Below, one piece after another: positions 1 through 64,000 of a stretch of DNA of 64,000 nucleotides. Location of the stretch: assembly GCF_003019035.1 (NCBI RefSeq), contig NZ_CP027447.1, one strand, 5' to 3'. A program made the position numbers and the translations under genes. Origin of the DNA: Escherichia coli (GTDB taxonomy: Bacteria > Pseudomonadota > Gammaproteobacteria > Enterobacterales > Enterobacteriaceae). Positions within the stretch are counted from its first letter, which is position 1, and each line of letters opens with the position of its first letter. Under the pieces are notes generated by a model, which was not told the DNA's origin, ran no database searches, and saw nothing but the letters and a program-made list of their open reading frames with translations.

Positions 1-483
1 AAACTGAATCACCCCTTCTTCATTAAGATGCTGGCGCATTATTGCCGCTGCTTGCTGGCGTGTTTGTGCGTCTGATTCACTGACTGCGTTGATGGCCGCG
101 AAAATCTCATCATGACGGCGTACGTGATAGTCGACCGGCGCAATATCAATCGCCACCAGCTTGTCAATGCGATCGGGGGCTAGTGCAGTAAGAGCCATTA
201 CCGCTTTACCGCCCATGGAGTGACCGATAAATGTTGCTTTGTCGATCTGCTGTGCATCCAGGGTATCAACAAGATCCTGCGCCATCGCCGGGTAATTCAT
301 TACCGGATCTCTCGGTGAAAGACCGTGGTTACGCATATCAACCTGGATGATATTGTGATCGTTTACCAGATCGCGAGCCAGTACGCCAAGGTTGTCGAGG
401 CTGCCAAACAGACCATGGACAAGAACGATGGGAGAATTATTGTGCTGGTTTTGTGCAGTTTGCGCGCGGATATTCAATTTCAT
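1..483 (-). CDS. ybfF: Esterase YbfF (alpha/beta hydrolase), 3' end truncated by window start
   Basis: Minus-strand translation from ATG (rc of cat at 481-483) gives MKLNIRAQTAQNQHNNSPIVLVHGLFGS, the YbfF N-terminus; reading frame open to position 1. Confidence 0.85.
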   Translation of the reverse strand, partial: MKLNIRAQTAQNQHNNSPIVLVHGLFGSLDNLGVLARDLVNDHNIIQVDMRNHGLSPRDPVMNYPAMAQDLVDTLDAQQIDKATFIGHSMGGKAVMALTALAPDRIDKLVAIDIAPVDYHVRRHDEIFAAINAVSESDAQTRQQAAAIMRQHLNEEGVIQF

Positions 484-667
484 GGCAAAGTTCTTTTTTT
501 CGCGTTGTCGGGTTAGGGTATTATGTTGACCATTGTGCCACAGGGCTGCAACAAATAAGGTTTATTCCGAGTTTTTCTGCAAGCCAGGCTTGACGCTATC
601 CGCTGCCGGGATTTATTCATATACTCCTGGCGACTTGTATTCAGCTAAGACACTGCACTGGATTAAG

Positions 668-1213
668 ATGAAAACGATTGAAGTTGATGATGAACTCTAC
701 AGCTATATTGCCAGCCACACTAAGCATATCGGCGAGAGCGCATCCGACATTTTACGGCGTATGTTGAAATTTTCCGCCGCATCACAGCCTGCTGCTCCGG
801 TGACGAAAGAGGTTCGCGTTGCGTCACCTGCTATCGTCGAAGCGAAGCCGGTCAAAACGATTAAAGACAAGGTTCGCGCAATGCGTGAACTTCTGCTTTC
901 GGATGAATACGCAGAGCAAAAGCGAGCGGTCAATCGCTTTATGCTGCTGTTGTCTACACTATATTCTCTTGACGCCCAGGCGTTTGCCGAAGCAACGGAA
1001 TCGTTGCACGGTCGTACACGCGTTTACTTTGCGGCAGATGAACAAACGCTGCTGAAAAATGGTAATCAGACCAAGCCGAAACATGTGCCTGGTACGCCGT
1101 ATTGGGTGATCACCAACACCAACACCGGCCGTAAATGCAGCATGATCGAACACATCATGCAGTCGATGCAATTCCCGGCGGAATTGATTGAGAAGGTTTG
1201 CGGAACTATCTAA
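668..1213 (+). CDS. seqA: Replication initiation negative regulator SeqA (181 aa)
   Basis: ORF 533..1213 with internal start [33 protein letters not shown] matching SeqA; classical seqA-pgm arrangement. Confidence 0.95.
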
Positions 1214-1238
1214 AACGTTGCAGACAAAGGACAAAGCA

Positions 1239-2879
1239 ATGGCTATCCACAACCGTGCAGGCCAACCTGCACAACAGAGTGATTTGATTAACGTCGCCCA
1301 ACTGACGGCGCAATATTATGTACTGAAACCAGAAGCAGGGAATGCGGAGCACGCGGTGAAATTCGGTACTTCCGGTCACCGTGGCAGTGCAGCGCGCCAC
1401 AGCTTTAACGAGCCGCATATTCTGGCGATCGCTCAGGCAATTGCTGAAGAACGTGCGAAAAACGGCATCACTGGCCCTTGCTATGTGGGTAAAGATACTC
1501 ACGCCCTGTCCGAACCTGCGTTCATTTCCGTTCTGGAAGTGCTGGCAGCGAACGGCGTTGATGTTATTGTGCAGGAAAACAATGGCTTCACTCCGACGCC
1601 TGCCGTTTCCAATGCCATCCTGGTTCACAATAAAAAAGGTGGCCCACTGGCAGACGGTATCGTGATTACACCGTCCCATAACCCGCCGGAAGATGGTGGT
1701 ATCAAGTACAATCCGCCAAATGGTGGCCCGGCTGATACCAACGTCACTAAAGTGGTGGAAGATCGTGCCAACGCACTGCTGGCCGATGGCCTGAAAGGCG
1801 TGAAGCGTATCTCCCTCGACGAAGCGATGGCATCCGGTCATGTGAAAGAGCAGGATCTGGTGCAGCCGTTTGTGGAAGGTCTGGCCGATATCGTTGATAT
1901 GGCGGCGATTCAGAAAGCGGGCCTGACGCTGGGCGTTGATCCGCTGGGCGGTTCCGGTATCGAATACTGGAAGCGTATTGGCGAGTATTACAACCTTAAC
2001 CTGACCATCGTTAACGATCAGGTCGATCAAACCTTCCGCTTTATGCACCTCGATAAAGACGGCGCGATCCGTATGGACTGCTCCTCCGAGTGTGCGATGG
2101 CGGGTCTGCTGGCACTGCGTGATAAGTTCGATCTGGCGTTTGCTAACGACCCGGATTATGACCGTCACGGTATCGTCACTCCGGCAGGTTTGATGAATCC
2201 GAACCACTACCTGGCGGTGGCGATCAATTACCTGTTCCAGCATCGTCCGCAGTGGGGCAAAGATGTTGCCGTTGGTAAAACGCTGGTTTCTTCTGCGATG
2301 ATCGACCGTGTGGTCAATGATTTGGGCCGCAGGCTGGTGGAAGTGCCGGTAGGCTTCAAATGGTTTGTTGATGGCCTGTTCGACGGCAGCTTCGGCTTTG
2401 GCGGCGAAGAGAGCGCAGGGGCTTCCTTCCTGCGTTTCGACGGCACGCCGTGGTCCACCGATAAAGACGGCATCATTATGTGTCTGCTGGCGGCGGAAAT
2501 CACCGCTGTCACCGGTAAGAATCCGCAGGAACACTACAACGAACTGGCAAAACGCTTTGGTGCGCCGAGCTACAACCGTTTGCAGGCAGCTGCGACTTCC
2601 GCACAAAAAGCGGCGCTGTCTAAGCTGTCTCCGGAAATGGTGAGCGCCAGCACCCTGGCTGGTGACCCGATCACCGCGCGCCTGACGGCAGCACCGGGCA
2701 ACGGTGCTTCTATTGGCGGTCTGAAAGTGATGACTGACAACGGCTGGTTCGCCGCGCGTCCGTCAGGCACAGAAGACGCATACAAAATCTACTGCGAAAG
2801 CTTCCTTGGTGAAGAACATCGCAAGCAGATTGAGAAAGAAGCGGTTGAGATTGTTAGCGAAGTTCTGAAAAACGCGTAA
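1239..2879 (+). CDS. pgm: Phosphoglucomutase (546 aa)
   Basis: ORF 1188..2879; start at MAIHNRAGQ; phosphohexomutase motifs (TSGHRG, GGEESAG); length matches Pgm. Confidence 0.95.
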
Positions 2880-2896
2880 ACACATTTAATAAGAAA

Positions 2897-2926
2897 AAGG
2901 GCGGTCAGAAGATCGCCCTTTTTTAC
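2897..2926 (+). terminator. Rho-independent terminator downstream of pgm
   Basis: GC-rich hairpin aagggcggtcagaagatcgccctt followed by T-run. Confidence 0.75.
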
Positions 2927-2934
2927 TTATGACT

Positions 2935-3033
2935 GCCTGATGCGCTACGCTTATCAGGCTTGGGAAGATGGTGCAATGTATTGAATTTGCTCTATTTTGT
3001 AGGCCGGATAAGGCGTTCACGCCGCATCCGGCA
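2935..3033. repeat. REP/BIME element (two REP palindromes)
   Basis: gcctgatgcgctacgcttatcaggc and aggccggataaggcgttcacgccgcatccggca match the E. coli REP consensus. Confidence 0.8.
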
Positions 3034-3083
3034 TGAACAACGAGCGCTTTGCCAACAAACTGAATAGCTCAAGGGAATTCAAA

Positions 3084-3578
3084 ATGAAGACCAAAAGGAG
3101 TCTGGTCGTCAGAGTGGCATTAATTACCGCCACACTACTGCTGACAGCATGCGCCCAACCTGAACAATCATCATTAGCTGGTGACTGGTTACTGACCCCT
3201 AAAGATAAAACCAGAGGATTAACGGGGAGCATTGCGGTAAATATTGCGCCTTCCCGGTGTAAGACAAATTGCCGTGGCGATAACTTACCTGATAATACCC
3301 GCCGCTGGCAGTTGTCAGGCGGGAACGAAAAAGAACTTACTTATCTTCATGATATGTCAGCACAAGAAAAGACCGGTTTAAATCCTGAATGGCAATGCTA
3401 CACCTCATTTTTTATGGGGATTTGCCAGGGTAAGCCCGGCACTCGACCGATAGTTAATGAGGATTATGTCAGCGAAAGCGGATTTTTTGGCTCGATGATG
3501 CATGTAGGGATTATTGAGTTGCGACGCTGTCAGTCAGAAAATTGCCAGCAAGAATTGAAAGCGATAAACACACATTAA
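3084..3578 (+). CDS. ybfP: Lipoprotein YbfP (164 aa)
   Basis: Start MKTKRSLVVRVALITATLLLTAC has a lipoprotein signal with lipobox LLTAC; position after pgm. Confidence 0.85.
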   Translation: MKTKRSLVVRVALITATLLLTACAQPEQSSLAGDWLLTPKDKTRGLTGSIAVNIAPSRCKTNCRGDNLPDNTRRWQLSGGNEKELTYLHDMSAQEKTGLNPEWQCYTSFFMGICQGKPGTRPIVNEDYVSESGFFGSMMHVGIIELRRCQSENCQQELKAINTH

Positions 3579-3618
3579 AATAGCGAGTCCGGGAATGAAA
3601 CCCGGACCTGAACATGTC

Positions 3619-4269
3619 TTATTGCGTGATTGTTTCTTTCATTTGATACTGCATTTCCCAGAGTTCAGTAAGCGAAATAACTTTTCTTGTTCTTGCTTCT
3701 TCACATTGTACCCATAAGAAAGGGTAGAAAGTGAAGGCTTCCGTTGCCGATAATTTTATTACGTCTTCTTGCCATTGCGGCCAGCGTACATTTTCATAGA
3801 AGGTATCTAAATCACCGGATAATGCCCACTGAAGAAACTCAGAATATCCAACCTCCAGACTTTCCCAATTCAGCGTATCTGGCGCAAAATAATAAACGCA
3901 GCCAGTATCTTCCCCAAGATCGCCACCATTAAGAGCAAAAATTCCCCCTGCGACATCATCGGCGATGGGTAAAGCCCGCACGCTTGCGAATTCAGGGCGT
4001 TGTGTCCAACTTGCTGGATCTCGTGGTAACCGGGGGTGACCAGAGCCTGCTATGCGTAACCAACCGTTATCAATCAGCAGACCTCCGGAGCCATAGACAA
4101 GCGCACCCATCGGTGATTTTGTTGTAACCTGTAATTGATAAAGTGCGGTTTCGGCTAAATCTTTATTAACCGGTAAGAGTTCGGCATGGTTTGTGGCTTC
4201 TTTTAACCAATTCTGGATTATTGGCCAGGCTGAATCTTCAGTATTTACTAACTGACTCACTTCACGCAT
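3619..4269 (-). CDS. Conserved hypothetical protein (YbfG-like), apparently intact 216 aa
   Basis: ORF 3619..4377; preferred start MREVSQ at 4269 preceded by AAGGAG at 9-nt spacing; family assignment from synteny only. Confidence 0.55.
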   Translation of the reverse strand: MREVSQLVNTEDSAWPIIQNWLKEATNHAELLPVNKDLAETALYQLQVTTKSPMGALVYGSGGLLIDNGWLRIAGSGHPRLPRDPASWTQRPEFASVRALPIADDVAGGIFALNGGDLGEDTGCVYYFAPDTLNWESLEVGYSEFLQWALSGDLDTFYENVRWPQWQEDVIKLSATEAFTFYPFLWVQCEEARTRKVISLTELWEMQYQMKETITQ

Positions 4270-4391
4270 CGCTACTTGCTCCTTGTGTGCTACGGTGTCA
4301 TTTATGATGAGGCATTGTATGGGACATTTTTTAAATATTAAGTTCCTTATATTTGAATAAAAAATGACTTTATCCATACATTGCCACTTTT

Positions 4392-4530
4392 TTCAAAGCA
4401 TAAACCGATACCCAATACCGGTTTCAGTAATGAAATGGCGGGGCGGACGAGATCCTGTTCCAGTTTTTGTCGCAAATGCCTCATATAATTACGCAAATAG
4501 TTGCTGTGTTCGACCGCGTTTGGACCCTAC
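4392..4530 (-). pseudogene. Paralogous fragment of the kdpE 3' end (response-regulator C-terminal remnant)
   Basis: About 140 bp roughly 90 percent identical to kdpE 3' end at 8734-8875 (aaagcataaaccgatacccaataccggtttcagtaatgaaatggcgg...); no start codon or receiver domain. Confidence 0.8.
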
Positions 4531-4577
4531 ACCTGCCGGATGCGGCATAAATAACGAACTCTTTGTCAACAAACAGA

Positions 4578-4606
4578 AAGGGCGATCATTCAATCGCCCT
4601 TTTTTA
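4578..4606. terminator. Hairpin terminator between the kdpE fragment and potE, probably bidirectional
   Basis: aagggcgatcattcaatcgccct hairpin followed by T-run on plus strand, A-run on the other side. Confidence 0.65.
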
Positions 4607-4617
4607 TTTCGCTTTTT

Positions 4618-5937
4618 TTAACCGTGTTTATTTTTCAGTTCAAAGCGTGGAGATACCAGACCATACAGTGTCCAACCAAGGAAGGTCACGATGGAACCGT
4701 ACAGCATGGCTTCTTCCCCGGATGAGTACAGCGCATAGAAACTGTACATCGCACCAACAAAGGCAACAAAGTTTGCTACTTTCGCTTTTGACGGTGGCAC
4801 ATTGGCGACCTGCTGAATAATGACTAACGCCGCCATCGACAGAATATACGGGATGATATTGGTCACCACGGCCAGGTTAACCAGCACGTTGAACTGGCTG
4901 TTCAGTGACGGGCTAATGGTCATCAGTGCCAATCCACTCTGAATAATCACAATGGTCAACATTCCCTGAACCGGTGCATCCACTTTGGTTACACGGGAGA
5001 AAATTTTAGGGAAGTAGCCTTCATCAGATGAAGATTTAAACACCTGGGCAATGGTGAACTGCCAGCCAAGCAGTGAACCGCAGCAGGACATCACCATCAG
5101 CGCCATAATGACTTTACCCACTTCCGGCGTGAACATCTGTGCGAAGGCCAGGCCAAATGGTGCCGTTGAATTTGCCAGCTCCATATTGGGCACAATCCCG
5201 GCAATCACGTTGGTGGAGACGATATAAATCACTGCCGCACCTAACGTACCGCCAAGGACTGCTATTGGCACGTTACGTTCCGGGTTTTCCACTACTTCGG
5301 CGTTGGCACAGGCAGACTCCAGACCGAGGAAAGCCCACAACGTCATGGCGATGGAGGAACCTACAGCGCTAAAGAACGGTACATGATGAGGGTTCCATGA
5401 GTTAGCGTACAGCGTCGGGCTAAACCAGAACCAGCCGATAATGCACAGACCGACGACCGGAATAATGACCCCCCACACAGTAATGCTACTGATTTGCCCG
5501 GTAATGCGCGCACCACCAAAGTTAGCCACGGTACAAATCCACAGCACTCCGATGGTCGCAAGACCAATCTGCACTGGCGACAAACTCGCGCCGAGCAGTT
5601 CGGTGCCGTAACCAACCGCCGAAATAGCAATTGCGACGTTAGCAATCAGCAGCGAGACACCGTAGGTGTAGTTCGCCATAAAGTTACCGGATTTACCGAA
5701 AGCATACTCGGCATAACCGCCCATACCACCTGATTTACGGCTGAACATGCCGCATTTTGCGAATGCCCATGCCAGCGCCATTGAGCCTACGGCAGTCACC
5801 AACCAGGAGATTATTGAGATTGTCCCAACTTCGGCAAGCTTTGTCGGCAGCATGATGATACCGGAGCCCATCATGTTGACCATCGTCAGTATGGTTAACT
5901 GAACGACGCCCATTTTGTTCGATTTAGCCTGACTCAT
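4618..5937 (-). CDS. potE: Putrescine-ornithine antiporter PotE (439 aa)
   Basis: ORF with APC-family membrane protein sequence MSQAKSNKMGVVQLTILTMVNMMGSGIIMLP; overlaps speF stop by 4 nt. Confidence 0.95.
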   Translation of the reverse strand: MSQAKSNKMGVVQLTILTMVNMMGSGIIMLPTKLAEVGTISIISWLVTAVGSMALAWAFAKCGMFSRKSGGMGGYAEYAFGKSGNFMANYTYGVSLLIANVAIAISAVGYGTELLGASLSPVQIGLATIGVLWICTVANFGGARITGQISSITVWGVIIPVVGLCIIGWFWFSPTLYANSWNPHHVPFFSAVGSSIAMTLWAFLGLESACANAEVVENPERNVPIAVLGGTLGAAVIYIVSTNVIAGIVPNMELANSTAPFGLAFAQMFTPEVGKVIMALMVMSCCGSLLGWQFTIAQVFKSSSDEGYFPKIFSRVTKVDAPVQGMLTIVIIQSGLALMTISPSLNSQFNVLVNLAVVTNIIPYILSMAALVIIQQVANVPPSKAKVANFVAFVGAMYSFYALYSSGEEAMLYGSIVTFLGWTLYGLVSPRFELKNKHG

Positions 5938-8132
5938 AATTTTTCCCCTTTCAACAGGATGCTTTGCGCATCACGAGGCTTGATGACATAGCACCAAACT
6001 TGCTTACGACCATCATGTTCTTCGATATAGACACCCTGAAGCTCCGGTGCAAAACCTGGCAGCAGGTTGATCCCTTCTTCCAGAGCGCTGAAGTAACGCA
6101 GAACAGCACCACCCCAGATTTCACCCGGAACAACACACAGCACACCCGGAGGATAAGGAAGCGCACCTTCTGCAGCGATACGGCCTTCTGCATCCGGCAG
6201 ACGAACCAGCTCCACTTCACCGCGTAAATAGGCGTAGTTGGCTTCTTGTGGATTCATGCTGACACGTGGGAAGTGTTCCTTACGAAACATCTCTTTTTGC
6301 AGTTGTTTCACGTTGTGACGGGCATACAAATCATGCATTTCCTGACACAACTGACGCAGGGTATAACCGGTGTAGCGCTCTTCATGCTGTTTGTAGATGG
6401 AAGGCAGTACTTCTGATAATGGCGCGTCGGACTCAAGCAGTTTTTCGAAGCGTACCAGCAGAGCAGCAAGTTGCTGAAGTTTGGCCATATCTTCTGCCGG
6501 AGTCAGCAGAAAGAGGATGGAGTTAAGATCGCATTTTTCCGGCACTACGCCATTTTCGCGCAGGAAGTTAGCAAGAATCGTCGCGGGTACACCGAACGCT
6601 TCATATTCGCCGTTACGTGCATCAATACCTGGGGTTGTCAGCAACAGTTTGCACGGATCGACAAAGTATTGATTCTCTGCATAGCCTTCAAAAGAATGCC
6701 AGTGCTCACCTGGTACAAACTGGAAGAAGCGCAGATCAACCGCAATTTGCGCTGTTTCATACGACTGCCAGGGTTTACCATCCACCAGTTCAGGTACGAA
6801 TGGACGAATATGCTGACAGTTATCGAGGATCAGTTTGCGGGCATTAATGCCATTTACCACACAATCCATCCACATATTACGACCGCTGACACCTTCATGC
6901 ATTTTGGCGTTGATATCCAGTGCGGCAAACAGCGGATAGAACGGGCTGGTGGAGGCATGCATCATAAAGGCGTTGTTCATGCGTTTGTGCGGTACATAAC
7001 GCTGTTGCCCTTTGATATGGCTGTCTTTTTTATGGATTTGTGAAGTCTGGGAAAAACCAGCCTGCTGTTTATGCACAGATTGCGTAACCAGAATACCCGG
7101 ATCGTTCTCATTAAGATCCAGCAACAGTGGTGAACAGTCCGCCATCATCGGGATAAACTGCTCATAGCCGACCCATGCGGAGTCAAAGAGGATGTAGTCA
7201 CACAGATGACCAATTTTATCCACCACCTGACGGGCGTTATAAATCGTACCGTCGTAAGTGCCTAGCTGAATAACGGCGAGGCGGAAAGGACGCGCCTCTT
7301 TTGCCCGCTGCGGTGCGACTTCTGTAATCAGTTCGCGCAGGTAATTTTCTTCGAAGCAGTGGGCATCAATACCACCGATAAAGCCATACGGGTTGCGTGC
7401 GGTTTCCAGATAAACTGGTGTTGCGCCAGCCTGTAGCAACGCTCCGTGGTGATTAGATTTATGGTTATTACGGTCAAACAGCACCAGATCCCCCGGTGTT
7501 AACAGGGCGTTTAAAACCACTTTGTTAGAAGATGAAGTGCCATTTAGAACGAAGTATGTTTTATCGGCATTAAACACTTTTGCCGCATGTTGCTGTGCAA
7601 TGCATGGCGCGCCTTCGTGAATCAGCAGATCGCCCATTGCCACATCCGCGTTGCACAAGTCAGCACGGAACAGCGCCTCACCAAAGTATTCCACAAACTG
7701 ATTCCCCGCCGGATGGCGACGGAAAAATTCGCCGCCCTGATGACCGGGGCAATCAAACGCGCTGTTACCCTGATTGACATAATCGACCAGTGCGCGGAAG
7801 AAGGGCGGGCGCAGTTGAGTTTCATAATGGCTGGCTGCGGTTTCTAACTGACGACCATAAAATTCTCGTCGCGATTCGCAATTCTCAAAGACACCCGAAA
7901 TACGGGGCAAATACTCTGCGGGTACACGTTCTTGATTTTCAGTAGCAATAAATACCGGGATGCCATAACCCGTGGCATCGATTTCATCGAGTTTTCCGCG
8001 TGTAACATCGTTGAGCGATAAAACTATTGCCGCCACATCGATATTACTGTTTTCATTAATATAGATACATTCTCGCTGCGTGGTAAAACAGTCCGGGCAA
8101 GAATCACTAACCGCAATTTTTAATTTTGACAT
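5934..8132 (-). CDS. speF: Inducible ornithine decarboxylase SpeF (732 aa)
   Basis: ORF 5934..8210 with start at MSKLKIAVSDSCPDC; PLP-dependent Orn/Lys/Arg decarboxylase; speF-potE operon. Confidence 0.95.
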   Translation of the reverse strand: MSKLKIAVSDSCPDCFTTQRECIYINENSNIDVAAIVLSLNDVTRGKLDEIDATGYGIPVFIATENQERVPAEYLPRISGVFENCESRREFYGRQLETAASHYETQLRPPFFRALVDYVNQGNSAFDCPGHQGGEFFRRHPAGNQFVEYFGEALFRADLCNADVAMGDLLIHEGAPCIAQQHAAKVFNADKTYFVLNGTSSSNKVVLNALLTPGDLVLFDRNNHKSNHHGALLQAGATPVYLETARNPYGFIGGIDAHCFEENYLRELITEVAPQRAKEARPFRLAVIQLGTYDGTIYNARQVVDKIGHLCDYILFDSAWVGYEQFIPMMADCSPLLLDLNENDPGILVTQSVHKQQAGFSQTSQIHKKDSHIKGQQRYVPHKRMNNAFMMHASTSPFYPLFAALDINAKMHEGVSGRNMWMDCVVNGINARKLILDNCQHIRPFVPELVDGKPWQSYETAQIAVDLRFFQFVPGEHWHSFEGYAENQYFVDPCKLLLTTPGIDARNGEYEAFGVPATILANFLRENGVVPEKCDLNSILFLLTPAEDMAKLQQLAALLVRFEKLLESDAPLSEVLPSIYKQHEERYTGYTLRQLCQEMHDLYARHNVKQLQKEMFRKEHFPRVSMNPQEANYAYLRGEVELVRLPDAEGRIAAEGALPYPPGVLCVVPGEIWGGAVLRYFSALEEGINLLPGFAPELQGVYIEEHDGRKQVWCYVIKPRDAQSILLKGEKL

Positions 8133-8389
8133 TTTCCAACTCTTTATTTTTGGTAATAGCAGGTCCTCAATTTCTCGAATGAGAAATCGATCGTGCCGGA
8201 AAAAAAGCAAAGTTACCCTGCTGATAAATTAATCAGAAGTTTGCTTTTTTCAGAATGCAGAAACCCTTATCAGTCCGGTGGCTGATAATACAAGGGTTAA
8301 CAGAGAATGAGCACTGCGGAATACAGGCATATGCCTGTAATACAGAGAGTCAGGAAGACCTGTACGCTGAAGTGCCCTTAGTCGGTAGA

Positions 8390-8494
8390 CTAACGGGCAT
8401 TGAAGAAGTGAAAGTCGAAGCTATTGCGATGAGCAAACTTCATAATATGAGTTGTCCGCCTTATATGGGGCATAGTGCGGCTGTTATTTTCCAT
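8390..8494 (-). promoter_or_regulatory. speFL: speFL leader ORF encoding the ornithine-sensing arrest peptide (34 aa)
   Basis: Minus-strand translation is exactly MENNSRTMPHIRRTTHIMKFAHRNSFDFHFFNAR, upstream of speF. Confidence 0.85.
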
Positions 8495-8664
8495 TTAATT
8501 TACCTTTCCTGATGTGAATGAAGGTGAAGGTATTCTATCCAGGAAATACGGTTGAACTGTGAAGGTGATCAATAAAAAATGATCAATCTTAATTTATTTA
8601 ATGATGAGCTTTTTACTCAGTAATATAAAATATTGAATTGTTATTTTTGTGTGTTGTTTAAGAT

Positions 8665-8695
8665 AAAAAGCCGTATTTATTATTACGGCTTTAAT
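8665..8695 (-). terminator. Rho-independent terminator downstream of kdpE
   Basis: Hairpin gccgtatttattattacggc with T-run on the minus strand. Confidence 0.6.
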
Positions 8696-8727
8696 TAATA
8701 AAAGGCAGGATGTATTAAAATTAATAT

Positions 8728-9405
8728 TCAAAGCATAAACCGATACCCAATACCGGTTTCAGTAATGAAATGGCGGGGGCGAGCGGGATCCTGTTCCAGT
8801 TTTTGTCGCAGATGTCCCATATAAATACGCAAATAATGGCTGTGTTCGACCGCGTTTGGCCCCCACACCTGGTTAAGGAGCTGGCGCTGGGTGAGCACTT
8901 TTCCGGCATTGTTGAGCAGCACCGCCAGCAGGCGAAACTCAATCGGGGTGAGATGCACCTCTTCCTCACCGCGATGGATCACGCGGGCGGCTAAATCGAC
9001 GGTCACATCGGAAAATTTCACCAGCGGATCGGGCGCGGTGGTGGCGGAGTGGCGGCGTAAAGCGACGCGCAGACGGGCCTGCAATTCGCCAATGCCAAAC
9101 GGCTTACTCAGGTAATCATCCGCTCCGGCATCCAGCGCGGCGATTTTGTCGCTCTCTTCGCTGCGTGCGGAAAGCACAATCACCGGCACCGCGCTCCACT
9201 GGCGCAGGTCGCGGATAAACTCAATCCCATCACCATCGGGCAGGCCGAGATCGAGAATAATCAAATCTGGCTTACGGGTTGCCGCTTCCAGCAAGCCGCG
9301 TTGCAGCGTTTCGGCCTCAAAGACGCGCATCCCGTCGCCCTCCAGCGCCGTGCGCAGAAAGCGACGAATAGCCTGTTCATCTTCAACAATCAGAACGTTT
9401 GTCAC
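8728..9405 (-). CDS. kdpE: Response regulator KdpE (225 aa)
   Basis: [23 protein letters not shown] receiver domain plus winged-helix C-terminus; overlaps kdpD stop. Confidence 0.95.
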   Translation of the reverse strand: MTNVLIVEDEQAIRRFLRTALEGDGMRVFEAETLQRGLLEAATRKPDLIILDLGLPDGDGIEFIRDLRQWSAVPVIVLSARSEESDKIAALDAGADDYLSKPFGIGELQARLRVALRRHSATTAPDPLVKFSDVTVDLAARVIHRGEEEVHLTPIEFRLLAVLLNNAGKVLTQRQLLNQVWGPNAVEHSHYLRIYMGHLRQKLEQDPARPRHFITETGIGYRFML

Positions 9406-12086
9406 ATATCCTCATGAAATTCTTCAAGTTCAGGGGCTATTTGCTGGGGAAGTGTAACACGAAAACAGGCACCACCTTCCGGTCGGTTGAATGCGGTAAT
9501 GGTGCCGCCGTGTACATCCACAATCGCCCGACAAATTGCCAGCCCAAGCCCGACGCCCGGCACTGCCGACTCTTTATTCCCGCGGGCAAACTTATCGAAT
9601 ATCGTCTGCTCCTGGCCTGGCGGAAGACCGGGGCCGTTATCCCAGACATCCAGTTGTAGATTTTCGCCCTCAACGTGGGCATCGATACCAATTTCGGCCT
9701 GCGCACCCGCGTATTTCACCGCGTTCTCCAGCAGATTAATCAGCACCCGTTCAAAGAGTGGCCCGTCAACGTGGATTAAGGTCAGCGGCTCTGGCAGAGA
9801 AAGATTGATGGGCGACGATAAACCCGGTTCCAGCATTTGCAGCGCGCTGCCGACCACTTCTTCCAGCGTTAACCACTCTTTCTTCAAATTAAAGCCGCCG
9901 GACTGAATTCGCGCCATATCCAGTAGATTATTCACCAGTCGGGTCGTGTTCAGCACATGCTGGCGAATCTCGCTGGCCTGGCGGGCGTGGGGCGATCCTT
10001 CGCTTGCCAGATCGAGCGTTAAGATTTCTGCCTGACCGAACAGCACCGTAAGCGGCGTGCGTAAATCATGCGAAAGTGCCGCCAGCAGGGCATTGCGGAT
10101 CTGTTCTCGTTCGCTTGCCATCCGCGCCTGTTCTTCGCTGGCGGTCAGCGTCAGCCGCTCAAGGGCATTGGCGACTAACAGCGTAAACGTCTCCAGCAGG
10201 CGCTGCTGTTCCGGGATCATCAATTGACGCAGATTCCCCGGTTCCACCACCACCAGTCCGTAGGTTTTCTCGCCGCTTTTTAGCGGCAAAATCTGGTACG
10301 GTACACCGGGTAACGTGTCGGTGCCCGCGCCCGCAGGCAGGCCTTTATCAAAACTCCACTGCGCGATGGCATCGTCCCACGGCGTCATTCCTTGCGGATG
10401 TGTTAACGGCTGCAATTTACCGTTGTCATCGGGTAACAGCACCTGACTGCGGGCATGAAACGTGGAGGCAATAAATTGTTCGCTGGTGGCGGCGATGTCC
10501 TGCGGACTGCGGCCCACAGCCAGAGCTTTCGACATTTCATATAAGTGCCGTGTGCGTTGCTCGCGGTAACGGGCTACCCGCGCCTGATAACGCACGCCAG
10601 CAGTAAGGTTCCCGATCACCAGCCCGACGGTTAACATCACCGCGAAGGTCAGCAGATATTGCACATCAGAGACGGCGAGCGTGCCGCGTGGGGCGATAAA
10701 AAAGAGATCGAAACTCACTACATTAATGACGGTGGCGACCACCGAAGGCCAGCGTCCATAAAATAGCGCCACCACCACCACGCCAAGCAGATACAGCATC
10801 ACCAGGTTGGCGGCATCAAACGCCATCAGCCACTGCATGGCAATTAAGGTGATAACGGCGCATAACGCGGCGGCAACCACGCATCCCTGAATCTGTACCC
10901 GCCACTTGTCTTTAAAAGAGCGGCTATCCGGCGCGTTGTTAATCGTGCGGGCGGGTGGGTCATCAAGCGCGACCAGCACCTGATCGAGATCGGGGGCGAT
11001 ACGCGCCAGTCGGTCAGCAAACGTTTCCCGACGCCACCAGCGGCGCGAGGCCGGGCGACCGAGAATAATCTTGCCGAGATTATGTTCACGGGCATAACGC
11101 ACTACCGCTTTCTCTTCCGCTGGATCAGAAAGTGTTGCCGTCTCCGCGCCCAGCTCCTGCGCCAGACGTAAGGCGCTGAGAATTGCCCGACGTTTTTTCT
11201 CCGGTAAGCGATGCAGGGCAGGGGTTTCAACATACACCGCGTGCCAGACACTGCCCAGGCGCGAGGCCAACCGCGCCGCCGCGCGGACCAGTTTCTCACT
11301 GCCGGTGTTATGCCCGATGCATAAAAGGATCGCGTCGCGCGTGTGCCAGACTTTCTCTTCGCCAGGATGCCCCCGCCAGGCGCGCATTTGCTCATCTACG
11401 CGATCGGCAGTACGGCGCAGTGCCAGTTCGCGCAGGGCGATCAGATTGCCTTTGCGAAAAAAATGTTCAATGGCGCGCTCCGCCTGCCCGGCAATATAGA
11501 CTTTGCCTTCTTTCAGCCGCTGGCGCAGATCGTCCGGGGGCAAGTCCACCAGTACTACGTCGTCGGCGGCATCAAAAAAAGGATCGGGCACGGTCTCCCG
11601 TACCTGAATTCCGGTGACGCCGCTGACCACATCATTCAGACTTTCCAGATGCTGAACGTTAACGGTAGTGAAAACATCAATGCCAGCTTCCAGCAGCTCC
11701 TCAATGTCCTGCCAGCGTTTGGGATGACGAGAACCTGGCGCATTACTGTGCGCCAGTTCGTCCATTAAGATCAGTGCCGGACGGCGGGCGAGGGCGGCAT
11801 CGAGATCAAACTCGCTGATGTGCCGCCCACGGTACGCCTGGCGTTTTAACGGCAGAACAGCCAGCCCTTCCAGCATTGCGGCGGTATCTTTCCGCCCGTG
11901 GGTTTCTACCACGCCAACCACAATATCCAGCCCTTGCGCCCGCAGTCGCTGGGCTTCCGCCAGCATCGCCCAGGTCTTCCCGACGCCTGCGCAGGCACCG
12001 AAGAAAACTTTCAGCTTCCCCCGATGCGGCGCGGCAGTTTGTTCCAGCAGACGATCGGGGTCGGGACGTAAGGGTTCGTTATTCAT
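9402..12086 (-). CDS. kdpD: Sensor histidine kinase KdpD (894 aa)
   Basis: ORF 9402..12119 with start at [16 protein letters not shown]; KdpD N-terminal domain, Usp domain, 4 TM, HisKA/HATPase. Confidence 0.95.
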
Positions 12087-12651
12087 CAAGCTTATCCAGC
12101 GCCAGATTGAGTTCGACAATGTTGACGACCGGCTGGCCGATATAGTTCACCAGCGGTTGTTGGCTGTATTTTGCGATCAGTTGCGTGAGCTGTTCAACGC
12201 TGAGATTACGCGCTTTCGCCACGCGTGGGATCTGCCAGGCCGCCGCTTGCGGGGTGATGTTATTGTCCAGCCCGCTTGCCGACGCCGTCACCAGTTCAAC
12301 CGGAACGCTCGTGCTGGCGTCCGGGTTAGCGGCCCGTAATGCGGCAACGCGTGCGGCTATCTGTTTATCCAGCTCCGGGTTACTGACTGCCAGATTGCTC
12401 CCGCCAGAAGCCTGTGGATTATAGGGCATTTCTGCTGTTGCCGACGGGCGACCATGAAAATAGCCGTTGCCGGTAAAATTTTGCCCGATTAATGCCGAAC
12501 CGCGCACCGTATCACCTTCACGAATCAATGAACCGTTGGCCTGCCAGGGAAACCACCATTGCCCCAGTGCGGTGGTCAGCAGCGGGTAAACGCCGCCAGT
12601 AATCAATAACAGAAAGAGAAATGTCGATAATGCCGGACGTAATCCACTCAT
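12079..12651 (-). CDS. kdpC: K+-transporting ATPase subunit KdpC (190 aa)
   Basis: Start [27 protein letters not shown]; operon position. Confidence 0.95.
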
Positions 12652-12659
12652 GGTAAACC

Positions 12660-14708
12660 TCACACCAGACCGCAAACGGTTAGCAGTAAATCAATGACTT
12701 TGATACCAATAAACGGCACCAGCAGCCCACCCAGACCGTAAATCCATAAGTTACGGCGCAACATGGCAGAAGCGGTAAGCGGTTTATAACTCACGCCTTT
12801 TAACGCCAGGGGAATCAAAAAGACGATAATCAAGGCGTTGAAAATCACCGCACTGAGAATGGCGGAGTCGGGCGAATGCAGGCGCATGATGTTCAGCGCA
12901 TTTAACTGCGGATACGTTGCCGCGAACGCCGCCGGAATAATGGCGAAGTATTTCGCCACATCGTTGGCAATGCTGAAGGTGGTCAGCGAGCCACGGGTCA
13001 TCAGCATCTGTTTGCCAATATGTACCACCTCGATCAACTTGGTCGGGTTGGAGTCGAGATCCACCATATTGCCCGCTTCTTTCGCCGCCTGAGTACCAGA
13101 GTTCATCGCCACCGCGACATCTGCCTGCGCCAGCGCCGGAGCATCGTTGGTGCCGTCGCCGGTCATCGCCACCAAACGGCCTTCCGCCTGATACTGACGA
13201 ATCAATGCCAGCTTGGCCTCCGGTGTCGCTTCGGCGAGAAAATCATCGACACCCGCTTCCGCAGCTATCGCGGCGGCAGTCAGACGGTTATCACCGGTAA
13301 TCATCACCGTTTTAATGCCCATTTTACGCAGCTGGGCGAAGCGCTCTTTAATACCGCCTTTGACGATATCTTTCAGCGCAATAACGCCCAGCACACGAGA
13401 ACCTTCCACCACCACCAGCGGCGTAGCTCCCTGACGCGCAACCTGATCGACTTTTTGATCAACATCGGCAGGGAAGTGACCACCGTTAGCCTCAACATGG
13501 CGGCGAATGGCATCGACAGAACCTTTACGGATCATGCGGTTGTCGATGTTGATCCCGCTCATCCGGCTTTGCGCAGTAAACGGTACAAAGGTGGCGTGAA
13601 GCGACTGCACATCGCGCTCACGCAGGTTAAAACGCTGCTTGGCGAGGATCACAATACTGCGGCCTTCCGGCGTTTCATCAGCCAGCGAAGCCAGTTGTGC
13701 GGCGTCAGCCAGCGTTTTTTCATCCACGCCCTGCGCAGGGATAAACTCCGACGCCTGACGGTTACCAAGTGTGATGGTGCCGGTTTTATCCAGTAGCAGA
13801 ACGTCAACGTCACCTGCCGCTTCAACTGCACGTCCGCTGGTGGCAATCACATTCGCGCCCAGCATCCGACTCATCCCGGCGACGCCAATCGCTGACAACA
13901 GGCCGCCAATAGTGGTTGGGATCAGACAGACCAGCAGCGCCACCAGTACCGTTACACTCACTGCATTACCGCCCCACGCGGAAAACGGCCATAGCGTGGC
14001 GGTTGCCAGTAAAAAGACGATAGTCAGGGCAATCAGGAGAATGGTCAGGGCAATCTCGTTCGGCGTTTTGCGTCGCTGTGCGCCTTCCACCATTGCGATC
14101 ATCCGATCCAGAAATGTCTCGCCGGGGTTAACGCTGCACTCAATCACCAGCCAGTCAGAAAGAATACGCGTGCCGCCAGTGACGGAGGCAAAATCGCCGC
14201 CGGATTCACGGATCACCGGTGCCGATTCCCCGGTGATGGCGCTTTCATCGACCGATGCGCCCCCTTCAATGACTTCACCATCGCAGGGGATAATATCGCC
14301 AGCTTCTACCAGCACGATGTCACCTTTACGCAGTTGAACGGCAGGAACTTTGTCCGCCGCAGCGCCATATTTCGGCTCACGCAGCTTGCGGGCAAAGGCA
14401 GTTTTTTTCACCCCTTTCAGACTGTTGGCCTGCGCTTTACTGCGGCCTTCTGCCAGCGCCTCGGCGAAATTAGCGAACAGTACGGTGACCCACAGCCAGC
14501 CGCTAATTGCCGCGCTAAACAGCGCATTGCCAGGCATCGCCCCGCTTGCCATCGCGATGCTAATACAGGTGGTCAGCAGACTGCCGATCCAGACGATAAA
14601 CATCACCGGATTGCGCCATTGCGCCTGCGGGTTTAATTTTTTCACCGCTTCTTTCAGCGCCTGAACGACAAGTGTTGGTTCGAATAGCGCCAGTTGTTTA
14701 CGACTCAT
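12660..14708 (-). CDS. kdpB: K+-transporting P-type ATPase subunit KdpB (682 aa)
   Basis: P-type ATPase motifs (DKTGT, TGDN, GDGTND). Confidence 0.95.
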
Positions 14709-14730
14709 ATTCAGTGCTCACTCAATATCA

Positions 14731-16404
14731 TCAGGAGAGATATTCCGCCACCGGACCAAGCGCCAGGGCAGGGATAAAGGTCAGTGCGCCAACCAGCAAC
14801 ACGGTGCCGATTAACAGGCCAACAAACAGCGGGCCGTGCGTTGGCAATGTGCCGGAGCTGGCGGGTTGGCTCTTTTTACTCACCAGCGAACCGGCAATTG
14901 CCATCACCGGGATAATCACCCCGAAGCGCCCGACAAACATGCACAACGCCAGTAAACAGTTCCAGAATGGAGAGTTGGCGCTTAATCCGGCAAAGGCGCT
15001 GCCGTTGTTGTTAGCGGCGGATGACACGGCGTACAGCACTTCGCTAAAACCATGCGGGCCAGGGTTGAGCATGGCGCTACGTCCGGCGTCGGTCATCATT
15101 GCCAGCGCCGCGCCCATCAGCACCAGCGTCGGGGTGACCAGAATCGCCAGTGCAGTCAGTTTCATCTCGCGTACGTCGATTTTTTTACCCAGATATTCCG
15201 GTGTACGACCAATCATCAGCCCGGCAATAAACACCGCCAGCAGGACAAACAGCATCATGCCGTAAAGGCCGGAACCGACGCCGCCGAATACCACTTCACC
15301 AATTTGCATCAACCACATCGGCACCATGCCACCAAGAGCGGTAAACGAATCATGCATCGCAATCACCGCGCCGCAGGAAGCCGCCGTAGTCACGACCGCA
15401 AACAGGCTACTGACCAGCACGCCGAAACGGCTCTCTTTACCTTCCATATTGATGCTGCTGTCCGCGCCGAGCGCCAGCAGATGAGGATTACCCTGAACTT
15501 CTGCCCACATCACTACGCCTACGCAGATGACAAAAATCACCGACATCGCCCACAGCAACATGCGCCCCTGGCGACGATCGCCCGCCACTTCACCAAAGGC
15601 AAAGCACAGCGCTGTTGGGATCAAGAAAATCGCCAGCATTTGCACGAAGTTGGTCAGTGCGGTTGGGTTTTCAAACGGATGCGACGAGTTGGCATTAAAG
15701 AAGCCACCGCCGTTAGTACCGAGCATCTTGATCGCTTCCTGAGAAGCTACTGGCCCCATTGGTAACAGCTGTTGCGCTCCTTCAATGGTCGTCACAGCCT
15801 GATAAGGCTGAAAGTTTTGCAGTGCACCTTGTTGAATAAAAAACAGTGCGATCAACAATGCCACAGGGGCTAACACCCATAACGTGATGCGTAGCAGATC
15901 GACCCAGGCATTACCGAGCGTGCTCATGCTCTGGCGGGTAAACGCACGGATGAGGGCAAAAATCACCGCAATCCCGCTGGCGGCAGAAAGAAAGTTTTGC
16001 ACCGTTAAGCCCGCCATCTGGCTGAAATAGCTCAACGTGGTTTCACCGCTATAAGATTGCCAGTTGGTATTCGTGACAAAGCTGACGGCGGTATTGAGCG
16101 CCAGATCCCACGACAGCCCCGGCAACTGCTGTGGATTAAGCGGCAAATAGTGCTGACCGAGCAACATAAAAAACAGCACCGCCAGCCCCAGCATATTCAG
16201 GCCAAGAATGGCTGAGAGATACTGCTTCCAGTTCATCTCGCGGTCAGAGACGCCAAGCGCGCTAAAGAGTACGCGTTCAACGCCCGTCGTACCAGGAAGA
16301 GGAATATCATTAATCAGCCGCGCCAGCCCGCTGCCTAAAGGACGTGCCAGCACCATTAACACCAGTAAAAACGTGGCGATCAGTAAGAACCCTTGCGCAG
16401 CCAT
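14731..16404 (-). CDS. kdpA: K+-transporting ATPase subunit KdpA (557 aa)
   Basis: ORF 14731..16536 with start at [24 protein letters not shown]. Confidence 0.95.
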
Positions 16405-16481
16405 CAGAACGCCTCCGCATTGATCAGGGCATAAACCAGATAACCCAGTAATAAAAACACCAGCAACACGCCTGCACTCAC
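16404..16481 (-). CDS. kdpF: KdpF small subunit, apparently GTG-initiated (25 codons)
   Basis: Small hydrophobic ORF ending [20 protein letters not shown] overlapping kdpA start; GGAGG 6 nt upstream of GTG. Confidence 0.7.
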
Positions 16482-16793
16482 AGTGCACCTCCAGTGGCCG
16501 AAAAGTGATATCGGAAGGGTAGAATTCTGGCTGCAAAGATTTCGCAAAAATCTGCGGGCGGGGTGTAAAAAAAGTATAAAAATGGCAAAAGCCATGATTT
16601 AACTGATGGTTAGTATTAATTTAACTTTTGTGTAACTTAATTACAGTGTGAATGTAAATAAACCATCAATAAGCAAAAATAAGTGGTCGGATGAGTAGTA
16701 AAATTACACAAAAGGCGGTACTATTTTCATCAGATAAACAAATTCATTTTTCCGGTGCCATTCACCGGGTAGATACAACAGGGGGAGAAAAGT

Positions 16794-17000
16794 ATGGAAC
16801 TTTACAGAGAATATCCTGCATGGCTTATCTTTTTACGCCGTACTTATGCGGTTGCAGCGGGCGTTCTGGCGCTGCCTTTCATGCTTTTCTGGAAAGACCG
16901 CGCCCGCTTTTACAGCTACCTGCACCGCGTCTGGTCGAAAACCAGCGAGAAACCGGTGTGGATGGATCAGGCCGAAAAGGCAACTGGTGATTTTTACTGA
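16794..17000 (+). CDS. ybfA: Small protein YbfA (68 aa)
   Basis: [68 protein letters not shown]; divergent from kdp promoter. Confidence 0.85.
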
Positions 17001-17021
17001 TTGCTGAGTTCTGAATACATT

Positions 17022-17056
17022 GAAAACCGCCAGCGGAAACGCTGGCGGTTTTTTTG
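17022..17056 (+). terminator. Rho-independent terminator after ybfA
   Basis: Hairpin aaaccgccagcggaaacgctggcggttt followed by T-run. Confidence 0.8.
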
Positions 17057-17243
17057 TATCAGGAAGATGTTCAGAGGAATATTTAGACACCGTTATACCA
17101 ATCGAAACATATATTCATAAAACATATATAAATATTTTCCTAATTGTTTCTATCTGACGGATATCTCACTTAAGGCTTTCTTATAAATCTGTAGGGTTTC
17201 GCCTGTCAGCAGACAAATAACCCGATAAAACAAGGATGAGCAG

Positions 17244-20200
17244 ATGAGCGGAAAACCGGCGGCGCGTCAGGGCGACATGACGCAGTATGGCGGTAGCATT
17301 GTTCAGGGTTCAGCCGGGGTACGTATTGGTGCTCCCACCGGCGTGGCCTGTTCGGTGTGCCCCGGCGGGGTGACGTCCGGCCATCCGGTCAATCCGCTGC
17401 TCGGTGCGAAGGTCCTTCCCGGCGAAACCGACCTTGCCCTGCCCGGCCCGCTGCCGTTCATCCTCTCCCGCACCTACAGCAGTTACCGGACAAAAACGCC
17501 CGCGCCGGTGGGGAGCCTCGGCCCCGGCTGGAAAATGCCCGCGGATATCCGCTTACAGCTGCGCGATAACACACTGATACTCAGTGATAACGGCGGCAGG
17601 AGCCTGTATTTTGAGCACCTGTTTCCCGGTGAGGACGGTTACAGCCGCAGCGAGTCACTCTGGCTGGTGCGCGGCGGCGTGGCGAAACTGGATGAAGGTC
17701 ACCGGCTGGCCGCACTCTGGCAGGCGCTGCCGGAAGAGCTTCGCCTGAGTCCGCATCGTTATCTGGCGACGAACAGTCCGCAGGGGCCGTGGTGGGTACT
17801 CGGCTGGTGTGAGCAGGTGCCGGAGGCGGATGAGGTGCTGCCCGCGCCGCTGCCGCCGTACCGGGTACTGACCGGGCTGGTGGACCGCTTCGGGCGCACA
17901 CAGACGTTTCACCGTGAGGCTGGCGGTGAATTCAGCGGCGAAATCACCGGCGTGACGGATGGTGCCGGGCGTCACTTCCGGCTGGTACTGACCACGCAGG
18001 CGCTGCGGGCAGAAGAGGCCCGGCAGCAGGCCATTTCCGGCGGGACGGAACCGTCCGCTTTTCCTGATACCCTGCCGGACTACACGGAATATGGCCGGGA
18101 CAACGGCATCCGCCTGTCCGCCGTGTGGCTGACGCACGACCCGGAATATCCGGACAACCTGCCAGCCGCGCCGCTGGTACGCTATGGCTGGACGCCACGC
18201 GGCGAACTGGCGGCGGTGTATGACCGCAGCGGCACACAGGTGCGCAGCTTTACTTACGATGATAAATACCGGGGCCGGATGGTGGCGCACCGTCACACGG
18301 GCCGGCCGGAAATCCGTTACCGTTACGACAGCGACGGGCGGGTGACAGAACAGCTAAACCCGGCAGGCTTAAGCTACACGTATCAGTATGAGAAAGACCG
18401 CATCACCATCACCGACAGCCTGGACCGCCGTGAAGTCCTGCACACGCAGGGCGAAGGCGGGCTGAAGCGGGTGGTGAAAAAGGAACACGCGGACGGCAGC
18501 GTCACGCAGAGTCAGTTTGACGCGGTGGGCAGGCTTAAGGCACAGACGGATGCCGCAGGCCGGACGACTGAGTACAGCCCGGATGTGGTGACGGGACTCA
18601 TCACGCGCATCACCACGCCGGATGGCAGGGCATCGGCGTTTTACTATAACCACCACAGCCAGTTAACGTCAGCCACCTGGCCTGACGGGCTGGAAATACG
18701 CCGGGAATATGATGAATCCGGCCGTCTGATTCAGGAAACCGCCCCTGACGGCGATATCACCCGCTACCGTTATGATAATCCACACAGTGACTTCCCCTGC
18801 GCAACGGAGGATGCCACCGGCAGCCGGAAAACCATGACGTGGAGCCGTTACGGTCAGTTGCTGACCTTCACCGACTGTTCCGGCTACCAGACCCGTTATG
18901 ACCATGACCGCTTCGGGCAGATGACGGCGGTGCACCGCGAGGAAGGCCTGAGCCAGTGCCGCGCATACGACAGCCGTGGACAGTTAATTGCGGTGAAAGA
19001 CACGCAGGGCCATGAAACGCGGTATGAATACAACGCCGCCGGTGACCTGACCGCCGTCATTGCCCCGGACGGCAGCAGAAACGGGGCACAGTACGATGCG
19101 TGGGGAAAGGCCGTCCGTACCACGCAGGGCGGGCTGACCCGCAGTATGGAATACGATGCTGCAGGACGGGTCATCCGCCTGACAAACGAAAACGGCAGCC
19201 ACACCACCTTCCGTTACGATGTACTCGACCGGCTGATACAGGAAACCGGCTTTGACGGCCGCACACAGCGTTACCACCACGACCTGACCGGCAAACTTAT
19301 CCGCAGCGAGGATGAGGGGCTGGTCACCCACTGGCACTATGACGAAGCAGACCGCCTCACGCAGCGCACCGTGAATGGCGAAACCGCAGAGCGGTGGCAG
19401 TATGACGAACGCGGCTGGCTGACAGGCATCAGCCATCTCAGCGAAGGGCACCGGGTGACGGTGCATTACAGGTATGATGAGAAAGGCCGCCTGACCGGTG
19501 AGCGCCAGACGGTGCATCACCCGCAGACGGAAGCACTGCTCTGGCAGCATGAAACCAGACATGCGTACAATGCGCAGGGGCTGGCGAACCGCTGTATACC
19601 GGACAGCCTGCCCGCCGTGGAATGGCTGACTTATGGCAGTGGTTACCTGGCAGGGATGAAGCTGGGTGACTCGCCCCTGGTGGAGTACACCCGCGACCGC
19701 CTGCACCGGGAAACGCTGCGCAGCTTCGGCCGTTATGAACTCACCACCGCTTATACCCCTGCCGGGCAGTTACAGAGCCAGCACCTGAACAGCCTGCAGT
19801 ATGACCGCGATTACACCTGGAACGACAACGGCGAACTCATTCGCATCAGCAGCCCGCGCCAGACCCGGAGTTACAGCTACAGCGACTCCGGCAGGCTGAC
19901 CGGCGTTCACACCACCGCAGCGAACCTGGATATCCGCATCCCGTATGCCACGGACCCGGCAGGTAACCGCCTGCCCGACCCGGAGCTGCACCCGGACAGC
20001 ACCCTCAGCATGTGGCCGGATAACCGTATCGCCCGTGACGCGCACTATCTTTACCGGTATGACCGTCACGGCAGGCTGACGGAGAAAACCGACCTCATCC
20101 CGGAAGGGGTTATCCGCACGGATGATGAGCGGACTCACCGGTACCATTACGACAGCCGGCACCGGCTGGTGCACTACACGCGGACACAATATGCAGAGCC

Positions 20201-21443
20201 GCTGGTCGAAAGTCGCTATCTTTACGACCCGCTGGGCCGCAGGGTGGCAAAACGGGTGTGGCGGCGTGAACGGGACCTGACGGGCTGGATGTCGCTGTCA
20301 CGGAAACCGGAAGTGACCTGGTACGGCTGGGACGGCGACCGGCTGACCACGATACAGAACGACAGAACCCGCATCCAGACGATTTATCAGCCGGGGAGCT
20401 TCACGCCACTCATCAGGGTCGAAACTGCCACCGGTGAGCTGGCGAAAACGCAGCGCCGCAGCCTGGCGGATGCGCTTCAGCAGTCCGGCGGCGAAAACGG
20501 TGGCAGTGTGGTGTTCCCGCCGGTGCTGGTGCAGATGCTCGACCGGCTGGAAAGTGAAATCCTGGCTGACCGGGTGAGTGAGGAAAGCCGCCGCTGGCTG
20601 GCATCGTGCGGCCTGACGGTGGCGCAGATGCAAAACCAGATGGACCCGGTGTACACACCGGCGCGAAAAATCCACCTGTACCACTGCGACCATCGCGGCC
20701 TGCCGCTGGCGCTTGTCAGCACGGAAGGGGCAACAGAATGGTGCGCAGAATACGATGAGTGGGGCAACCTGCTGAATGAAGAGAACCCGCACCAGCTGCA
20801 GCAGCTCATCCGCCTGCCGGGTCAGCAGTATGATGAGGAGTCCGGCCTGTATTACAACCGCCACCGCTATTATGACCCGCTGCAGGGGCGGTATATCACT
20901 CAGGATCCTATTGGGCTGAAGGGGGGATGGAATTTTTATCAGTATCCGTTGAATCCGGTTCAGTATATAGATTCAATGGGACTGGCATCAAAATATGGAC
21001 ACTTAAATAATGGCGGATATGGAGCGAGACCCAACAAACCGCCTACGCCCGATCCAAGTAAATTGCCAGACATAGCGAAACAATTAAGACTGCCATATCC
21101 TATTGACCAGGCCAGTAGTGCGCCTAATGTTTTCAAAACATTCTTCAGAGCATTAAGCCCTTACGACTACACACTGTATTGCAGGAAGTGGGTAAAACCA
21201 AATCTGACTTGTACGCCACAGGATGATCCCCAGTATCCAGGGATGGATACAAAGACAGCAAGTGATTACCTGCCACAGACAAATTGGCCAACAACTCAAT
21301 TACCACCAGGATATACTTGTGCAGAACCCTATTTATTCCCAGACATTAATAAACCCGATGGGCCAGCAACAGCAGGGATAGATGATTTGGGTGAAATTTT
21401 AGCTAAAATGAAACAGAGAACATCGAGAGGAATAAGAAAATGA
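17244..21443 (+). CDS. rhsC: Rhs family protein RhsC (1399 aa): N-terminal PAAR-like region, YD-repeat core, PxxxxDPxGL cleavage motif, variable C-terminal toxin tip
   Basis: Repeated YD motifs (YRYDxxGRL), conserved core ending ...[17 protein letters not shown], then about 170 aa Cys/Pro-rich tip; upstream context ybfA as for rhsC. Confidence 0.9.
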
Positions 21444-22009
21444 AAAGAATTTTGTTCTTTTTGCTGATGATATTTGTTAGTTTTGGTGTTATAGCTGATT
21501 GCGAAACACAAGCTAAAGATCAAGATTGCTTTACCATTTTCACTAAGGGTACTATTTTTTCCGCGTTTCCTGTCTTAAATAATAAAACCATATGGAGATG
21601 GTATCAGAATGAGGACATAGGTGAGTATTATTGGCAAACAGAACTTGGTATATGTAAAAATAACAAATTCACACCAAGCGGGGCGAGACTCTTAATTCGC
21701 GTCGGATCACTACGCCTTAATGAAAATCATGCAACCAAAGGAACGTTGCAGGAGTTGCTAAATACAGCAGAAAAAACGGCGTTTCTCGGCGATCGGTTTA
21801 GAAGTTATATAAGAGCGGGTATCTATCAAAAAAAGAGCAGTGATCCAGCTCAGTTGTTGGCAGTCCTTGATAATTCAATCATGGTTAAATATTTTAAAGA
21901 TGAGAAGCCAACTTATGCTCGAATGACAGCACATCTCCCGAACAAAGATGAGTCTTACGAATGTTTAACAAAAGTACAGCATGAACTGCTTCGTAGTGAA
22001 GAAAAATAA
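21440..22009 (+). CDS. Putative RhsC immunity protein with signal peptide (189 aa)
   Basis: ATGA overlap with rhsC stop; N-terminal signal peptide [19 protein letters not shown]; AT-rich. Confidence 0.7.
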
Positions 22010-22177
22010 AATCTCTTCCTGAGAAAATAAATTAACTATTCGAAAAAATATGTTCTTAATGGGTATCCAGGTACACCAGAAGGTCGATTTGGAAAAATGG
22101 ATTCCGATGGTAAGAATATCATATATTCTGAATGTAATGTTTTACCCACAACTTTTGAGATTCGATAGGTGTAGAGC

Positions 22178-22480
22178 ATGAGAAACTCACTAATATTACT
22201 TATTATGATATTGTTTACAATATCACACTCAGTATTTGGAAAAGAAAATTCAGTGGAAATTTTAGTAAATAGTCGTGAAATGGCTTTGGAATTATCATAT
22301 GTTTACATTAAATATGTATACGGGAAAGAAAAAGCAGAATTTCAGAAACCATATAGTATTACAGATGACAATAATTGTTGGAAAATCGAGGGAAAACAAC
22401 CGAAGACGTTAGGAGGAAATTTTACAATACTAATAGCGAAAAAAGATGGGCAAGTGTTGAATGTAATACACACAAAATAA
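22178..22480 (+). CDS. Small secreted hypothetical protein, possible orphan immunity protein (100 aa)
   Basis: Signal peptide MRNSLILLIMILFTISHSVFG; AT-rich; preceded at about 22060-22170 by an in-frame peptide-like remnant (GYPGTPEGRFGKMDSDGKNIIYSECNV) lacking a start. Confidence 0.45.
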   Translation: MRNSLILLIMILFTISHSVFGKENSVEILVNSREMALELSYVYIKYVYGKEKAEFQKPYSITDDNNCWKIEGKQPKTLGGNFTILIAKKDGQVLNVIHTK

Positions 22481-22823
22481 TCCACTGTACAGTCGATTCA
22501 AATATTTTACCAAGGTGTGTTTTGTAACAATTTTGTGTACAATATGACTCTACATATCGACGAAAAAACCACTTGATTTGACAGGAACACATTCAAAAAA
22601 ATTTCTTTATTCATTTCAGGAGCGATTTTCATCTGTTACTTGAAGTATCTGTGAGATTAAGTGACTCCCCCTAACGTCGTACTAAATAGTAATTACTGTC
22701 CATACCGGGAGCAGTATTCGGCGCTCCCCACATGCAGCAGAATAACCGCATCAGCGAAGATGTATTGTATTTTTACTATCACAATGTGTACGGACGGTTT
22801 ATGGAAAAGAATGAAAATTAGAT

Positions 22824-22992
22824 ACGCGATGGGGCGGCAGGTTACACGGTTATCACTACGATAGCCAATACTGGCTGGTGCATTACCGCCGTGAACAATA
22901 GGACGCCGTACTGCTGGAAATTTCTTACCTTTATGACTCCCCGCGCCGCCGTATTGGGAAACGGGAAGCAATCAAGATGAGGCTGATATAAT
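22824..22992 (+). pseudogene. Degraded Rhs core remnant with in-frame stop
   Basis: Translation YHYDSQYWLVHYRREQ*DAVLLEISYLYDSPRRRIGKRE parallels RhsC core [45 protein letters not shown]. Confidence 0.65.
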
Positions 22993-23031
22993 GTGCGGAA
23001 TGCCTGAGTATTTTTAGAATAGGGGGGTAAT

Positions 23032-23433
23032 ATGTTTGATAGAATATATCTTGGTGATCGAGCAATAAAAAAAATTGAATTTTATTTATGGACTAAACAA
23101 ATTAGAATTCAGGTTAATTTAATCTCAAGGATAGCCTATGGTACAACAGAATGGAATTTTTATGATAATGAAGACTTAGAAGATGGTTATTTGGTATTTT
23201 CAGATGTTAGTTTCTTCAATATAACTCCTAATGGCTCTATTCCTGATGATTATATAATTTCAATAATTACAGATAATGTCAATGTTGAATATTTTGAATC
23301 AACTATAGTTGCAGTTGGACAAATTCCAAATACAAATTCTGGAGACATTGATAATATTGGTGAGTGTCAAATTTTCATCAGGTATAAACACAGCTGGATT
23401 GAGAATAAATTCAAAGAAAAAATAATTGAATAA
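23032..23433 (+). CDS. Hypothetical protein, possible orphan Rhs immunity protein (133 aa)
   Basis: AT-rich ORF with ATG start (gggggtaatATG) between two Rhs remnants; no signal peptide; no recognisable family. Confidence 0.4.
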   Translation: MFDRIYLGDRAIKKIEFYLWTKQIRIQVNLISRIAYGTTEWNFYDNEDLEDGYLVFSDVSFFNITPNGSIPDDYIISIITDNVNVEYFESTIVAVGQIPNTNSGDIDNIGECQIFIRYKHSWIENKFKEKIIE

Positions 23434-23548
23434 CCATGTTATGTATAGACATTTTAGATGGAACGAACCAGAGGAAGGCATGCCTCCGACTTGGGTTATA
23501 TGGGCACGGAGTTTTAGTGTAGTGAACTCAACGACGCAAACCGAATAA

Positions 23549-23739
23549 CCTGCCGCTGGCGCTTATCAGCACGGAAGGGGCAACAGAATGGTGCGCAGAA
23601 TACGATGAATGGGGCAACCTGCTGAATGAAGAGAACCCGCACCAGCTGCAGCAGCTCATCCGCCTGCCGGGTCAGCAGTATGATGAGGAGTCCGGCCTGT
23701 ATTACAACCGCCACCGCTATTATGACCCGCTGCAGGGGC
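23549..23739 (+). pseudogene. Orphan Rhs core 3' fragment, direct repeat of rhsC 20699-20889
   Basis: 191 bp with 2 mismatches versus rhsC (encodes [63 protein letters not shown]); no start codon; diverges after PLQG so the DPIGL motif and tip are lost. Confidence 0.85.
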
Positions 23740-23883
23740 CAGGGAAAGATCACGTAACGCTGCTTTTTTGTACTAAATAATTCGCATTTTATGTTTAAAA
23801 ATTGAGATATTCCTCATTACCTAAAGCTGTTTTTCATTGCTTATACATGATCAAATACTCCTTACATAATTAAGGAGAACAAA

Positions 23884-24732
23884 ATGGAACTTAAAAAATT
23901 GATGGAGCATATTTCTATTATCCCAGATTACAGACAAGCCTGGAAAGTGGAACATAAATTGTCTGATATTCTACTGTTGACTATTTGTGACGTTATTTCT
24001 GGTGCAGAAGGTTGGGAAGATATAGAGGATTTTGGGGAAACACATCTCGATTTTTTAAAACAATATGGTGATTTTGAAAATGGTATTCCTGTTCACGATA
24101 CCATTGCCAGAGTTGTATCCTGTATCAGTCCTGCAAAATTTCACGAGTGCTTTATTAACTGGATGCGTGACTGCCATTCTTCAGATGATAAAGACGTCAT
24201 TGCAATTGATGGAAAAACGCTCCGGCACTCTTATGACAAGAGTCGCCGCAAGGGAGCGATTCATGTCATTAGTGCGTTCTCAACAATGCACAGTCTGGTC
24301 ATCGGACAGATCAAGACGGATGAGAAATCCAATGAGATCACAGCTATCCCGGAACTTCTTAACATGCTGAATATTAAAGGAAAAATCATCACAACTGATG
24401 CGATGGGTTGCCAGAAAGATATTGCAGAGAAGATACAAAAACAGGGCGGTGATTATTTATTCGCTGTAAAAGGAAACCAGGGGCGGCTAAATAAAGCCTT
24501 CGAGGAAAAATTTCCGCTGAAAGAATTAAATAATCCAGAGCATGGCAGTTACGCAATGAGTGAAAAGAGTCACGGCAGAGAAGAAATCCGTCTTCATATT
24601 GTTTGCGATGTCCCTGATGAACTTATTGATTTCACGTTTGAATGGAAAGGGCAGCCATGGACAGAAAATATCTGGCGTCAGTCCTTGCGGGGAGCGTGCT
24701 TTCGTAATTTTGCCCTGCTACAACAGGATTAA
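23884..24732 (+). mobile_element. H-repeat-associated protein / ISAs1-family transposase, apparently C-terminally truncated (282 aa)
   Basis: [52 protein letters not shown] typical of E. coli H-rpt (YbfD/YhhI) proteins; shorter than the full-length family (~378 aa). Confidence 0.75.
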
Positions 24733-24792
24733 CTTCACAAACATCATTTGCCAACGTCTACACTTACTCCTGTTAATATCTCAGGAGCAGTA

Positions 24793-25302
24793 ATGAATCA
24801 GCAACGATTTGATGAAAGCACTCTAATCCGTATCTTCGCGCTTTATGAGTTACATCGACTGAAAGAACATGGCTTAACGCGCGGGGCACTCAACGATTAT
24901 CACAGCCGCTATAAACTCGTCTTTCTGGCCCATTCCCAGTCCGAGTACCGCAAACTTGGCCCGTTTGTGGCTGATATTCACCAGTGGCAAAATCTGGATG
25001 ACTATTACAACCAGTACCGCCAACGCGTAATTGTTTTGCTTTCTCACCCTGCCAACCGGCGTGATCATACTAACGTTTTGATGCACGTTCAGGGTTATTT
25101 TCGCCCTCATATTGATTCCACAGAACGCCAGCAGCTGGCTGCGCTTATCGACAGTTATCGCCGTGGCGAGCAACCACTTCTTGCGCCGCTGATGCGTATC
25201 AAACACTATATGGCGCTTTATCCTGACGCCTGGCTTTCAGTGCAGCGTTATTTCGAACTTTGGCCGTGTGTGATTAACTTGCGCCATTCAGGAGTTTTAT
25301 GA
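24793..25302 (+). CDS. ybgA: DUF1722 protein YbgA (169 aa)
   Basis: ORF 24748..25302 with start MNQQRFDESTLIRIFALYELHRL preceded by GGAG; stop overlaps phr start. Confidence 0.85.
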   Translation: MNQQRFDESTLIRIFALYELHRLKEHGLTRGALNDYHSRYKLVFLAHSQSEYRKLGPFVADIHQWQNLDDYYNQYRQRVIVLLSHPANRRDHTNVLMHVQGYFRPHIDSTERQQLAALIDSYRRGEQPLLAPLMRIKHYMALYPDAWLSVQRYFELWPCVINLRHSGVL

Positions 25303-26717
25303 CTACCCATCTGGTCTGGTTTCGCCAGGATTTACGTCAGCACGATAATCTCGCGCTGGCTGCCGCCTGCCGCAATTCGTCTGCGCGCGTGCTGGCGTTG
25401 TATATCGCTACACCACGCCAGTGGGCGGCGCATAACATGTCGCCGCGTCAGGCTGAACTTATCAATGCTCAACTGAATGGGCTACAAATCGCGCTGGCGG
25501 AAAAAGGCATTCCTTTGCTGTTTCATGAAGTGGATGACTTTGCCGCCAGCGTCGAAATAGTTAAACAGGTGTGCGCGGAAAATCGTGTTACCCATCTGTT
25601 TTATAACTATCAGTATGAGGTGAATGAGCGGGCGCGGGATGTGCAGGCTGAGAGGGCGCTGCGTAACGTGGTGTGTGAAGGATTTGACGACGGCGTGATC
25701 CTGCCGCCGGGGGCGGTGATGACTGGCAATCATGAGATGTACAAAGTCTTTACGCCATTTAAAAACGCCTGGCTTAAACGGCTGCGAGAAGGGATGTCGG
25801 AGTGCGTCGCTGCGCCAAAAGTACGTAGTAGCGGATCGATAGATCCCGCGCCATCCATTACGCTGAATTATCCTCGTCAGCCTTTCGATACTGCGCATTT
25901 CCCGGTGGAAGAGAAAGCGGCGATTGCGCAATTACGCCAGTTTTGCCAGAACGGTGCCGGAGAGTATGAGCAACAGCGAGATTTCCCTGCGGTAGAAGGC
26001 ACCAGCCGTTTGTCCGCCAGCCTGGCAACGGGCGGGTTATCGCCTCGCCAGTGTTTGCATCGCCTGTTGGCGGAACAGCCGCAGGCGCTGGACGGTGGGG
26101 CCGGTAGTATCTGGCTTAATGAGCTGATCTGGCGCGAGTTTTACCGTCATCTGATAACGTATTACCCCTCGCTGTGTAAACATCGTCCGTTTATTGTCTG
26201 GACCGACCGCGTGCAGTGGCAGAGCAATTCCGCGCATTTAAAGGCCTGGCAGGAAGGCAAAACGGGATACCCGATTGTTGATGCTGCCATGCGTCAGCTT
26301 AACAGCACTGGCTGGATGCATAACCGGCTACGGATGATTACAGCCAGTTTTTTGGTGAAAGATTTATTGATCGACTGGCGCGAAGGTGAGCGATATTTCA
26401 TGTCGCAGCTGATTGATGGTGATTTGGCAGCCAATAACGGTGGCTGGCAGTGGGCCGCTTCAACCGGAACCGATGCAGCGCCGTATTTTCGTATTTTTAA
26501 CCCGACAACCCAGGGCGAGAAATTTGACCGCGAAGGCGAGTTTATCCGCCAGTGGCTACCGGAACTGCGCGATGTGCCAGGGAAAGTGGTGCATGAGCCG
26601 TGGAAGTGGGCGCAGAAAGCAGGTGTGACGCTGGATTATCCGCAACCGATAGTTGATCACAAAGAGGCAAGGCTGCGAACGCTGGCAGCGTACGAAGAAG
26701 CGAGGAAAGGAGCCTGA
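25299..26717 (+). CDS. phr: Deoxyribodipyrimidine photolyase (472 aa)
   Basis: MTTHLVWFRQDLRQHDNLALAAA and C-terminal FAD-binding motifs (WREFY, GWMHNRLRM). Confidence 0.95.
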   Translation: MTTHLVWFRQDLRQHDNLALAAACRNSSARVLALYIATPRQWAAHNMSPRQAELINAQLNGLQIALAEKGIPLLFHEVDDFAASVEIVKQVCAENRVTHLFYNYQYEVNERARDVQAERALRNVVCEGFDDGVILPPGAVMTGNHEMYKVFTPFKNAWLKRLREGMSECVAAPKVRSSGSIDPAPSITLNYPRQPFDTAHFPVEEKAAIAQLRQFCQNGAGEYEQQRDFPAVEGTSRLSASLATGGLSPRQCLHRLLAEQPQALDGGAGSIWLNELIWREFYRHLITYYPSLCKHRPFIVWTDRVQWQSNSAHLKAWQEGKTGYPIVDAAMRQLNSTGWMHNRLRMITASFLVKDLLIDWREGERYFMSQLIDGDLAANNGGWQWAASTGTDAAPYFRIFNPTTQGEKFDREGEFIRQWLPELRDVPGKVVHEPWKWAQKAGVTLDYPQPIVDHKEARLRTLAAYEEARKGA

Positions 26718-26758
26718 TAAAACGCAGCGAGCGTTTTATCAGGTATGGTGCTGGCCTA

Positions 26759-28423
<1,665 letters not shown>

Positions 28424-28510
28424 TTAATATGTCAAAAGATTGGCTATCGACGAACAGGCGAGGTAACGCTATGTTAACGGTGTAGCTATCAGAATACGGA
28501 AGGCGCGAAG

Positions 28511-29254
28511 ATGAAAAACACCGAACTGGAACAACTGATTAACGAAAAACTGAACAGCGCGGCGATTAGTGATTATGCGCCGAATGGTTTGCAGGTGGAA
28601 GGCAAAGAGACGGTGCAAAAAATTGTTACCGGTGTCACCGCCAGCCAGGCTTTGCTCGATGAAGCGGTGCGTCTGGGCGCGGATGCGGTCATTGTGCATC
28701 ATGGCTACTTCTGGAAAGGTGAATCTCCGGTCATTCGCGGAATGAAGCGTAACCGTTTAAAAACGTTGCTGGCGAATGATATCAACCTGTATGGCTGGCA
28801 TCTGCCCCTGGACGCGCATCCGGAGCTGGGTAATAACGCACAACTGGCGGCGTTACTGGGGATCACGGTCATGGGCGAAATTGAGCCGTTGGTGCCGTGG
28901 GGCGAACTGACCATGCCTGTGCCGGGACTGGAACTGGCCTCCTGGATTGAAGCGCGTCTGGGACGTAAGCCGTTATGGTGTGGCGATACCGGACCTGAGG
29001 TGGTCCAGCGCGTTGCCTGGTGCACGGGCGGCGGGCAAAGTTTTATCGATAGCGCCGCGCGTTTTGGCGTGGATGCTTTTATTACTGGCGAAGTTTCTGA
29101 ACAGACCATTCATTCAGCCCGCGAGCAGGGATTGCATTTTTATGCTGCGGGTCACCATGCCACTGAACGTGGTGGTATTCGCGCGTTGAGCGAGTGGCTG
29201 AATGAAAATACCGATCTTGATGTGACCTTTATTGATATTCCTAATCCTGCATAA
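28511..29254 (+). CDS. ybgI: Nif3-family metal-binding protein YbgI (247 aa)
   Basis: MKNTELEQLINEKLNSAAISDYAPNGLQVEG; conserved position upstream of pxpBCA. Confidence 0.9.
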   Translation: MKNTELEQLINEKLNSAAISDYAPNGLQVEGKETVQKIVTGVTASQALLDEAVRLGADAVIVHHGYFWKGESPVIRGMKRNRLKTLLANDINLYGWHLPLDAHPELGNNAQLAALLGITVMGEIEPLVPWGELTMPVPGLELASWIEARLGRKPLWCGDTGPEVVQRVAWCTGGGQSFIDSAARFGVDAFITGEVSEQTIHSAREQGLHFYAAGHHATERGGIRALSEWLNENTDLDVTFIDIPNPA

Positions 29255-29276
29255 CGAATAATCAGAGGGATCGAAA

Positions 29277-29933
29277 GTGCAACGAGCGCGTTGTTATCTG
29301 ATAGGTGAAACGGCGGTAGTGCTGGAGCTGGAACCGCCGGTGACGCTGGCTAGCCAGAAACGGATCTGGCGACTGGCGCAGCGTCTGGTGGATATGCCAA
29401 ATGTGGTTGAAGCGATACCGGGGATGAACAATATCACGGTGATTTTACGTAATCCTGAGTCGCTGGCGCTGGATGCCATAGAGCGTTTGCAACGCTGGTG
29501 GGAGGAGAGTGAGGCGCTGGAGCCGGAGTCTCGCTTTATTGAAATTCCGGTGATTTACGGTGGCGCAGGCGGACCGGATTTGGCGGTGGTCGCGGCGCAT
29601 TGTGGGTTGAGCGAAAAACAGGTTGTTGAATTGCACTCCTCCGTGGACTACGTGGTCTGGTTTTTAGGTTTTCAACCGGGCTTCCCGTATCTCGGGAGTT
29701 TGCCGGAACAACTACACACGCCACGGCGCGCTGAACCGCGCTTGCTTGTTCCGGCAGGTTCTGTCGGGATCGGCGGGCCGCAGACTGGTATTTATCCGCT
29801 GGCAACGCCGGGTGGCTGGCAGTTGATTGGTCATACCTCACTCAGCCTGTTTGATCCGGCGCGTGACGAACCCATCTTATTACGTCCGGGAGACAGCGTG
29901 CGCTTTGTACCGCAGAAGGAGGGAGTATGCTGA
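29277..29933 (+). CDS. pxpB: 5-oxoprolinase subunit B (218 aa)
   Basis: ybgJ-like sequence; overlapping operon ybgJKL. Confidence 0.85.
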
Positions 29934-30859
29934 AGATTATTCGTGCGGGCATGTATACCACTGTGCAGGATGGCGGTCGTCACGGTTTTCGCCAGTCGGG
30001 TATCAGCCACTGCGGCGCACTGGATATGCCCGCGTTACGCATTGCTAACCTACTGGTGGGTAATGACGCCAATGCCCCCGCGCTGGAGATCACGCTCGGT
30101 CAGTTAACGGTTGAGTTCGAAACTGATGGGTGGTTTGCTCTGACGGGGGCCGGTTGCGAAGCGCGGCTGGATGATAACGCCGTCTGGACCGGCTGGCGAT
30201 TGCCGATGAAAGCAGGCCAGCGTTTAACGCTTAAACGCCCGCAGCACGGGATGCGCAGTTATCTGGCGGTCGCGGGTGGTATTGATGTTCCGGCGGTAAT
30301 GGGGTCATGCAGTACCGATCTCAAAGTGGGGATTGGCGGGCTGGAAGGCCGTTTACTGAAGGATGGTGACCGACTCCCGATTGGCAAAGCGAAGCGTGAT
30401 TTTATGGAAGCGCAGGGCGTTAAACAGCTGCTGTGGGGCAACCGCATTCGCGCCTTGCCGGGGCCGGAATATCATGAGTTCGATCGCGCCTCGCAGGATG
30501 CATTCTGGCGTTCGCCCTGGCAGCTTAGCTCGCAAAGTAACCGGATGGGCTATCGCTTACAGGGACAAATTTTAAAACGCACCACCGATCGCGAACTGTT
30601 ATCTCACGGTTTGTTACCAGGTGTGGTGCAGGTGCCGCATAACGGGCAGCCCATTGTGTTGATGAACGATGCGCAAACCACCGGTGGTTACCCGCGTATT
30701 GCCTGTATCATTGAGGCTGATATGTACCATCTGGCGCAAATTCCGCTCGGTCAGCCGATTCATTTTGTCCAGTGTTCACTGGAAGAGGCACTGAAAGCAC
30801 GGCAAGATCAGCAACGTTATTTCGAACAATTAGCGTGGCGGCTGCACAATGAAAATTGA
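29927..30859 (+). CDS. pxpC: 5-oxoprolinase subunit C (310 aa)
   Basis: ybgK-like; overlaps pxpB stop and pxpA start. Confidence 0.85.
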
Positions 30860-31583
30860 CCTGAACGCCGATCTGGGCGAAGGTTGTGTCAGCGACGCAG
30901 AGCTATTAACGCTGGTTTCCTCTGCCAATATTGCCTGTGGATTTCATGCTGGCGATGCGCAAATCATGCACGCTTGCGTGCGTGAAGCAATAAAAAATGG
31001 TGTCGCGATTGGCGCTCATCCGAGTTTTCCCGACAGGGAAAATTTTGGTCGCAGCGCTATGCAGCTGCCGCCAGAAACCGTTTACGCCCAGACGCTGTAT
31101 CAAATTGGCGCGCTGGCAGCGATTGCCCGTGCGCAAGGCGGCGTAATGCGTCATGTCAAACCGCACGGCATGTTATACAACCAGGCGGCGAAAGAGGCAC
31201 AACTGGCAGACGCCATCGCCAGAGCGGTATACGCTTGCGATCCGGCATTGATTCTCGTCGGGCTGGCGGGAAGCGAGCTGATTCGTGCAGGCAAGCAATA
31301 TGGCCTGACAACGCGCGAGGAAGTGTTTGCCGATCGCGGTTACCAGGCTGACGGCTCGCTGGTGCCGCGAAGCCAGCCAGGCGCGCTGATTGAAGACGAA
31401 GAACAGGCGCTTGCGCAAACGCTGGAGATGGTGCAACACGGCAGAGTCAAAAGTATCACCGGCGAATGGGCAACGGTCACGGCGCAAACGGTCTGCCTGC
31501 ATGGCGATGGCGAGCACGCACTGGCGTTCGCCCGCCGATTACGAGCTACATTTGCTGAAAAGGGGATTGTTGTCGCAGCATAA
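30849..31583 (+). CDS. pxpA: 5-oxoprolinase subunit A, LamB/YcsF family (244 aa)
   Basis: [36 protein letters not shown] LamB/YcsF motif. Confidence 0.9.
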
Positions 31584-31618
31584 CCCCGCTTAATAAAGAA
31601 TGAAAAAAGGATATCACC

Positions 31619-32410
31619 ATGCCTGAAGGCCCGGAGATCCGCCGTGCAGCGGATAACCTGGAGGCGGCGATCAAAGGCAAACCACTAACTGATGTCTGGT
31701 TTGCCTTCCCGCAGTTAAAATCTTATCAATCACAACTTATCGGTCAACACGTTACCCATGTGGAAACGCGTGGTAAGGCGTTGTTAACTCATTTTTCCAA
31801 CGAATTAACGCTCTACAGCCATAATCAGCTTTACGGCGTCTGGCGCGTGGTTGATACCGGCGAAGAGCCGCAGACCACGCGAGTATTGCGGGTAAAACTG
31901 CAAACGGCTGACAAAACCATTCTGCTTTATAGCGCCTCGGATATTGAGATGTTGACCCCGGAACAACTGACCACGCATCCGTTTTTACAACGCGTTGGTC
32001 CCGATGTGCTGGATCCGAATCTGACGCCGGAGGTGGTAAAGGAACGATTATTGTCGCCGCGCTTTCGTAACCGTCAGTTTGCTGGATTACTGCTCGATCA
32101 GGCGTTTCTGGCTGGGCTTGGCAATTATTTGCGGGTGGAGATCCTCTGGCAGGTTGGGTTGACTGGAAATCATAAAGCGAAAGATCTCAATGCGGCGCAA
32201 CTGGATGCACTCGCACACGCGTTACTGGATATTCCTCGACTTTCTTACGCTACGCGGGGGCAGGTGGATGAAAACAAATATCATGGGGCGCTGTTTCGCT
32301 TTAAGGTTTTTCATCGTGATGGCGAACCTTGCGAACGCTGTGGCGGCATCATTGAGAAAACCACGCTGTCATCGCGCCCGTTTTACTGGTGCCCTGGCTG
32401 CCAGCACTAG
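31619..32410 (+). CDS. nei: Endonuclease VIII (263 aa)
   Basis: [26 protein letters not shown] Fpg/Nei N-terminus and C-terminal zinc finger CERCGG...CPGCQ. Confidence 0.95.
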
Positions 32411-33453
32411 GCCGAACGCTTCGGCGCATAGGTTGAAATAAACCGTGCGATGGCAGGCCCCGTCAGCAAAATACTGAACAGGCGTAGGGTTTGCATCGCC
32501 ATGATGAGCGCCATATCGGCATTGCTCCCTGCGGCGATGACCGCCACGGTATCAAGCCCGCCGGGGCTGGTGGCGAGGTAGGCGGTCATAAAATCAATAT
32601 GCATAAACCGGGTCAGCCCCCACGCCATACCCGCACAAATAGCCAGCAGAGCAAAAATCGACAGCAGGATTTGTGGCAGTGGGCGCAATGCCCGCAGTAA
32701 TATTTGCTTATCGAAACCAAGACCAATCCGCCAGCCAATTGCCATATACGCCATCGCCAGCAGCCATTCCGGGAGTTCAATCGTGATGAGCTGACCAGAC
32801 TGGAGCACTGCGCCCGCCAGCATCGGGATGAGCATCGTGCCGGAAGGAAGACGTAGCAAGCATCCCGCCGTACCGGCAACGACCGCGAGCAAAATCGTAA
32901 GCAGGAGATTAATGCTCACTGGCGGGAACCAGACGATCTGCTGGTTAACCGCTTCAGCGTTATCGCCCAGCATCATGCGGGTGACCAGAACAGCGGCTCC
33001 TGCGACGAACAGCACTCGCAGATATTGCATAAACGCCACCAGGCGAATATCTGCGCCGTAATCTTGCGCCATTGCGACCATTGCCGCCGCGCCGCCAGGA
33101 GAAGAACCCCAGGCACCGGTATTTCCAGGCAGTGAGCTATAGCGCACCAATAACCAACCCACGATGGCGCTGGAAAGTAACGTCACCAGTAAAATAGCTA
33201 ACACAATCGGCCAGTTCACCGCTAGCGTGGTCAGGATCGAACCGGTCAGGTTTTGCGCAATCATGCAGCCAAGAATGGCCTGCGCGGCGAGAAAAGCGGA
33301 GCGGGGGAGTTGCAGGGTAACCCCGCGCATACTGAAGATGATCCCGGCGAGCATCGGCCCAAGTAATAGCGCCGCCGGGAGATGTAATCCGAGGAAGCCA
33401 ATAGAAAGTAGAAGTGAGAGCACACATAACATTCCCCACTGCAAAACTGGCAT
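32407..33453 (-). CDS. abrB: AbrB-family membrane protein (348 aa)
   Basis: ORF 32407..33498; start at [23 protein letters not shown]; polytopic membrane protein. Confidence 0.85.
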
Positions 33454-33604
33454 CCTTCGCTTCCTCATTATTTTCTCTTTGGTGTATCGATACAGCATAA
33501 AGAAAGCTGGGTCTGGAAAAAATAACGGTAATCAAGGAAAAGGGGAAAATCAGCAATAATCTGAATACGTTGCCCTTTCCGGCTGAAAAGGGCGTCGTGT
33601 TAAA

Positions 33605-33979
33605 TCAGTTATAGTTAATCTTAAAAAGTACCACTGTATCGAAGGGACCCGCCGCGATGAGAGTGCCAGGTGTGGACGATAATTCAGCCGTATAGGTTTT
33701 TTCGTAGATCAGCATATCACTGGTGAAATCGGCGTATTCAGCATATTTATTGAATGTATAAGGCGAGGCGTTTTCATCCAGCAAACGTAGCTTCAGACTA
33801 TTACCAATCAACAATGCTTTATCTTCTTCAACCAACGTTTCTTCGGTATAAAAGGAGGAACTGACTTTAAATCCGTCGGTGCATTGGTCATTTTGTGATT
33901 TTGTCGTGTTAATACTGAATGTTTTCGACATTGTGTGGCGGCGAATATCCAGCAGATTAAATTTACCAAAATCAATCAC
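33605..33979 (-). pseudogene. Possible truncated fimbrial-subunit remnant (ybgD-like C-terminal part)
   Basis: ORF lacks a signal peptide but ends with beta-strand-rich fimbrial-like C-terminus ...TVVLFKINYN; region between abrB and gltA is only about 670 bp, so the ybgOPQD fimbrial operon seems absent. Confidence 0.4.
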
Positions 33980-34125
33980 CTGTGTTTCCGGTGAAATATT
34001 TTTTCACCTTATTAATGGGTATTTGCATCTGGTTTAATTTTTACAATTTTTTATGTTCAGCCATATAAAAAGAACCCGCTCTATTAAAGGCGGGTCCGGA
34101 AAGTGAACGGCTTAGCAATCAACCA

Positions 34126-35409
34126 TTAACGCTTGATATCGCTTTTAAAGTCGCGTTTTTCATATCCTGTATACAGCTGACGCGGACGGGCAATCTTCAT
34201 ACCGTCACTGTGCATTTCGCTCCAGTGGGCGATCCAGCCAACGGTACGCGCCATCGCGAAGATCACGGTGAACATAGAAGACGGAATACCCATCGCTTTC
34301 AGGATGATACCAGAGTAGAAATCGACGTTCGGGTAGAGTTTCTTCTCGATAAAGTACGGGTCGTTCAGCGCGATGTTTTCCAGCTCCATAGCCACTTCCA
34401 GCAGGTCATCTTTGGTACCCAGCTCTTTCAGCACTTCATGGCAGGTTTCACGCATTACGGTGGCGCGCGGGTCGTAATTTTTGTACACGCGGTGCCCGAA
34501 GCCCATCAGGCGGAAAGAGTCATTTTTGTCTTTCGCACGACGAACAAATTCCGGAATGTGTTTAACGGAGCTGATTTCTTCCAGCATTTTCAGCGCCGCT
34601 TCGTTAGCACCACCGTGCGCAGGTCCCCACAGTGAAGCAATACCTGCTGCGATACAGGCAAACGGGTTCGCCCCCGAAGAGCCAGCGGTACGCACGGTGG
34701 AGGTAGAGGCGTTCTGTTCATGGTCAGCGTGCAGGATCAGAATACGGTCCATAGCACGTTCCAGAATCGGATTAACTTCATACGGTTCGCACGGCGTGGA
34801 GAACATCATATTCAGGAAGTTACCGGCATAGGAGAGATCGTTGCGCGGGTAAACGAATGGCTGACCAATGGAATACTTGTAACACATCGCGGCCATGGTC
34901 GGCATTTTCGACAGCAGGCGGAACGCGGCAATTTCACGATGACGAGGATTGTTAACATCCAGCGAGTCGTGATAGAACGCCGCCAGCGCGCCGGTAATAC
35001 CACACATGACTGCCATTGGATGCGAGTCGCGACGGAAAGCATGGAACAGACGGGTAATCTGCTCGTGGATCATGGTATGACGGGTCACCGTAGTTTTAAA
35101 TTCGTCATACTGTTCCTGAGTTGGTTTTTCACCATTCAGCAGGATGTAACAAACTTCCAGGTAGTTAGAATCGGTCGCCAGCTGATCGATCGGGAAACCG
35201 CGGTGCAGCAAAATACCTTCATCACCATCAATAAAAGTAATTTTAGATTCGCAGGATGCGGTTGAAGTGAAGCCTGGGTCAAAGGTGAACACACCTTTTG
35301 AACCGAGAGTACGGATATCAATAACATCTTGACCCAGCGTGCCTTTCAGCACATCCAGTTCAACAGCTGTGTCCCCGTTGAGGGTGAGTTTTGCTTTTGT
35401 ATCAGCCAT
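34126..35409 (-). CDS. gltA: Citrate synthase (427 aa)
   Basis: [36 protein letters not shown] and citrate synthase active-site region. Confidence 0.97.
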
Positions 35410-36117
35410 TTAAGGTCTCCTTAGCGCCTTATTGCGTAAGACTGCCGGAACTTAAATTTGCCTTCGCACATCAACCTGGCTTTACCCGTTTGTTATTTGG
35501 CTCGCCGCTCTGTGAAAGAGGGGAAAACCTGGGTACAGAGCTCTGGGCGCTTGCAGGTAAAGGATCCATTGATGACGAATAAATGGCGAATCAAGTACTT
35601 AGCAATCCGAATTATTAAACTTGTCTACCACTAATAACTGTCCCGAATGAATTGGTCAATACTTCCACACTGTTACATAAGTTAATCTTAGGTGAAATAC
35701 CGACTTCATAACTTTTACGCATTATATGCTTTTCCTGGTAATGTTTGTAACAACTTTGTTGAATGATTGTCAAATTAGATGATTAAAAATTAAATAAATG
35801 TTGTTATCGTGACCTGGATCACTGTTCAGGATAAAACCCGACAAACTATATGTAGGTTAATTGTAATGATTTTGTGAACGGCCTATACTGCCGCTAGGTC
35901 TCCGGAACACCCTGCAATCCCGAGCCACCCAGCGTTGTAACGTGTCGTTTTCGCATCTGGAAGCAGTGTTTTGCATGACGCGCAGTTATAGAAAGGACGC
36001 TGTCTGACCCGCAAGCAGACCGGAGGAAGGAAATCCCGACGTCTCCTGGTAACAGAAAGTTAACCTCTGTGCCCGTAGTCCCCAGGGAATAATAAGAACA
36101 GCATGTGGGCGTTATTC
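35410..36117. promoter_or_regulatory. gltA-sdhC divergent promoter/regulatory region
   Basis: About 700 bp AT-rich non-coding DNA between divergent gltA and sdhCDAB-sucABCD. Confidence 0.7.
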
Positions 36118-36507
36118 ATGATAAGAAATGTGAAAAAACAAAGACCTGTTAATCTGGACCTACAGACCATCCGGTTCCCCGTCACGGCGATAGCGTCCAT
36201 TCTCCATCGCGTTTCCGGTGTGATCACCTTTGTTGCAGTGGGCATCCTGCTGTGGCTTCTGGGTACCAGCCTCTCTTCCCCTGAAGGTTTCGAGCAAGCT
36301 TCTGCGATTATGGGCAGCTTCTTCGTCAAATTTATCATGTGGGGCATCCTTACCGCTCTGGCGTATCACGTCGTCGTAGGTATTCGCCACATGATGATGG
36401 ATTTTGGCTATCTGGAAGAAACATTCGAAGCGGGTAAACGCTCCGCCAAAATCTCCTTTGTTATTACTGTCGTGCTTTCACTTCTCGCAGGAGTCCTCGT
36501 ATGGTAA
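36118..36507 (+). CDS. sdhC: Succinate dehydrogenase cytochrome b556 subunit (129 aa)
   Basis: [34 protein letters not shown]. Confidence 0.95.
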
Positions 36508-36848
36508 GCAACGCCTCCGCATTAGGACGCAATGGCGTACATGATTTCATCCTCGTTCGCGCTACCGCTATCGTCCTGACGCTCTACATCATTTATATGG
36601 TCGGTTTTTTCGCTACCAGTGGCGAGCTGACATATGAAGTCTGGATTGGTTTCTTCGCCTCTGCGTTCACCAAAGTGTTCACCCTGCTGGCGCTGTTTTC
36701 TATCTTGATTCATGCCTGGATCGGCATGTGGCAGGTGTTGACCGACTACGTTAAACCGCTGGCCTTGCGCCTGATGCTGCAACTGGTGATTGTCGTTGCA
36801 CTGGTGGTTTACGTGATTTATGGATTCGTTGTGGTGTGGGGTGTGTGA
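36501..36848 (+). CDS. sdhD: Succinate dehydrogenase membrane anchor subunit (115 aa)
   Basis: [30 protein letters not shown]; overlaps sdhC and sdhA. Confidence 0.95.
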
Positions 36849-38614
36849 TGAAATTGCCAGTCAGAGAATTTGATGCAGTTGTGATTGGTGCCGGTGGCGC
36901 AGGTATGCGCGCGGCGCTGCAAATTTCCCAGAGCGGTCAGACCTGTGCGCTGCTCTCTAAAGTCTTCCCGACCCGTTCCCATACCGTTTCTGCGCAAGGC
37001 GGCATTACCGTTGCGCTGGGTAATACCCATGAAGATAACTGGGAATGGCATATGTACGATACCGTAAAAGGGTCGGACTATATCGGTGACCAGGACGCGA
37101 TTGAATATATGTGTAAAACCGGGCCGGAAGCGATTCTGGAACTCGAACACATGGGCCTGCCGTTCTCGCGTCTTGATGATGGTCGTATCTATCAACGTCC
37201 GTTTGGCGGTCAGTCGAAAAACTTCGGCGGCGAGCAGGCGGCACGCACTGCGGCGGCTGCTGACCGTACCGGTCACGCACTGTTGCACACGCTTTATCAG
37301 CAGAACCTGAAAAACCACACCACTATTTTCTCCGAGTGGTATGCGCTGGATCTGGTGAAAAACCAGGATGGCGCGGTGGTGGGTTGTACTGCACTGTGCA
37401 TCGAAACTGGTGAAGTGGTTTATTTCAAAGCCCGCGCTACCGTGCTGGCGACTGGCGGGGCAGGGCGTATTTATCAGTCCACCACTAACGCCCACATTAA
37501 CACTGGCGACGGTGTCGGCATGGCTATCCGTGCAGGCGTACCGGTGCAGGATATGGAAATGTGGCAGTTCCACCCGACCGGTATTGCAGGTGCGGGCGTC
37601 CTGGTCACCGAAGGTTGCCGTGGTGAAGGCGGTTATCTGCTGAACAAACATGGCGAACGCTTTATGGAGCGTTATGCGCCGAACGCCAAAGACCTGGCGG
37701 GCCGTGACGTGGTGGCGCGTTCCATCATGATTGAAATCCGTGAAGGTCGCGGCTGTGATGGTCCGTGGGGGCCACATGCGAAACTGAAACTCGATCACCT
37801 GGGTAAAGAAGTTCTCGAATCCCGTCTGCCGGGTATCCTGGAACTCTCCCGTACCTTCGCTCACGTTGATCCGGTGAAAGAGCCGATTCCGGTTATCCCA
37901 ACCTGTCACTACATGATGGGCGGTATTCCGACCAAAGTGACCGGTCAGGCGCTGACGGTGAATGAGAAAGGCGAAGATGTGGTGGTTCCGGGGCTGTTTG
38001 CCGTTGGTGAAATCGCTTGTGTATCGGTACACGGCGCTAACCGTCTGGGCGGCAACTCGCTGCTGGACCTGGTGGTCTTTGGTCGCGCAGCGGGTCTGCA
38101 TCTGCAAGAGTCTATCGCCGAGCAGGGCGCACTGCGCGATGCCAGCGAGTCTGATGTAGAAGCGTCTCTGGATCGCCTGAACCGCTGGAACAACAACCGT
38201 AACGGTGAAGATCCGGTGGCGATCCGTAAAGCACTGCAAGAATGTATGCAGCATAACTTCTCGGTCTTCCGTGAAGGTGATGCGATGGCGAAAGGTCTTG
38301 AGCAGTTGAAAGTTATCCGCGAGCGCCTGAAAAATGCCCGTCTGGATGACACTTCCAGCGAGTTCAACACCCAGCGCGTTGAGTGCCTGGAACTTGATAA
38401 CCTGATGGAAACGGCGTATGCAACGGCTGTTTCTGCCAACTTCCGTACCGAAAGCCGTGGCGCGCATAGCCGCTTCGACTTCCCGGATCGTGATGATGAA
38501 AACTGGCTGTGCCACTCCCTGTATCTGCCAGAGTCGGAATCCATGACGCGCCGAAGCGTCAACATGGAACCGAAACTGCGCCCGGCATTCCCGCCGAAGA
38601 TTCGTACTTACTAA
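36848..38614 (+). CDS. sdhA: Succinate dehydrogenase flavoprotein subunit (588 aa)
   Basis: ORF 36836..38614; start [25 protein letters not shown] (FAD-binding GxGxxG). Confidence 0.97.
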
Positions 38615-38629
38615 TGCGGAGACAGGAAA

Positions 38630-39346
38630 ATGAGACTCGAGTTTTCAATTTATCGCTATAACCCGGATGTTGATGATGCTCCGCGTATGCAGGATTACAC
38701 CCTGGAAGCGGAAGAAGGTCGTGACATGATGCTGCTGGATGCGCTTATCCAGCTGAAAGAGAAAGATCCCAGCCTGTCGTTCCGCCGCTCCTGCCGCGAA
38801 GGTGTGTGCGGTTCCGACGGTCTGAACATGAACGGCAAGAATGGTCTGGCCTGTATTACCCCGATTTCGGCACTCAACCAGCCGGGCAAGAAGATTGTGA
38901 TTCGCCCGCTGCCAGGTTTACCGGTGATCCGCGATTTGGTGGTAGACATGGGACAATTCTATGCGCAATATGAGAAAATTAAGCCTTACCTGTTGAATAA
39001 TGGACAAAATCCGCCAGCTCGCGAGCATTTACAGATGCCAGAGCAGCGCGAAAAACTCGACGGGTTGTATGAATGTATTCTCTGCGCATGTTGTTCAACC
39101 TCTTGTCCGTCTTTCTGGTGGAATCCCGATAAGTTTATCGGCCCGGCAGGCTTGTTAGCGGCATATCGTTTCCTGATCGATAGCCGTGATACCGAGACTG
39201 ACAGCCGCCTCGACGGTTTGAGCGATGCATTCAGTGTATTCCGCTGTCACAGCATCATGAACTGCGTCAGTGTATGTCCGAAGGGGCTGAACCCGACGCG
39301 CGCCATCGGCCATATCAAGTCGATGTTGTTGCAACGTAATGCGTAA
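38630..39346 (+). CDS. sdhB: Succinate dehydrogenase iron-sulfur subunit (238 aa)
   Basis: Fe-S cysteine clusters (CREGVCGSDG, CILCACCSTSCP, CHSIMNCVSVCP). Confidence 0.97.
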   Translation: MRLEFSIYRYNPDVDDAPRMQDYTLEAEEGRDMMLLDALIQLKEKDPSLSFRRSCREGVCGSDGLNMNGKNGLACITPISALNQPGKKIVIRPLPGLPVIRDLVVDMGQFYAQYEKIKPYLLNNGQNPPAREHLQMPEQREKLDGLYECILCACCSTSCPSFWWNPDKFIGPAGLLAAYRFLIDSRDTETDSRLDGLSDAFSVFRCHSIMNCVSVCPKGLNPTRAIGHIKSMLLQRNA

Positions 39347-39546
39347 TTAAATGTTGATGCCGGGGAAATCCCCCGGCTATTCAGGAAATCTTTAAAAACT
39401 GCCCCTGACACTAAGACAGTTTTTAAAGGTTCCTTCGCGAGCCACTACGTAGACAAGAGCTCGCAAGTGAACCCCGGCACGCACATCACTGTGCGTGGTA
39501 GTATCCACGGCGAAGTAAGCATAAAAAAGATGCTTAAGGGATCACG

Positions 39547-42348
39547 ATGCAGAACAGCGCTTTGAAAGCCTGGTTGGACTCTTCTTACCTCTCTGGCGCA
39601 AACCAGAGCTGGATAGAACAGCTCTATGAAGACTTCTTAACCGATCCTGACTCGGTTGACGCTAACTGGCGTTCGACGTTCCAGCAGTTACCTGGTACGG
39701 GAGTCAAACCGGATCAATTCCACTCTCAAACGCGTGAATATTTCCGCCGCCTGGCGAAAGACGCTTCACGTTACTCTTCAACGATCTCCGACCCTGACAC
39801 CAATGTGAAGCAGGTTAAAGTCCTGCAGCTCATTAACGCATACCGCTTCCGTGGTCACCAGCATGCGAATCTCGATCCGCTGGGACTGTGGCAGCAAGAT
39901 AAAGTGGCCGATCTGGATCCGTCTTTCCACGATCTGACCGAAGCAGACTTCCAGGAGACCTTCAACGTCGGTTCATTTGCCAGCGGCAAAGAAACCATGA
40001 AACTCGGCGAGCTGCTGGAAGCCCTCAAGCAAACCTACTGCGGCCCGATTGGTGCCGAGTATATGCACATCACCAGCACCGAAGAAAAACGCTGGATCCA
40101 ACAGCGTATCGAGTCTGGTCGCGCGACTTTCAATAGCGAAGAGAAAAAACGCTTCTTAAGCGAACTGACCGCCGCTGAAGGCCTTGAACGTTACCTCGGC
40201 GCAAAATTCCCTGGCGCAAAACGCTTCTCGCTGGAAGGCGGTGACGCGTTAATCCCGATGCTTAAAGAGATGATCCGCCACGCTGGCAACAGCGGCACCC
40301 GCGAAGTGGTTCTCGGGATGGCGCACCGTGGTCGTCTGAACGTGCTGGTGAACGTGCTGGGTAAAAAACCGCAAGACTTGTTCGACGAGTTTGCCGGTAA
40401 ACATAAAGAACACCTCGGCACGGGCGACGTGAAATACCACATGGGCTTCTCGTCTGACTTCCAGACCGATGGCGGCCTGGTGCACCTGGCGCTGGCGTTT
40501 AACCCGTCTCACCTTGAGATTGTCAGCCCGGTAGTTATCGGTTCTGTTCGTGCCCGTCTGGACAGACTCGATGAGCCGAGCAGCAACAAAGTGCTGCCAA
40601 TCACCATCCACGGTGACGCCGCAGTGACCGGGCAGGGCGTGGTTCAGGAAACCCTGAACATGTCGAAAGCGCGTGGTTATGAAGTTGGCGGTACGGTACG
40701 TATCGTTATCAACAACCAGGTTGGCTTCACCACCTCTAATCCGCTGGATGCTCGTTCTACACCGTACTGTACTGATATCGGTAAGATGGTTCAGGCACCG
40801 ATTTTCCACGTAAACGCGGATGATCCGGAAGCCGTTGCTTTTGTGACCCGTCTGGCGCTCGATTTCCGTAACACCTTTAAACGTGATGTCTTCATCGACC
40901 TGGTGTGCTACCGCCGTCACGGCCACAACGAAGCCGACGAGCCGAGCGCAACCCAGCCGCTGATGTATCAGAAAATCAAAAAACATCCGACGCCGCGCAA
41001 AATCTACGCTGACAAGCTGGAGCAGGAAAAAGTCGCGACGCTGGAAGATGCCACCGAGATGGTTAACCTGTACCGCGATGCGCTGGATGCTGGCGATTGC
41101 GTTGTAGCAGAGTGGCGTCCGATGAACATGCACTCTTTCACCTGGTCGCCGTACCTCAACCACGAATGGGACGAAGAGTACCCGAACAAAGTTGAGATGA
41201 AGCGCCTGCAGGAACTGGCTAAACGCATCAGCACGGTGCCGGAAGCGGTTGAAATGCAGTCTCGCGTTGCCAAGATTTATGGCGATCGCCAGGCGATGGC
41301 AGCCGGTGAGAAACTGTTCGACTGGGGCGGCGCGGAAAACCTCGCTTACGCCACGCTGGTTGACGAAGGCATTCCGGTTCGCCTGTCGGGTGAAGACTCC
41401 GGTCGCGGTACCTTCTTCCACCGCCACGCGGTGATCCACAACCAGTCTAACGGTTCCACTTACACGCCGCTGCAACACATCCATAACGGCCAGGGCGCGT
41501 TCCGTGTCTGGGACTCCGTACTGTCTGAAGAAGCCGTGCTGGCGTTTGAATACGGTTATGCCACCGCAGAACCACGCACTCTGACTATCTGGGAAGCGCA
41601 GTTCGGTGACTTCGCTAACGGTGCTCAGGTGGTTATCGACCAGTTCATCTCCTCTGGCGAACAGAAATGGGGCCGGATGTGTGGCCTGGTGATGTTGCTG
41701 CCGCACGGTTACGAAGGGCAGGGGCCGGAGCACTCCTCCGCGCGTCTGGAACGTTATCTGCAACTTTGCGCTGAGCAAAACATGCAGGTTTGCGTACCGT
41801 CTACCCCGGCACAGGTTTACCACATGCTGCGTCGTCAGGCGCTGCGCGGGATGCGTCGTCCGCTGGTCGTGATGTCGCCGAAATCCCTGCTGCGTCATCC
41901 GCTGGCGGTTTCCAGCCTCGAAGAACTGGCGAACGGCACCTTCCTGCCAGCCATCGGTGAAATCGACGAGCTTGATCCGAAGGGCGTGAAGCGCGTAGTG
42001 ATGTGTTCTGGTAAGGTTTATTACGACCTGCTGGAACAACGTCGTAAGAACAATCAACACGATGTCGCCATTGTGCGTATCGAGCAACTCTACCCGTTCC
42101 CGCATAAAGCGATGCAGGAAGTGTTGCAGCAGTTTGCTCACGTCAAGGATTTTGTCTGGTGCCAGGAAGAGCCGCTCAATCAGGGCGCATGGTACTGCAG
42201 CCAGCATCATTTCCGTGAAGTGATTCCGTTTGGGGCTTCTCTGCGTTATGCAGGCCGCCCGGCCTCCGCCTCTCCGGCGGTAGGGTATATGTCCGTTCAC
42301 CAGAAACAGCAGCAAGATCTGGTTAATGACGCGCTGAACGTCGAATAA
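39547..42348 (+). CDS. sucA: 2-oxoglutarate dehydrogenase E1 component (933 aa)
   Basis: [38 protein letters not shown]; length and operon position. Confidence 0.97.
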
Positions 42349-42362
42349 ATAAAGGATACACA

Positions 42363-43580
42363 ATGAGTAGCGTAGATATTCTGGTCCCTGACCTGCCTGA
42401 ATCCGTAGCCGATGCCACCGTCGCAACCTGGCATAAAAAACCCGGCGACGCAGTCGTACGTGATGAAGTGCTGGTAGAAATCGAAACTGACAAAGTGGTA
42501 CTGGAAGTACCGGCATCAGCAGACGGCATTCTGGATGCGGTTCTGGAAGATGAAGGTACAACGGTAACGTCTCGTCAGATCCTTGGTCGCCTGCGTGAAG
42601 GCAACAGCGCGGGTAAAGAAACCAGCGCCAAATCTGAAGAGAAAGCGTCCACTCCGGCGCAACGCCAGCAGGCGTCTCTGGAAGAGCAAAACAACGATGC
42701 GTTAAGCCCGGCGATCCGTCGCCTGCTGGCTGAACATAACCTCGACGCCAGCGCCATTAAAGGCACCGGTGTGGGTGGTCGTCTGACCCGTGAAGATGTG
42801 GAAAAACATCTGGCGAAAGCCCCGGCGAAAGAGTCTGCTCCGGCAGCGGCTGCTCCGGCGGCGCAACCGGCCCTGGCTGCACGTAGCGAAAAACGTGTGC
42901 CGATGACTCGCCTGCGTAAGCGTGTGGCAGAGCGTCTGCTGGAAGCGAAAAATTCCACCGCCATGCTGACCACGTTCAACGAAGTCAACATGAAGCCGAT
43001 TATGGATCTGCGTAAGCAGTACGGTGAAGCGTTTGAAAAACGCCACGGCATCCGTCTGGGCTTTATGTCCTTCTACGTGAAAGCGGTGGTTGAAGCCCTG
43101 AAACGTTACCCGGAAGTGAATGCGTCTATCGACGGTGATGATGTGGTCTACCACAACTATTTCGACGTCAGTATGGCGGTTTCTACGCCGCGCGGCCTGG
43201 TGACGCCGGTTCTGCGTGATGTGGATACCCTCGGCATGGCAGACATCGAGAAGAAAATTAAAGAGCTGGCAGTTAAAGGCCGTGACGGCAAGCTGACGGT
43301 TGAAGATCTGACCGGTGGTAACTTCACCATCACCAACGGTGGTGTGTTCGGTTCCCTGATGTCTACGCCGATCATCAACCCGCCGCAGAGCGCAATTCTG
43401 GGTATGCACGCTATCAAAGATCGTCCGATGGCGGTGAATGGTCAGGTTGAGATCCTGCCGATGATGTACCTGGCGCTGTCCTACGATCACCGTCTGATCG
43501 ATGGTCGCGAATCCGTGGGCTTCCTGGTAACGATCAAAGAGTTGCTGGAAGATCCGACGCGTCTGCTGCTGGACGTGTAG
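42363..43580 (+). CDS. sucB: Dihydrolipoyllysine-residue succinyltransferase E2 (405 aa)
   Basis: Lipoyl domain ([13 protein letters not shown]), linker, catalytic domain with DHRLIDG. Confidence 0.97.
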
Positions 43581-43673
43581 TAGTTTAAGTTTCACCTGCA
43601 CTGTAGACCGACGTGGATAGGGTGTCGGTCTACGGTTTAAAAGATAACGATTACTGAAGGATGGACAGAACAC

Positions 43674-44840
43674 ATGAACTTACATGAATATCAGGCAAAA
43701 CAACTTTTTGCCCGCTATGGCTTACCAGCACCGGTGGGTTATGCCTGTACTACTCCGCGCGAAGCAGAAGAAGCCGCTTCAAAAATCGGTGCCGGTCCGT
43801 GGGTAGTGAAATGTCAGGTTCACGCTGGTGGCCGCGGTAAAGCGGGCGGTGTGAAAGTGGTAAACAGCAAAGAAGACATCCGTGCTTTTGCAGAAAACTG
43901 GCTGGGCAAGCGTCTGGTAACGTATCAAACAGATGCCAATGGCCAACCGGTTAACCAGATTCTGGTTGAAGCAGCGACCGATATCGCTAAAGAGCTGTAT
44001 CTCGGTGCCGTTGTAGACCGTAGTTCACGTCGCGTGGTCTTTATGGCCTCCACCGAAGGCGGCGTGGAAATCGAAAAAGTGGCGGAAGAAACTCCGCACC
44101 TGATCCACAAAGTTGCGCTTGATCCGCTGACTGGCCCGATGCCGTATCAGGGACGCGAGCTGGCGTTCAAACTGGGTCTGGAAGGTAAACTGGTTCAGCA
44201 GTTCACCAAAATCTTCATGGGCCTGGCGACCATTTTCCTGGAGCGCGACCTTGCTCTTATCGAAATTAACCCGCTGGTTATTACCAAACAGGGCGATCTG
44301 ATCTGCCTCGACGGCAAACTGGGTGCTGACGGCAACGCACTGTTCCGCCAGCCTGATCTGCGCGAAATGCGTGACCAGTCGCAGGAAGATCCGCGTGAAG
44401 CACAGGCTGCACAGTGGGAACTGAACTACGTTGCGCTGGACGGTAACATCGGTTGTATGGTTAACGGCGCAGGCCTGGCGATGGGCACCATGGACATCGT
44501 TAAACTGCACGGCGGCGAACCGGCTAACTTCCTGGACGTTGGCGGCGGCGCAACCAAAGAGCGCGTAACCGAAGCGTTCAAAATCATCCTCTCTGACGAC
44601 AAAGTGAAAGCCGTTCTGGTTAACATCTTCGGCGGTATCGTTCGTTGCGACCTGATCGCTGACGGTATCATCGGCGCGGTAGCGGAAGTGGGTGTTAACG
44701 TACCGGTCGTGGTACGTCTGGAAGGTAACAACGCCGAACTCGGCGCGAAGAAACTGGCTGACAGCGGCCTGAATATTATTGCAGCAAAAGGTCTGACGGA
44801 TGCAGCTCAGCAGGTTGTTGCCGCAGTGGAGGGGAAATAA
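43674..44840 (+). CDS. sucC: Succinyl-CoA synthetase beta subunit (388 aa)
   Basis: [42 protein letters not shown]-grasp. Confidence 0.97.
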
Positions 44841-45709
44841 TGTCCATTTTAATTGATAAAAACACCAAGGTTATCTGCCAGGGCTTTACCGGTAGCCAGG
44901 GGACTTTCCACTCAGAACAGGCTATTGCATACGGCACTAAAATGGTTGGCGGCGTAACCCCAGGTAAAGGCGGCACCACCCACCTCGGCCTGCCAGTGTT
45001 CAACACCGTGCGTGAAGCTGTTGCTGCTACTGGCGCTACCGCTTCTGTTATCTACGTACCAGCACCGTTCTGCAAAGACTCCATTCTGGAAGCTATTGAT
45101 GCAGGCATCAAACTGATTATCACCATCACTGAAGGCATCCCGACGCTGGATATGCTGACCGTGAAGGTGAAACTGGATGAAGCGGGCGTTCGCATGATCG
45201 GCCCGAACTGCCCGGGCGTTATCACTCCGGGTGAATGCAAAATCGGTATCCAGCCTGGTCACATTCACAAACCGGGTAAAGTGGGTATCGTTTCCCGTTC
45301 CGGTACACTGACCTATGAAGCGGTTAAACAGACCACGGATTACGGTTTCGGTCAGTCGACCTGTGTTGGTATCGGCGGCGACCCGATCCCTGGCTCTAAC
45401 TTTATCGACATCCTCGAAATGTTCGAAAAAGATCCGCAGACCGAAGCGATCGTGATGATCGGTGAGATCGGCGGTAGCGCTGAAGAAGAAGCGGCTGCGT
45501 ACATCAAAGAGCACGTTACCAAGCCTGTTGTGGGTTACATCGCTGGTGTGACTGCGCCGAAAGGCAAACGTATGGGCCACGCGGGTGCGATCATTGCCGG
45601 TGGGAAAGGGACTGCGGATGAGAAATTCGCTGCTCTGGAAGCCGCAGGCGTGAAAACCGTTCGCAGCCTGGCTGATATCGGTGAAGCACTGAAAACTGTT
45701 CTGAAATAA
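44840..45709 (+). CDS. sucD: Succinyl-CoA synthetase alpha subunit (289 aa)
   Basis: [45 protein letters not shown]; ATGA-type overlap with sucC. Confidence 0.97.
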
Positions 45710-45711
45710 AT

Positions 45712-45810
45712 ATCTGTAATAAGAAATAGCCCTCGCCGCTTCCCTCTACAGGAATGGCGAAGGGCTGTCGGTTTCGACATGGTTGGCCATCATATGATGG
45801 CCTTTTTTAT
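45712..45810 (+). ncRNA. sdhX: 3'UTR-derived sRNA SdhX (RybD) with intrinsic terminator
   Basis: Sequence immediately after sucD stop ending in hairpin ggttggccatcatatgatggcc plus T-run, the known location of SdhX. Confidence 0.6.
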
Positions 45811-47204
45811 GCCTTAAACGTTAACCACGGTCGAAATCTGACCGCAGGTTGAATTAATCCGGCTTCTTGTTGGGCTTCGATAACCGGACCAATATCTTTA
45901 TAAGCCGCTGGCGCTTCTTCAAGACGTCGTTCTTCGCGCAATGTGACGCATTGCCACGGCAGCGTTGACTCTTCAGTCGCGCTTGAGCGCATGGCCTGCC
46001 GACGCTGGCTGCGTCCTGCTCCGTGACTGCAAGACCACAGCCACTCCGGGTTGCCGCAACCAACCGCAAGCCACGAATAATCACCCATGGAACCGGGGAT
46101 TAACGCCAGATCGCCCGCGCGTGCCGGTGTTGCACCTTTGCGATGAATATTCATTTCATGCTCGTGAAGGATGATGTTATGCGGCACATCCACCACCAGA
46201 TGTGAATCATCCTGATGAAATAAATCGGCAAAACATACGCGAACCATTTCCGCAATGGTCACGCGATTTAACCATGCGTAACGCGCCGCCATTCCCATCG
46301 CTTGTAGATATTCCTCCGCCAGTCCGCCTGCCAGGCCATATAACCCGCTTTGTGGATGTTTATGTCCGGTGGGCCATTCAGCACGGGCGCGATCCATCCA
46401 GCGTCTTCCGACGTAAAAGCCAACATCTCGCGATCCACTGTGGATCATCACCACAATATCGCCCGTTTTCAGCCCTTGTTGCCAGGCAACATGGCGATCA
46501 ACCACGCTATCAACCACCTGAAGTTCAATAAAATGATTACCTGAACCCGGCGTACCAAGACAAGGATCGCGGAGTAATGGGCGGTCCGTTACCAGCAGGG
46601 CGGGTGGGGCATAACGCGAATGACTGTTATGCTCGTTAAGCCCAATGCAGCGGTCAATCTCTTGTACCATTCGGGGGATATTCGTGCGTGTCCAGAGACC
46701 TGCTGATGGCAAGGCTGACATGCACTCTGCCGGTCCGTCATCAAAAAGCGCGGTGAACGCCTGTGCGGATAACGGAACATCGCGCTCATTTTGCAGTAGC
46801 ACTTGCGTTAACCGCTGAGCGATGACGTCTTTATTCGCTTCGGCTTGCTCAAGTGTTAATCCGGTCGTCAGCAGCCGCATGCCACAAGAAATATCGGTGC
46901 CGATGGCCGCAGGAATGACTAAATCCGGCGTAGAGGCGACTACCGCGCCAACGGGGACGCCATTGCCGGGATGAAAATCTGGCGTCGCACAGGTCTGGCG
47001 TACGTAACCTGGATGGTCTGGTATCTTCACTTCTGCAAAATCAAGCAGTTGTGTCACTGCTTTTTCTTCCAGCGGCAGTTCGTCCGGCAGCAGTACGTGG
47101 GCACTGGCTCCTGATGGACGACATAATGAAACAATATTGTTGGCGCGGGAAAGTTGGATCCCTTTGCGCAGAAAGGCTTTATCAAGCCTTGAAAGATGAT
47201 GCAT
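45807..47204 (-). CDS. RtcB-family RNA ligase paralog (465 aa), first gene of accessory island
   Basis: RtcB motifs DISCGMR, PGSGNHFIE, MIHSGSRDVG, PGSMGDYSW, SCSHGAGR; about 60-aa N-terminal extension relative to RtcB; 3' end overlaps sdhX terminator. Confidence 0.8.
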   Translation of the reverse strand: MHHLSRLDKAFLRKGIQLSRANNIVSLCRPSGASAHVLLPDELPLEEKAVTQLLDFAEVKIPDHPGYVRQTCATPDFHPGNGVPVGAVVASTPDLVIPAAIGTDISCGMRLLTTGLTLEQAEANKDVIAQRLTQVLLQNERDVPLSAQAFTALFDDGPAECMSALPSAGLWTRTNIPRMVQEIDRCIGLNEHNSHSRYAPPALLVTDRPLLRDPCLGTPGSGNHFIELQVVDSVVDRHVAWQQGLKTGDIVVMIHSGSRDVGFYVGRRWMDRARAEWPTGHKHPQSGLYGLAGGLAEEYLQAMGMAARYAWLNRVTIAEMVRVCFADLFHQDDSHLVVDVPHNIILHEHEMNIHRKGATPARAGDLALIPGSMGDYSWLAVGCGNPEWLWSCSHGAGRSQRRQAMRSSATEESTLPWQCVTLREERRLEEAPAAYKDIGPVIEAQQEAGLIQPAVRFRPWLTFKA

Positions 47205-47961
47205 AACGCTGTCCTGAAATATAGACGTTAAACAACCCCCTTTATTGCGAGGGTAATTTTGTCTTTCCGGTCAGCAGCCAGCAAAAGGGAAAGAAAACGC
47301 GCGTAGTGTATGCAGCAATGACGATCAATACAAGATAAAAAAGACTATTAACAAACGGGGGTGTTATAAAAGGGGTCAGTTATCGACGCCAGATTGTAAA
47401 ATATGAAAAATGATAATTTCCAGTGGATATATTTTAAGATTTATTTTTACGCCTGTTTTTACGTCGGGTAACTATCCATTGTTGCCGTTTTTTAATTATC
47501 AAAAGTGGGATGAAAACAAATGGATTATTAATGATAATAAAACATGTCTTTATGACGAATAATGAAGATCTTATTTTAAATATCATTGTGTTATGCGCAC
47601 TGTGTGGTGTCGGAACACCTGTTGTTACGCTTATATCTGGTCGTTATTAACGCATTTCTCATATAATTAAATTACTGACATCTTGCAATCTCATCATATT
47701 CATATGTTCAAATTAGAAAATATTTTGCCAACAATATCACTTTTTCGACAAGTTAAATTAAGCATATTGAATTCGCATACAACGCGTTGGTGGTTTTGAA
47801 TTTATATTCATAGTGAATATACCACGACAAACAATATTCACTAAATGAATTAATAATACAAAATGATAAACGGGAATTATAGAAACCGTTTCTATATTCA
47901 TTCGTTCGTTTTTTCTGACCGATTACAGCGTTTAATTTTATCAAGTAACAGGAGAAGATTC
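47205..47961. promoter_or_regulatory. Long AT-rich divergent intergenic region (RtcB-like / hutU promoters)
   Basis: About 760 bp of very AT-rich DNA without ORFs >= 60 aa; only short ORFs such as 47531..47650 (39 aa, hydrophobic). Confidence 0.5.
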
Positions 47962-49659
47962 ATGAGTAAGCCTTCAGACCCGCGTATTGATACCAGCCGT
48001 GTAATCCATGCGCCACACGGTACGCAGCTGCACTGCAAAAACTGGCAGATCGAAGCTGCCTATCGGATGTTGCAGAACAACCTTGATCCCGACGTTGCCG
48101 AAAATCCACAGCATCTGGTGGTGTATGGTGGTATTGGTCGTGCGGCACGTAACTGGGAGTGTTTTGACAAAATCCTTGAATCACTGAAAAATCTGGAAGC
48201 TGATGAGTCACTGCTGGTTCAGTCCGGTAAACCCGTAGGCGTGTTTAAAACGCATACCGATGCGCCGCGCGTATTGATTGCCAACTCTAACCTGGTACCG
48301 CAATGGGCCAACTGGGATCATTTCAATGAACTGGATCGTAAAGGTCTGTTCATGTACGGCCAGATGACCGCTGGCTCGTGGATCTACATCGGTAGTCAGG
48401 GCATTGTGCAGGGAACGTTCGAAACCTTTGTTGAAGCGGGTCGTCAGCACTACAACAATTCGCTGAGTGGAAAATGGATCCTGACCGCAGGGCTAGGTGG
48501 TATGGGCGGTGCACAACCGCTGGCGGCGACTCTGGCGGGGGCGTGCTCATTAAATATCGAGTGCCAGCAAAGTAGCATCGACTTCCGTCTGCGTACCCGT
48601 TATGTCGATAAACAAGCGAAAGATCTTGATGATGCACTGGCGCTGATTAAATACCACACCGAACGCAAAGAAGCCGTTTCTATCGCGCTGCTGGGCAATG
48701 CGGCGGAAATTGTTCCTGAGCTGGTGAAACGTGCACGTCAGGGATCGATCAAGCCGGATCTGGTGACCGACCAGACCTCCGCTCACGATCTGGTCTATGG
48801 TTACCTGCCAATGGGCTGGAGCGTAGAACAATGGCGTGCTGCACAGCAGGATCCACAACAGCACGCCAGACTGCAAAAAGAAGCGGCGCAGAGTTGCGTG
48901 GCGCATGTTCAGGGGATGCTGGACTTCCAGGCGATGGGGATCCCGGTTGTCGATTATGGCAACAACATCCGCCAGGTGGCCTTCAACGAAGGTCTGCAAA
49001 ATGCCTTTGATTTCCCGGGCTTTGTTCCGGCTTATATTCGTCCAATGTTTTGTGAAGGCAAAGGTCCATTCCGTTGGGTGGCGCTGTCTGGCGACCCGGA
49101 AGATATCTATAAAACTGATGCCAAAATTAAAGAGTTGTTCCCCAATAACGTACTGACGCATCGCTGGCTGGATATGGCGCGCGAGCGCATTGCCTTCCAG
49201 GGACTTCCTTCACGTATTTGCTGGCTGGGGCTTGGTGAGCGTCACCTGGCGGGGCTGGCATTCAACGAAATGGTGCGCAACGGTGAACTAAAAGCACCGA
49301 TTGTGATTGGGCGCGATCATCTTGATACCGGTTCTGTCGCCAGCCCGAACCGCGAAACCGAAAGCATGCTTGATGGCAGTGATGCGGTTTCTGACTGGCC
49401 GTTGCTCAACGGTTTGCTCAACACTGCAGGGGGAGCAACGTGGGTATCCCTGCATCATGGCGGCGGCGTCGGGATGGGGTATTCACAACACGCCGGGATG
49501 GTTATTGTTGCCGATGGTAGCGAAGAAGCCGAAAAACGTCTGGCGCGTGTGCTGGTGAATGACTGTGCGTCCGGGGTTATGCGTCATGCGGATGCGGGTT
49601 ATGAGGCGGCAATTGAATGTGCCAAAAACTATGGTCTGAAATTACCGATGATTCGCTAA
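47962..49659 (+). CDS. hutU: Urocanate hydratase (565 aa)
   Basis: ORF 47863..49659 with start [10 protein letters not shown] preceded by GGAG; canonical urocanase sequence throughout ([53 protein letters not shown]). Confidence 0.9.
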
Positions 49660-49822
49660 ATATTAACGCCGTCATTTAATATTTGCGCTAATACAGGCGG
49701 AGAATAATTCGCCTGTATAACAATAATTATCAAAAAATATTTTTACATCGTCGAGAGAAATATCTCCCGACCCTCTATTGCTGTTTCAAAAAATGACCTC
49801 TCATTATGCAGGAGACTTTTTC

Positions 49823-51232
49823 ATGGAATCAAGCAGCCCTATCCGCAGTAAAAAGCCAGTATTAGAATCAAATACGATTAACGCCGTTCCTGAGTCTGCT
49901 CGCCACGGCTCGCCATCCAGTCAGTTTACTTTATGGCTAAGTGCTAACTTACAAATTACCGCTGTGGTGGACGGCGCGTTAGCGATTATTTTTGGCTCCG
50001 AAGCCATGTCAGCAATAATTGGTTTATTAATCGGTAATATTATTGGTGGTGCAGTAATGGCATTGCACTCGTCGCAGGGGGCAAAGCTGGGATTACCCCA
50101 GATGATCTCCAGTCGTATCCGCTTTGGCGTTAAAGGAGCGGCGCTACCGTTACTGATGGTGATTATTATGTACCTTGGATTTGCCGCGACGGGTACAGTA
50201 TTATCCGGTCAGGCGATTAACCGGATATTTGGTTTCGAATCGGCATCGACCGGAATTATTATTTTCGGCATGCTGACCGCGATGATCGCATTGGTCGGTT
50301 ATAAACTTATTCACGTCGTTGGCCGTGTTGCAGGGATATTAAGTATTCTGGGGTTTATTTACCTGGCTACTCAACTTAGCGGTCACTACGATGTGGCTGC
50401 GGCATTTGGTCAAAAGCCATTTAGTCTGTCGGTCTTTTTATTAACGATTGCTCTCTCTGCCGGATGGCAATTAACGTTTGCCCCTTACGCCTCTGATTAT
50501 TCCCGCTATTTACCCTCTGATACGCCAGCAAAATCAATCTTCTTTGCCACCTTTCTGGGAACCACGCTTGGCGCGCAATGTGCCATGACGTTTGGCGTGC
50601 TTGTTGCGGCCTGTGGTGCTAACTTCCTGAAGGATCAGGTTGGTTTTATGGGTGAGTTAGCCGGACCCACCTTCGCCATTCTGATTTATACGGTGATTGT
50701 TTGCGGCAAACTGACGGTGAACTGTTTGAATGCCTACGGTGGCTTTATGTCGATTCTGGCGACCGTCAGCGCCTTTAATAATCGCAGTCAGGTTTCACAG
50801 CGTGTTCGTGCTGCCTACGTTGTAGGGTTCGTGCTGTTGTCGATGGTCGTCGCGCTGGCGGCAAGCGCAGATTTTTTGAATAATTTCAAAAACTTCGTTC
50901 TGCTGCTGTTGACGGTATTTGTGCCGTGGAGCGCCATTAATCTCATCGACTACTACTTCATCTCACAAGGTAAAACCGATATTCCGGCACTTTATACCCC
51001 GGAAGGGCGTTATGGCGCGTATAACAAAACCGCTTTGACGTGCTATGGCGTAGGCGTGTTGGTGCAGATCCCCTTCCTGAATCAAAAACTGTATCAGGGA
51101 CCCATTTCTGTCCTGATGGATGGGGCGGATATCTCCTGGATTGTCGGCTTGTTAATTACCGCCGTTATCTATTACCCGTGGGCCAAACGCACCACCTGCG
51201 TTCCTGCTTATACGATTTATCCCGAGTCTTAA
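49823..51232 (+). CDS. NCS1-family (cytosine/purine/allantoin-type) permease, candidate urocanate/substrate importer (469 aa)
   Basis: Polytopic membrane protein; start MESSSPIRSKK preceded by GGAG at 8 nt; inside the hut-like operon. Confidence 0.7.
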   Translation: MESSSPIRSKKPVLESNTINAVPESARHGSPSSQFTLWLSANLQITAVVDGALAIIFGSEAMSAIIGLLIGNIIGGAVMALHSSQGAKLGLPQMISSRIRFGVKGAALPLLMVIIMYLGFAATGTVLSGQAINRIFGFESASTGIIIFGMLTAMIALVGYKLIHVVGRVAGILSILGFIYLATQLSGHYDVAAAFGQKPFSLSVFLLTIALSAGWQLTFAPYASDYSRYLPSDTPAKSIFFATFLGTTLGAQCAMTFGVLVAACGANFLKDQVGFMGELAGPTFAILIYTVIVCGKLTVNCLNAYGGFMSILATVSAFNNRSQVSQRVRAAYVVGFVLLSMVVALAASADFLNNFKNFVLLLLTVFVPWSAINLIDYYFISQGKTDIPALYTPEGRYGAYNKTALTCYGVGVLVQIPFLNQKLYQGPISVLMDGADISWIVGLLITAVIYYPWAKRTTCVPAYTIYPES

Positions 51233-51233
51233 T

Positions 51234-51824
51234 ATGGAACCGATGCTGATTTCTGCAATGGATAAGCCGCTGCAACCGTGGCGCAACGGCGGGGGGGTTA
51301 CCCGACAGCTGCTTGCCTGGCCCGATGATGAAAACTGGTTGTTGCGCATCAGTATGGCGAATGTCAGTCAGGATGGCCCTTTTTCAGCGTGGCCTGGCGT
51401 GGTTCGTGGCCTCGCGATCCTCGACGGGGAAGGGGTGAAGCTAACGTTTGCCGATTCGATCATCAACCTGCAACGTCACGATCCCGCCTTAATTTTCCCT
51501 GGAGAAGCTATGCCTGATTGCCAGCTGCTGGGCGGCGGGGTTCGCGATCTGAATGTTATGGCGCGGGAAGGCGATACGGGGATGTTGCGGGTGCAAAGTG
51601 CCGTTGACTGGCTTCCTCCGTCACTTGCGCAAGCGGGCCTGTTCACGCTGTGTGAAGGGGAGTGGATAAGCGGCAAGAAAAGGGTGTTTGTCGCGGCAAA
51701 TATGTTGTTATGGCTGGTTGCACCTGATGGCAGGCCCTGGCGTTTCGTACCACGGAAGAAAGTCTCCGTCGGTGAGCTGGCGGGCTGGTGGCTTTATTAT
51801 CTACGAGGGGAAAAATCCTTATGA
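51234..51824 (+). CDS. hutD: HutD-family protein (196 aa)
   Basis: Motif [12 protein letters not shown] typical of HutD/Ves family; 4-nt overlap with hutI start. Confidence 0.7.
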
Positions 51825-53032
51825 GTGCATTAACGCTCTGGCGAAATACCACGCTGGCGACGCTTTCCGCTAACGATTGGGGAGTGATTGAAAAGGGGGC
51901 ATTAATCAGCCGTGGCGACACTATTGTCTGGCTTGGCAAGGCCACGCAGATCCCTCGCGAACTGACGGCTGACATTACAGAGGAACACGACCTGCAGGGT
52001 AAGTTGCTGACACCCGGTCTGGTGGATTGCCATACGCATCTGGTGTATGGCGGCCAGCGGGCGAATGAGTTTGAGATGCGGCTGCAAGGCGTGGCTTATG
52101 AAGATATCGCCAGAGCGGGCGGCGGGATCTTATCTACCGTCAATGCTACGCGGGCGGCCAGCGAAACACAACTGTTTGAACTGGCGGCGCAGCGACTACA
52201 AAACTGGTTGCGTGAAGGCGTCAGTACGCTTGAAATCAAATCGGGTTATGGCTTAACGCTGGAAGATGAAGCGCGTTGTTTACGCGTGATCCGCCGCTTG
52301 CAGCAATCTACCGGGTTACATATTCAGTCTACGTTTCTCGGGGCGCACAGCCTGCCGCCAGAGTTTGCCGGGCGCAGTGATGATTACATTACGGCGCTTT
52401 GCGACTGGATGTGCGTGTTGCATGAACAGGGGCTGATTGATGCAGTTGATGCTTTTTGTGAAAACATCGCCTTTACTCCAGAGCAGGTACGGCGCGTTTT
52501 CAGTAAAGCGCAAAGCTATGGATTACCTGTAAAACTGCATGCCGAACAGCTTTCTGACCAGCAAGGCGCGGCGCTGGCAGCGGCGTTTTCTGCACTCTCC
52601 TGCGATCATCTGGAGTACCTGAGCGAGTCGGGGATCGCCGCCATGAAAGCGGCTGGAACAGTGGCGGTTTTGCTTCCCGGTGCTTATTACTTCCTGCGCG
52701 AAACCCATCTGCCGCCGATTGTCGCTCTGCGGGCCGCAGGTGTGCCGATTGCTATCTCCACGGACCATAATCCCGGAACGTCTCCCAATATGTCATTGCC
52801 ATTGATGATCAATATGGCCTGTACGCTGTTTCGCATGACGCCGCTGGAAGCCGTTCAGGGCGTTACGCGTAATGCGGCAAAGGCACTTGGACTTATTGAC
52901 CGGGGTGAACTTGCACCGGGATTACGGGCGGATATGGCGGTCTGGGATCTTAATCATCCACGTGAACTGGCTTACTGGTTTGGGCATCAGCCTTGCCAGG
53001 GGCTTATTGTCGGCGGAAAAAGGAGTTGGTAA
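51821..53032 (+). CDS. hutI: Imidazolonepropionase (403 aa)
   Basis: ORF 51788..53032 with start MSALTLWRN; amidohydrolase metal-binding motifs ([29 protein letters not shown]). Confidence 0.85.
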
Positions 53033-53982
53033 TGAAGCAAACATTTTTGCCGTGGAGTGGGCGTGTTGACTCGCAGGAAACCGGCATCAGCACTCGCTGG
53101 CATCAGCATGTGCAACCGTTTAGTGAACAAAGCCACGGCGATTGTACGCTGATTGGTTTTGCCGTTGATGACGGAGTGCAACGTAATGGTGGGCGAGCGG
53201 GTGCAGCAGGCGGACCGGGCGCGTTGCGCAGCATGTTGGGAAATATGCCAGTGCTCTGTGAAGGCGCTATTTTCGATATGGGCGATGTACAAAGCGAGGA
53301 CCACGCGCTGGAATCCGCACAAAACCGTCTGGCGGCTAACGTATCTACAGCCATTGCGCGCGGCAGTTTACCGGTGGTTCTGGGGGGCGGTCATGAAGTG
53401 GCGTGGGGAACATTTCAGGGGATTATGCAGTCGCGTCCGGATATTCAGCGGTTACTGATTGTGAACCTTGACGCGCATTTTGATTTACGGATGGCGGAAC
53501 AAGCCAATTCAGGTACGCCGTTTCGTCAGATGCAAGAGTGGAACGCGCAGCATGGCAAACCGTTTCATTATCGCGTGCTGGGAATAAGTCGTTTTGCCAA
53601 TACTCAGGCGTTATTTGATCGCGCTGACTGTCTCGGTGTGCGTTATTGGCTGGACGAATCTCTGCAATTTGAACGTGGTTTGCATGAGATCGCTAATGCG
53701 CTCTCGGCAGATATTCAGGCTTGTGACGCCATTTATTTAACGATTTGTCTCGATGTTTTACCAGGTTATCAGGCGCCCGGTGTTTCTGCTCCATCACCGT
53801 TAGGCGTGCCGTTAAATATTACTGAAGCCATTGTGAATTTAATCGCCGGTAGCGAGAAGTTGATTGCTGCGGATATTGCCGAACTTAACCCGGACCTGGA
53901 CCGCGATAATTTAACTGCGAAAGTTGCCGCTCGCCTGGTGACCAGTATTGTCCGGCGGGGGAAAACAGATAGAACAAATTAA
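53032..53982 (+). CDS. hutG: Formimidoylglutamase (316 aa)
   Basis: ORF 52993..53982 with start MKQTF after AAGGAG; arginase-family motifs GGGHEVAWG, NLDAHFDLR, SGTPFRQ, IYLTICLDVLP, VSAPSPLGVPL. Confidence 0.85.
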   Translation: MKQTFLPWSGRVDSQETGISTRWHQHVQPFSEQSHGDCTLIGFAVDDGVQRNGGRAGAAGGPGALRSMLGNMPVLCEGAIFDMGDVQSEDHALESAQNRLAANVSTAIARGSLPVVLGGGHEVAWGTFQGIMQSRPDIQRLLIVNLDAHFDLRMAEQANSGTPFRQMQEWNAQHGKPFHYRVLGISRFANTQALFDRADCLGVRYWLDESLQFERGLHEIANALSADIQACDAIYLTICLDVLPGYQAPGVSAPSPLGVPLNITEAIVNLIAGSEKLIAADIAELNPDLDRDNLTAKVAARLVTSIVRRGKTDRTN

Positions 53983-54032
53983 AACGTTGTCGCAGTAACC
54001 CGTTGTTAAACTCATCATGATAAGGAAACACA

Positions 54033-55703
54033 ATGAAAGGATTGATACGAAGAGTCACTGTCACCGTTGTGCTCTGGAGCGTTTGCTCCATCGCGATGGC
54101 AAAATCAACCATTACGCTGGATGGCGAACATCTCTCTATTGACCAGGCCTGGTCAATTGCATTAGGTGATAACGGCGTCAAAATCGCGTCGAACGCCATG
54201 GAGCGCATGGAAAAAAGTTATGATCTGGTGATGACTGCCGCGCATTCAGGTACGCCTGTTTATGGCTTAACCGTGGGCGTGGGGCTAAATAAAGATCAGC
54301 CCATATTTGATGCCAAAGGAAATTTAACGCCTGAGGTGATTGACGCATCGAAAAAATTTAATGCTGCCGCGCTGCGCGCCCATTCTGCGGGCGTCGGTCC
54401 GATGTTGCCGGATTATCTTGCCCGTCTCTCAATGGTGTTACGTTTAAATACTATGTTGCATGGGCAAACCGGCGCGCAGCCTTATATTGCCGAGTTGTAT
54501 GCCGAGTTTATTAATCGAGGCGTTACGCCGTTAATTCCGGCGCGGGGAAGTATCGGCGCAGCGGATATTATGCTCGCTTCACACGTTGGTCTGGTGATGA
54601 TGGGCGAGTGGAAAGCGCGGGTTAATGGCGTGGAAATGAGTGGTGGCGATGCGCTTGTGAAAGTGGGGCTTAAACCACTGGTCCCGCAGGGTAAAGATAT
54701 GCTGGCGATTTTATCGAACAACAGCGTCGGGACAGCCTACGCTATCGAAGCTGTTCGTTCGGCACGTCAGTTGCTGAATGTCAGCCCGGTGGTTTTCGCT
54801 ATGAGTCTGGAAGCGTTGAATGGTAACGTCGCACCAGTACTGCCGCAGTCAATTGCCGTGCGTCCTTTCCCGCAGTTGGCTGACTCTGCAAAAGAGATTC
54901 GCGATGCGTTAAACGGTTCATATTTATGGCATAAAGATGACGAACGTGCATTGCAAGATCCGTTATCGTTCAGAACTACGGTATATACCATTGCTGAATC
55001 AGTACGCGCTTTGCATGATGCTGAAGAGATCATAACCGTACAAATCAACAGTTCCGATGATAACCCAGCAACGGTGCTAAATGCTGACAAGGCGTATCAG
55101 GACTCCAGTCAGGTCGCGCAATATTTTGTTAAAGATGGCGCAGTCAGCGGCGGGATCTTCCCGACGGCGAACTTCGAATCGTTACCGGTTGCGCTTGCCA
55201 CTCAGCGTCTGACCGTGGCGTTGGTACATGTTTCGCATAACAGTATGCGTCGCTCGCTGCACCTGGAAGATGAGCACTTTACCGGTTTAACGCGCTTCCT
55301 GTCGGCACCCGGTAATAAAGGTCACGGCTTCGGTTCATTACATATCCCGTTTGTTGCGCTGCATGCGGAAAATGTCGATCTCGCTAACCCGGTTTCTTTC
55401 GATATTCAACCGGTAGCCGGAGGCATTGAAGATACGGGTGCCAATAACGACCACGCGGCGAGAAAATTGAAACAGGTTGTCGATAATCTGAACGTGATTT
55501 ATGGCATTGAACTGATGCATTCCGCACAGGCTCTCGATTTACGGTTGCAGGCCGATCCACAACTGGCATTAGGGAAATCCACCAAAGCAATGTTTACCGA
55601 ATACAGAAAAGTCGTGCCGTTTGTCGACCAGGATCGGGTCTTTACCCCAGATATTGCAGCTTCGCAAAAATTCTTAGAAGGATATGCTATAAATCAAAAA
55701 TAA
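54033..55703 (+). CDS. HAL/PAL-superfamily protein lacking the MIO-forming Ala-Ser-Gly triad, with predicted N-terminal signal peptide (556 aa); candidate MIO-independent lyase, not a canonical histidase
   Basis: Aligns along its length with histidine ammonia-lyase (PARGSIGAADIMLASH vs HAL GSVGASGDLAPLAH; SNNS vs NGTQ); N-terminus MKGLIRRVTVTVVLWSVCSIAMA-KS is Sec-signal-like with AxA site; AAGGAA RBS 5 nt upstream. Confidence 0.75.
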   Translation: MKGLIRRVTVTVVLWSVCSIAMAKSTITLDGEHLSIDQAWSIALGDNGVKIASNAMERMEKSYDLVMTAAHSGTPVYGLTVGVGLNKDQPIFDAKGNLTPEVIDASKKFNAAALRAHSAGVGPMLPDYLARLSMVLRLNTMLHGQTGAQPYIAELYAEFINRGVTPLIPARGSIGAADIMLASHVGLVMMGEWKARVNGVEMSGGDALVKVGLKPLVPQGKDMLAILSNNSVGTAYAIEAVRSARQLLNVSPVVFAMSLEALNGNVAPVLPQSIAVRPFPQLADSAKEIRDALNGSYLWHKDDERALQDPLSFRTTVYTIAESVRALHDAEEIITVQINSSDDNPATVLNADKAYQDSSQVAQYFVKDGAVSGGIFPTANFESLPVALATQRLTVALVHVSHNSMRRSLHLEDEHFTGLTRFLSAPGNKGHGFGSLHIPFVALHAENVDLANPVSFDIQPVAGGIEDTGANNDHAARKLKQVVDNLNVIYGIELMHSAQALDLRLQADPQLALGKSTKAMFTEYRKVVPFVDQDRVFTPDIAASQKFLEGYAINQK

Positions 55704-55785
55704 AATTTTTGTTGATTGTTTGTCATAATATCCATAGATATGATAATTGCTATCAATTTAATAATCTTCACTTAACTTGAATCAT

Positions 55786-55826
55786 AATAATCCGAAGGGC
55801 GTTTTGCTTTTCGGATTATTATTGTC
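55786..55826 (+). terminator. Terminator after the hut-like operon
   Basis: Inverted repeat ataatccgaagggcgttttgcttttcggattatt followed by T-rich tract. Confidence 0.6.
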
Positions 55827-55973
55827 TGATTGAGACAATTGTCACGCCAGGCTTACCAGGTTATAAATATCGAACATGATTTTTATAAAATATTGATTGC
55901 TGCTTTGGTTGCCATTACTTAGCAATAAGTAATGGTTTTTTGATAGTTTCAACTATTTTTAAGGGAAGGCATT

Positions 55974-56879
55974 ATGCGAGGAAAAATACCTAAAACGGAA
56001 CTGCTGGTGACTTTTGAGGTCGTCGCACGTCATGAAAGTTATACCAGAGCGGCAGAGGAGTTAGCGTTAACCCAAAGTGCAGTATTCAGACAAGTAAGTG
56101 CGCTGGAGGAATTTTTACGTACTCCGTTATTTTCACACTCTAAAAAACGCATTTTTCTTAATGATGCAGGGAAGTATTACCTGGGGATAGTAAAAGAAAC
56201 ATTAAATAAGCTGGAACGCGATACCAATACCATTATGACCTGGCAGCCTACGGTTCAGGTTATTGAACTTGCCGTTAATCCTACTTTTAGTACCCACTGG
56301 TTAATCCCAAATTTACATGAATTCACAAAGTTACATCCCGATATTATTGTTAATATTCATTCTTTAGCTAATAACGGCGATTTTCTTAATCGGGAGTACG
56401 ATGCTGTCATTATGCGCGAAAATTTTTGCGCGCCCTGGGCGGAAGTAGAATATCTCTTTGATGAGGAGATTTTGCCGGTATGCAGCGGCAGTTTGCTTGC
56501 AATGTCCGATCAAAAACTGTCAGTGGCAGAACTGCTTACTGAGTTACCACTTCTGCATCAAAGCACCCGTATTACTGGCTGGGAAGAGTGGTTTGCTTTA
56601 TCTGGCGTTAGCAGTCCGCTGGTCAATAACGGACCACGTTTCGATTTGCTTTCAATGCTGATTGCCGCCGTGCGCTCTAATCTCGGCGTGGCGCTGTTAC
56701 CACGGTTCGCTATTCAACATGATTTGGATAGTGGCGATATGGTGATTCCCTGTGATGTGCCTATTCGTACCGGTAATCGTTTTATTATGACGTGGCAGGA
56801 AGAGAAGTCTGACTCGCCGCACTTGCAGCAATTTCGTGAATGGTTGCTGGCGAAATCGGTCGTACCGCAGGAGATGTAA
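55974..56879 (+). CDS. LysR-family transcriptional regulator (301 aa)
   Basis: N-terminal HTH (ESYTRAAEELALTQSAVFRQVSALEE) and LysR substrate-binding domain. Confidence 0.85.
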   Translation: MRGKIPKTELLVTFEVVARHESYTRAAEELALTQSAVFRQVSALEEFLRTPLFSHSKKRIFLNDAGKYYLGIVKETLNKLERDTNTIMTWQPTVQVIELAVNPTFSTHWLIPNLHEFTKLHPDIIVNIHSLANNGDFLNREYDAVIMRENFCAPWAEVEYLFDEEILPVCSGSLLAMSDQKLSVAELLTELPLLHQSTRITGWEEWFALSGVSSPLVNNGPRFDLLSMLIAAVRSNLGVALLPRFAIQHDLDSGDMVIPCDVPIRTGNRFIMTWQEEKSDSPHLQQFREWLLAKSVVPQEM

Positions 56880-56912
56880 AACCTGCGCCTGGCGGGATGC
56901 CAGGCGCAGTTA
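56880..56912. terminator. Bidirectional terminator between convergent LysR gene and cobalamin adenosyltransferase gene
   Basis: Inverted repeat ctgcgcctggcgggatgccaggcgcag. Confidence 0.6.
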
Positions 56913-57515
56913 TTACCAGTCGATACCCGGCTGCGCCTGAATGCCGTTATCAAAAGCATGTTTGACGGGGCGGATTTCGCTGACCGTATCCGCCATTTTT
57001 AATATCTGACTGTGGCAACCGCGTCCGGTGACAATGACACTTTGTTGTGCCGGGCGGTTTTGCAGAGAAGCGATCACTTCTTCGGTATCCAGATAATGGT
57101 AAGCCAGCATATAGGTCAGCTCATCAAGCACCACTAAGTCGTAACGCTTGTCAGCCAGCATCCGTTTGCTTTCCGACCAGACCTCTTTCGCCGCGTCGAT
57201 ATCCGCTTGCCGGTTCTGTGTCTCCCAGGTAAAACCGGTTCCCATAATATGAAACTCAACCCCCAGCGGCTGGAGAAGGTTGTATTCGCCGTTGTCCCAT
57301 TGCCCCTTGATGTACTGCGCAACCCCCACCGTTTTGCCATGACCCACCGCGCGCGTCACAGTACCAAACGCGGCAGTGGATTTCCCTTTGCCATTGCCGG
57401 TGAAAACAATCAAAATCCCTTTTTTCTCTATCGCCGCCGCGACGCGCGTATCGACCTGTTCCTTCAATTTCTGCTGGCGCTGCACATGCCGTTCAGTTGA
57501 AATTCGCGCTTCCAT
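56913..57515 (-). CDS. Cob(I)alamin adenosyltransferase, BtuR/CobA/CobO family (200 aa)
   Basis: P-loop IVFTGNGKGKSTAAFG and BtuR-like body (VLDELTYM, ITGRGC, ADTVSEIRPVKHAFD). Confidence 0.85.
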   Translation of the reverse strand: MEARISTERHVQRQQKLKEQVDTRVAAAIEKKGILIVFTGNGKGKSTAAFGTVTRAVGHGKTVGVAQYIKGQWDNGEYNLLQPLGVEFHIMGTGFTWETQNRQADIDAAKEVWSESKRMLADKRYDLVVLDELTYMLAYHYLDTEEVIASLQNRPAQQSVIVTGRGCHSQILKMADTVSEIRPVKHAFDNGIQAQPGIDW

Positions 57516-57524
57516 TCATTTTCC

Positions 57525-59177
57525 TTAATGTCCCGCAGGGCAACTGGCGCAGCGGTGTTGCTGCTCAAACTGACTAAAGAAATTATTGCCTTTATCATCT
57601 ACCAGGATGAATGCGGGCAGATTTTCCACTTCCATCATCCACACCGCTTCCATACCCAGCTCCGGGTATTCCAGGCAACGCAGACTTTTGACATATTCTT
57701 GCGCCAGTAACGCAGCTGCACCGCCAATACTTCCCAGATTGAAGCCGCCATGTTTGTGACAGGCATCGGTGACCTGCTGGCTGCGGTTACCTTTCGATAA
57801 CATCACCAGACTGCCGCCAGCCGCCTGGAAGGTATCGACATAACCGTCCATTCGACCGCCCGTGGTTGGACCCAGTGAACCGCAGGCCATGTTCTCCGGT
57901 GTTTTCGCCGGGCCAGCGTAATAGACAATATGATGCTTCAGGTAATCCGGCATCGGTTCGCCGCTATCCAGCCGCGCTTTTATTTTGGCGTGGGCGATAT
58001 CGCGCGCCACTACGATGGGACCACTTAACGACACGCGGGTGCCTACCGGTAATCTGGCGAGATCCTGCATCACGTCACGCAACGGACGGTTTAGATCCAG
58101 CTGTACATGTTGCGCGTGATTTTCTTCCCGCAGTGAGGCTGGAATATATTGCCCCGGATTGTGTTCGAGTTTTTCCAGCCAGATACCGTGCTTGTTAATT
58201 TTTGCTTTGATATTGCGATCCGCAGAACAGGAGAGCGCCATAGCTATCGGGCAAGAGCCACCGTGACGCGGCAGACGAATGACGCGAATATCATGAGCGA
58301 AATATTTACCCCCAAATTGCGCACCAATACCAAATTGCTGACTGGCCTCGAGCAATACTTTTTCCAGCTCAATATCACGGAATGCTTGTCCTTGCTCGTT
58401 TCCGCTGGTGGGCAAATTGTCGTAATATTTCGTTGAGGCCAGCTTGGCAACTTTTAAGGTTTGATCGGCTGAAAGCCCTCCGACGACAAAGGCGATGTGG
58501 TAAGGCGGGCAGGCAGCGGTGCCCAGCGATTTCATTTTTTCGATTAAAAATGCGGTCAGTTTTTCTGGTTGCAATAGGGATTTGGTTTCCTGATAAAGCG
58601 CGGCTTTATTGGCAGAGCCGCCCCCTTTATTAATACAGAGAAAATGGTACTCATCACCAGCGACGGCGCTGATATCAATCTGCGCCGGGAGATTGGTTTG
58701 CGTATTGACTTCGGTAAACATATCCAGTGGCGCATTTTGTGAAAAGCGCAGATTATTTTCCTGAAAAGTGGTGTAAATGCCTTTGCTTAAGGCTTCAGCG
58801 TCGTTACCTCCGGTCCATATCTGTTGCCCTTTACTGGCAACAATAGTTGCGGTGCCGGTATCCTGACAGTTGGGTAATACCCCTTTTGCTGAGACTTCAG
58901 CATTACGTAATAACTGCAACGCAACGTATTTATCATTACTACTGGCGTGCGGATCGTTAAGAATGCTGGCGACCTGTTGCAAATGAGCGGAACGTAAGAA
59001 AAAAGAGGCTTCATAAAATGCCTGCCGGGCAAGCAGCGTTAATGCTTCAGGAGCGATTTTTATCACTTCTTCGCCGTCTAATTCCGTTACTGTAATATGT
59101 TGATCGCTAATTAATGTATATTCTGTACCGTCTTTATTTTGTAGAAACGGTTCTTGCCAGATAAATGGTTTGGACAT
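57525..59177 (-). CDS. fumD: Class I fumarate hydratase paralog, candidate mesaconase (mesaconate hydratase) (550 aa)
   Basis: High similarity to FumA/FumB along full length ([51 protein letters not shown]); location in methylaspartate cluster. Confidence 0.85.
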
Positions 59178-59284
59178 ATTTCACTTTTCACCTTAAACGT
59201 TAGTTTTACTTAATTGCCGTCTAACTTCATGATCCGGCTTATAAAAATGCGTAGTCATTGGCTTCTGATTGCTTAAGATCCCCC

Positions 59285-60565
59285 TCAGGGCAGAGCAACG
59301 TTCGATTCATTGGGTTTTAATGCTTTACCCCGACAGCCCTCGCCGAAATGTTCGCCTTCCCACCGACTCACCATCGCAGCGCCCATTGCGTTGCTCATGA
59401 CGTTTGTCGCGGAACGCCCCATATCAAGGAACGGATCAACGCCCATCAGCAAGATCAGCCCCGCTTCCGGAATATTGAACTGGTTGAGCGTGGCGGCGAT
59501 AACCACCATTGAGGCGCGTGGTACGCCAGCCATTCCTTTCGAGGTCAACATCAGGATCAACAGCATGGTGATTTGCTCACCGATGGATAAATGGATATTG
59601 CAGGCCTGGGCGATGAAAACTGTGGCGAAGGAGCAGTAGGCCATTGATCCAACGAGATTAAATGAGTAGCCAATGGGTAAGACAAAGCTGGCAATTTTGG
59701 GGGAAACGCCAAATTGCTCCAGTTTTTCAAGCGTTCCCGGAAAAGCCGCTTCAGAACTGGATGTGGTAAATGCCAGCAGGGCGGGTTCCGAAAGGGCACG
59801 GGTCAGGCGTCTGATGCAGGGGCCGACATAAACGATGGCCAGACCGATAAGCAGCACCCAAAGTAACAACATGGTGAAATAAAATTCACCCATAAAGATC
59901 CCGGCGCTCACCATAACTGCCAGTCCTCGTTCAGCAATCAATGCTGAAATAGCGGCGAATACGGTCAGGGGAGCGAAGAGCATGACGTAGCCAGTGAGCT
60001 TTAACATGGCATGTGCCAGCGAATCTAAGGCGTGAACGATGGCGCTGCCTTTCTCACCAATCGCCGTCAGGCTACAGCCGAGGAAAATTGAGAACACCAC
60101 GATTTGCAAAATTTCATTGTGCGCCATGGCATCGACAATGCTGGTGGGGAAAGCATGCGAAATAAATACTTTTAGTGTAAAGGGTTCTGACGCGACCACT
60201 CCGGTGGTTTCGGCACCGTGTGCAACAAAATTAATTCCTGTGCCTGGCATGAAGAAATTTACCGTTATCAAGCCTAAGGCAATTGACAGCAATGAGGCGC
60301 AAATAAATAAAAAGAGTGTTTTAGAAAAAATACGACCAAGGGCTTTGGCATCTCCCATTTTAGCTATACCTACCACCAGGGTAGAGACCACTAACGGAGC
60401 GATAATCATTTTTATCAGTCGTAAGAAAATCGTCGTGAATATCGATATTTCTTGCGCATAGAGTTTTGCGGTTTCCGGTGAAGCAGTGTTATTGAGCACT
60501 ACGCCGATAATCATTCCAAGTACCAGCGCCAAAAGAATCATCGTGGTTAAACTTATTTTCTTCAT
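59285..60565 (-). CDS. Dicarboxylate/amino acid:cation symporter family transporter (about 426 aa)
   Basis: Polytopic membrane protein; start MKKISLTTM with GGAGG 5 nt upstream; DAACS-like fold inferred. Confidence 0.7.
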   Translation of the reverse strand: MKKISLTTMILLALVLGMIIGVVLNNTASPETAKLYAQEISIFTTIFLRLIKMIIAPLVVSTLVVGIAKMGDAKALGRIFSKTLFLFICASLLSIALGLITVNFFMPGTGINFVAHGAETTGVVASEPFTLKVFISHAFPTSIVDAMAHNEILQIVVFSIFLGCSLTAIGEKGSAIVHALDSLAHAMLKLTGYVMLFAPLTVFAAISALIAERGLAVMVSAGIFMGEFYFTMLLLWVLLIGLAIVYVGPCIRRLTRALSEPALLAFTTSSSEAAFPGTLEKLEQFGVSPKIASFVLPIGYSFNLVGSMAYCSFATVFIAQACNIHLSIGEQITMLLILMLTSKGMAGVPRASMVVIAATLNQFNIPEAGLILLMGVDPFLDMGRSATNVMSNAMGAAMVSRWEGEHFGEGCRGKALKPNESNVALP

Positions 60566-60725
60566 TTTTTCCTCCATCAGGTGCACGGCGATAAATCAGA
60601 ATCAGGAGAAGTAGATGCCTGAATAGAGATTCAGGCATCTACCTGCTATTACAACCTTACAAATAGCTGAAGTGTTGAACTGCAATAAGTGACGGGATGT
60701 CAGTTGGCTAAAAGTATTCGGATTT

Positions 60726-61043
60726 TTACAAATCGAAACTCATATTTAATAAAGGTGCATGTTGCTGTGCACCATAGACATCATTGTCACCTACATTCCC
60801 GGAGATAATATCTCGTGGCATGACGATTTTTACTGCGTTAGAAGGATCAAACCAGACAATACGGTGAATAAAGTCAGGTTCAACATGATATAAGCGCGCA
60901 ATCAGTTCTGGGGTTAATTGCCCTGATGATTTAACTCGCTCATAGTTTTCTTTCGTTTTAAATAAAATATCTAAAACCAGTTCGTAAGGTCCGGCATTTT
61001 TCGAACGAATGACTTGCGCCAGTGAGACAATTGACTGTTTCAT
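60726..61043 (-). CDS. Small conserved protein of unknown function (105 aa), tentatively DUF4387-like
   Basis: ORF translationally coupled (4-nt overlap) to upstream unknown gene; family assignment from memory, unverified. Confidence 0.6.
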   Translation of the reverse strand: MKQSIVSLAQVIRSKNAGPYELVLDILFKTKENYERVKSSGQLTPELIARLYHVEPDFIHRIVWFDPSNAVKIVMPRDIISGNVGDNDVYGAQQHAPLLNMSFDL

Positions 61044-62410
61044 GCCTGAACTCCTTCTGGCGTCACCTGTTCAATATGGAAATCAAAACGCAGAGCGTCG
61101 TTGGCTTCAATCAGGTGATATATGGAAAATTCGTATACCGGCCCGCCCTGGATATCAGAAGGGGAGAACGGGAACGCCAGATTGCCTGCGGTAGCGATGC
61201 GGTTTTCATAGCCGTAGTGCAGCATGGTAGAGCGCACCAGCGAGCAAACGCTATTGGCAATTTCCTGGGTCGGTGCAACTACATCAAGGACAATCCCCAG
61301 CTCATGCCCGGCAGTTTGCATCGGTTCATGGTCGCCCATCACCCCATTTTTGCCGTACAGGTGGAAATTGATGCGAATGCTGTCATCGTCGAGCGACAGG
61401 TTACGTGAAACGCTGGTTTTGACTTCATCGATGATTTTATCGATCCCGGCGATCATGATCGGGTCGCGCGTTCCTGCGATGGTCAGACAGCGGAAGCCCA
61501 CCCGTCGCGCACCTTCCAGTTTCAGGGCATACGGCGTTTCTTCATGCTTAGAACCGCTGACGTACACTTCGCCGTCATTGACCGCTTTAAATGTGCAGCC
61601 TTTCAGGTTCAACACGCCGCCAGGTCCAGGCAGGAAGTAGGGATCGGATTTCTCATACAGTGTGTGTGCAGCCGCTGACGTTTCGGTAAATTTACGCTTC
61701 GGATTAAATGTCTTCAGCGTAAAGCCGTTGTCATCAATGATGCCCATCGCACAGTCAGAGCCTGAGCCGGGCGTTGCGGCGATTGCCGCGCATTCAAGGA
61801 TTTTCCCACAATGCAGCGCCAGACCTTCATCAAAGCCTTGCATGATCGGTAGCGCAGCAAAGCAGGCCGGGTCGTAAGCGCGCCCGCCCAGCACCACTTG
61901 CGCGCCTTCTTTCAGCGCCTGCTGGAAGGGTTCGATGCCCATTTGCGCGACGATATACGTACTTTCGTCAATCGCGTCGTGGGTTAACGGCGGGACAAAA
62001 TCCAGCGCCGTGATTTTGCCGTTATCCAGCGCCTGGTGGACGATGGCTTTGTCAACGTCTGCCGGGATCAACGCCATCGAGAACGAGAGGTGCTCTTCCT
62101 GGGCAATCTCATGAATTATTTCTCGGCACCACTCCAGGTGTGGAGCGGCACCAGAACCGCCGGCCGTTCCGATCACCACCGGTATATTATTTTGCACGCC
62201 TGCGGTGATCATATAGCGCAGATCGCGCTTGACCCCTGCGCGATCGGTAAACGGTTTGCCCGCTCCGAGGTAGTGGGGGCCAGGATCGGAAGAGCCTGCA
62301 TCAACGGCGATCAGATCGGGCGATTCTGCCATCGCTTTGCGGAAGCTCTCTTCAGGGAATCCATACCCGAGGATTGCCGTTGGCGATAAGACTTTAAAAG
62401 AACGAGCCAT
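61040..62410 (-). CDS. Conserved protein of unknown function (456 aa), tentatively DUF1446/AtuA-like
   Basis: Long ORF with good coding signal immediately downstream of mal; no recognisable catalytic motif; family assignment tentative. Confidence 0.65.
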   Translation of the reverse strand: MARSFKVLSPTAILGYGFPEESFRKAMAESPDLIAVDAGSSDPGPHYLGAGKPFTDRAGVKRDLRYMITAGVQNNIPVVIGTAGGSGAAPHLEWCREIIHEIAQEEHLSFSMALIPADVDKAIVHQALDNGKITALDFVPPLTHDAIDESTYIVAQMGIEPFQQALKEGAQVVLGGRAYDPACFAALPIMQGFDEGLALHCGKILECAAIAATPGSGSDCAMGIIDDNGFTLKTFNPKRKFTETSAAAHTLYEKSDPYFLPGPGGVLNLKGCTFKAVNDGEVYVSGSKHEETPYALKLEGARRVGFRCLTIAGTRDPIMIAGIDKIIDEVKTSVSRNLSLDDDSIRINFHLYGKNGVMGDHEPMQTAGHELGIVLDVVAPTQEIANSVCSLVRSTMLHYGYENRIATAGNLAFPFSPSDIQGGPVYEFSIYHLIEANDALRFDFHIEQVTPEGVQA

Positions 62411-62413
62411 TTG

Positions 62414-63655
62414 TTAATCCTTAGCCTGCAACAGCGCGATAGTACGATTCATTTCGTTGAAGACGATATCGAGGCCTTCGTCAAAGCCCATCCCTGGCTT
62501 TACCAGCATACGCATAGGGCGAGCGGCAAGGGCGACGTGGACACAGGTGCGGGCACTGACATCAGTTTCATTGCAGGTGCCGCCCTGGTACGCTTCCATG
62601 CTGTGGCTGTTGCAGTAAAGAACCGCATCGACGATGTTGTGAATACTGCCCAGATCCGGGGTTTTGATTTGCACCATGTGGCAACTGGCGGCATCAGTGA
62701 AATCAACAATATCCTGGTAGGTGTTACACCATTCATCGGCCACAATTTTCACGCCGGAACCGAGGCGCGTCAGCTCTTTGGTAATCGCGGTCAGCAGGCG
62801 AATTTGATCGGGCTTGTTACCGGCATCGACCGGCCCTTCAATGTAGAGCGGCAGGCCTTGCGCTTCTTTTTCCAGGCTGGCGATGTATTGCGCACAGCGA
62901 AGCGGATCCATATCGAAGATCAGGCCGATAGTGCCGTATACATCGATGTGCAGGGTTGGGTGGTAGCGTGCGCTGGTGCGCTTGCTCAGAATACGATCCG
63001 ACAGCCAGCGGACATATTCGCGCAGTTTTTCACCTTTAAAGCCCAGTTTCTCTTCGACGTTATTAATCAGTGCATGGGGCAGCACGTCGATGCCCTTAAG
63101 GATCATCTTATCGACGGCGATATATCGATCGTCCCCGCTCTGACCAAATAATGGAATGGATTCCGCCACGCGTGGCAACTGCCATTCATCGCAAACTACT
63201 TCAGTTTTCAGACGGCCGGTTGCCAGCGCGGTAGCATCAAGCAGCGCCTGTGATAATCCGTAGCGCACGGCGGTATGTAGCAAGTTGCCGTCAATACGCA
63301 ATTTGTCGAAGAAACGGGCATTCGGCAGGAAAGCATCCACATCGCGGCCTACCAGTAATGGCTTGATATGGTCGTTGAGGAACGGAATAAAGTGCTCTGC
63401 GAGGAACAGTGGATCGCGACCACCTGCCCCGGAATACTGTACGGCAGCACAGTCACCTACGGCGACCGCGCCGTTTTCCAGAATCAACTGTACCGATACG
63501 CACTCCCCGGCCTGACGTACGGCGTTAAACCCCTGTGTTACTGGCTCCCCGGTATAAAAAAAGCCGTCGTGACCCGCTCCGTTTTTTATCGCCTGCTGGT
63601 CATCGAAATAGAATGAGGAGTAGCCAGCGGTGAACAGGGCCTGTTTTATTTTCAT
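62414..63655 (-). CDS. mal: 3-methylaspartate ammonia-lyase (413 aa)
   Basis: Enolase-superfamily MAL motifs: AGHDGF, CAAVQYSGAGGRDPLF, SGDDRY, VLPHALINNVEEKLG, ADEWCNT, MVQIKTPDLG, GGTCNET, KPGMGFDEG. Confidence 0.9.
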   Translation of the reverse strand: MKIKQALFTAGYSSFYFDDQQAIKNGAGHDGFFYTGEPVTQGFNAVRQAGECVSVQLILENGAVAVGDCAAVQYSGAGGRDPLFLAEHFIPFLNDHIKPLLVGRDVDAFLPNARFFDKLRIDGNLLHTAVRYGLSQALLDATALATGRLKTEVVCDEWQLPRVAESIPLFGQSGDDRYIAVDKMILKGIDVLPHALINNVEEKLGFKGEKLREYVRWLSDRILSKRTSARYHPTLHIDVYGTIGLIFDMDPLRCAQYIASLEKEAQGLPLYIEGPVDAGNKPDQIRLLTAITKELTRLGSGVKIVADEWCNTYQDIVDFTDAASCHMVQIKTPDLGSIHNIVDAVLYCNSHSMEAYQGGTCNETDVSARTCVHVALAARPMRMLVKPGMGFDEGLDIVFNEMNRTIALLQAKD

Positions 63656-64000
63656 TATGGTCTTCCTATTAATTTACTGTGGGATACAGCATTGATGTCA
63701 TCTACAACCATCTGGAATGTCGGTTGGCGTCCTTCAAAGCGTGCGCGTTCCGCAACGTAATCGTGGTGGAGGTCGAGAATATCTTTTGGCAATGGAACGG
63801 CTCCGGCTTCCAGTACGCGTATCGCGCCGGTGTTGTCACGGACCGGAAGAATTTTGCCCGCGTTGCAGGCGGCTGGCGCAAACGGCACATCCAGTACGCC
63901 CGCTTCAAATGCTAGCACCGTACCGCGCGCAATATCACCATTACCCAGTTCGAACACTTTATTCAGTACCGCGCGAACCTCGCTCTTAATCAGTTCAATT
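63655..64000 (-). CDS. glmE: Glutamate mutase E (large, B12-dependent) subunit, C-terminal part only; gene continues beyond window
   Basis: C-terminal sequence ...FELGNGDIARGTVLAFEAGVLDVPFAPAACNAGKILPVRDNTGAIRVLEAGAVPLP...FEGRQPTFQMVVDDINAVSHSKLIGRP resembles clostridial GlmE/MutE C-terminus; stop overlaps mal start by 1 nt. Confidence 0.8.
   Translation of the reverse strand, partial: IELIKSEVRAVLNKVFELGNGDIARGTVLAFEAGVLDVPFAPAACNAGKILPVRDNTGAIRVLEAGAVPLPKDILDLHHDYVAERARFEGRQPTFQMVVDDINAVSHSKLIGRP

Follow-up and report, generated by a model that had tools for sequence, protein, structure and literature searches.

Genes and features of the pgm-kdpE interval

The window is the whole stretch of 64,000 nucleotides of Escherichia coli DNA that was analysed (contig NZ_CP027447.1). 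Its features between pgm and kdpE are collected in Table 1. From pgm they run in the order T1, BIME, ybfP, ybfG, a fragment of kdpE, a 13-nt REP tail, a 32-nt spacer, T2 and potE. The pgm-potE gap is therefore ~1.7 kb in the window; in O157:H7 and ST131 it is 57 bp, with a single bidirectional hairpin serving both genes. An earlier note on this DNA had placed the fragment between ybfP and potE, which is right on the potE side, whereas the immediate neighbor on the left is not ybfP but ybfG (DUF2625). The terminator hairpin that it had seen by potE is present, as a hairpin followed by a T-run at 4575-4604 and adjoining the potE stop at 4618. An 85-codon open reading frame that crosses the fragment (4364-4621, plus strand) does exist; it has no Pfam match and is unannotated in RefSeq, consistent with the suspicion that it is an artefact. 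The 49-aa minus-strand open reading frame likewise has no Pfam match.

Table 1. Features of the window between the end of pgm and the end of kdpE
Feature	Position	Strand	Remarks
T1, terminator hairpin after pgm	2891-2928	+	38 nt, 79% identical to T2
BIME downstream of pgm	2935-3033	+	REP-Z 2935-2959 and inverted REP-Y 2999-3033; sub-threshold REP-derived naRNA4 matches
Left copy of duplicated spacer	3029-3060	+	directly after REP-Y, before ybfP
ybfP (lipoprotein)	3084-3578	+	part of strain-variable insertion
ybfG (DUF2625)	3619-4269	-	immediate neighbor of the fragment; PF10946, E = 1.4e-86; intact
kdpE 3′ remnant (ybfI ortholog)	4392-4535	-	KdpE residues 179-225, TGA stop (complement 4393-4395) and 1 base beyond
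G4 run, G5 in kdpE	4440-4443	-	1-bp deletion giving a frameshift; private to window allele, absent from K-12 allele
In-frame TAG replacing a kdpE Trp codon (GTG TGG to GTG TAG)	4527-4529	-	common to window and K-12 alleles
REP-derived 13-mer TGCCGGATGCGGC fused to inner end of fragment	4534-4546	+	13/13 identical to reverse complement of REP-Y tail 3021-3033
Right copy of duplicated spacer, CGGCATAAATAACGAACTCTTTGTCAACAAAC	4543-4574	+	27/32 identical to 3029-3060
T2, bidirectional terminator-like hairpin just downstream of potE	4572-4609		from hairpin and repeat searches
Segment enclosed by the repeat copies	4618-8494	-	potE 4618-5937, speF 5934-8132, speFL 8390-8494
Intact repeat partner, 3′ end of functional kdpE	8727-8871	-	ORF/CDS 8728-9405, 225 codons, annotated kdpE WP_000186076.1

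The fragment corresponds to the last 47 codons and the stop of kdpE, and forms a direct repeat with the end of the complete gene. A repeat search of the window returned it as two blocks, one of 52 nt at 100% identity (4392-4443 and 8727-8778) and one of 96 nt at 89% (4440-4535 and 8776-8871). The start-to-start distance of the copies is 4335 nt in one block and 4336 nt in the other, so there is a 1-nt register shift between the blocks, where the fragment has GGGG and kdpE has GGGGG. Mean column identity in a MAFFT alignment of the two copies is 89%. As a lone query the 144-nt fragment matched kdpE with an E value of ~1e-45 in 28 Gb of E. coli genomes, which excludes chance as the origin of the similarity. 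These three results bear out the original observation of ~140 bp that are ~90% identical to the kdpE 3′ end. The limits then proposed, 4392-4530 and 8734-8875, had the location right and were a few bases off; the true ones are those in Table 1. It had also been seen correctly that the fragment is oriented like kdpE, both copies being on the minus strand, and that it is without start codon or receiver domain, only residues 179-225 of the 225-residue KdpE being represented.

The fragment is the known pseudogene ybfI

The element is already known in K-12, where RefSeq (NC_000913.3) annotates pseudogene ybfI (b4636), which occupies 716721-716870 and is flanked by pseudogene ybfG and by potE. The window fragment likewise has ybfG (DUF2625) and potE as its neighbors and shares their strand. 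Window positions 4300-4640 are 100% identical to isolate ECCNB12-2, in which PGAP calls a pseudogene at 4393-4526, described as winged-helix, frameshifted and with the N-terminus missing. A literature search on ybfI, b4636 and ybfG/ybfP found nothing about the element in E. coli.

The window and K-12 copies agree in position, orientation, both boundaries, the in-frame TAG and two missense changes. Both start at the kdpE stop and end at the junction of CACCTG with CCGGATGCGGC; because the boundaries are identical on both sides, the two copies descend from one event. They are different alleles nonetheless, with 94.4% identity across the surrounding 341 nt and 11 differences in 143 nt, among them the 1-bp deletion of the window copy. 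The neighboring ybfG also differs, being intact in the window strain and a pseudogene in K-12.

All kdpE genes compared, including those of Salmonella and Citrobacter, keep TGG at the site of the TAG. The two missense changes, His to Asn and Ile to Asn, are common to both alleles and derived relative to the kdpE of E. coli, Salmonella, C. koseri and C. freundii. Since every kdpE compared holds the ancestral state, the TAG and the two missense changes postdate the cutting-off of the fragment. Read in the kdpE frame, the K-12 allele gives QM*GLNAIEHSNYLRNYMGHLRQKLEQDPARPRHFITETGIGYRFML*, and the window allele gives QV*GPNAVEHSNYLRNYMRHLRQKLEQD and is frameshifted from there on. Divergence between the two alleles is 7.7% in the fragment, 5.1% in ybfP, 3.4% in ybfG and 1.6% in the region upstream of ybfG. 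The fragment thus drifts faster than the neighboring segments of the islet, and is among the fastest-diverging parts of the locus.

These are the properties of a gene remnant: start codon, receiver domain and most of the winged-helix domain are absent, disabling mutations are present, and constraint is relaxed. The receiver domain and complete Trans_reg_C domain in one open reading frame that would mark a functional KdpE paralog of the OmpR/PhoB type were not found. With its derived disabling changes set aside, the fragment is a mosaic that falls inside the allelic diversity of E. coli kdpE. We considered a single extant kdpE allele as its source and rejected this, as the synonymous states match no allele specifically. 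Judged by its sequence, the fragment is derived from an E. coli-type kdpE and not from a distant donor.

Over the larger region (window 2800-4800), divergence from K-12 reaches 16.7% in the T1-BIME-spacer stretch, and even the 3′ end of potE differs by 5.6%. The window is phylogroup F-like, and its locus is identical to those of IAI39 and ST648-type strains. The divergence between the window and K-12 loci points to haplotypes that would be old and deeply diverged.

Haplotypes of the interval

The fragment was found in 1831 of 5426 complete E. coli genomes (~34%), always together with ybfP-ybfG; it forms the right-hand edge of the ybfP-ybfG insertion (1.5 kb), and is absent from the O157:H7 and ST131 loci, where pgm abuts potE. 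We sorted the same 5426 genomes into five classes by searches with real and hypothetical junctions. The majority (class A) has pgm, a terminator, potE, speF, speFL and kdpE in this order. Class B is the window arrangement, with ~34% of genomes. Class C has pgm-ybfP-ybfG-kdpE without speF-potE, in three genomes (CUWW10, GF4-3 and KL53). Class D is pgm-T1-BIME-spacer-ybfP-BIME-kdpE, with a TAG stop, in 247 genomes. Class E, pgm-T1-BIME-kdpE, includes O145:H28 and others and has at most ~107 genomes (D and E together at most 354). A sixth type, A*, is pgm-T1-BIME-spacer-T2-potE-speF-speFL-kdpE; it was predicted first, and then found in strain N96 and one other genome. The BIME of the window recurs in classes D, E and A*. 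The spacer is single-copy in N96, which is without the ybfP-ybfG insertion. N96 is not a simple deletion derivative of class B, because its right side is class-A-like in SpeFL protein and in spacing.

Of the outgroups, two (Salmonella and C. koseri) show the order kdpE-speFL-speF-potE-(x)-pgm, and in the third, C. freundii, kdpE adjoins pgm. In ~59% of E. coli genomes, as also in Salmonella and C. koseri, speF-potE adjoins kdpE with no repeat present. No second copy of the kdpE end was found in Salmonella, C. koseri, C. freundii or the E. coli haplotypes A, A*, D and E.

Several further observations concern the variability of the interval. The inducible ornithine decarboxylase gene, speF, is missing from 387 of the 5426 complete genomes (~7%), judged by the lack of any match covering at least 80% of the query; these include the O145:H28 lineage, with kdpE 162 bp from pgm, and the 247 genomes with pgm-ybfP-kdpE. 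In the O145:H28-type haplotype (L021 3170-3190) a stretch of 10 nt, TTTAACCGCC, separates the REP-Y tail from the TAG stop of kdpE and is similar to the sequence around the potE stop, TTTAACCG; it may be what is left of an earlier potE end, on an 8-nt match that could be chance. In the majority haplotype, the pgm/potE terminator resembles a hybrid with the stem-loop of T1 and the tail of T2 (L003 4741-4798; N96, L023 5580-5803). This suggests an origin from two terminators, both of which N96 still has, through loss of the BIME and spacer that lay between them, the change presumably having run in that direction. The 5′ region of ybfG is a repeated target of insertion sequences (window 3619-4392; L002 5194-5891; L016 7161-7858), with IS1A in an MG1655 derivative and in EH10-18-47, IS1B in KL53 and IS903B in 1218KP.

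Probable origin by illegitimate recombination

The earlier suggestion that the fragment is a recombination scar is supported on two counts. Its structure is that of a truncated, disabled gene end, with a REP tail and a duplicated spacer joined directly to its inner edge; the TG at the REP-tail junction is shared with kdpE, a 2-nt microhomology, and K-12 has the same junction. Furthermore, it occurs only in the haplotype that joins ybfP-ybfG to speF-potE, and both parental-type haplotypes are extant in E. coli.

We infer that class B is the product of a single illegitimate (unequal) exchange between two haplotypes. One parent would have carried pgm-T1-BIME-spacer-ybfP-ybfG directly beside kdpE, and would have been cut 144 nt before the end of kdpE. 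The other, of A* type (pgm-T1-BIME-spacer-T2-potE-speF-speFL-kdpE), would have been cut in the tail of REP-Y. Joining of kdpE to the REP tail in the pgm-potE spacer, by the TG microhomology, would yield a product with ybfP-ybfG, the severed end of kdpE and a further copy of REP tail and spacer, followed by the speF-potE-kdpE segment in full. In this way one exchange explains the truncation of the gene end, the presence of the REP tail, the doubling of the spacer and the extra terminator.

Haplotypes of both parental types survive: D and E, which lack speF-potE and have kdpE beside a BIME or ybfP, and A* in N96 and its one companion. Against D or E as the donor itself, the fragment keeps the TGA stop followed by A, like the kdpE of speF-potE-bearing strains, whereas D and E have TAG followed by G. 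The exact parent, with ybfG beside an old, independently diverged kdpE, was not found among the genomes searched. Two class C genomes were considered for this role and rejected: the kdpE-kdpD of both CUWW10 and KL53 is 100% identical to that of MG1655, and KL53 moreover has an IS1-associated deletion with a normal downstream flank of kdpE. A cluster look-up of KdpE aimed at E. albertii and E. fergusonii returned names from E. coli, Salmonella and Citrobacter only. The outgroups compared (Salmonella, C. koseri and C. freundii) all lie outside Escherichia, and the direction of some steps is therefore inferred.

We also looked for a foreign donor with ybfG beside kdpE, and identified no enterobacterial one. 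A scan for YbfG across 100,044 species, each represented by one genome, using peptide patterns that find close relatives only, returned just an E. coli-like MAG contig and two Paenibacillus loci at 42-43% identity; the nearest homologs outside E. coli in a protein search have 50-56% identity. The MAG contig (JAIJJM010000630.1; 1.9 kb, labelled Collinsella sp.) is 94.7% identical to the ybfP-ybfG-ybfI region; its most likely source is contamination of the bin by E. coli. Three Logan contigs (from SRR27475578, SRR27475714 and SRR9087304) carry a ybfP-ybfG islet that is 86-88% identical to the window at the nucleotide level; they are ~1 kb long and stop ~40-50 nt into a kdpE-like end, too short to show whether kdpE is whole.

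A different history would begin with a tandem duplication in one A* genome, by illegitimate exchange between sister strands, of the interval that starts in the REP-Y tail and reaches 144 nt into kdpE, after which the first potE-speF-speFL was replaced by ybfP-ybfG. The fragment would still be a dead scar, and only its history would differ. The junction, with the kdpE end followed by REP tail, spacer and T2, is exactly that expected for a duplication join, and the ancestor of the fragment within E. coli kdpE diversity, with the TGA and A of speF-potE-bearing strains, suits this course as well. It requires, however, one more precise replacement, with a right edge that coincides exactly with the stop codon of kdpE. 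Haplotype D, itself without speF-potE, also has the spacer-ybfP junction, which is more simply taken as pre-existing on a separate haplotype; nor was any duplication intermediate seen in the 5426 genomes. We regard this course as unlikely, though it deserves some weight. Our confidence in the main reading is high: window 4392-4535 is in all likelihood a non-functional remnant of kdpE, orthologous to ybfI, and the scar of an old illegitimate recombination.

Probable recombination between ybfI and kdpE

The class C genomes CUWW10 and GF4-3 have the fragment-type flank downstream of the stop and the kdpE-type coding sequence, which places a crossover within the first 27-47 nt of the repeat. These structures fit a deletion of speFL-speF-potE that would have occurred by homologous crossover between ybfI and kdpE and left kdpE intact. 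In CUWW10 the deletion is recent, because its kdpE-kdpD is identical to that of MG1655 at 1946 of 1946 positions; in GF4-3 a recent deletion and an old parental ybfG-kdpE arrangement look alike and cannot be told apart. In KL53 these genes were lost differently, through a deletion associated with IS1.

The one demonstrable consequence of the fragment would thus be structural, in that a 144-bp direct repeat can permit precise excision of speFL-speF-potE with kdpE rebuilt. Its part as a recombination partner is an incidental consequence of the scar, with no evidence of evolved function. One could go further and see in the repeat a recurrent switch, by which lineages shed the acid-inducible speFL-speF-potE, and regain it through a circular product or transfer, always restoring kdpE. 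We consider this improbable; if true, it would contribute to the presence/absence polymorphism of speF in ~7% of genomes.

No sign of a regulatory function

The earlier note had also raised an antisense or decoy RNA with complementarity to kdpE mRNA, a proposal that found no support. The fragment runs in the direction of kdpE, potE and ybfG; because it is in sense orientation, read-through RNA from potE cannot pair with kdpE mRNA. A consensus scan of 4100-4750 found no promoter-like site on the plus strand, and two on the minus strand, a number at the level expected by chance. Rfam gave no match on 4392-4535 and only sub-threshold REP-derived matches nearby. Compared with shuffled sequence, neither strand of the fragment has excess RNA structure (z = 0.56 and 0.07). 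Hence, of the marks of a cis-antisense or trans-acting sRNA, neither a promoter on the target-complementary strand with a defined terminator (by consensus scan) nor conserved sequence or structure or a described RNA family (by Rfam, fold z and the fast divergence) was found. The fragment cannot titrate KdpE either, because it encodes the end of the DNA-binding domain and not a KdpE operator.

More broadly, the fragment could be a functional element that acts on kdpE expression as such an RNA or as a short peptide. It does offer 144 nt at 90% identity to kdpE mRNA sequence; the U-tract of the potE terminator is weak on the minus strand, so that read-through RNA could cover the fragment; and the K-12 allele keeps a 30-codon in-frame stretch from an internal ATG. 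Against these stand, besides the orientation and the negative searches, a divergence that exceeds that of the flanks, the frameshift of the window allele that destroys the K-12 reading frame, and the absence of the fragment from ~66% of E. coli genomes. We hold such a function to be very improbable: as gene or as RNA, the fragment appears to do nothing, showing no sign of function.

Significance of the locus

Alone the element matters little, as an ordinary annotated pseudogene with no sign of function. Its use is that it dates and locates the rearrangement behind the K-12-type arrangement, in an interval between pgm and kdpE that has at least five structural haplotypes in E. coli. The repeat explains the clean loss of the speF-potE acid-response module in rare strains. 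For annotation, neither the short "winged helix" open reading frame nor the 85-codon antisense one should be called a gene. As the pseudogene was already known, the only mildly new results are the reconstructed rearrangement and the survey of haplotypes at the locus.

Comparison with known systems

Two kinds of known structure resemble the one described here. The first is the attL/attR pair that an integrative element leaves at tRNA and tmRNA genes, where the inserted DNA likewise lies between direct repeats of a gene 3′ end and the working copy is that which is continuous with the remainder of the gene. If a mobile speF-potE islet had entered the 3′ end of kdpE by site-specific integration, bringing a replacement gene end, this would explain why repeats of a gene end bracket a 4.3-kb block of accessory-looking genes that rare strains lose precisely, with kdpE restored, but we give this almost no credence, as only potE, speF and speFL lie between the repeats, and the block has neither an integrase nor a recombinase gene inside it or next to it; the kdpE-speFL-speF-potE adjacency exists without the repeat in Salmonella, C. 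koseri and most E. coli; one repeat end is a REP tail and duplicated spacer with no att core; and the crossovers of the deletion strains lie at different places, as for homologous recombination. The repeat is 144 nt long at 90% identity, unlike the short exact core of att sites, and it is tied to ybfP-ybfG rather than found wherever speF-potE is present.

The closer likeness is to remnants of bacterial gene ends at the junctions of illegitimate or homology-facilitated illegitimate recombination and at the joins of tandem duplications, which are often at REP or BIME sequences. By analogy with these, the ybfI fragment would be a truncated gene end fused through a 2-nt microhomology to a REP tail, with the adjacent spacer duplicated; the difference is that here the parents are reconstructed from extant haplotypes, rather than the event having been observed.

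Follow-up and report, generated by a model that had tools for sequence, protein, structure and literature searches.

The interval 8390-8494 of the 64,000-nt stretch of Escherichia coli DNA analyzed here (the window) encodes on its minus strand a small gene made of an ATG, 33 further codons and a TAG stop, and the reverse complement translates into the peptide MENNSRTMPHIRRTTHIMKFAHRNSFDFHFFNAR. As the stop codon (8390-8392) falls inside the interval, there are 34 sense codons followed by the stop, and the ORF list of the window has the same 34-aa ATG ORF at 8390..8494, minus strand. The preliminary description of this interval gave no strand, which is the minus one; the plus strand reads LTGIEEVKVE..., without a start or a stop. 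Codons 1-18 are ATG GAA AAT AAC AGC CGC ACT ATG CCC CAT ATA AGG CGG ACA ACT CAT ATT ATG, and codons 19-34 with the stop are AAG TTT GCT CAT CGC AAT AGC TTC GAC TTT CAC TTC TTC AAT GCC CGT TAG. The gene lies between kdpE and the speF-potE pair (Table 1).

Identity and annotation of the leader gene

A search of all PDB chains with the peptide returned a single sequence, named SpeFL (6TBV and 6TC3), to which it is identical at 34 of 34 residues (E = 7.6e-20). Both entries are cryo-EM structures of stalled ribosomes containing SpeFL (Herrero del Valle et al., bioRxiv 10.1101/604074). At the nucleotide level the 105-nt gene has no base different from speFL of K-12 MG1655 (b4803), it is also the same as the annotated speFL of strain IAI39 (WP_211180488.1), and the 611 bases around it match the IAI39 genome at 100%, where RefSeq places "speFL, leader peptide SpeFL" between kdpE and speF. 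No sequence feature of the window locus argues against SpeFL identity. The view put forward in the preliminary description, that this 34-codon leader is the known arrest peptide, is thus borne out with no residue differing from the PDB sequence, and the exact comparison it asked for reveals no difference from published SpeFL in the stalling motif. It had also singled out an "HFFNAR stalling segment"; these residues are present, but the label is loose, the published anatomy being a sensor domain (residues 1-13) followed by an effector domain (14-34). Its remark that the leader is easily missed is right for ORF callers that filter by length but not for databases, since RefSeq annotates speFL in every speFL-bearing record that we opened (IAI39, K-12 MG1655, O111 RM9322, and UPEC132), and nearly all rows among the E. 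coli matches listed annotate it too, a few saying "hypothetical protein." The interval is therefore an intact speFL, already characterized, routinely annotated and ordinary, and there is nothing new in the element itself.

The Pfam model PF10940 ("SpeFL") gives the peptide E = 4e-5 and 23.8 bits, just below its gathering cut-off of 25, which we take as a property of the model because the query is the canonical, structurally solved sequence. No NCBIfam model matches the peptide either, so that annotation based on HMMs would miss speFL. Rfam has no family at the leader, both in an E-value scan of 7900-8900 and in a gathering-threshold scan of the whole window. On the plus strand, a doubtful 85-aa ATG ORF (8255-8512) lies antisense to speFL and the first part of the leader; none of the records examined annotates it.

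Table 1. Coordinates of the features at the speFL locus and of three accessory genes elsewhere in the window.
Feature	Position	Strand	Basis or remark
kdpE	8728-9405	-	annotation
Terminator-like hairpin and T-run after kdpE	8667..8692	-	sets upstream limit of speFL transcription unit
Putative -10 (TAGAAT, 8532-8537) and TSS (A at 8525)	8525..8537	-	Salmonella analogy
Shine-Dalgarno (SD) AGGAAAGG, 8 nt before speFL ATG	8503..8510	-	read from sequence
speFL ORF, 34 sense codons and TAG	8390..8494	-	translation; PDB identity; annotated in IAI39 and K-12
HIRRXXH ornithine-recognition motif (H-I-R-R-T-T-H), codons 10-16	8447..8467	-	codon list; bioRxiv 10.1101/604074
Effector domain, codons 14-34, with Phe20, Phe26, Phe28, Phe30, Phe31, Asn32, Ala33, Arg34	8393..8455	-	published residue roles
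Candidate rut site, C-rich and G-poor tract	8381..8455	-	composition (C/G 2.0-2.3 in 60-nt windows); putative limits
Hairpin UGCCC-G-UUAGUC/UACC/GACUAA-GGGCA over codons 33-34 and UAG	8373..8399	-	MFE and centroid folds; covariation
Putative pause site GGCACTTCAGCG, match to G-11 G-10 ... Y-1 G+1	8365..8376	-	regex match; consensus from bioRxiv 10.1101/604074
speFL-speF spacer, 257 nt	8133..8389	-	length as in bioRxiv 10.1101/604074
speF ribosome-binding region, SD AAGAGUUGG (8136-8144) and AUG (8130-8132)	8128..8144	-	predicted pairing inside speFL
speF, inducible ornithine decarboxylase, 732 aa, intact	5934..8132	-	TIGR04301, 1430.6 bits (cut-off 1310)
potE, putrescine-ornithine antiporter, 439 aa, intact	4618..5937	-	NCBIfam NF007938, 854 bits
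RHS element core protein, 1399 aa	17244-21443		NF041261, 2630 bits
189-aa ORF directly after RHS gene, no family match	21440-22009		possibly cognate immunity gene
ISAs1-family transposase	23884-24732

Downstream of the leader, potE overlaps the stop codon of speF by 4 nt. The 758-aa ORF starting with TTG in the ORF list (5934-8210) is an over-extended version of speF; the annotated ATG at 8132 leaves the published 257-nt spacer. Over its whole length the window differs from IAI39: identity is 99.6% over 1-17055, after which comes a 7.7-kb segment (17055-24755) that is absent from IAI39 at the corresponding position and contains the RHS element core gene, the 189-aa ORF, and the ISAs1-family transposase of Table 1. 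Upstream of gltA there are about 620 bp of different sequence (33542-34163) where IAI39 has an island of about 8 kb (a GntR regulator, an RraA-like protein, dehydrogenases, a UxaA-family hydrolase, and a TRAP transporter). From about 47300 to 64000 the two genomes are again collinear (98.7%), and this part carries accessory catabolic genes after sucABCD which, by the IAI39 annotation, comprise an RtcB-family gene, a hut (histidine utilization) cluster with a cytosine permease and a HAL/PAL-family lyase, and a methylaspartate ammonia-lyase/methylaspartate mutase cluster.

Sensor, effector and leader RNA

In the published structures, the HIRRXXH motif binds L-ornithine together with 23S rRNA, with Pro9, Arg12, and Arg13 contacting the ligand, and in the effector domain Phe20, Phe28, Phe30, and Phe31 pack around a strictly conserved Phe26 (bioRxiv 10.1101/604074). 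In the window peptide, Pro9, Arg12, Arg13, and the whole motif stand at the published residue numbers, and so do the phenylalanine core of the effector and the C-terminal Asn32-Ala33-Arg34. Codons 11-13 (8456-8464) are ATA AGG CGG, the last two being consecutive rare arginine codons. The same study describes rare arginine codons at 12 and 13, a UAG stop read by RF1, and a rut site overlapping speFL; it reports that the stalled ribosome has codon 33 or 34 in its P site and that the arrest occurs at termination, when RF1 is blocked at the UAG while the P site carries Arg34-tRNA (bioRxiv 10.1101/604074). Mutants in R12/R13 or H10/I11/H16, or lacking residues 1-7, abolished the ornithine-dependent arrest, and a double-frameshift template encoding a different peptide served as control (bioRxiv 10.1101/604074). 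Every published sequence feature of the switch is found here at its stated position.

The leader RNA is predicted to be highly structured. The RNA polymerase pause hairpin described in the literature is the one over the speFL stop codon (bioRxiv 10.1101/604074), and the 141-nt segment that contains it in the window folds more stably than 200 of 200 shuffled versions (z = -3.5); the whole leader, from the putative +1 (8525) to codon 11 of speF, reaches z = -4.5 against shuffles. The candidate rut tract overlaps the 3' two-thirds of speFL. A premature transcript 3' end is predicted at about 8366, and the 157-nt short transcript of Salmonella would map to about 8369 if transcription starts at 8525 (PMC6386406). 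This start, with its -10, is a weak assignment by analogy, placed so that the speFL AUG would be at +32 as in Salmonella orf34 (PMC6386406), and a consensus promoter scan picked up no sigma-70 site ahead of speFL. In Salmonella, orf34 is preceded by an AGGA Shine-Dalgarno and is efficiently translated (PMC6386406).

Within the spacer, folding predicts stem-loops at 8322-8339, 8262-8298, 8200-8251, and 8167-8190. In the predicted ensemble, the core of the speF Shine-Dalgarno (8137-8142) is paired with a probability of at least 0.9 to speFL segments 8403-8416 or 8449-8454. A long-range helix hiding the speF ribosome-binding site has been supported by compensatory mutations in Salmonella (PMC6386406), and the equivalent sequestration in E. 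coli is a prediction only, drawn from this folding and by analogy.

Conservation across Enterobacterales and two haplotypes in E. coli

One genome per species (GTDB representatives) was scanned with degenerate DNA for the pattern H-I-R-R-x-x-H-(9)-F-x-F-x-F-F. Out of 77 matches, 67-69 were SpeFL-like ORFs in Enterobacterales (Escherichia, Citrobacter, Salmonella, Kluyvera, Serratia, Cedecea, Atlantibacter, Plesiomonas, Ewingella, and others), the rest being chance matches in unrelated taxa. In all 65 loci with enough flanking sequence, the same strand carries a speF homologue that starts 197-381 nt further downstream. The search pattern itself imposes H10, I11, R12, R13, H16, F26, F28, F30, and F31, so that their invariance carries no independent weight; outside the pattern, M1, E2, N3, N4, R6, M8, T14, T15, M18, R23, and N32 are near-invariant in the orthologue set, positions 5 and 7 vary freely, and Lys19 is peculiar to Escherichia, the other orthologues having Met. 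Most orthologues keep AGG at codon 12, and they end in TAG (47) or TAA (22). Two contigs carrying speFL-speF bear unexpected labels, a 2.2-kb contig of a "Collinsella sp." MAG (JAIJJM010000551.1) whose genes are of the E. coli type of the window (type 1, 97-99% identical to it), and a contig labeled "Chryseobacterium sp. 18061" (CACSKA010000002.1) whose genes are enterobacterial. Both look like contamination or mislabeling.

The stop-codon hairpin is conserved as well. Over 37 distinct orthologous sequences, the pairing holds in 85.7% of cells, compared with 22-37% in controls whose 3' partners are shifted by 1-3 columns. Pairs 3-33 and 9-27 show compensatory changes, which involve codon wobble positions, the wobble base of codon 32 pairing as C-G (13), U-A (12), or U-G (8), and that of codon 34 as A-U (9), U-A (7), or G-C (2). 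One of 500 shuffles reached this covariation score. Because of register shifts the RNAalifold consensus of the alignment recovered only four pairs, and for that reason pairs were counted on a hand-specified structure with controls.

Within E. coli, megablast detected speFL of the window type in 1701-1704 of the 5426 complete genomes (~31%), almost always at 99% identity or more where found, and another allele (WP_001312672.1, peptide MENNNRLMPHIRRTTHIMKFAHRNSFDFHFFNAR, beginning MENNNRLMPH; type 2) in 3347 genomes (~62%). To read these counts as absence of the operon from 69% of E. coli, perhaps through deletion between the 145-bp kdpE/ybfI repeats, would be wrong, as two of the "negative" genomes carry a diverged speFL-speF-potE in the same place. 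The two genomes, O111 RM9322 and UPEC132, have the other haplotype at the same locus, and in the type 2 genomes listed the kdpE query matches at one place each. The repeat itself is direct and flanks speFL-speF-potE in the window (4392-4535 and 8727-8871, 92% identity), its copies being the 3' end of kdpE and a frameshifted fragment downstream of potE, which is the ybfI pseudogene in K-12 and is annotated in IAI39 as "winged helix-turn-helix ... frameshifted."

The alleles differ at 13 codons, 11 of them synonymously, with two non-synonymous changes (S5N and T7L). In codons 8-34 there are ten synonymous and no non-synonymous differences, although only 18.5% of the possible single-base changes in this part would be synonymous (~5e-8 if changes were random), and it is this contrast that indicates purifying selection on the SpeFL peptide. 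Both haplotypes share residues 8-34, the rare codons, the stop codon, and the hairpin, whereas the spacer of type 2 has a 51-nt insertion (310 nt vs. 257 nt in the window). By sliding identity, the divergent block extends from about 9000 (3' part of kdpE) to about 7100 (middle of speF, around codon 345). Identity is lowest in the promoter region (58-60% in 8540-8639), about 80% in speFL and the spacer including the 51-nt indel, 69-90% in the 5' half of speF, and at least 95% beyond the block. In two loci of the other haplotype (L005 and L006, 3535-3669 in each), RefSeq has a 44-aa ORF on the same strand overlapping the 5' end of speFL, named "hypothetical protein" in one record and "TonB-dependent receptor" in the other, which is probably a spurious call.

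A donor for the K-12-type haplotype was not found among the 77 fetched loci, and the best non-E. coli matches to the type 1 leader, contigs labeled Citrobacter or Raoultella (82-84%), are no closer than type 2. It is conceivable, if rather doubtful, that the K-12/window haplotype is an import from an unsampled Escherichia- or Citrobacter-like lineage, with ybfI as its scar, and that the haplotypes differ in the induction thresholds or promoter control of putrescine production. A limited literature search found no paper describing two haplotypes of the E. coli speFL region. Apart from this dimorphism of the control region, which might merit a separate look, the analysis yielded no non-obvious observation.

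Predicted ornithine-dependent control of speF-potE

SpeFL is a textbook case of the ribosome acting as a small-molecule sensor. Taken together, the interval almost certainly encodes this ornithine-sensing arrest peptide, controlling the speFL-speF-potE operon. The window shares with the K-12 locus the neighbors (kdpE and speF-potE), the Shine-Dalgarno, the rare codons, the UAG stop, the pause hairpin, and the length of the spacer (257 nt). No base differs in the ORF or in the ~85 nt after it; the distal half of the spacer has about 11 differences and one further base differs between the putative -10 and the transcription start, none of them in parts known to matter. What we have computed ourselves is the identity of the peptide and gene with K-12, the presence and order of the parts, and the conservation across species of the ORF, its position, and the hairpin. 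From the identity with the K-12 element, which has been studied by toeprinting, reporter assays, and cryo-EM, we infer that stalling here should depend on ornithine and termination on Rho, and, on the same sequence grounds, the reading given in the preliminary description, a conserved ornithine-dependent control of speF-potE, is supported.

The switch would then work as follows, with ornithine binding, the block of RF1, and the dependence on Rho taken from the literature. Transcription would start at the putative promoter, some tens of nucleotides before speFL, and RNA polymerase would pause at the stop-codon hairpin until the leading ribosome melts it. When ornithine is low, this ribosome would terminate at the UAG and depart; the following ribosomes would be held back by the slow AGG-CGG codons, so that the C-rich rut site, of putative limits, would be exposed and Rho would terminate transcription just past the hairpin. 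When ornithine is high, the HIRRXXH loop of the nascent chain and 23S rRNA would trap one L-ornithine molecule between them, and the Phe-rich C-terminal domain would compact and block RF1, leaving the ribosome stalled at the stop with Arg34-tRNA in the P site. Other ribosomes would queue behind it, masking rut and letting transcription run into speF-potE. Translation through speFL would probably also open the long-range helix that is predicted to sequester the speF ribosome-binding site.

An alternative has been proposed for the orthologous 34-codon speF leader of Salmonella Typhimurium, orf34, which also has consecutive AGG-CGG codons (abstract of Ben-Zvi et al., 2019, PMC6386406). There, the ORF would be mainly a sensor of arginine (charged tRNA-Arg), the speed of the ribosome over AGG-CGG setting the mRNA fold and the decay of speF mRNA by RNase G, with ornithine capture as secondary. 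The AGG CGG pair is present in the window, AGG is kept at codon 12 in most orthologues, and the leader folds far better than shuffled sequences (z = -4.5). However, cryo-EM and toeprints of the identical peptide reveal a direct and specific L-ornithine-dependent arrest in which Arg12 and Arg13 touch the ligand (bioRxiv 10.1101/604074), and the conservation at the amino-acid level seen over the whole C-terminal domain is more than a pure codon-speed sensor needs. The two leaders also differ. In Salmonella, Rho terminates just after the hairpin at the 3' end of the ORF and translation opens the helix hiding the speF ribosome-binding site (PMC6386406), but the stop is UGA instead of UAG and the leader is longer, with the speF AUG at +516 vs. 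about +394 estimated here and a spacer of ~380 nt vs. 257 nt, so that the "ring" structure of Salmonella may not transfer. As a replacement for ornithine sensing we consider this reading unlikely; the arginine and RNase G layer, shown in Salmonella only, would in practice be an added layer and not an exclusive alternative.

The strong predicted structure of the leader and the covariation of the hairpin would also fit an RNA element (a riboswitch or attenuator hairpins) in which the ORF is incidental or merely has to be translated. This is highly improbable, given the ten synonymous and no non-synonymous differences in codons 8-34 next to a flanking leader only ~80% identical between haplotypes, a peptide near-invariant across genera with variable third positions, and no match to any Rfam family, and it is largely refuted by the published mutants in R12/R13, H10/I11/H16, and residues 1-7 (bioRxiv 10.1101/604074). 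Small ORFs are certainly common, with dozens of 20-40 aa per 10 kb of the window, but a functionless chance resemblance to SpeFL is excluded by the 34/34 identity (E = 7.6e-20), the synteny with speF in 65 of 65 loci, and the purifying selection. A mechanistic parallel to the ornithine-sensing arrest peptide is TnaC of tnaCAB (tryptophan-dependent arrest), where a ligand-dependent block of release at the leader stop likewise masks rut and prevents Rho termination (bioRxiv 10.1101/604074); TnaC is an unrelated peptide with another ligand and another binding site in the exit tunnel, and not a member of the SpeFL family.

As far as sequence can, the comparison confirms the ornithine-inducible speFL-speF-potE switch, with its part in acid-stress and polyamine physiology, to be complete in this strain; beyond correct annotation this has little importance. 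The two old haplotypes could interest work on regulatory evolution or on strain differences in putrescine production.

Follow-up and report, generated by a model that had tools for sequence, protein, structure and literature searches.

Organization of the kdpFABC locus

The DNA analysed here, referred to as the window, is a stretch of 64,000 nucleotides from Escherichia coli. It carries the kdpFABC operon and the genes of its regulators on the minus strand, with the following features listed in the direction of transcription.

16488–16492, minus strand: Shine-Dalgarno sequence of kdpF, GGAGG, with a 6-nt spacer to the GTG
16479–16481, minus strand: start codon of kdpF, GTG, the same as in MG1655 b4513
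16404–16481, minus strand: coding sequence of kdpF, short allele, consisting of GTG, 24 further codons and TGA (RefSeq WP_096986906.1)
16412–16416, minus strand: second GGAGG, within the 3' end of kdpF, 7 nt 5' of the kdpA ATG
16406–16404, minus strand: stop codon of kdpF, TGA, whose A is shared with the kdpA ATG (16404–16402) in a 1-nt overlap
14731–16404, minus strand: kdpA, 557 aa, intact, its ATG overlapping the kdpF stop
12660–14708, minus strand: kdpB, 682 aa, intact
12079–12651, minus strand: kdpC, 190 aa, intact
8728–12086, minus strand: kdpD (894 aa) and kdpE (225 aa), the regulators of the operon, intact

The region of kdpF reads, 5' to 3' on the minus strand, ...cactGGAGGtgcactGTGAGTGCAGGCGTGTTGCTG...GAGGCGTTCTGATGGCT. 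Translation from 16481 to 16404 gives a product of 25 residues that starts with V(M), in agreement with an earlier note on this DNA that had described a gene of 25 codons with a GTG start after GGAGG. The MG1655 gene (b4513, 728732–728821) has the same GTG and GGAGG and contains 29 codons, the length that the note had given for K-12. Since MG1655 is annotated with this GTG start as well, the window is distinguished by the deletion alone, described below. The GGAGG of kdpF is invariant across all E. coli sequences aligned, and no further ATG, GTG or TTG occurs in frame between an ATG at 16595 and the GTG. This sequence context supports the use of GTG as the probable start of kdpF in the window; a literature search for evidence on the kdpF start codon returned nothing relevant. 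The second GGAGG, at 16416–16412, is the ribosome-binding site of kdpA itself.

The gene in the window is the ordinary kdpF of the operon that encodes the KdpFABC potassium pump, in which it stands first and overlaps kdpA; kdpA, B, C, D and E behind it all have canonical lengths. Its flanks are collinear with and identical to those of full-length alleles, from which it differs only by a 12-bp gap. PGAP annotates the identical sequence in E. coli SCU-301 as kdpF with 25 codons (WP_096986906.1). RefSeq already lists this gene with its GTG start, and the identical 25-residue protein, under the correct name.

Family models recognise the short protein. It scores 28.7 bits with PF09604 (cut-off 21.2) and 31.9 with TIGR02115 (cut-off 26.85), and it passes the enterobacterial equivalog model NF011332 by only 1.3 bits (57.3 against a cut-off of 56). 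The PF09604 and TIGR02115 models have 24 positions; the 29-residue KdpF covers positions 1–24, whereas the window protein aligns to positions 3–24 and leaves the first two unmatched. Its mean Kyte-Doolittle hydrophobicity (1.89) is the same as that of the K-12 protein. The 25 residues conform to a single hydrophobic helix of about 25–30 residues, which would be predicted to insert into the membrane.

A 12-bp deletion between direct repeats

In comparing kdpF of the window with that of MG1655, we found a single 12-base gap after codon 5, with no frameshift. The alignment thus bears out the earlier note, which had proposed a 12-bp in-frame deletion near the N-terminus. The same note had said that a reference kdpF with identical sequence and start would speak against its reading; the GTG start is indeed the same in MG1655, and the sequence differs by the 12-bp deletion. 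A literature search for a published in-frame deletion in kdpF returned nothing relevant.

KdpF of E. coli K-12 (b4513, KDPF_ECOLI, 29 aa; PDB 5MRW, 6HRA and 23 other entries) is encoded at the same locus with the same GTG, GGAGG and kdpA overlap. Residues 1–5 and the last 20 residues of the two proteins are identical. The window protein, with 25 residues instead of 29, lacks four that correspond to ITGV or VITG at positions 5–9 of the K-12 sequence. A closer relative is the E. coli and Shigella allele that encodes MSAGVIAGVLLVF... (WP_001365534.1), found for example in strain FDAARGOS_1285. Its promoter, 5'UTR and kdpF match the window except for the deletion, and it retains the 12 bp ATAGCCGGCGTG (equivalently GGCGTGATAGCC) that are absent from the window. 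The WP_001365534.1 haplotype is the immediate parent of the window allele. Compared with this parental protein, the window protein is missing VIAG, which can equally be read as IAGV (positions 5–9).

The sequence at the junction reveals how the two alleles are related. FDAARGOS_1285 and two draft genomes with full-length kdpF, L005 and L009 (GCA_025186925.1 and GCA_024612825.1), read GCA GGC GTG ATA GCC GGC GTG TTG, and the window reads GCA GGC GTG TTG, so that exactly one 12-bp repeat period is gone. The closest full-length alleles contain a perfect 6-bp direct repeat of GGCGTG with a period of 12 bp (GGCGTG-ATAGCC-GGCGTG). In K-12 the second copy is GGCGTA, which makes the repeat imperfect. 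One copy of the repeat remains in the window.

16467–16472, minus strand: sole retained copy of GGCGTG, which the alignments place at the deletion junction

Where in the repeat the break occurred is ambiguous, with MAFFT placing the gap on one side or the other in different runs. The deletion may be the product of replication slippage, or of a related event mediated by microhomology, between the two GGCGTG repeats that lie 12 bp apart in the parental allele. A geometry of this kind is characteristic of slipped-strand mispairing between short direct repeats, which would be the mechanism here.

Predicted effect of the deletion on KdpF

KdpF, a single transmembrane helix, has a stabilising role in the complex (PMC8385062; PMC12648545). 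Lipid-nanodisc structures reported in a 2026 preprint place the KdpF N-terminus in the periplasm, beside the headgroup of a structural lipid designated 'lipid B', whose tails wrap KdpF and mediate contact with M3 and M4 of KdpB (PMC13042032). Complexes that lack KdpF have ~20% of wild-type ATPase activity in decyl-maltoside, and in proteoliposomes they recover activity and coupled transport (PMC13042032). KdpF is not essential for Kdp function in vivo according to the statement in PMC3618439 that cites Gassel et al. 1999. Stabilisation of KdpFABC in detergent is known, as Gassel 1999 is cited, only for the 29-residue form of KdpF.

At the periplasmic, N-terminal end of KdpF's only membrane helix, roughly one helical turn is lost through the deletion. 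The conserved C-terminal core, the overlap of the kdpF stop with the kdpA start and the ribosome-binding site of kdpA are all untouched. The 25-residue peptide would most likely still insert into the membrane and sit beside KdpA; at most, its lipid-mediated packing against KdpB might be weakened. Since KdpF is reported to be dispensable for transport, a neutral or mildly destabilising variant is to be expected. Any effect would presumably be limited to lipid retention or to stability in detergent.

A more severe outcome, in which the shortened peptide fails to insert or to bind KdpA, would make kdpF effectively a pseudogene and leave KdpABC working in membranes. Such inactivation is conceivable in that the uncharged span of KdpF falls from 22 residues in the full-length protein to 18 in the window, near the lower limit for a helix that crosses a bilayer. 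It could also be tolerated, given that the KdpF-less complex transports in proteoliposomes, that KdpF is reported to be non-essential in vivo and that kdpA, with its own GGAGG, has no strict need for translation of kdpF. We nevertheless regard it as unlikely. Frame, start, stop and the C-terminal core (model positions 3–24 of 24) are all kept, and the family scores exceed their cut-offs. The family models themselves comprise only 24 positions, so that a peptide of 25 residues covers nearly the whole conserved core. Moreover, eighteen hydrophobic residues, a helix of ~27 Å, should be able to span the hydrocarbon core.

Age and origin of the short allele

KdpF proteins of 29 residues are on record for E. 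coli, Shigella, E. fergusonii and E. whittamii. The presence of the 29-residue form in these Escherichia and Shigella taxa indicates that the 25-residue form is derived. Upstream of kdpF, FDAARGOS_1285 is identical to the window to approximately position 17010 (about 550 bp), apart from the deletion. Downstream, L005 and L009 have no mismatch to the window in the 1674 nt of kdpA (0/1674) and none in the first ~130 nt of kdpB. Judged by these flanks, the deletion is evidently a young, lineage-specific event. A single origin is indicated by the haplotype, which is the same in all carriers seen.

The comparison with L005 and L009 also revealed where this identity ends. Bar the deletion, the window is identical to both from the 5'UTR of kdpF to ~130 nt of kdpB (14576–16499). 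Divergence beyond that point is ~2–3%, with 45 mismatches in the rest of kdpB, 18 in kdpC and 8 in the 5' part of kdpD. This pattern suggests a mosaic haplotype with a recombination breakpoint near window position 14577. For a 24-kb segment of the window (6000–30000), the closest complete E. coli genome is SCU-301 (99.9%). The next-closest is only 97.8% identical, so either the lineage or this segment is poorly represented among the 5,426 complete RefSeq genomes.

Selection for the short allele in its lineage, by tuning of lipid binding, pump stability or a moonlighting interaction, would give the deletion an adaptive role. In keeping with this idea, the allele persists in a lineage for which there are many samples (43 contigs), the lost residues map to the periplasmic end, beside the structural 'lipid B', and mycobacterial KdpF interacts outside the pump, for example in a reported contact between KdpF and KdpD. 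We consider adaptation very improbable, however. One haplotype is found in all carriers seen, with no independent recurrence; complete genomes hardly ever carry the allele; and the lack of any substitution on its flanks marks the event as young. A single haplotype, rarity and youth are consistent with a neutral mutation that has hitch-hiked in one clone. The short allele would accordingly have been carried along in one clone, as a neutral or slightly deleterious variant.

Promoter, KdpE operator and upstream ATG

The region 5' of kdpF contains the KdpE operator and an ATG in frame with kdpF.

16564–16580, minus strand: KdpE operator half-sites TTTATA (16580–16575) and TTTACA (16569–16564), 5 bp apart
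16593–16595, minus strand: upstream in-frame ATG, which opens a 63-codon ORF through the promoter

KdpE half-sites have been placed at -72 to -50 relative to the transcription start of kdpFABC (PMC3264566). We estimate from this published footprint position that +1 lies near 16511, which would give a 5'UTR of ~30 nt. Presumably, the mapped transcription start of kdpFABC agrees with this estimate. A scan of 16380–16800 for the sigma-70 consensus, which reports close matches only, found no site.

Translation from the ATG at 16595 would yield a protein of 63 residues, which some gene callers annotate. The frame is open from 16595 to 16404, and a 63-aa gene is called in GCA_044896315.1 and GCA_030294445.1 (L007 and L010). 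That this ATG is the true start of kdpF is scarcely credible. It sits 5' of the KdpE half-sites, ~80 nt upstream of the 5' end of the mRNA, and no GGAGG-type site is seen in the bases just 5' of it. The same open frame exists in MG1655, yet KdpF chains in 25 solved structures comprise 29 or 27 residues, and PGAP calls the 25-codon gene rather than the 63-codon ORF. Lying 5' of the KdpE operator, the ATG should fall outside the kdpFABC mRNA. The earlier note had allowed for use of an upstream ATG; the only in-frame candidate is this one at 16595, 5' of the operator, and the objection falls away.

With the ATG 5' of the operator, we rejected the 63-codon calls as gene-caller artefacts. They were probably prompted by the shortness of the true gene. 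Calls of kdpF are inconsistent among three records, L006, L007 and L010, in which loci 2810–3001 correspond to window 16404–16595: two carry the 63-aa call and one carries no call. The PGAP call in SCU-301, by contrast, has 25 aa.

Two further features of this region were recorded. The 5'UTR of the window differs from that of MG1655 by two SNPs on the minus strand, a G>A at 16511, about the position of the proposed transcription start, and an A>C at 16500, 19 nt 5' of the GTG. FDAARGOS_1285 has both, so the two SNPs are part of a common allele with no linkage to the deletion. The short palindrome ATGGCTTTTGCCAT at 16582–16595 (minus strand), followed by a run of T, was flagged as terminator-like. 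It lies directly 5' of the KdpE operator, runs into it and contains the spurious ATG; the run of T belongs to the KdpE site itself.

Occurrence of the short allele among genomes

The short kdpF allele is rare: of the 5,423 complete E. coli genomes in RefSeq that gave a match, one (SCU-301) has it. With a query of 341 nt, SCU-301 gave the one match at 100% among these genomes. The other matches inspected, a subset of the 5,423, span 352–354 nt, and a partial match in H40 extends over 307 nt for 295 bases of query, likewise a surplus of 12. SCU-301 was likewise the sole single-piece match to a 70-nt query centred on the junction, in a ranking that exposes carriers with no more than one mismatch and not more divergent ones. 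The records that ranked next aligned in two pieces, with 68 query bases spread over 80 nt.

Outside the set of complete genomes, 43 contigs with several NCBI accessions are recorded as encoding exactly this 25-residue protein; for either of the two common 29-residue alleles, the count is at least 1,000 contigs. A look-up of the window's KdpA led to the deletion in four assemblies: GCA_900603765.1, GCA_044896315.1, GCA_012934695.1 (SCU-301) and GCA_030294445.1. GCA_044896315.1 is identical to the window over 7,674 nt (100%).

The finding of the deletion in four independent assemblies, together with the record of the protein from 43 contigs, excludes an artefact. The alternative, an error of sequencing or assembly in a true kdpF of 29 codons, might be suggested by SCU-301: among complete RefSeq genomes it alone was found with the gap, and its assembly does contain indel errors, as seen from five small indels against the window in 7.7 kb and a 'frameshifted' RHS gene. 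The likelihood of such an error in kdpF is negligible, given the identical deletion in four separately deposited assemblies and the window and the many contigs under separate NCBI accessions; a loss of 12 bp from non-homopolymeric sequence is also untypical of read errors.

The Rhs region itself was compared between the two genomes. On the plus strand of the window, 17244–21443 is an intact Rhs core ORF of 1,399 aa that adjoins ybfA. The corresponding gene in SCU-301 (NZ_CP051751.1, 3422429–3426625) is annotated as frameshifted, and the five small indels relative to the window fall here. These indels are probably assembly errors rather than biology.

Discussion

We conclude with considerable confidence that the window contains a normal, GTG-started kdpF with a young, slippage-type deletion of 12 bp, whose product likely inserts into the membrane and which is probably neutral or slightly deleterious. 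The overall significance of the finding is small: this is an ordinary gene with a rare natural length polymorphism. The deletion provides a clear example of loss between 6-bp direct repeats.

One practical consequence concerns annotation. Pan-genome pipelines may score kdpF as absent or variant in the lineage with the short allele, which would produce false signals of presence and absence.

The 25-residue allele could also be viewed as a natural minimal KdpF, in which the trimmed turn might alter lipid retention, stability in detergent or fitness under K+ limitation. We hold this to be improbable. If it is true, the minimal KdpF would be a ready-made probe of what the N-terminus contributes. 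As a natural truncation at the periplasmic end of KdpF, the allele is usable in work on the lipid-mediated interface between KdpF and KdpB.

Follow-up and report, generated by a model that had tools for sequence, protein, structure and literature searches.

The rhsC-ybfC locus

The window analyzed here is a stretch of 64,000 nucleotides of the Escherichia coli chromosome (contig NZ_CP027447.1), in which an intact rhsC gene lies in the arrangement kdpFA-ybfA-rhsC-...-ybgA-phrB. The next gene is ybfC, and the first-pass annotation was correct in describing it as an overlapping downstream gene, since its start codon and the rhsC stop codon share the sequence ATGA (Table 1). Downstream of this module is a stack of orphan tip and immunity remnants, with an ISAs1 element at its end. 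Near rhsC, where the neighbors are kdp/ybfA and ybgA/phrB, the window has no vgrG, eagR or other type VI genes, and the window as a whole is without secretion genes. Type VI genes are likewise absent near rhsC in K-12, so that delivery in E. coli is at most presumptive.

Table 1. Coordinates of rhsC, ybfC and the features within them (positions in the window)
Feature	Position	Strand	Remarks
rhsC	17244-21443	+	intact ORF, 1399 aa
RhsC core	17244..20918	+	PAAR-like N-terminal motif (short), DUF6531, YD-repeat shell, Rhs-associated core
DPIGL (Rhs core end)	20904..20918	+	aa 1221-1225, position read from sequence
Post-core linker, conserved	20919..20987	+	23 aa, common to other Rhs tips
Pro-rich linker, variable	20988..21083	+	32 aa, not conserved in distant family members
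Toxin domain proper (predicted)	21084..21440	+	~119 aa, family alignment A5
Shine-Dalgarno sequence GAGAGGA of ybfC	21425..21431	+	within the rhsC end, 8 nt to the ATG, read from sequence
ybfC	21440-22009	+	189 aa
YbfC signal peptide (predicted)	21440..21496	+	19 aa, signal peptidase I cleavage after VIA
Mature YbfC	21497..22009	+	including stop codon; predicted all-beta sandwich, presumed periplasmic immunity protein

The NCBIfam model NF041261 (RHS_core) matches aa 1-1247 of RhsC at 2630.8 bits against an equivalog cutoff of 2000. Matches to YD_repeat_2x and Rhs_assc_core are also present, and Pfam places DUF6531 at aa 46-123. The N-terminus holds a weak and partial PAAR motif at aa 2-20 (E 0.18, model positions 51-69 of 70). 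Aligned with its intact O157:H7 counterpart, the window protein is colinear, with 41 substitutions and no frameshifted stretches. The K-12 RhsC is 95% identical over aa 1-1249, at which point the identity ends. In solved Rhs effectors, the C-terminal self-cleavage site is the conserved motif at the end of the core, which is DPIGL in the case of the window protein.

Layout and composition of the RhsC tip

The sequence that follows DPIGL, referred to here as the tip, was counted as 174 aa, in agreement with the approximately 170 aa given for this C-terminal domain in the first-pass annotation. The start at 20950 given there, however, falls some 30 nt inside the tip, which begins at nucleotide 20919. 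The core has a GC content of 63%, compared with 43% for the tip and 37% for ybfC, and the drop coincides exactly with the start of the tip after DPIGL.

Three segments can be distinguished. The post-core linker aligns with the ends of the Rhs_assc_core and RHS_core models and with Rhs chains in the PDB, and it is shared by K-12 RhsC up to aa 1249. Profile matches to distant relatives of the tip begin only at position 33-34, that is, past the variable Pro-rich linker. The conserved unit of the family is the C-terminal ~115-119 aa, which carries the motifs SPYDYTxYCxKW, LTC, PGxDxKTxxDYxP, (I/L)PxGYxC and YxFP(D/E), an AxAGxDD helix, and a basic, conserved C-terminus (...RGxRK).

The tip had been described as rich in both Cys and Pro, a description that holds for one of the two residues. 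Pro accounts for 24 of the 174 residues (13.8%, versus 5.4% in the core, p ~1e-5), but Cys for only three (1.7%), which is no enrichment (binomial p ~0.2-0.3). Numbered from the residue after DPIGL, the three are C87, C98 and C134. K-12 RhsC itself ends in a different tip, with 9 Cys among 150 residues, which may be the source of the "Cys-rich" description. No His is found in the 119-aa toxin domain, nor is there a conserved His column in the family, and the tip has no hydrophobic or transmembrane-like helix (maximal 19-residue Kyte-Doolittle hydropathy 0.14, GRAVY -0.78). An AlphaFold2 model of the tip, built on a 10-sequence alignment, reached a pLDDT of 46.9 and was kept out of the fold search, as matches would be meaningless at that value.

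A small family of Rhs tips

The first-pass annotation recognized no nuclease or deaminase motif in the tip, and this impression was borne out by profile searches, with zero Pfam matches even at E<=10 and none at E<=0.001 when 14 members of the tip family were searched one by one. The domain search that it had proposed for the tip and its partner returned no family for either protein in Pfam, NCBIfam, PADLOC or PHROGs, and no cytoplasmic nuclease family; for the tip, the last three databases gave nothing beyond the shared end of the Rhs core. Searches of PDB sequences with the single tip sequence and with the family profile likewise recovered only this shared core end or noise.

When 1.84 billion representative proteins were searched exhaustively with a profile, 28 relatives of the tip were identified. 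All relatives for which upstream sequence is available sit after Rhs core ends, and they come from Enterobacteriaceae and Burkholderiales. In a scan of one genome per species, the family was found in Phytobacter, Acidovorax, Ralstonia and Paracidovorax, and the tip also occurs in Salmonella. Two short contigs, nearly identical but assigned to unrelated metagenome bins, are most easily explained as E. coli contamination. In the family alignment (A5), S25, P26, C33, W36, P74, C79, A97 and D101 are invariant, and D28, Y29, C43, D61 and G76 nearly so. Two of the three Cys residues of the tip are therefore invariant and the third nearly invariant. The family has few invariant polar residues.

Functional work on ybfC, ybfO or RhsC was not found in the literature. 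An in-silico study of EHEC gives only a weak threading match of the tip to VipE (TM-score 0.57) and no domain for the partner, and elsewhere ybfC is listed as a "putative secreted protein" or as uncharacterized. A 2026 survey of Salmonella type VI effectors describes 45 new 'STox' toxin families (PMC12994826), and the tip may be among these, given its occurrence in Salmonella. Judged by sequence comparison, the tip would constitute a small, undescribed toxin-domain family inside the well-known Rhs toxin/immunity kind. The general biology of polymorphic toxin tips is already known, and what is new is the tip family. Polymorphic toxin systems have hundreds of uncharacterized tips, of which this is one more.

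YbfC, the exported partner

The cleavable signal peptide reported for the partner in the first-pass annotation is well supported. The N-terminus of YbfC consists of MKR, a 15-residue hydrophobic core, and VIA|D, an arrangement typical of a classic Sec signal with an AxA site. The call is based on a rule-based check and on conservation rather than on a trained predictor; the check gave an n-region of +2/-0, a 10-residue hydropathy of 3.49, and the AxA site at residue 19. The positive start and the hydrophobic core recur in all 27 YbfC homologues examined, followed by a site of the AxA type around residue 19-23. Past the signal peptide, the mature protein has no membrane segment. Residues C30 and C175 are conserved without exception in ten sequences with only 19-61% identity to the window YbfC, and fit one disulfide in what is predicted to be an exported protein.

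YbfC has no match among PDB sequences, and fold searches returned only generic beta-sandwiches and uncharacterized relatives; there is no specific structural or profile match to Tsi, Tai, lysozyme-inhibitor or Imm families. A lipoprotein reading of the E. coli protein was rejected because of the Asp at position -1, as the window sequence reads I-A-D-C and so lacks the lipobox [LVI][ASTVI][GAS]C. Some YbfC homologues of Citrobacter, Kluyvera and Salmonella do have a lipobox (LASC, IAAC or ISAC), and in several distant homologues the Cys at this position is missing.

Pairing of tip and partner across loci

Nine loci were compared, namely those of the window, K-12, Acidovorax and Ralstonia and five on metagenome or genome contigs, and at each of them the gene following the tip encodes a YbfC-like protein of 188-207 aa with a signal peptide. 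This arrangement lends comparative support to the suggestion, made at first pass, that the signal-peptide-bearing partner is a candidate immunity protein. Tip sequences are ~37-56% identical in pairwise comparisons of six of the nine loci. In Acidovorax the tip is on a full-length Rhs protein. In Ralstonia an orphan tip and its partner are accompanied by a PAAR gene and by a second partner that is partial. The relatives L003 and L018 adjoin vgrG, DUF2169 and PAAR genes, and one metagenome locus has vgrG, DUF2169 and a PAAR-like gene beside the array. One genome has an additional, stand-alone YbfC-like copy. The pairwise divergences of tip and partner are not correlated in a tiny sample of six pairs (Spearman 0.24, p 0.39), and thus the claim made here is one of conserved pairing and not of measured co-evolution.

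Distribution in E. coli and the K-12 ybfO-ybfC module

The partner of the window tip is K-12 YbfC (93% identity), and the tip is 98.4% identical to a K-12 orphan fragment over the 506 aa of that fragment. The fragment is annotated as an incomplete RHS core protein between ybfB and ybfC, and we take it to be ybfO. The first-pass annotation had missed both the identity of the partner with K-12 ybfC and that of the module with the K-12 ybfO-ybfC orphan. The genes of K-12 and of the window are essentially the same but differ in their setting: K-12 has the tip as a 5'-truncated fragment behind rhsC-ybfB, whereas in the window and in O157:H7 the intact main rhsC ends in it. Given the identity of both tip and YbfC, the silent K-12 orphan module corresponds to the working end of the main gene in the window.

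Of 5426 complete E. coli genomes, 3506 have both the tip and ybfC (at least 80% query coverage), and among the matches listed, most E. coli hold the module as an orphan in the manner of K-12. In strain 22AR0747, the same block and its two downstream orphan immunity genes are at the nikR-yhhJ (rhsB) locus, which indicates that the tip/ybfC cassette moves between Rhs elements. In comparisons within E. coli that have enough substitutions, although counts are small, the tip has a dN/dS of 0.08-0.28 and ybfC one of 0.14-0.28, values that indicate that both are under purifying selection. For K-12 and most other E. coli, the most plausible role of the orphan module is that of a retained immunity gene together with a spare tip for recombination.

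Proposed mechanism and site of action

Taken as a whole, the module is best read as a periplasm- or envelope-acting Rhs toxin that is neutralized by the periplasmic immunity protein YbfC, a reading to which we assign a probability of roughly 0.6. The YD-repeat shell would enclose the C-terminal 174 residues of RhsC, which would be cut off after DPIGL as in solved Rhs effectors. In strains bearing a type VI system (K-12 is not known to have one), the loaded RhsC would be fired into a neighboring Gram-negative cell, where the ~119-aa Pro-rich domain is predicted to act in the periplasm or envelope and not in the cytoplasm. Its conserved Cys pair could be oxidized to a disulfide in the periplasm of the target. 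Translation of ybfC would be coupled to that of rhsC via the overlapping start codon, and YbfC would be exported by Sec and cleaved after VIA. As a disulfide-bonded beta-sandwich, YbfC may then bind and block the incoming toxin in the periplasm, protecting cells that carry the module.

The step from an exported partner to a toxin of the periplasm or envelope, already taken at first pass, is a reasonable inference from the sequences. It is drawn from three features, namely a partner predicted to be exported and to bear a disulfide, two Cys residues that are invariant in the tip, and the lack of a cytoplasmic-enzyme signature. The conserved Cys pairs in both tip and YbfC strengthen it. The periplasmic partner is a distinguishing feature of the module, as Rhs repeats are usually fused to cytoplasm-acting effectors according to the Salmonella survey (PMC12994826).

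Two classes of activity were rejected for the tip. A Cys-His amidase (papain-like or NlpC-P60, as in Tae and TseH) is argued against by a domain without His and a family alignment without a conserved His column, and a pore-forming or membrane-inserting toxin by the hydropathy values given above. Since the domain has no His, no hydrophobic helix and no known catalytic signature, we favor, within the periplasmic reading, a tip that binds or inhibits some component of the envelope, or else a cell-wall or lipid enzyme with a new fold.

The enzyme, acting for instance on peptidoglycan or lipid II by Asp/Cys chemistry, is a sub-case of the periplasmic reading and can be entertained only tentatively. 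Type VI cell-wall effectors are typically partnered by soluble, all-beta immunity proteins of the periplasm, and the invariant or nearly invariant D28, D61, D101 and S25 could form an active site together with the three Cys residues. On the other hand, the tip matches no amidase, muramidase, transpeptidase or lipase family, the usual Cys-His dyad is ruled out, and the domain is a very small one, rich in Pro and with a poor structure prediction. The lack of a specific match of YbfC to Tsi, Tai or lysozyme-inhibitor structures also counts against a cell-wall or lipid enzyme. As for the binder, the tip might be a disulfide-stabilized, non-enzymatic new fold that kills by binding to and blocking an essential machine exposed to the periplasm, for example a cell-wall synthase or the assembly machinery of outer-membrane proteins or lipopolysaccharide, with YbfC as a sequestering decoy. 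We regard this more specific proposal as speculative and, as it stands, unlikely.

In a different explanation, which we consider improbable, the target of the toxin is cytoplasmic and YbfC intercepts the toxin in the periplasm, in transit after type VI delivery. If so, the export of YbfC would be uninformative on the site of action. The cytoplasmic cargo that is usual for Rhs repeats would be in keeping with such a target, type VI systems are generally considered to place many of their effectors initially in the periplasm, and the basic C-terminus of the tip (RGxRK) could serve in interactions with nucleic acids or membranes. However, the known Rhs and CDI toxins that act in the cytoplasm have cytoplasmic immunity proteins; for example, the partners of nucleases are tabulated as 'No' for signal peptide. 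In addition, the tip lacks the signatures of nucleases, deaminases and ADP-ribosyltransferases, as well as His and any segment for membrane entry, and its conserved Cys pair suits an oxidizing compartment.

The least credible alternative, that the E. coli module is an inactive relic with an undelivered tip and with ybfC as a hitchhiking orphan or a gene of some other, non-immunity envelope function, can draw on the lack of a known type VI system in K-12, the promoterless, K-12-like orphan fragment of most E. coli among the matches listed, the annotation of rhsC as frameshifted in the best-matching strain (SCU-301), and the weak PAAR motif of RhsC, but it is highly doubtful in view of the intact, full-length rhsC that bears the tip in the window and in O157:H7, the dN/dS of 0.08-0.28 across both genes, the strict synteny of tip and YbfC across two proteobacterial classes, and the transcription of rhsC and ybfC in STEC (PMC6033998).

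The preferred reading, a periplasm- or envelope-acting toxin with YbfC as its immunity protein, would assign a concrete and testable role to two K-12 genes without a known function, ybfC and the fragment ybfO. Roughly two in three complete E. coli genomes carry their module, and O157:H7 has it on the main rhsC. It would also flag the RhsC tip as a probable periplasm-acting Rhs toxin, which is unusual relative to cytoplasm-acting Rhs cargo. A new envelope target of the tip, if there is one, may represent a new antibacterial vulnerability. Should the tip prove to block a periplasm-exposed machine, ybfO/ybfC would become the first pair in a new class of envelope inhibitors delivered by Rhs proteins.

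Comparison with known systems

Among the systems most similar to the window module are the Rhs polymorphic toxins that undergo C-terminal displacement and have orphan modules (RhsA-E of E. coli; Rhs proteins of Salmonella, Dickeya and Enterobacter; T6SS-associated Rhs effectors whose shells have been solved, such as 7q97 and 8qjc). The window module shares with them the RHS_core shell, the DPxGL end, a variable low-GC tip, an overlapping downstream partner, orphan remnants, and the occurrence of the same tip on different Rhs loci. It differs from them in that its tip belongs to no described toxin family and its partner is exported, whereas characterized Rhs tips are mostly nucleases, ADP-ribosyltransferases and NADases with cytoplasmic immunity (a generalization taken from PMC12994826).

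The membrane depolarizers of the Tse5-CT/Ssp6 type resemble the tip in being small type VI toxins that act on the envelope. Tse5, like the window tip, is Rhs-borne. The helices of these toxins, however, are hydrophobic or of the glycine-zipper type and their immunity proteins are bound to the membrane, whereas the window tip is hydrophilic and mature YbfC has no membrane segment.

The type VI pairs that act in the periplasm (Tae/Tai, Tge/Tgi, Tle/Tli, Tlde1, and Tox-Act1/Imm-Act1) provide a parallel to the mechanism proposed here, in that an immunity protein with a signal peptide neutralizes the effector in the periplasm. For instance, Tox-Act1 is described in the Salmonella survey as toxic only when targeted to the periplasm (PMC12994826). 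The window tip has neither sequence or profile similarity to these effectors nor a Cys-His dyad, and it is fused to an Rhs shell, whereas the effectors of the type VI periplasmic pairs are small cargo proteins.

Orphan genes and Rhs remnants downstream of ybfC

The region 3' of ybfC carries a succession of small genes and Rhs fragments, all on the plus strand (see table); among them is an orphan gene that RefSeq annotates as an NTF2 fold immunity protein. The RefSeq start of this gene is a GTG at codon 26 of a longer ORF, and the longer version gains MRNSLILLIMILFTISHSVFG, a segment that resembles a signal peptide and is lost with the RefSeq start. Because this signal-peptide-like segment is excluded by the GTG start, the start position of the gene is uncertain. 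The short open frame that precedes it may be the C-terminal relic of a displaced toxin tip, with the NTF2 protein as its immunity partner.

Features downstream of ybfC in the window
Feature	Coordinates	Strand	Remarks
Open frame	22031-22168	+	Ends ...NGYPGTPEGRFGKMDSDGKNIIYSECNVLPTTFEIR and stop; immediately 5' of the NTF2 gene
Orphan gene, RefSeq 'NTF2 fold immunity protein'	22178-22480	+	RefSeq start equivalent to 22253
Degraded Rhs core-like stretch	22800-22960	+ (frame of 22479)	...HGYHYDSQYWLVHYRREQ, stop, DAVLLEISYLYDSPRRRIGKRE; similar to RhsC aa about 985-1020
133-aa ORF, RefSeq DUF6258 family protein	23032-23433	+	
Orphan Rhs core fragment	23550-23738	+	10 residues (not shown)...RYYDPLQG; ends just short of DPIGL
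Truncated ISAs1 (H-repeat, ybfD-like) transposase gene	23884-24732	+	3' of the orphan Rhs core fragment

The core-like stretch that follows, interrupted by a stop codon, is an older, decayed Rhs remnant located between orphan immunity genes. The DUF6258 ORF is probably another such gene, and it also accompanies the tip-ybfC-NTF2 block at the rhsB locus of E. coli strain 22AR0747. In the case of the orphan core fragment, the tip appears to have been removed by the ISAs1 insertion element.

Related loci

A second, stand-alone YbfC-like gene with a signal peptide and 30% identity to YbfC is found in a relative's locus (L006, 5404-5973), immediately 3' of the tip-partner pair, and appears to be an orphan immunity gene from the YbfC family. 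Two contigs of 1.4 and 2.4 kb (L014 and L015) share 97-99% identity with the E. coli tip. They are assigned to metagenome bins under the names Flavobacterium psychrophilum and Candidatus Nanosynbacter, and both look like E. coli contamination of these bins.

For strain SCU-301 (L002, 2348-6544), the tip region is a 100% match to the window. Its rhsC is annotated as frameshifted, whereas that of the window is a single intact ORF, and the two sequences are out of register upstream of the tip. Thus, either the window represents a different strain, or an indel separates it from the SCU-301 locus.

In K-12 (L001, 2474-6993), RhsC's own tip is a different domain from the window tip and, with 9 Cys in 150 aa, is truly Cys-rich. 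The next gene is ybfB, which encodes a small membrane-bound protein; together, the K-12 RhsC tip and YbfB make up another envelope-type pair at this locus, likewise uncharacterised.

Follow-up and report, generated by a model that had tools for sequence, protein, structure and literature searches.

The turnover of Rhs toxin tips is known to leave orphan immunity genes behind, and models for such arrays have been published (PMC2935791, PMC3150448, PMC5361080). In the E. coli table of Jackson et al. (2009, PMC2935791), the kdpA-phr site is listed as locus 5, and the dissociated core fragments reported there belong to the same clade as the attached gene. For the arrays of orphan immunity genes in the type VI secretion (T6SS) loci of Vibrio cholerae, Kirchberger et al. 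(2017, PMC5361080) proposed a homologous crossover upstream together with an illegitimate join downstream. The pairing of the Tox-JAB-2 (DUF4329) toxin domain with Imm-NTF2-2, a curated immunity family, has also been published (Zhang et al. 2012, PMC3482391).

We compared these systems with the sequence behind rhsC in a 64,000-nucleotide stretch of Escherichia coli DNA (contig NZ_CP027447.1, assembly GCF_003019035.1), which we call the window and whose positions are used throughout. The window holds the kdpA-ybfA-rhsC-ybfC-...-ybgA-phr locus, a type of locus already known and annotated in hundreds of E. coli genomes. What lies behind rhsC is very probably the worn remains of at least three former toxin/antidote cassettes, two of whose antidote genes are intact, numbered here as modules 1 to 3. 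With the arrays of Jackson and Poole (PMC2935791, PMC3150448) it has AT-rich tip and immunity sequences in common, but modules 1 and 2 are without core and nearly without toxin, and module 3 has lost its tip to an insertion sequence (IS). Its one diverged core scrap has only about 50% identity to the resident core, unlike the fragments of Jackson et al., which are of the same clade as the attached gene. As in the V. cholerae arrays, immunity genes outlast effector replacement and the old effector 3' end is left ahead of them, although the carrier here is Rhs rather than VgrG-linked effectors, the organism is a different one, and IS-adjacent deletions shape the array.

The rhsC-ybfC locus and the sequence behind it

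The resident pair, rhsC and ybfC, stands upstream of the array on the same strand, with the ybfC start overlapping the rhsC stop by 4 nt (Table 1). Here rhsC is the active gene, with the array attached to its end. YbfC has a hydrophobic N-terminus and no Pfam match, and is presumably the immunity protein of the attached RhsC tip. Tip and immunity sequences have a GC content of 27-33%, against 63% in the core.

Table 1. Features of the rhsC locus in the window, with the basis of each assignment
Feature	Position	Strand	Basis
rhsC, full-length, 1399 aa	17244..21443	+	ORF list; PGAP 'RHS element core protein' in identical genomes
ybfC, 189 aa	21440..22009	+	annotated ybfC in K-12, Sakai, a B strain
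Module 1 toxin remnant, last 45 codons and stop of Tox-JAB-2/DUF4329 Rhs tip	22031..22168	+	homology to L005 Rhs
Module 1 immunity gene, 100-aa ORF, Imm-NTF2-2 domain at aa 35-100	22178..22480	+	Pfam PF15631
Module 1 non-coding tail	22481..22599	+	87% identity to L005 module
Mid-core Rhs remnant, strongly diverged	22732..22964	+	tblastn of RhsC
Module 2 toxin remnant, last 18 codons and stop of 'tip X'	22961..23017	+	end of Z142-6 Rhs
Module 2 immunity gene, DUF6258, 133 aa, intact	23032..23433	+	Pfam PF19772
Module 3, first 191 bp of a further orphan, rhsC-type core fragment	23549..23739	+	direct repeat of 20699-20889
ISEc1 (ISAs1 family, 'H-rpt'), both inverted repeats	23740..24720	+	mapped against annotated ISEc1 of O157:H7 Sakai

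The array is not a chance pattern: of 5,426 complete E. coli genomes, 878 have the block 22031-23548, as a single copy and with 95-100% conservation. The four features named in the original prediction (a peptide-like remnant, an Rhs core piece, a 133-aa ORF and a 191-bp repeat) all exist; two boundaries had to be corrected, and one feature, the toxin tail at 22961-23017, had been overlooked. Searches against Rfam and, for defence systems, with PADLOC gave no match, and a scan for promoter-like sites found 9 where 10.5 were expected, that is, no enrichment.

The same site in K-12, the rhsC-ybfB-ybfO(rhsO)-ybfC-ybfQ-ybfL-ybfD region, likewise carries a ybfO-type tip, ybfC and ISEc1 (ybfD) with the same deletion next to ybgA; window positions 19938-22051 are 97% identical to K-12 ybfO plus ybfC. 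Unlike the window, K-12 has an extra attached tip with ybfB, ahead of a 1-kb core fragment, orphan ybfO/rhsO, whose tip is the one that ends RhsC in the window. Sequence 22052-23738 is lost from K-12, where the H-rpt copies ybfQ and ybfL are found instead. Judged from these alignments, the comparison is one of textbook displacement at this locus.

Toxin tails, immunity genes and core fragments

Module 1 is a Tox-JAB-2/Imm-NTF2-2 pair reduced to its immunity half. Its toxin remnant, which reads INYSKKYVLNGYPGTPEGRFGKMDSDGKNIIYSECNVLPTTFEIR followed by a stop codon, is in frame but without a start codon. At the DNA level it is 91% identical to the 3' end of an Rhs gene that is intact in the E. 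coli drafts L005 and L006; the homology begins exactly at 22031. A start-less, in-frame remnant had been proposed at about 22060-22170; it is real, and slightly longer than was thought. The tip of the intact gene matches Pfam DUF4329 at 114 bits, while the remnant alone covers model positions 86-111 of 116 with an E-value of 0.18, short of the cut-off. A complete DUF4329 domain, with its E, H[ST]H, S, D motif, is not present: the remnant has lost the catalytic H[ST]H...SxxD, whose counterpart in the intact L005 tip, HTH...SPAD, falls immediately before the point of the break (22031).

The ORF behind this tail matches the full Imm-NTF2-2 model (positions 1-68) at 73.1 bits against a cut-off of 26. 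It starts 9 nt past the toxin tail and is 84% identical to the 100-aa gene that stands, with identical spacing, behind the intact Rhs-DUF4329 toxin of L005/L006. On this homology and adjacency, the NTF2 ORF is taken to be the immunity partner of the Tox-JAB-2 tip. Its N-terminus is hydrophobic and, by hydropathy, signal-peptide-like; PGAP calls only a 75-aa form starting at 22253. A PDB sequence search with the ORF found no match. Homology to the L005 module stops at 22599, and a close Tox-JAB-2 tip extending beyond its 138-bp tail occurs in none of the 5,426 complete E. coli genomes searched.

Between modules 1 and 2 lies a scrap of older core. Aligned to RhsC by tblastn, it falls into two pieces in different frames, 22732-22815 (aa 923-950, 39% identity) and 22839-22964 (aa 963-1004, 55% identity), with a joint E-value of 2e-11. 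A frameshift and a TAG at 22899-22901 interrupt it, and its counterpart in RhsC is aa 923-1004, in the middle of the core rather than at its 3' end. The original prediction had seen a core piece with an internal stop at 22824-22992; the piece and its stop stand, but the limits move, and 22961-22992 is not core at all, being instead the tail of the second toxin in another frame. No parent of this scrap was found: it is about 52% identical to another E. coli Rhs, a HMMER search of 1.84 billion representatives returned nothing above about 52% identity except ORF calls of 55 and 29 aa, and low-stringency blastn against the 5,426 E. coli genomes did not find 22600-22959 outside this array.

The toxin tail of module 2 reads TGSNQDEADIMCGMPEYF, then a stop. 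It is 100% identical to the end of an intact 1423-aa Rhs protein of E. coli Z142-6, whose unnamed toxin domain we call tip X, and 83% identical to the end of a Citrobacter sedlakii Rhs. The predicted 133-aa ORF behind it is real and belongs to Pfam DUF6258 (87.1 bits, cut-off 25, model positions 9-96 of 136). In Z142-6, a gene whose product is identical to it at 131 of 133 residues follows the intact Rhs-tip X with the 14-nt spacing seen in the window, and over the whole of 22960-23739 the window and the sequence following that Rhs gene are 99% identical. Cognate toxin tips, which the original prediction had suggested looking for in other genomes, were found for both orphan ORFs, on intact Rhs proteins of L005/L006 and of Z142-6. 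Over the long term, both ORFs also show purifying selection, with dN/dS of 0.22 for the NTF2 domain and of 0.10-0.12 for DUF6258 against Citrobacter and Salmonella. That they serve an unrelated function, for instance as small exported proteins, is very improbable: the hydrophobic N-terminus of the NTF2 ORF would suit it, as would the lack of an experimentally known function or a PDB relative by sequence for DUF6258, but both ORFs sit directly behind polymorphic Rhs toxin tips in several genera, Imm-NTF2-2 is a curated family paired with Tox-JAB-2, and neither defence-system nor RNA families gave a match.

Module 3 is the direct repeat of rhsC, with 2 mismatches in 191 nt, just as had been described. 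The repeat codes for RhsC aa 1153-1215. Its last residues are YYDPLQG, 6 codons short of DPIGL, and ISEc1 follows directly with its left inverted repeat from 23740, which confirms the junction with a truncated H-repeat transposase. The same sequence is contiguous, at 98-99% identity over 22960-23739, in the genomes L019, L022 and L023, where the fragment continues into an RHS tip and yibG. The element has both terminal inverted repeats (left CAGGGAAAGATCA..., right ...TTTTGCCCTG), which match the annotated ISEc1 of Sakai, and a transposase of the ISAs1 type (NCBIfam transpos_ISAs1, NF033564, 292 bits). It carries a 312-bp internal deletion, and its truncated transposase ORF (ybfD, 23884-24732) has 282 aa against 378 aa in the intact ISAs1 copies of L005/L006. 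The two copies of the 191-bp repeat could possibly serve as a substrate for RecA-dependent deletion of tip and array.

Distribution, decay and origin of the array

The array is trimmed differently from lineage to lineage. The left junction of ISEc1 differs in position: 22051 (K-12), 23458 (Sakai), 23622 (a B strain) and 23739 (the window). The right side of the element and its 312-bp deletion are common to the window, the B strain and K-12. From these alignments, deletions next to the IS appear to account for the differences. DUF6258 contains an A8 tract (23067-23074) that is prone to slippage and is frameshifted there in O157:H7 Sakai, which has a further stop, in a B strain and in a copy at the rhsB locus. 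Exact matches to the frameshifted A7 81-mer occur in 415 genomes, against 146 for the exact A8 82-mer; by this count the gene appears to be frameshifted in most carriers, with the window among those in which it is intact. The long NTF2 ORF is likewise damaged in these three, and its defects include loss of the start codon (B strain), an early stop (Sakai) and, in L020, a 2-nt deletion. For selection on the orphan state within E. coli, substitutions are too few for dN/dS: the window and L022 differ by 1 synonymous and 2 nonsynonymous changes. One apparent diverged relative with the NTF2-DUF6258 order, L009 (Logan ERR3201946), was rejected, as scattered single-base homopolymer indels show that it is this E. 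coli array again, in a contig of noisy long reads.

The preponderance of A7 over A8 argues against sustained selection on the orphans, and it is one of several observations that would be expected if the array were inert debris, decaying, with both ORFs intact by recency or chance, unexpressed and giving no protection. The A-tract frameshifts in Sakai, the B strain and the rhsB-locus copy, the further stop in Sakai, the damage to the NTF2 ORF, the unenriched promoter-like sites, the absence of a close Tox-JAB-2 toxin from the complete genomes and the loss of the whole block from K-12 point the same way. Against this, both ORFs are full length in the window, DUF6258 differs at 2 of 133 residues from a copy that sits beside an intact toxin, 57 complete E. 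coli genomes have at least 80% of the length of that toxin's tip, long-term dN/dS is low, and orphan immunity genes are reported as protective in other systems (PMC10539506). We consider a wholly inert array a serious contender, at somewhat under even chances.

With high confidence, we favor instead the view that orphan Rhs toxin/immunity modules are decaying here, as an array, behind the active rhsC-ybfC pair. Each module would go back to a toxin tip that formerly stood at the end of an rhs gene. A new tip with its immunity cassette would have recombined into the conserved core, and the old tip would have been pushed downstream or cut away. The old immunity gene would survive, presumably because a cell without it falls victim to toxin-bearing siblings. 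Nearly all toxin sequence would then have been lost to later deletions, some of them next to ISEc1 at the right edge, leaving the Tox-JAB-2 tail with the Imm-NTF2-2 gene, the old mid-core scrap, the tip X tail with the DUF6258 gene, and the beginning of a third orphan. This order of events is inferred.

The original prediction had called the stretch a footprint of successive C-terminal displacement. At its core this reading holds: the pieces are leftovers of tip turnover with orphan immunity genes, intact toxins with the same gene families behind them exist elsewhere, and each gene has its own toxin tail upstream, two tails where one had been seen. Modules 1 and 2, however, do not look like the product of clean whole-tip displacement. 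Strict C-terminal displacement predicts a core fragment, which both lack; without usable core, and with toxin sequence down to 45 and 18 codons, they look rather like cases in which an effector was replaced and joined illegitimately at its 3' side, or in which deletion came later, and their history needs extra deletions or illegitimate joins. A complete orphan has a core fragment including PxxxxDPxGL followed by a tip, and module 3 is cut short of that motif. None of the three is complete; all are what is left of orphan modules.

The array has also moved between rhs loci. Window positions 17243-23602 are collinear, at 96.5% identity, with an array at the rhsB locus between nikR and yhhJ, and 22960-23739 recur, at 98-99% identity, downstream of rhsA in 2013C-3264 and Z142-6, where the right part of the array sits behind an active toxin. 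Because the same array occurs at the rhsB locus and its right part at the rhsA locus, it was not necessarily built in place. Alternatively, and with less than even probability, the block may have come together at a different rhs locus and reached rhsC ready-made, through recombination between the near-identical rhsA/B/C cores; these matches fit this alternative, as does the fuller tip X orphan of ETEC1748, at the rhsC locus. Yet such copying is compatible with the tip turnover that we favor, which still had to build the block somewhere; the comparisons do not tell the direction of transfer, and most carriers, going by those inspected at the rhsC locus, have the array there.

The result is mainly a clean-up of annotation, in which two unannotated stretches become toxin tails, and it leaves the current understanding of Rhs systems unchanged. 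With the tails identified, each orphan immunity gene can be linked to one particular toxin, which gives a prediction of the attackers that the strain might resist. If expressed, as we suppose both to be, the two intact ORFs may neutralize incoming Rhs-Tox-JAB-2 and Rhs-tip X from other strains. Protection is plausible in this strain but would not be general across carriers, because DUF6258 is frameshifted in most of them and complete genomes hold no close Tox-JAB-2 tip beyond its tail. The comparison of lineages also gives a picture of array erosion by IS-adjacent deletion and homopolymer slippage.

DUF6258 and tip X

A modestly new point is that DUF6258, for which a literature search found no paper, can be assigned by conserved neighborhood to an uncharacterized toxin domain as its putative immunity partner. 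The gene follows tip X homologues in gammaproteobacteria (E. coli, Citrobacter sedlakii, Rahnella sikkimica) and in the betaproteobacterium Diaphorobacter aerolatus, and it also occurs in orphan arrays of Salmonella. We tentatively suggest that DUF6258 is a dedicated immunity family of tip X, that tip X may be a metal-dependent nuclease, that the orphan might protect against E. coli carrying most of the tip, which make up roughly 1% (57 of 5,426 complete genomes), and that the A8 tract could be a frequent on/off mutation site for this protection.

PDB sequence searches with DUF6258 and with tip X gave no match, and tip X has no match in Pfam. The best fold match of DUF6258 is an uncharacterized Neisseria protein (5v77, E-value 6.5e-3). 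An AlphaFold model of tip X (pLDDT 73.5) has a weak Foldseek match to a chain of 8owu (E-value 0.017, TM 0.61 on the target), a PT7 DNase/PIM7 complex in which the matched chain may be the toxin or the immunity protein, so that the match serves as a lead only. Tip X is histidine-rich and is found on Rhs, PT-HINT and stand-alone proteins of beta- and gammaproteobacteria, Leptospira and Ensifer.

Toxin tails and immunity genes of the array

The array downstream of rhsC combines toxin tails, immunity genes, and core fragments (table); the tips and small ORFs have a GC content of 27-37%, down from ~63% in the Rhs core. The original prediction of a start-less, peptide-like remnant and two immunity-like ORFs is borne out, the ORFs encoding Imm-NTF2-2 and DUF6258. 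Alignment of 22031-22599 to the module of two E. coli drafts (L005 and L006; 91% identity) begins exactly 45 codons before the toxin end, which identifies the remnant as the tail of a Tox-JAB-2/DUF4329 toxin. In both drafts, the NTF2 gene lies 9 nt downstream of a full Rhs protein with a DUF4329 tip. The remnant lacks the HTH...SPAD motif, whose position in the intact tip is immediately before the break at 22031. Imm-NTF2-2 is listed as the immunity partner of Tox-JAB-2 (Zhang et al. 2012, PMC3482391), and equally long relatives of the NTF2 protein occur in other E. coli at 84-86% identity. Close intact Tox-JAB-2 tips are rare: of 5,426 complete E. coli genomes, 841 contain the 138-bp tail, and none contains more than that of a close intact tip.

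Features of the array and its flanks, in window coordinates
Feature	Position	Description	Basis
rhsC	17244-21443	1399 aa, intact	
ybfC	21440-22009	4-nt overlap with rhsC end	
Module 1 toxin remnant	from 22031	last 45 codons of Tox-JAB-2/DUF4329 toxin	alignment to L005/L006 locus
Imm-NTF2-2 ORF	22178-22480	complete domain at residues 35-100	73 bits
Rhs core remnant	22732-22815, 22839-22964	RhsC aa 923-950 and 963-1004; two frames, linked	tblastn with RhsC
Module 2 toxin remnant	22961-23017	last 18 codons of tip X	identical to Z142-6 Rhs end
DUF6258 ORF	23032-23433		87 bits
Direct repeat	20699-20889, 23549-23739	191 bp; RhsC residues 1153-1215, ending YYDPLQG	2 mismatches
ISEc1 (ISAs1 family, H-rpt)	23740-24720	left inverted repeat begins at 23740, base after repeat	

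Signal-peptide-like hydrophobic starts are present in both the NTF2 ORF (22178-22280) and YbfC (21440-21500). The literature predicts that Tox-JAB-2/DUF4329 is a cytoplasmic nuclease or RNase, with which the signal-like start of its immunity ORF contrasts. The NTF2 start called by PGAP is an internal ATG (22253) beyond the hydrophobic segment, and dN/dS is 0.89 in the first 34 codons versus 0.22 in the domain.

Only one toxin-tip fragment had been predicted; that tail stands, and a second was missed, being in a different frame from the core remnant, whose end it overlaps. This second tail belongs to a toxin domain that we call tip X. At the rhsA locus of E. coli Z142-6, an intact 1423-aa Rhs protein ends in TGSNQDEADIMCGMPEYF, identical to the window tail; a DUF6258 gene lies 14 nt downstream, and its product matches that of the window at 131/133 residues. 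E. albertii, Citrobacter, and Salmonella encode DUF6258 proteins of the same length (80-92% identity); Citrobacter sedlakii has the gene 15 nt downstream of an Rhs protein gene, and homology to the window begins at 22960, within the last 18 codons of the toxin. Rahnella sikkimica and Diaphorobacter aerolatus likewise encode DUF6258 immediately downstream of a tip X homologue, so gene neighborhood supports well the assignment of the two as a putative toxin-immunity pair.

Tip X (source region 5900-6544 of the Z142-6 locus, L022; also L024 and L025) matched no model in a Pfam search. It is a conserved histidine-rich domain of ~105 aa, with D61, H63, and H87 invariant and H80, H89, and H119 near-invariant, found on RHS, PT-HINT, and stand-alone proteins of Rahnella, Diaphorobacter, Leptospira, Ensifer, and metagenomes. 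In E. coli and Rahnella, tip X is further extended at its C-terminus by a helical stretch of ~55 aa that includes the 18-codon tail, and at least 80% of tip X is present in 57 complete E. coli genomes. Its AlphaFold model (pLDDT 73.5) weakly resembles one chain of the complex of PIM7 with PT7, a metal-dependent DNase, and that of DUF6258 (pLDDT 80) is an all-beta fold whose only notable PDB neighbor is 5v77, an uncharacterized Neisseria protein. Both modeled resemblances are leads rather than findings.

Constraint and decay of the orphan immunity genes

Long-term constraint on both immunity genes is clear from dN/dS, which is 0.10-0.12 for DUF6258 (compared with Citrobacter and Salmonella) and 0.22 for the NTF2 domain. 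Orphan copies decay nonetheless. The long NTF2 ORF is without its start in a B strain, is cut short by a stop in Sakai, and carries a 2-nt deletion in the array copy L020. DUF6258 lacks one A of an A8 tract (23067-23074) in Sakai, where there is an additional stop codon, in the B strain, and in a copy at the rhsB locus. Among 836 genomes with the DUF6258 5' end, the exact A7 81-mer occurs in 415 and the exact A8 82-mer in 146, a further diverged group being likewise A7; all copies adjoining an intact or near-intact toxin are A8. The identical loss occurs in array copies differing by up to 8%, and DUF6258 of Citrobacter and Salmonella has no A tract (ATCAAGAAAATC), which suggests that slippage has recurred at a homopolymer specific to E. 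coli, as opposed to a single ancient event.

Both ORFs are intact in the window. It is plausible that the orphan DUF6258 protects against attackers bearing Rhs-tip X. For Serratia Rhs systems, a protective role of orphan immunity proteins against non-self effectors has been proposed (PMC10539506).

Core fragments and probable erosion next to ISEc1

The degraded core piece predicted at 22824-22992 exists (joint tblastn E-value, 2e-11), with a TAG at 22899-22901, and is placed differently, as two segments (table). Within E. coli, 22600-22959 occurs inside this array only, as a single, unannotated copy in 844 genomes. The translation is ~50% identical to any Rhs core, another E. coli Rhs included, with no better match among 1.84 billion protein representatives; the scrap is probably either ancient or derived from a distant rhs lineage. 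Spacers 22600-22731 and 23481-23548 contain no recognizable coding or RNA signal and have no homologues outside the array or an rhsA-locus block.

The near-perfect 191-bp repeat of rhsC and the truncated H-repeat transposase were both correctly predicted. The transposase ORF is cut to 282 aa by loss of 312 internal bp relative to the annotated ISEc1 of O157:H7 Sakai, which is full-length with its left junction elsewhere. ISEc1 in the window keeps both inverted repeats and is an old, immobile copy, because the identical deletion is found in the B strain and K-12 ybfD. 2013C-3264, Z142-6, and ETEC1748 contain window 22960-23739 uninterrupted, at 98-99% identity. Its core fragment runs into another tip and then yibG in the first two; for ETEC1748 the annotation lists just a partial RHS fragment. 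In the window, ISEc1 has probably removed the sequence beyond 191 bp. The left IS junction, in window coordinates, falls at 22051 in K-12, where the whole block 22052-23738 is gone, at 23458 in Sakai, at 23622 in the B strain, and at 23739 in the window. The right side and internal deletion are common to the window, B strain, and K-12. The simplest reading is that serial deletions adjoining the IS end have eaten into the array.

Probable displacement, distribution, and source lineage

Compared to the window, K-12 has an extra tip and ybfB at rhsC, followed by a 1-kb core fragment joined to the tip of the window. This is the pattern expected of C-terminal displacement (PMC2935791), or of displacement reversed by recombination, so that the window would either predate the displacement or derive from the K-12 state by recombinational deletion. 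The tip on the window rhsC (19938-22051, with 3' core and ybfC) corresponds to the orphan pseudogene ybfO (rhsO) plus ybfC in K-12. The original reading of successive displacement is essentially right. The anatomy fits models of Rhs tip turnover (PMC2935791, PMC3150448); the toxin-tail and immunity units also fit the model of effector replacement proposed for immunity arrays of V. cholerae (PMC5361080). By E. coli standards the locus is ordinary, and it does not depart from these frameworks.

Among the 5,426 complete E. coli genomes, 878 carry block 22031-23548 at 95-100% identity, nearly always as a single copy. The same array also lies at the rhsB locus (nikR-yhhJ) of NMBU_W05E18, together with the attached tip and ybfC seen in the window; all or part of the array therefore moves among the near-identical rhsA/B/C cores. 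In Salmonella enterica (L010-L012, 2000-12000), the DUF6258 gene lies within a long array near yafT containing Rhs core fragments, tips (e.g., ADPRT Tse2-like and TseH-like), and small ORFs, so that orphan-array architecture recurs in another genus.

The window has the E. coli neighborhood kdpA-kdpF-ybfA-rhsC-...-ybfD-ybgA-phr. Over 1-25000, only 13 complete-genome records reach at least 99% identity, the next best being ~96.5%; the source strain is thus from an E. coli lineage with sparse sampling. Window 21400-24900 matches DETEC-S792 at 100% and SCU-301 at 99.8% identity, and PGAP calls the same features in both. In SCU-301, the closest genome, rhsC is annotated as frameshifted.

Follow-up and report, generated by a model that had tools for sequence, protein, structure and literature searches.

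A ybgO remnant between abrB and gltA of Escherichia coli as the probable scar of one old deletion of the Ybg fimbrial operon

How did an Escherichia coli strain come to have only a few hundred base pairs between abrB and gltA, and do they still encode a functional gene? In K-12 MG1655, the site is occupied by the cryptic chaperone-usher operon ybgO-ybgP-ybgQ-ybgD (b0716-b0719), flanked by abrB (b0715) and gltA (b0720), with one strand coding throughout. The window, that is, the whole stretch of 64,000 nucleotides that was analysed, represents at 30.8-38.6 kb the pxpA-nei-abrB ... gltA-sdhCDAB region of E. coli. The first-pass annotation had given the ybgOPQD layout for K-12, had put the gap at about 670 bp and had seen in it a single fimbrial-like ORF without a signal peptide. 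The MG1655 annotation and the analysis of the interval agree with these three statements. The proposed descent of the ORF from ybgD had to be corrected.

The abrB-gltA interval and its ybgO remnant

The gap covers 33454-34125 (672 bp; coordinates via the annotation of the identical record NZ_CP033635.1). Both neighbours are intact and located on the minus strand. The left neighbour abrB, a gene for an AbrB-family membrane protein/regulator, was identified at 32407-33453 by its ORF and by the annotation of NZ_CP033635.1, which is 100% identical. The right neighbour gltA, coding for citrate synthase, was identified at 34126-35409 by a 427-aa ORF and annotation.

The remnant lies at 33605-33997 on the minus strand, at the same site and on the same strand as the K-12 operon, and comprises the last 130 codons and the stop codon of ybgO, which codes for a putative fimbrial adhesin/minor subunit. 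The stretch 33300-33997 aligned without gaps to abrB and the ybgO 3' end of K-12, with 92% DNA identity over 698 nt. Translated, 33605-33997 matched residues 224-353 of K-12 YbgO with 124 of 130 amino acids identical (95%; BLASTP, E = 1e-90), a fimbrial relationship far beyond chance. The only recognisable domain of K-12 YbgO is the Pfam Fimbrial (pilin) domain at residues 218-353, and the remnant appears to be essentially this C-terminal pilin domain. The homology stops at 33997. YbgO residues 1-223, including the signal peptide and the N-terminal domain, are absent, and the fragment reads as a pseudogene, not as a complete ybgO gene. The Pfam model PF00419 (Fimbrial) scored the remnant at 17.9 bits (E = 0.0039, profile positions 23-151), below the gathering cut-off of 25.6. 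This weak score is attributed to an insensitivity of the model for YbgO: the full-length K-12 protein reached only 25.3 bits.

Only one ORF of at least 60 aa is located within the gap (33605-33979, minus strand, 124 aa, GTG start). It is the portion of the remnant from the first in-frame GTG onward and is overlapped by two trivial ORFs of 52-55 aa. As the parent of the remnant, ybgD was ruled out: the remnant aligns to ybgO, from whose 3' third it derives, and K-12 ybgD (L001 9230-9796) lies wholly inside the missing segment, gone together with its upstream region. A functional chaperone-usher operon is not present. The 672-bp interval holds just the 393-nt ybgO fragment, and the genes for the chaperone (ybgP), the usher (ybgQ) and the major subunit (ybgD) all map to the 4,748 bp that were deleted.

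The flanks of the remnant are native. The abrB-ybgO intergenic region at 33454-33604 was kept whole and is colinear with K-12 (L001 4771-4921). K-12 and four further strains with an intact operon have the same spacing of 151 bp to abrB and the same strand. Inspection by eye suggested a short hairpin at about 33573-33594, just 3' of the ybgO stop codon. On the other side, 128 bp of gltA-downstream intergenic DNA are retained (33998-34125), 97-98% identical to one class of intact-operon alleles. RNA folding placed an intrinsic terminator of gltA at 34063-34097 on the minus strand, with the hairpin at 34072-34097 followed by a U-run down to 34063. The GC-rich hairpin is formed by GGACCCGCC...GCGGGUUC, with the U-run in UUUUUAUAU; the fold had -24.4 kcal/mol over an 89-nt stretch (z = -2.67). 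The terminator is intact at a distance of 65 nt to the deletion junction and is predicted to insulate the ybgO remnant against read-through from gltA. A search of the whole window with Rfam at gathering thresholds yielded no RNA family, and a promoter scan of 33400-34200 revealed no sigma-70-like site.

For a core locus of E. coli, the diversity of the 5' end of abrB, of the adjoining spacer and of ybgO is extremely high, as seen in comparisons of 33300-33997 with L001, L003, L004, L009 and L010. For the last 130 codons of intact ybgO alleles, the synonymous divergence ranged from 0.06 to 0.73, with an almost invariant protein (dN/dS 0.03-0.08). O157:H7-type alleles have a DNA identity of only 78-81%.

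Endpoints and type of the deletion

The breakpoints were mapped with K-12 and three reference genomes carrying the gltA-downstream allele of the window type. The operon is intact in L003 and L004. The third reference, L005 (NZ_CP015229.1, strain 06-00048), has all four genes with a frameshifted ybgO. Against these three references, the left homology extended up to 33997 and the right homology started at 33998. The missing segment comprises 4,748 bp, corresponding to 2253-7000 in the coordinates of L003 and L004. Both flanks align to K-12 and the intact strains around this segment, in support of the deletion scar proposed in the first-pass annotation. Lost are the first 669 nt (223 codons) of ybgO, ybgP and ybgQ in full, and the homologue of ybgD along with 260 bp on its upstream side and the promoter region.

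The junction ccggtgaaat/attttttcacc (33997/33998) joins ybgO directly to native gltA-downstream sequence without added bases. An IS element, terminal repeats, a target-site duplication and foreign DNA were looked for at the junction, and none were found. The two endpoints share no direct repeat of several bp or longer. In the intact alleles compared, the microhomology at the endpoints varied with the allele and amounted to 0-3 bp (A or ATA). With only 0-3 bp common to the endpoints, the event is assigned to illegitimate end-joining and not to homologous or slipped-strand recombination. Overall, the interval is very probably a scar left by one old deletion in the Ybg chaperone-usher operon, illegitimate (non-homologous) in type and about 4.75 kb in length. 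In the proposed course of events, one such deletion would have taken out the 5' two-thirds of ybgO, ybgP, ybgQ, ybgD and the ybgD promoter region, and homologous recombination would later have spread and reshuffled the scar.

The 35 bp at 33998-34032 do not align to K-12, which had suggested a non-templated filler. This was rejected, as the sequence from 33998 on is the native allele of a second class: over 1,300 genomes whose left flanks are different match it at 97-98%, and it lies beside intact operons there. The gltA-downstream intergenic region occurs in two sharply different allele classes, the window type and the K-12/ACN001 type. The two classes are about 80% identical, with the distal 35 bp unalignable (33998-34125 versus L001 10058-10185 and L009 11478-11605). 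The terminator hairpin is kept in both.

Frequency and known carriers

The frequency of the scar was determined in 5,426 complete E. coli genomes. In 557 genomes (about 10%), the interval is colinear across the junction. The ybgO 3' end was found in a non-scar context in about 4,200 genomes. A third arrangement, an island with genes for GntR, RraA, dehydrogenases, UxaA and a TRAP transporter between abrB and gltA, was present in 660 genomes (about 12%), which tallies with the approximately 665 genomes without any ybgO 3' end. The abrB-gltA site thus has three states: an intact ybg operon (about 77%), the scar (10%) and the TRAP-transporter island (12%).

An example of the island is located in NZ_OZ546943.1 (L008 9055-17085), where 8 kb between abrB and gltA replace ybg. 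They code for a GntR/FadR regulator, an RraA-family protein, a Zn-alcohol dehydrogenase, an SDR oxidoreductase, two UxaA-family hydrolases and a TRAP transporter. Like the scar, this arrangement lies between abrB and gltA and lacks ybg. Unlike the scar, it has different boundaries and content and no ybgO fragment, and only 46 bp separate the last TRAP transporter gene from gltA.

PGAP annotates the scar remnant as 'type 1 fimbrial protein, incomplete, missing N-terminus'. Strain SMS-3-5 (NC_010498.1), a member of phylogroup F and ST354 (PMC11537424), has the same junction and remnant and is 100% identical to the window over 33700-34125. Scar copies of the F type do not differ from the window. 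Copies of the B2 type have 19 variant sites within the remnant and an additional A at 34008/9. This second scar allele is carried by APEC O18, APEC O1 (NC_008563.1; B2, ST95), the E. coli type strain DSM 30083 and others. An annotated partial pseudogene between abrB and gltA is present in SMS-3-5, APEC O1, APEC O18, DSM 30083 and about 550 other complete genomes. The scar is a common deletion polymorphism that is already annotated and already known. Wurpel et al. classified Ybg as core-associated, with one shared location in nearly all genomes, and described the locus as 'not intact in many strains' and as missing from most ExPEC (PMC3559732). Searched for a description of the exact junction, the literature yielded only the general remark that Ybg loci are often not intact.

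Over 20 kb (24000-44000), the window is 100% identical to the human E. coli strain SCU-301 (NZ_CP051751.1). An identity of at least 99% over this range was observed for just 27 of the 5,426 genomes. Other truncations of ybg probably arose independently: HZ13 (NZ_CP128609.1) and PEC240 (NZ_CM168014.1) match only the first 47-48 nt of a 228-nt ybgO block (approximately 33770-33817), with an annotation as 'fimbrial protein', and likely have a shorter remnant. In strain 06-00048, the operon is present (L005 1861-2923) and ybgO is annotated as frameshifted, which is another independent route to the loss of Ybg function.

Origin of the scar and state of the remnant

Base-level inspection covered five of the 557 scar copies, from three backgrounds. 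Four of them, in the window, ECCNB12-2 (F type), APEC O18 and GU2018_CL13 (B2 type), have an identical junction, and the scar of Z1323CEC0015 (NZ_CP148423.1) is colinear across it. The junction occurs in at least three allelic backgrounds: the SMS-3-5 type of phylogroup F, the APEC O1/O18 type of B2 and one ACN001-like strain. On the gltA side, all five copies have three variants in common, none of which occurs in any intact allele of this class: a T in AATTTTTTAT, a missing A in AAAAAG and a G in AGTGAAC. In Z1323CEC0015, the right flank is of the scar type and the rest of the locus is ACN001-like, with ACN001 itself having a K-12-type intergenic allele. The scar-type tract of this strain is limited to 33982-34242 (at most about 260 bp). 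It looks like a lateral transfer of the deletion via a very short recombination patch, or like a later overwriting of the flanks. The shared right-flank variants and the Z1323CEC0015 tract suggest identity by descent and thereby point to a single origin, one deletion that would later have been spread by homologous recombination.

The abrB side of the scar alleles is a recombination mosaic. At 33476-33780, F and B2 scars have a common haplotype that is clearly distinct from all intact alleles examined, and these intact alleles share a run of alternative bases there. The following block of the window (33781-33983) has 98.2% identity with an intact allele that is very widespread; for the corresponding B2 block, the identity with intact alleles does not exceed 94.3%. 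The divergence between the backgrounds on the abrB side reaches within 16 nt of the junction, which is unusually close for a simple recombinational spread.

This proximity could mean that a sequence-directed hotspot has produced the same deletion repeatedly. Three allelic backgrounds whose left-hand sequences diverge as close as 16-42 nt to the junction have this junction in identical form, and a terminator-like scan placed it inside an inverted repeat with perfect 7-bp arms, GGTGAAA-tattt-TTTCACC (33990-34008), which might have guided the event. In a post-hoc test, only 0.8% of the window positions were so placed. A recurrent excision of ybg, enzyme-guided or at a hotspot, would account for both the position between the arms and the divergence to 16 nt; we give it a slim chance. 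The inverted repeat was itself built by the deletion, which brought together one arm in ybgO and a second arm in the DNA downstream of gltA, and its observation was post hoc. To our knowledge, no deletion mechanism uses a 7-bp stem across a 4.7-kb loop. Repeated deletion is also at odds with the three right-flank variants, present in all examined scar copies and not in intact alleles of the same class, and with the scar-type right flank of Z1323CEC0015, whose closest intact relative ACN001 is of the K-12 type. Recurrence is therefore considered highly unlikely. The opposite polarity, with the short interval as an ancestral empty site and a gain of ybg by insertion in K-12-type genomes, gains some appeal from the variability of the locus and its third state, the GntR/RraA/UxaA/TRAP-transporter island of the 660 genomes. 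An empty site would not contain an in-frame internal ybgO fragment that makes up one third of the gene and is cut off sharply at residue 224 of the 353 residues. The classification of Ybg as core-associated, with one shared location in nearly all genomes (Wurpel et al., PMC3559732), also argues against a gain by insertion, which can practically be dismissed.

A single deletion leaves the question of whether the remnant is still a gene. It could be expressed from the GTG at 33979 as a 124-aa pilin-domain protein without signal peptide and be kept by selection. Each of the five scar copies examined has an uninterrupted reading frame, and the comparison of the F-type and B2-type remnants gave a dN/dS of 0.17, not about 1; the five intact ybgO alleles had pairwise values of 0.03-0.08. 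The site-by-site analysis of the mosaic led to the rejection of selection as the cause. The low dN/dS between the scar alleles is attributed to the patch 33781-33983, which was imported from an intact allele and did not evolve in place. Of private nucleotide changes, the window allele has 6 nonsynonymous and 6 synonymous ones, the B2 allele 7 nonsynonymous and 11 synonymous ones. The nonsynonymous changes private to scar alleles hit residues that are invariant among the five intact alleles, and the private substitutions fit a relaxed constraint. Expression is further contradicted by the absence of a promoter-like site in 33400-34200, by the strong gltA terminator upstream and by the lack of a convincing ribosome-binding site ahead of the GTG in the sequence. 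In chaperone-usher systems, neither folding nor assembly by donor-strand complementation is possible for a pilin domain without signal peptide, chaperone and usher. A live gene is extremely unlikely. Located behind the gltA terminator, deprived of the operon promoter and without signal peptide, chaperone and usher, the remnant is most likely a dead, non-expressed pseudogene. The strain would be unable to make Ybg fimbriae. The deletion has spared abrB and gltA together with the control regions of each.

The first-pass annotation had also taken the scar as evidence for a lineage distinct from K-12 and as a strain-typing marker. The former is in line with the 100% matches to SMS-3-5 (phylogroup F) and SCU-301; together with the scar, these matches place the strain outside the K-12/A lineage. 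As a marker, the scar excludes K-12-like genomes and does not identify a single lineage, with 557 of 5,426 genomes and at least three allelic backgrounds as carriers. It is only a loose marker because the abrB side is a recombination mosaic and the scar has crossed backgrounds. With its three states, the abrB-gltA site is usable as a coarse marker; the scar is not a clean phylogenetic character, and its practical value is small. The locus is a small worked example of an old deletion polymorphism that was apparently reshuffled up to its junction.
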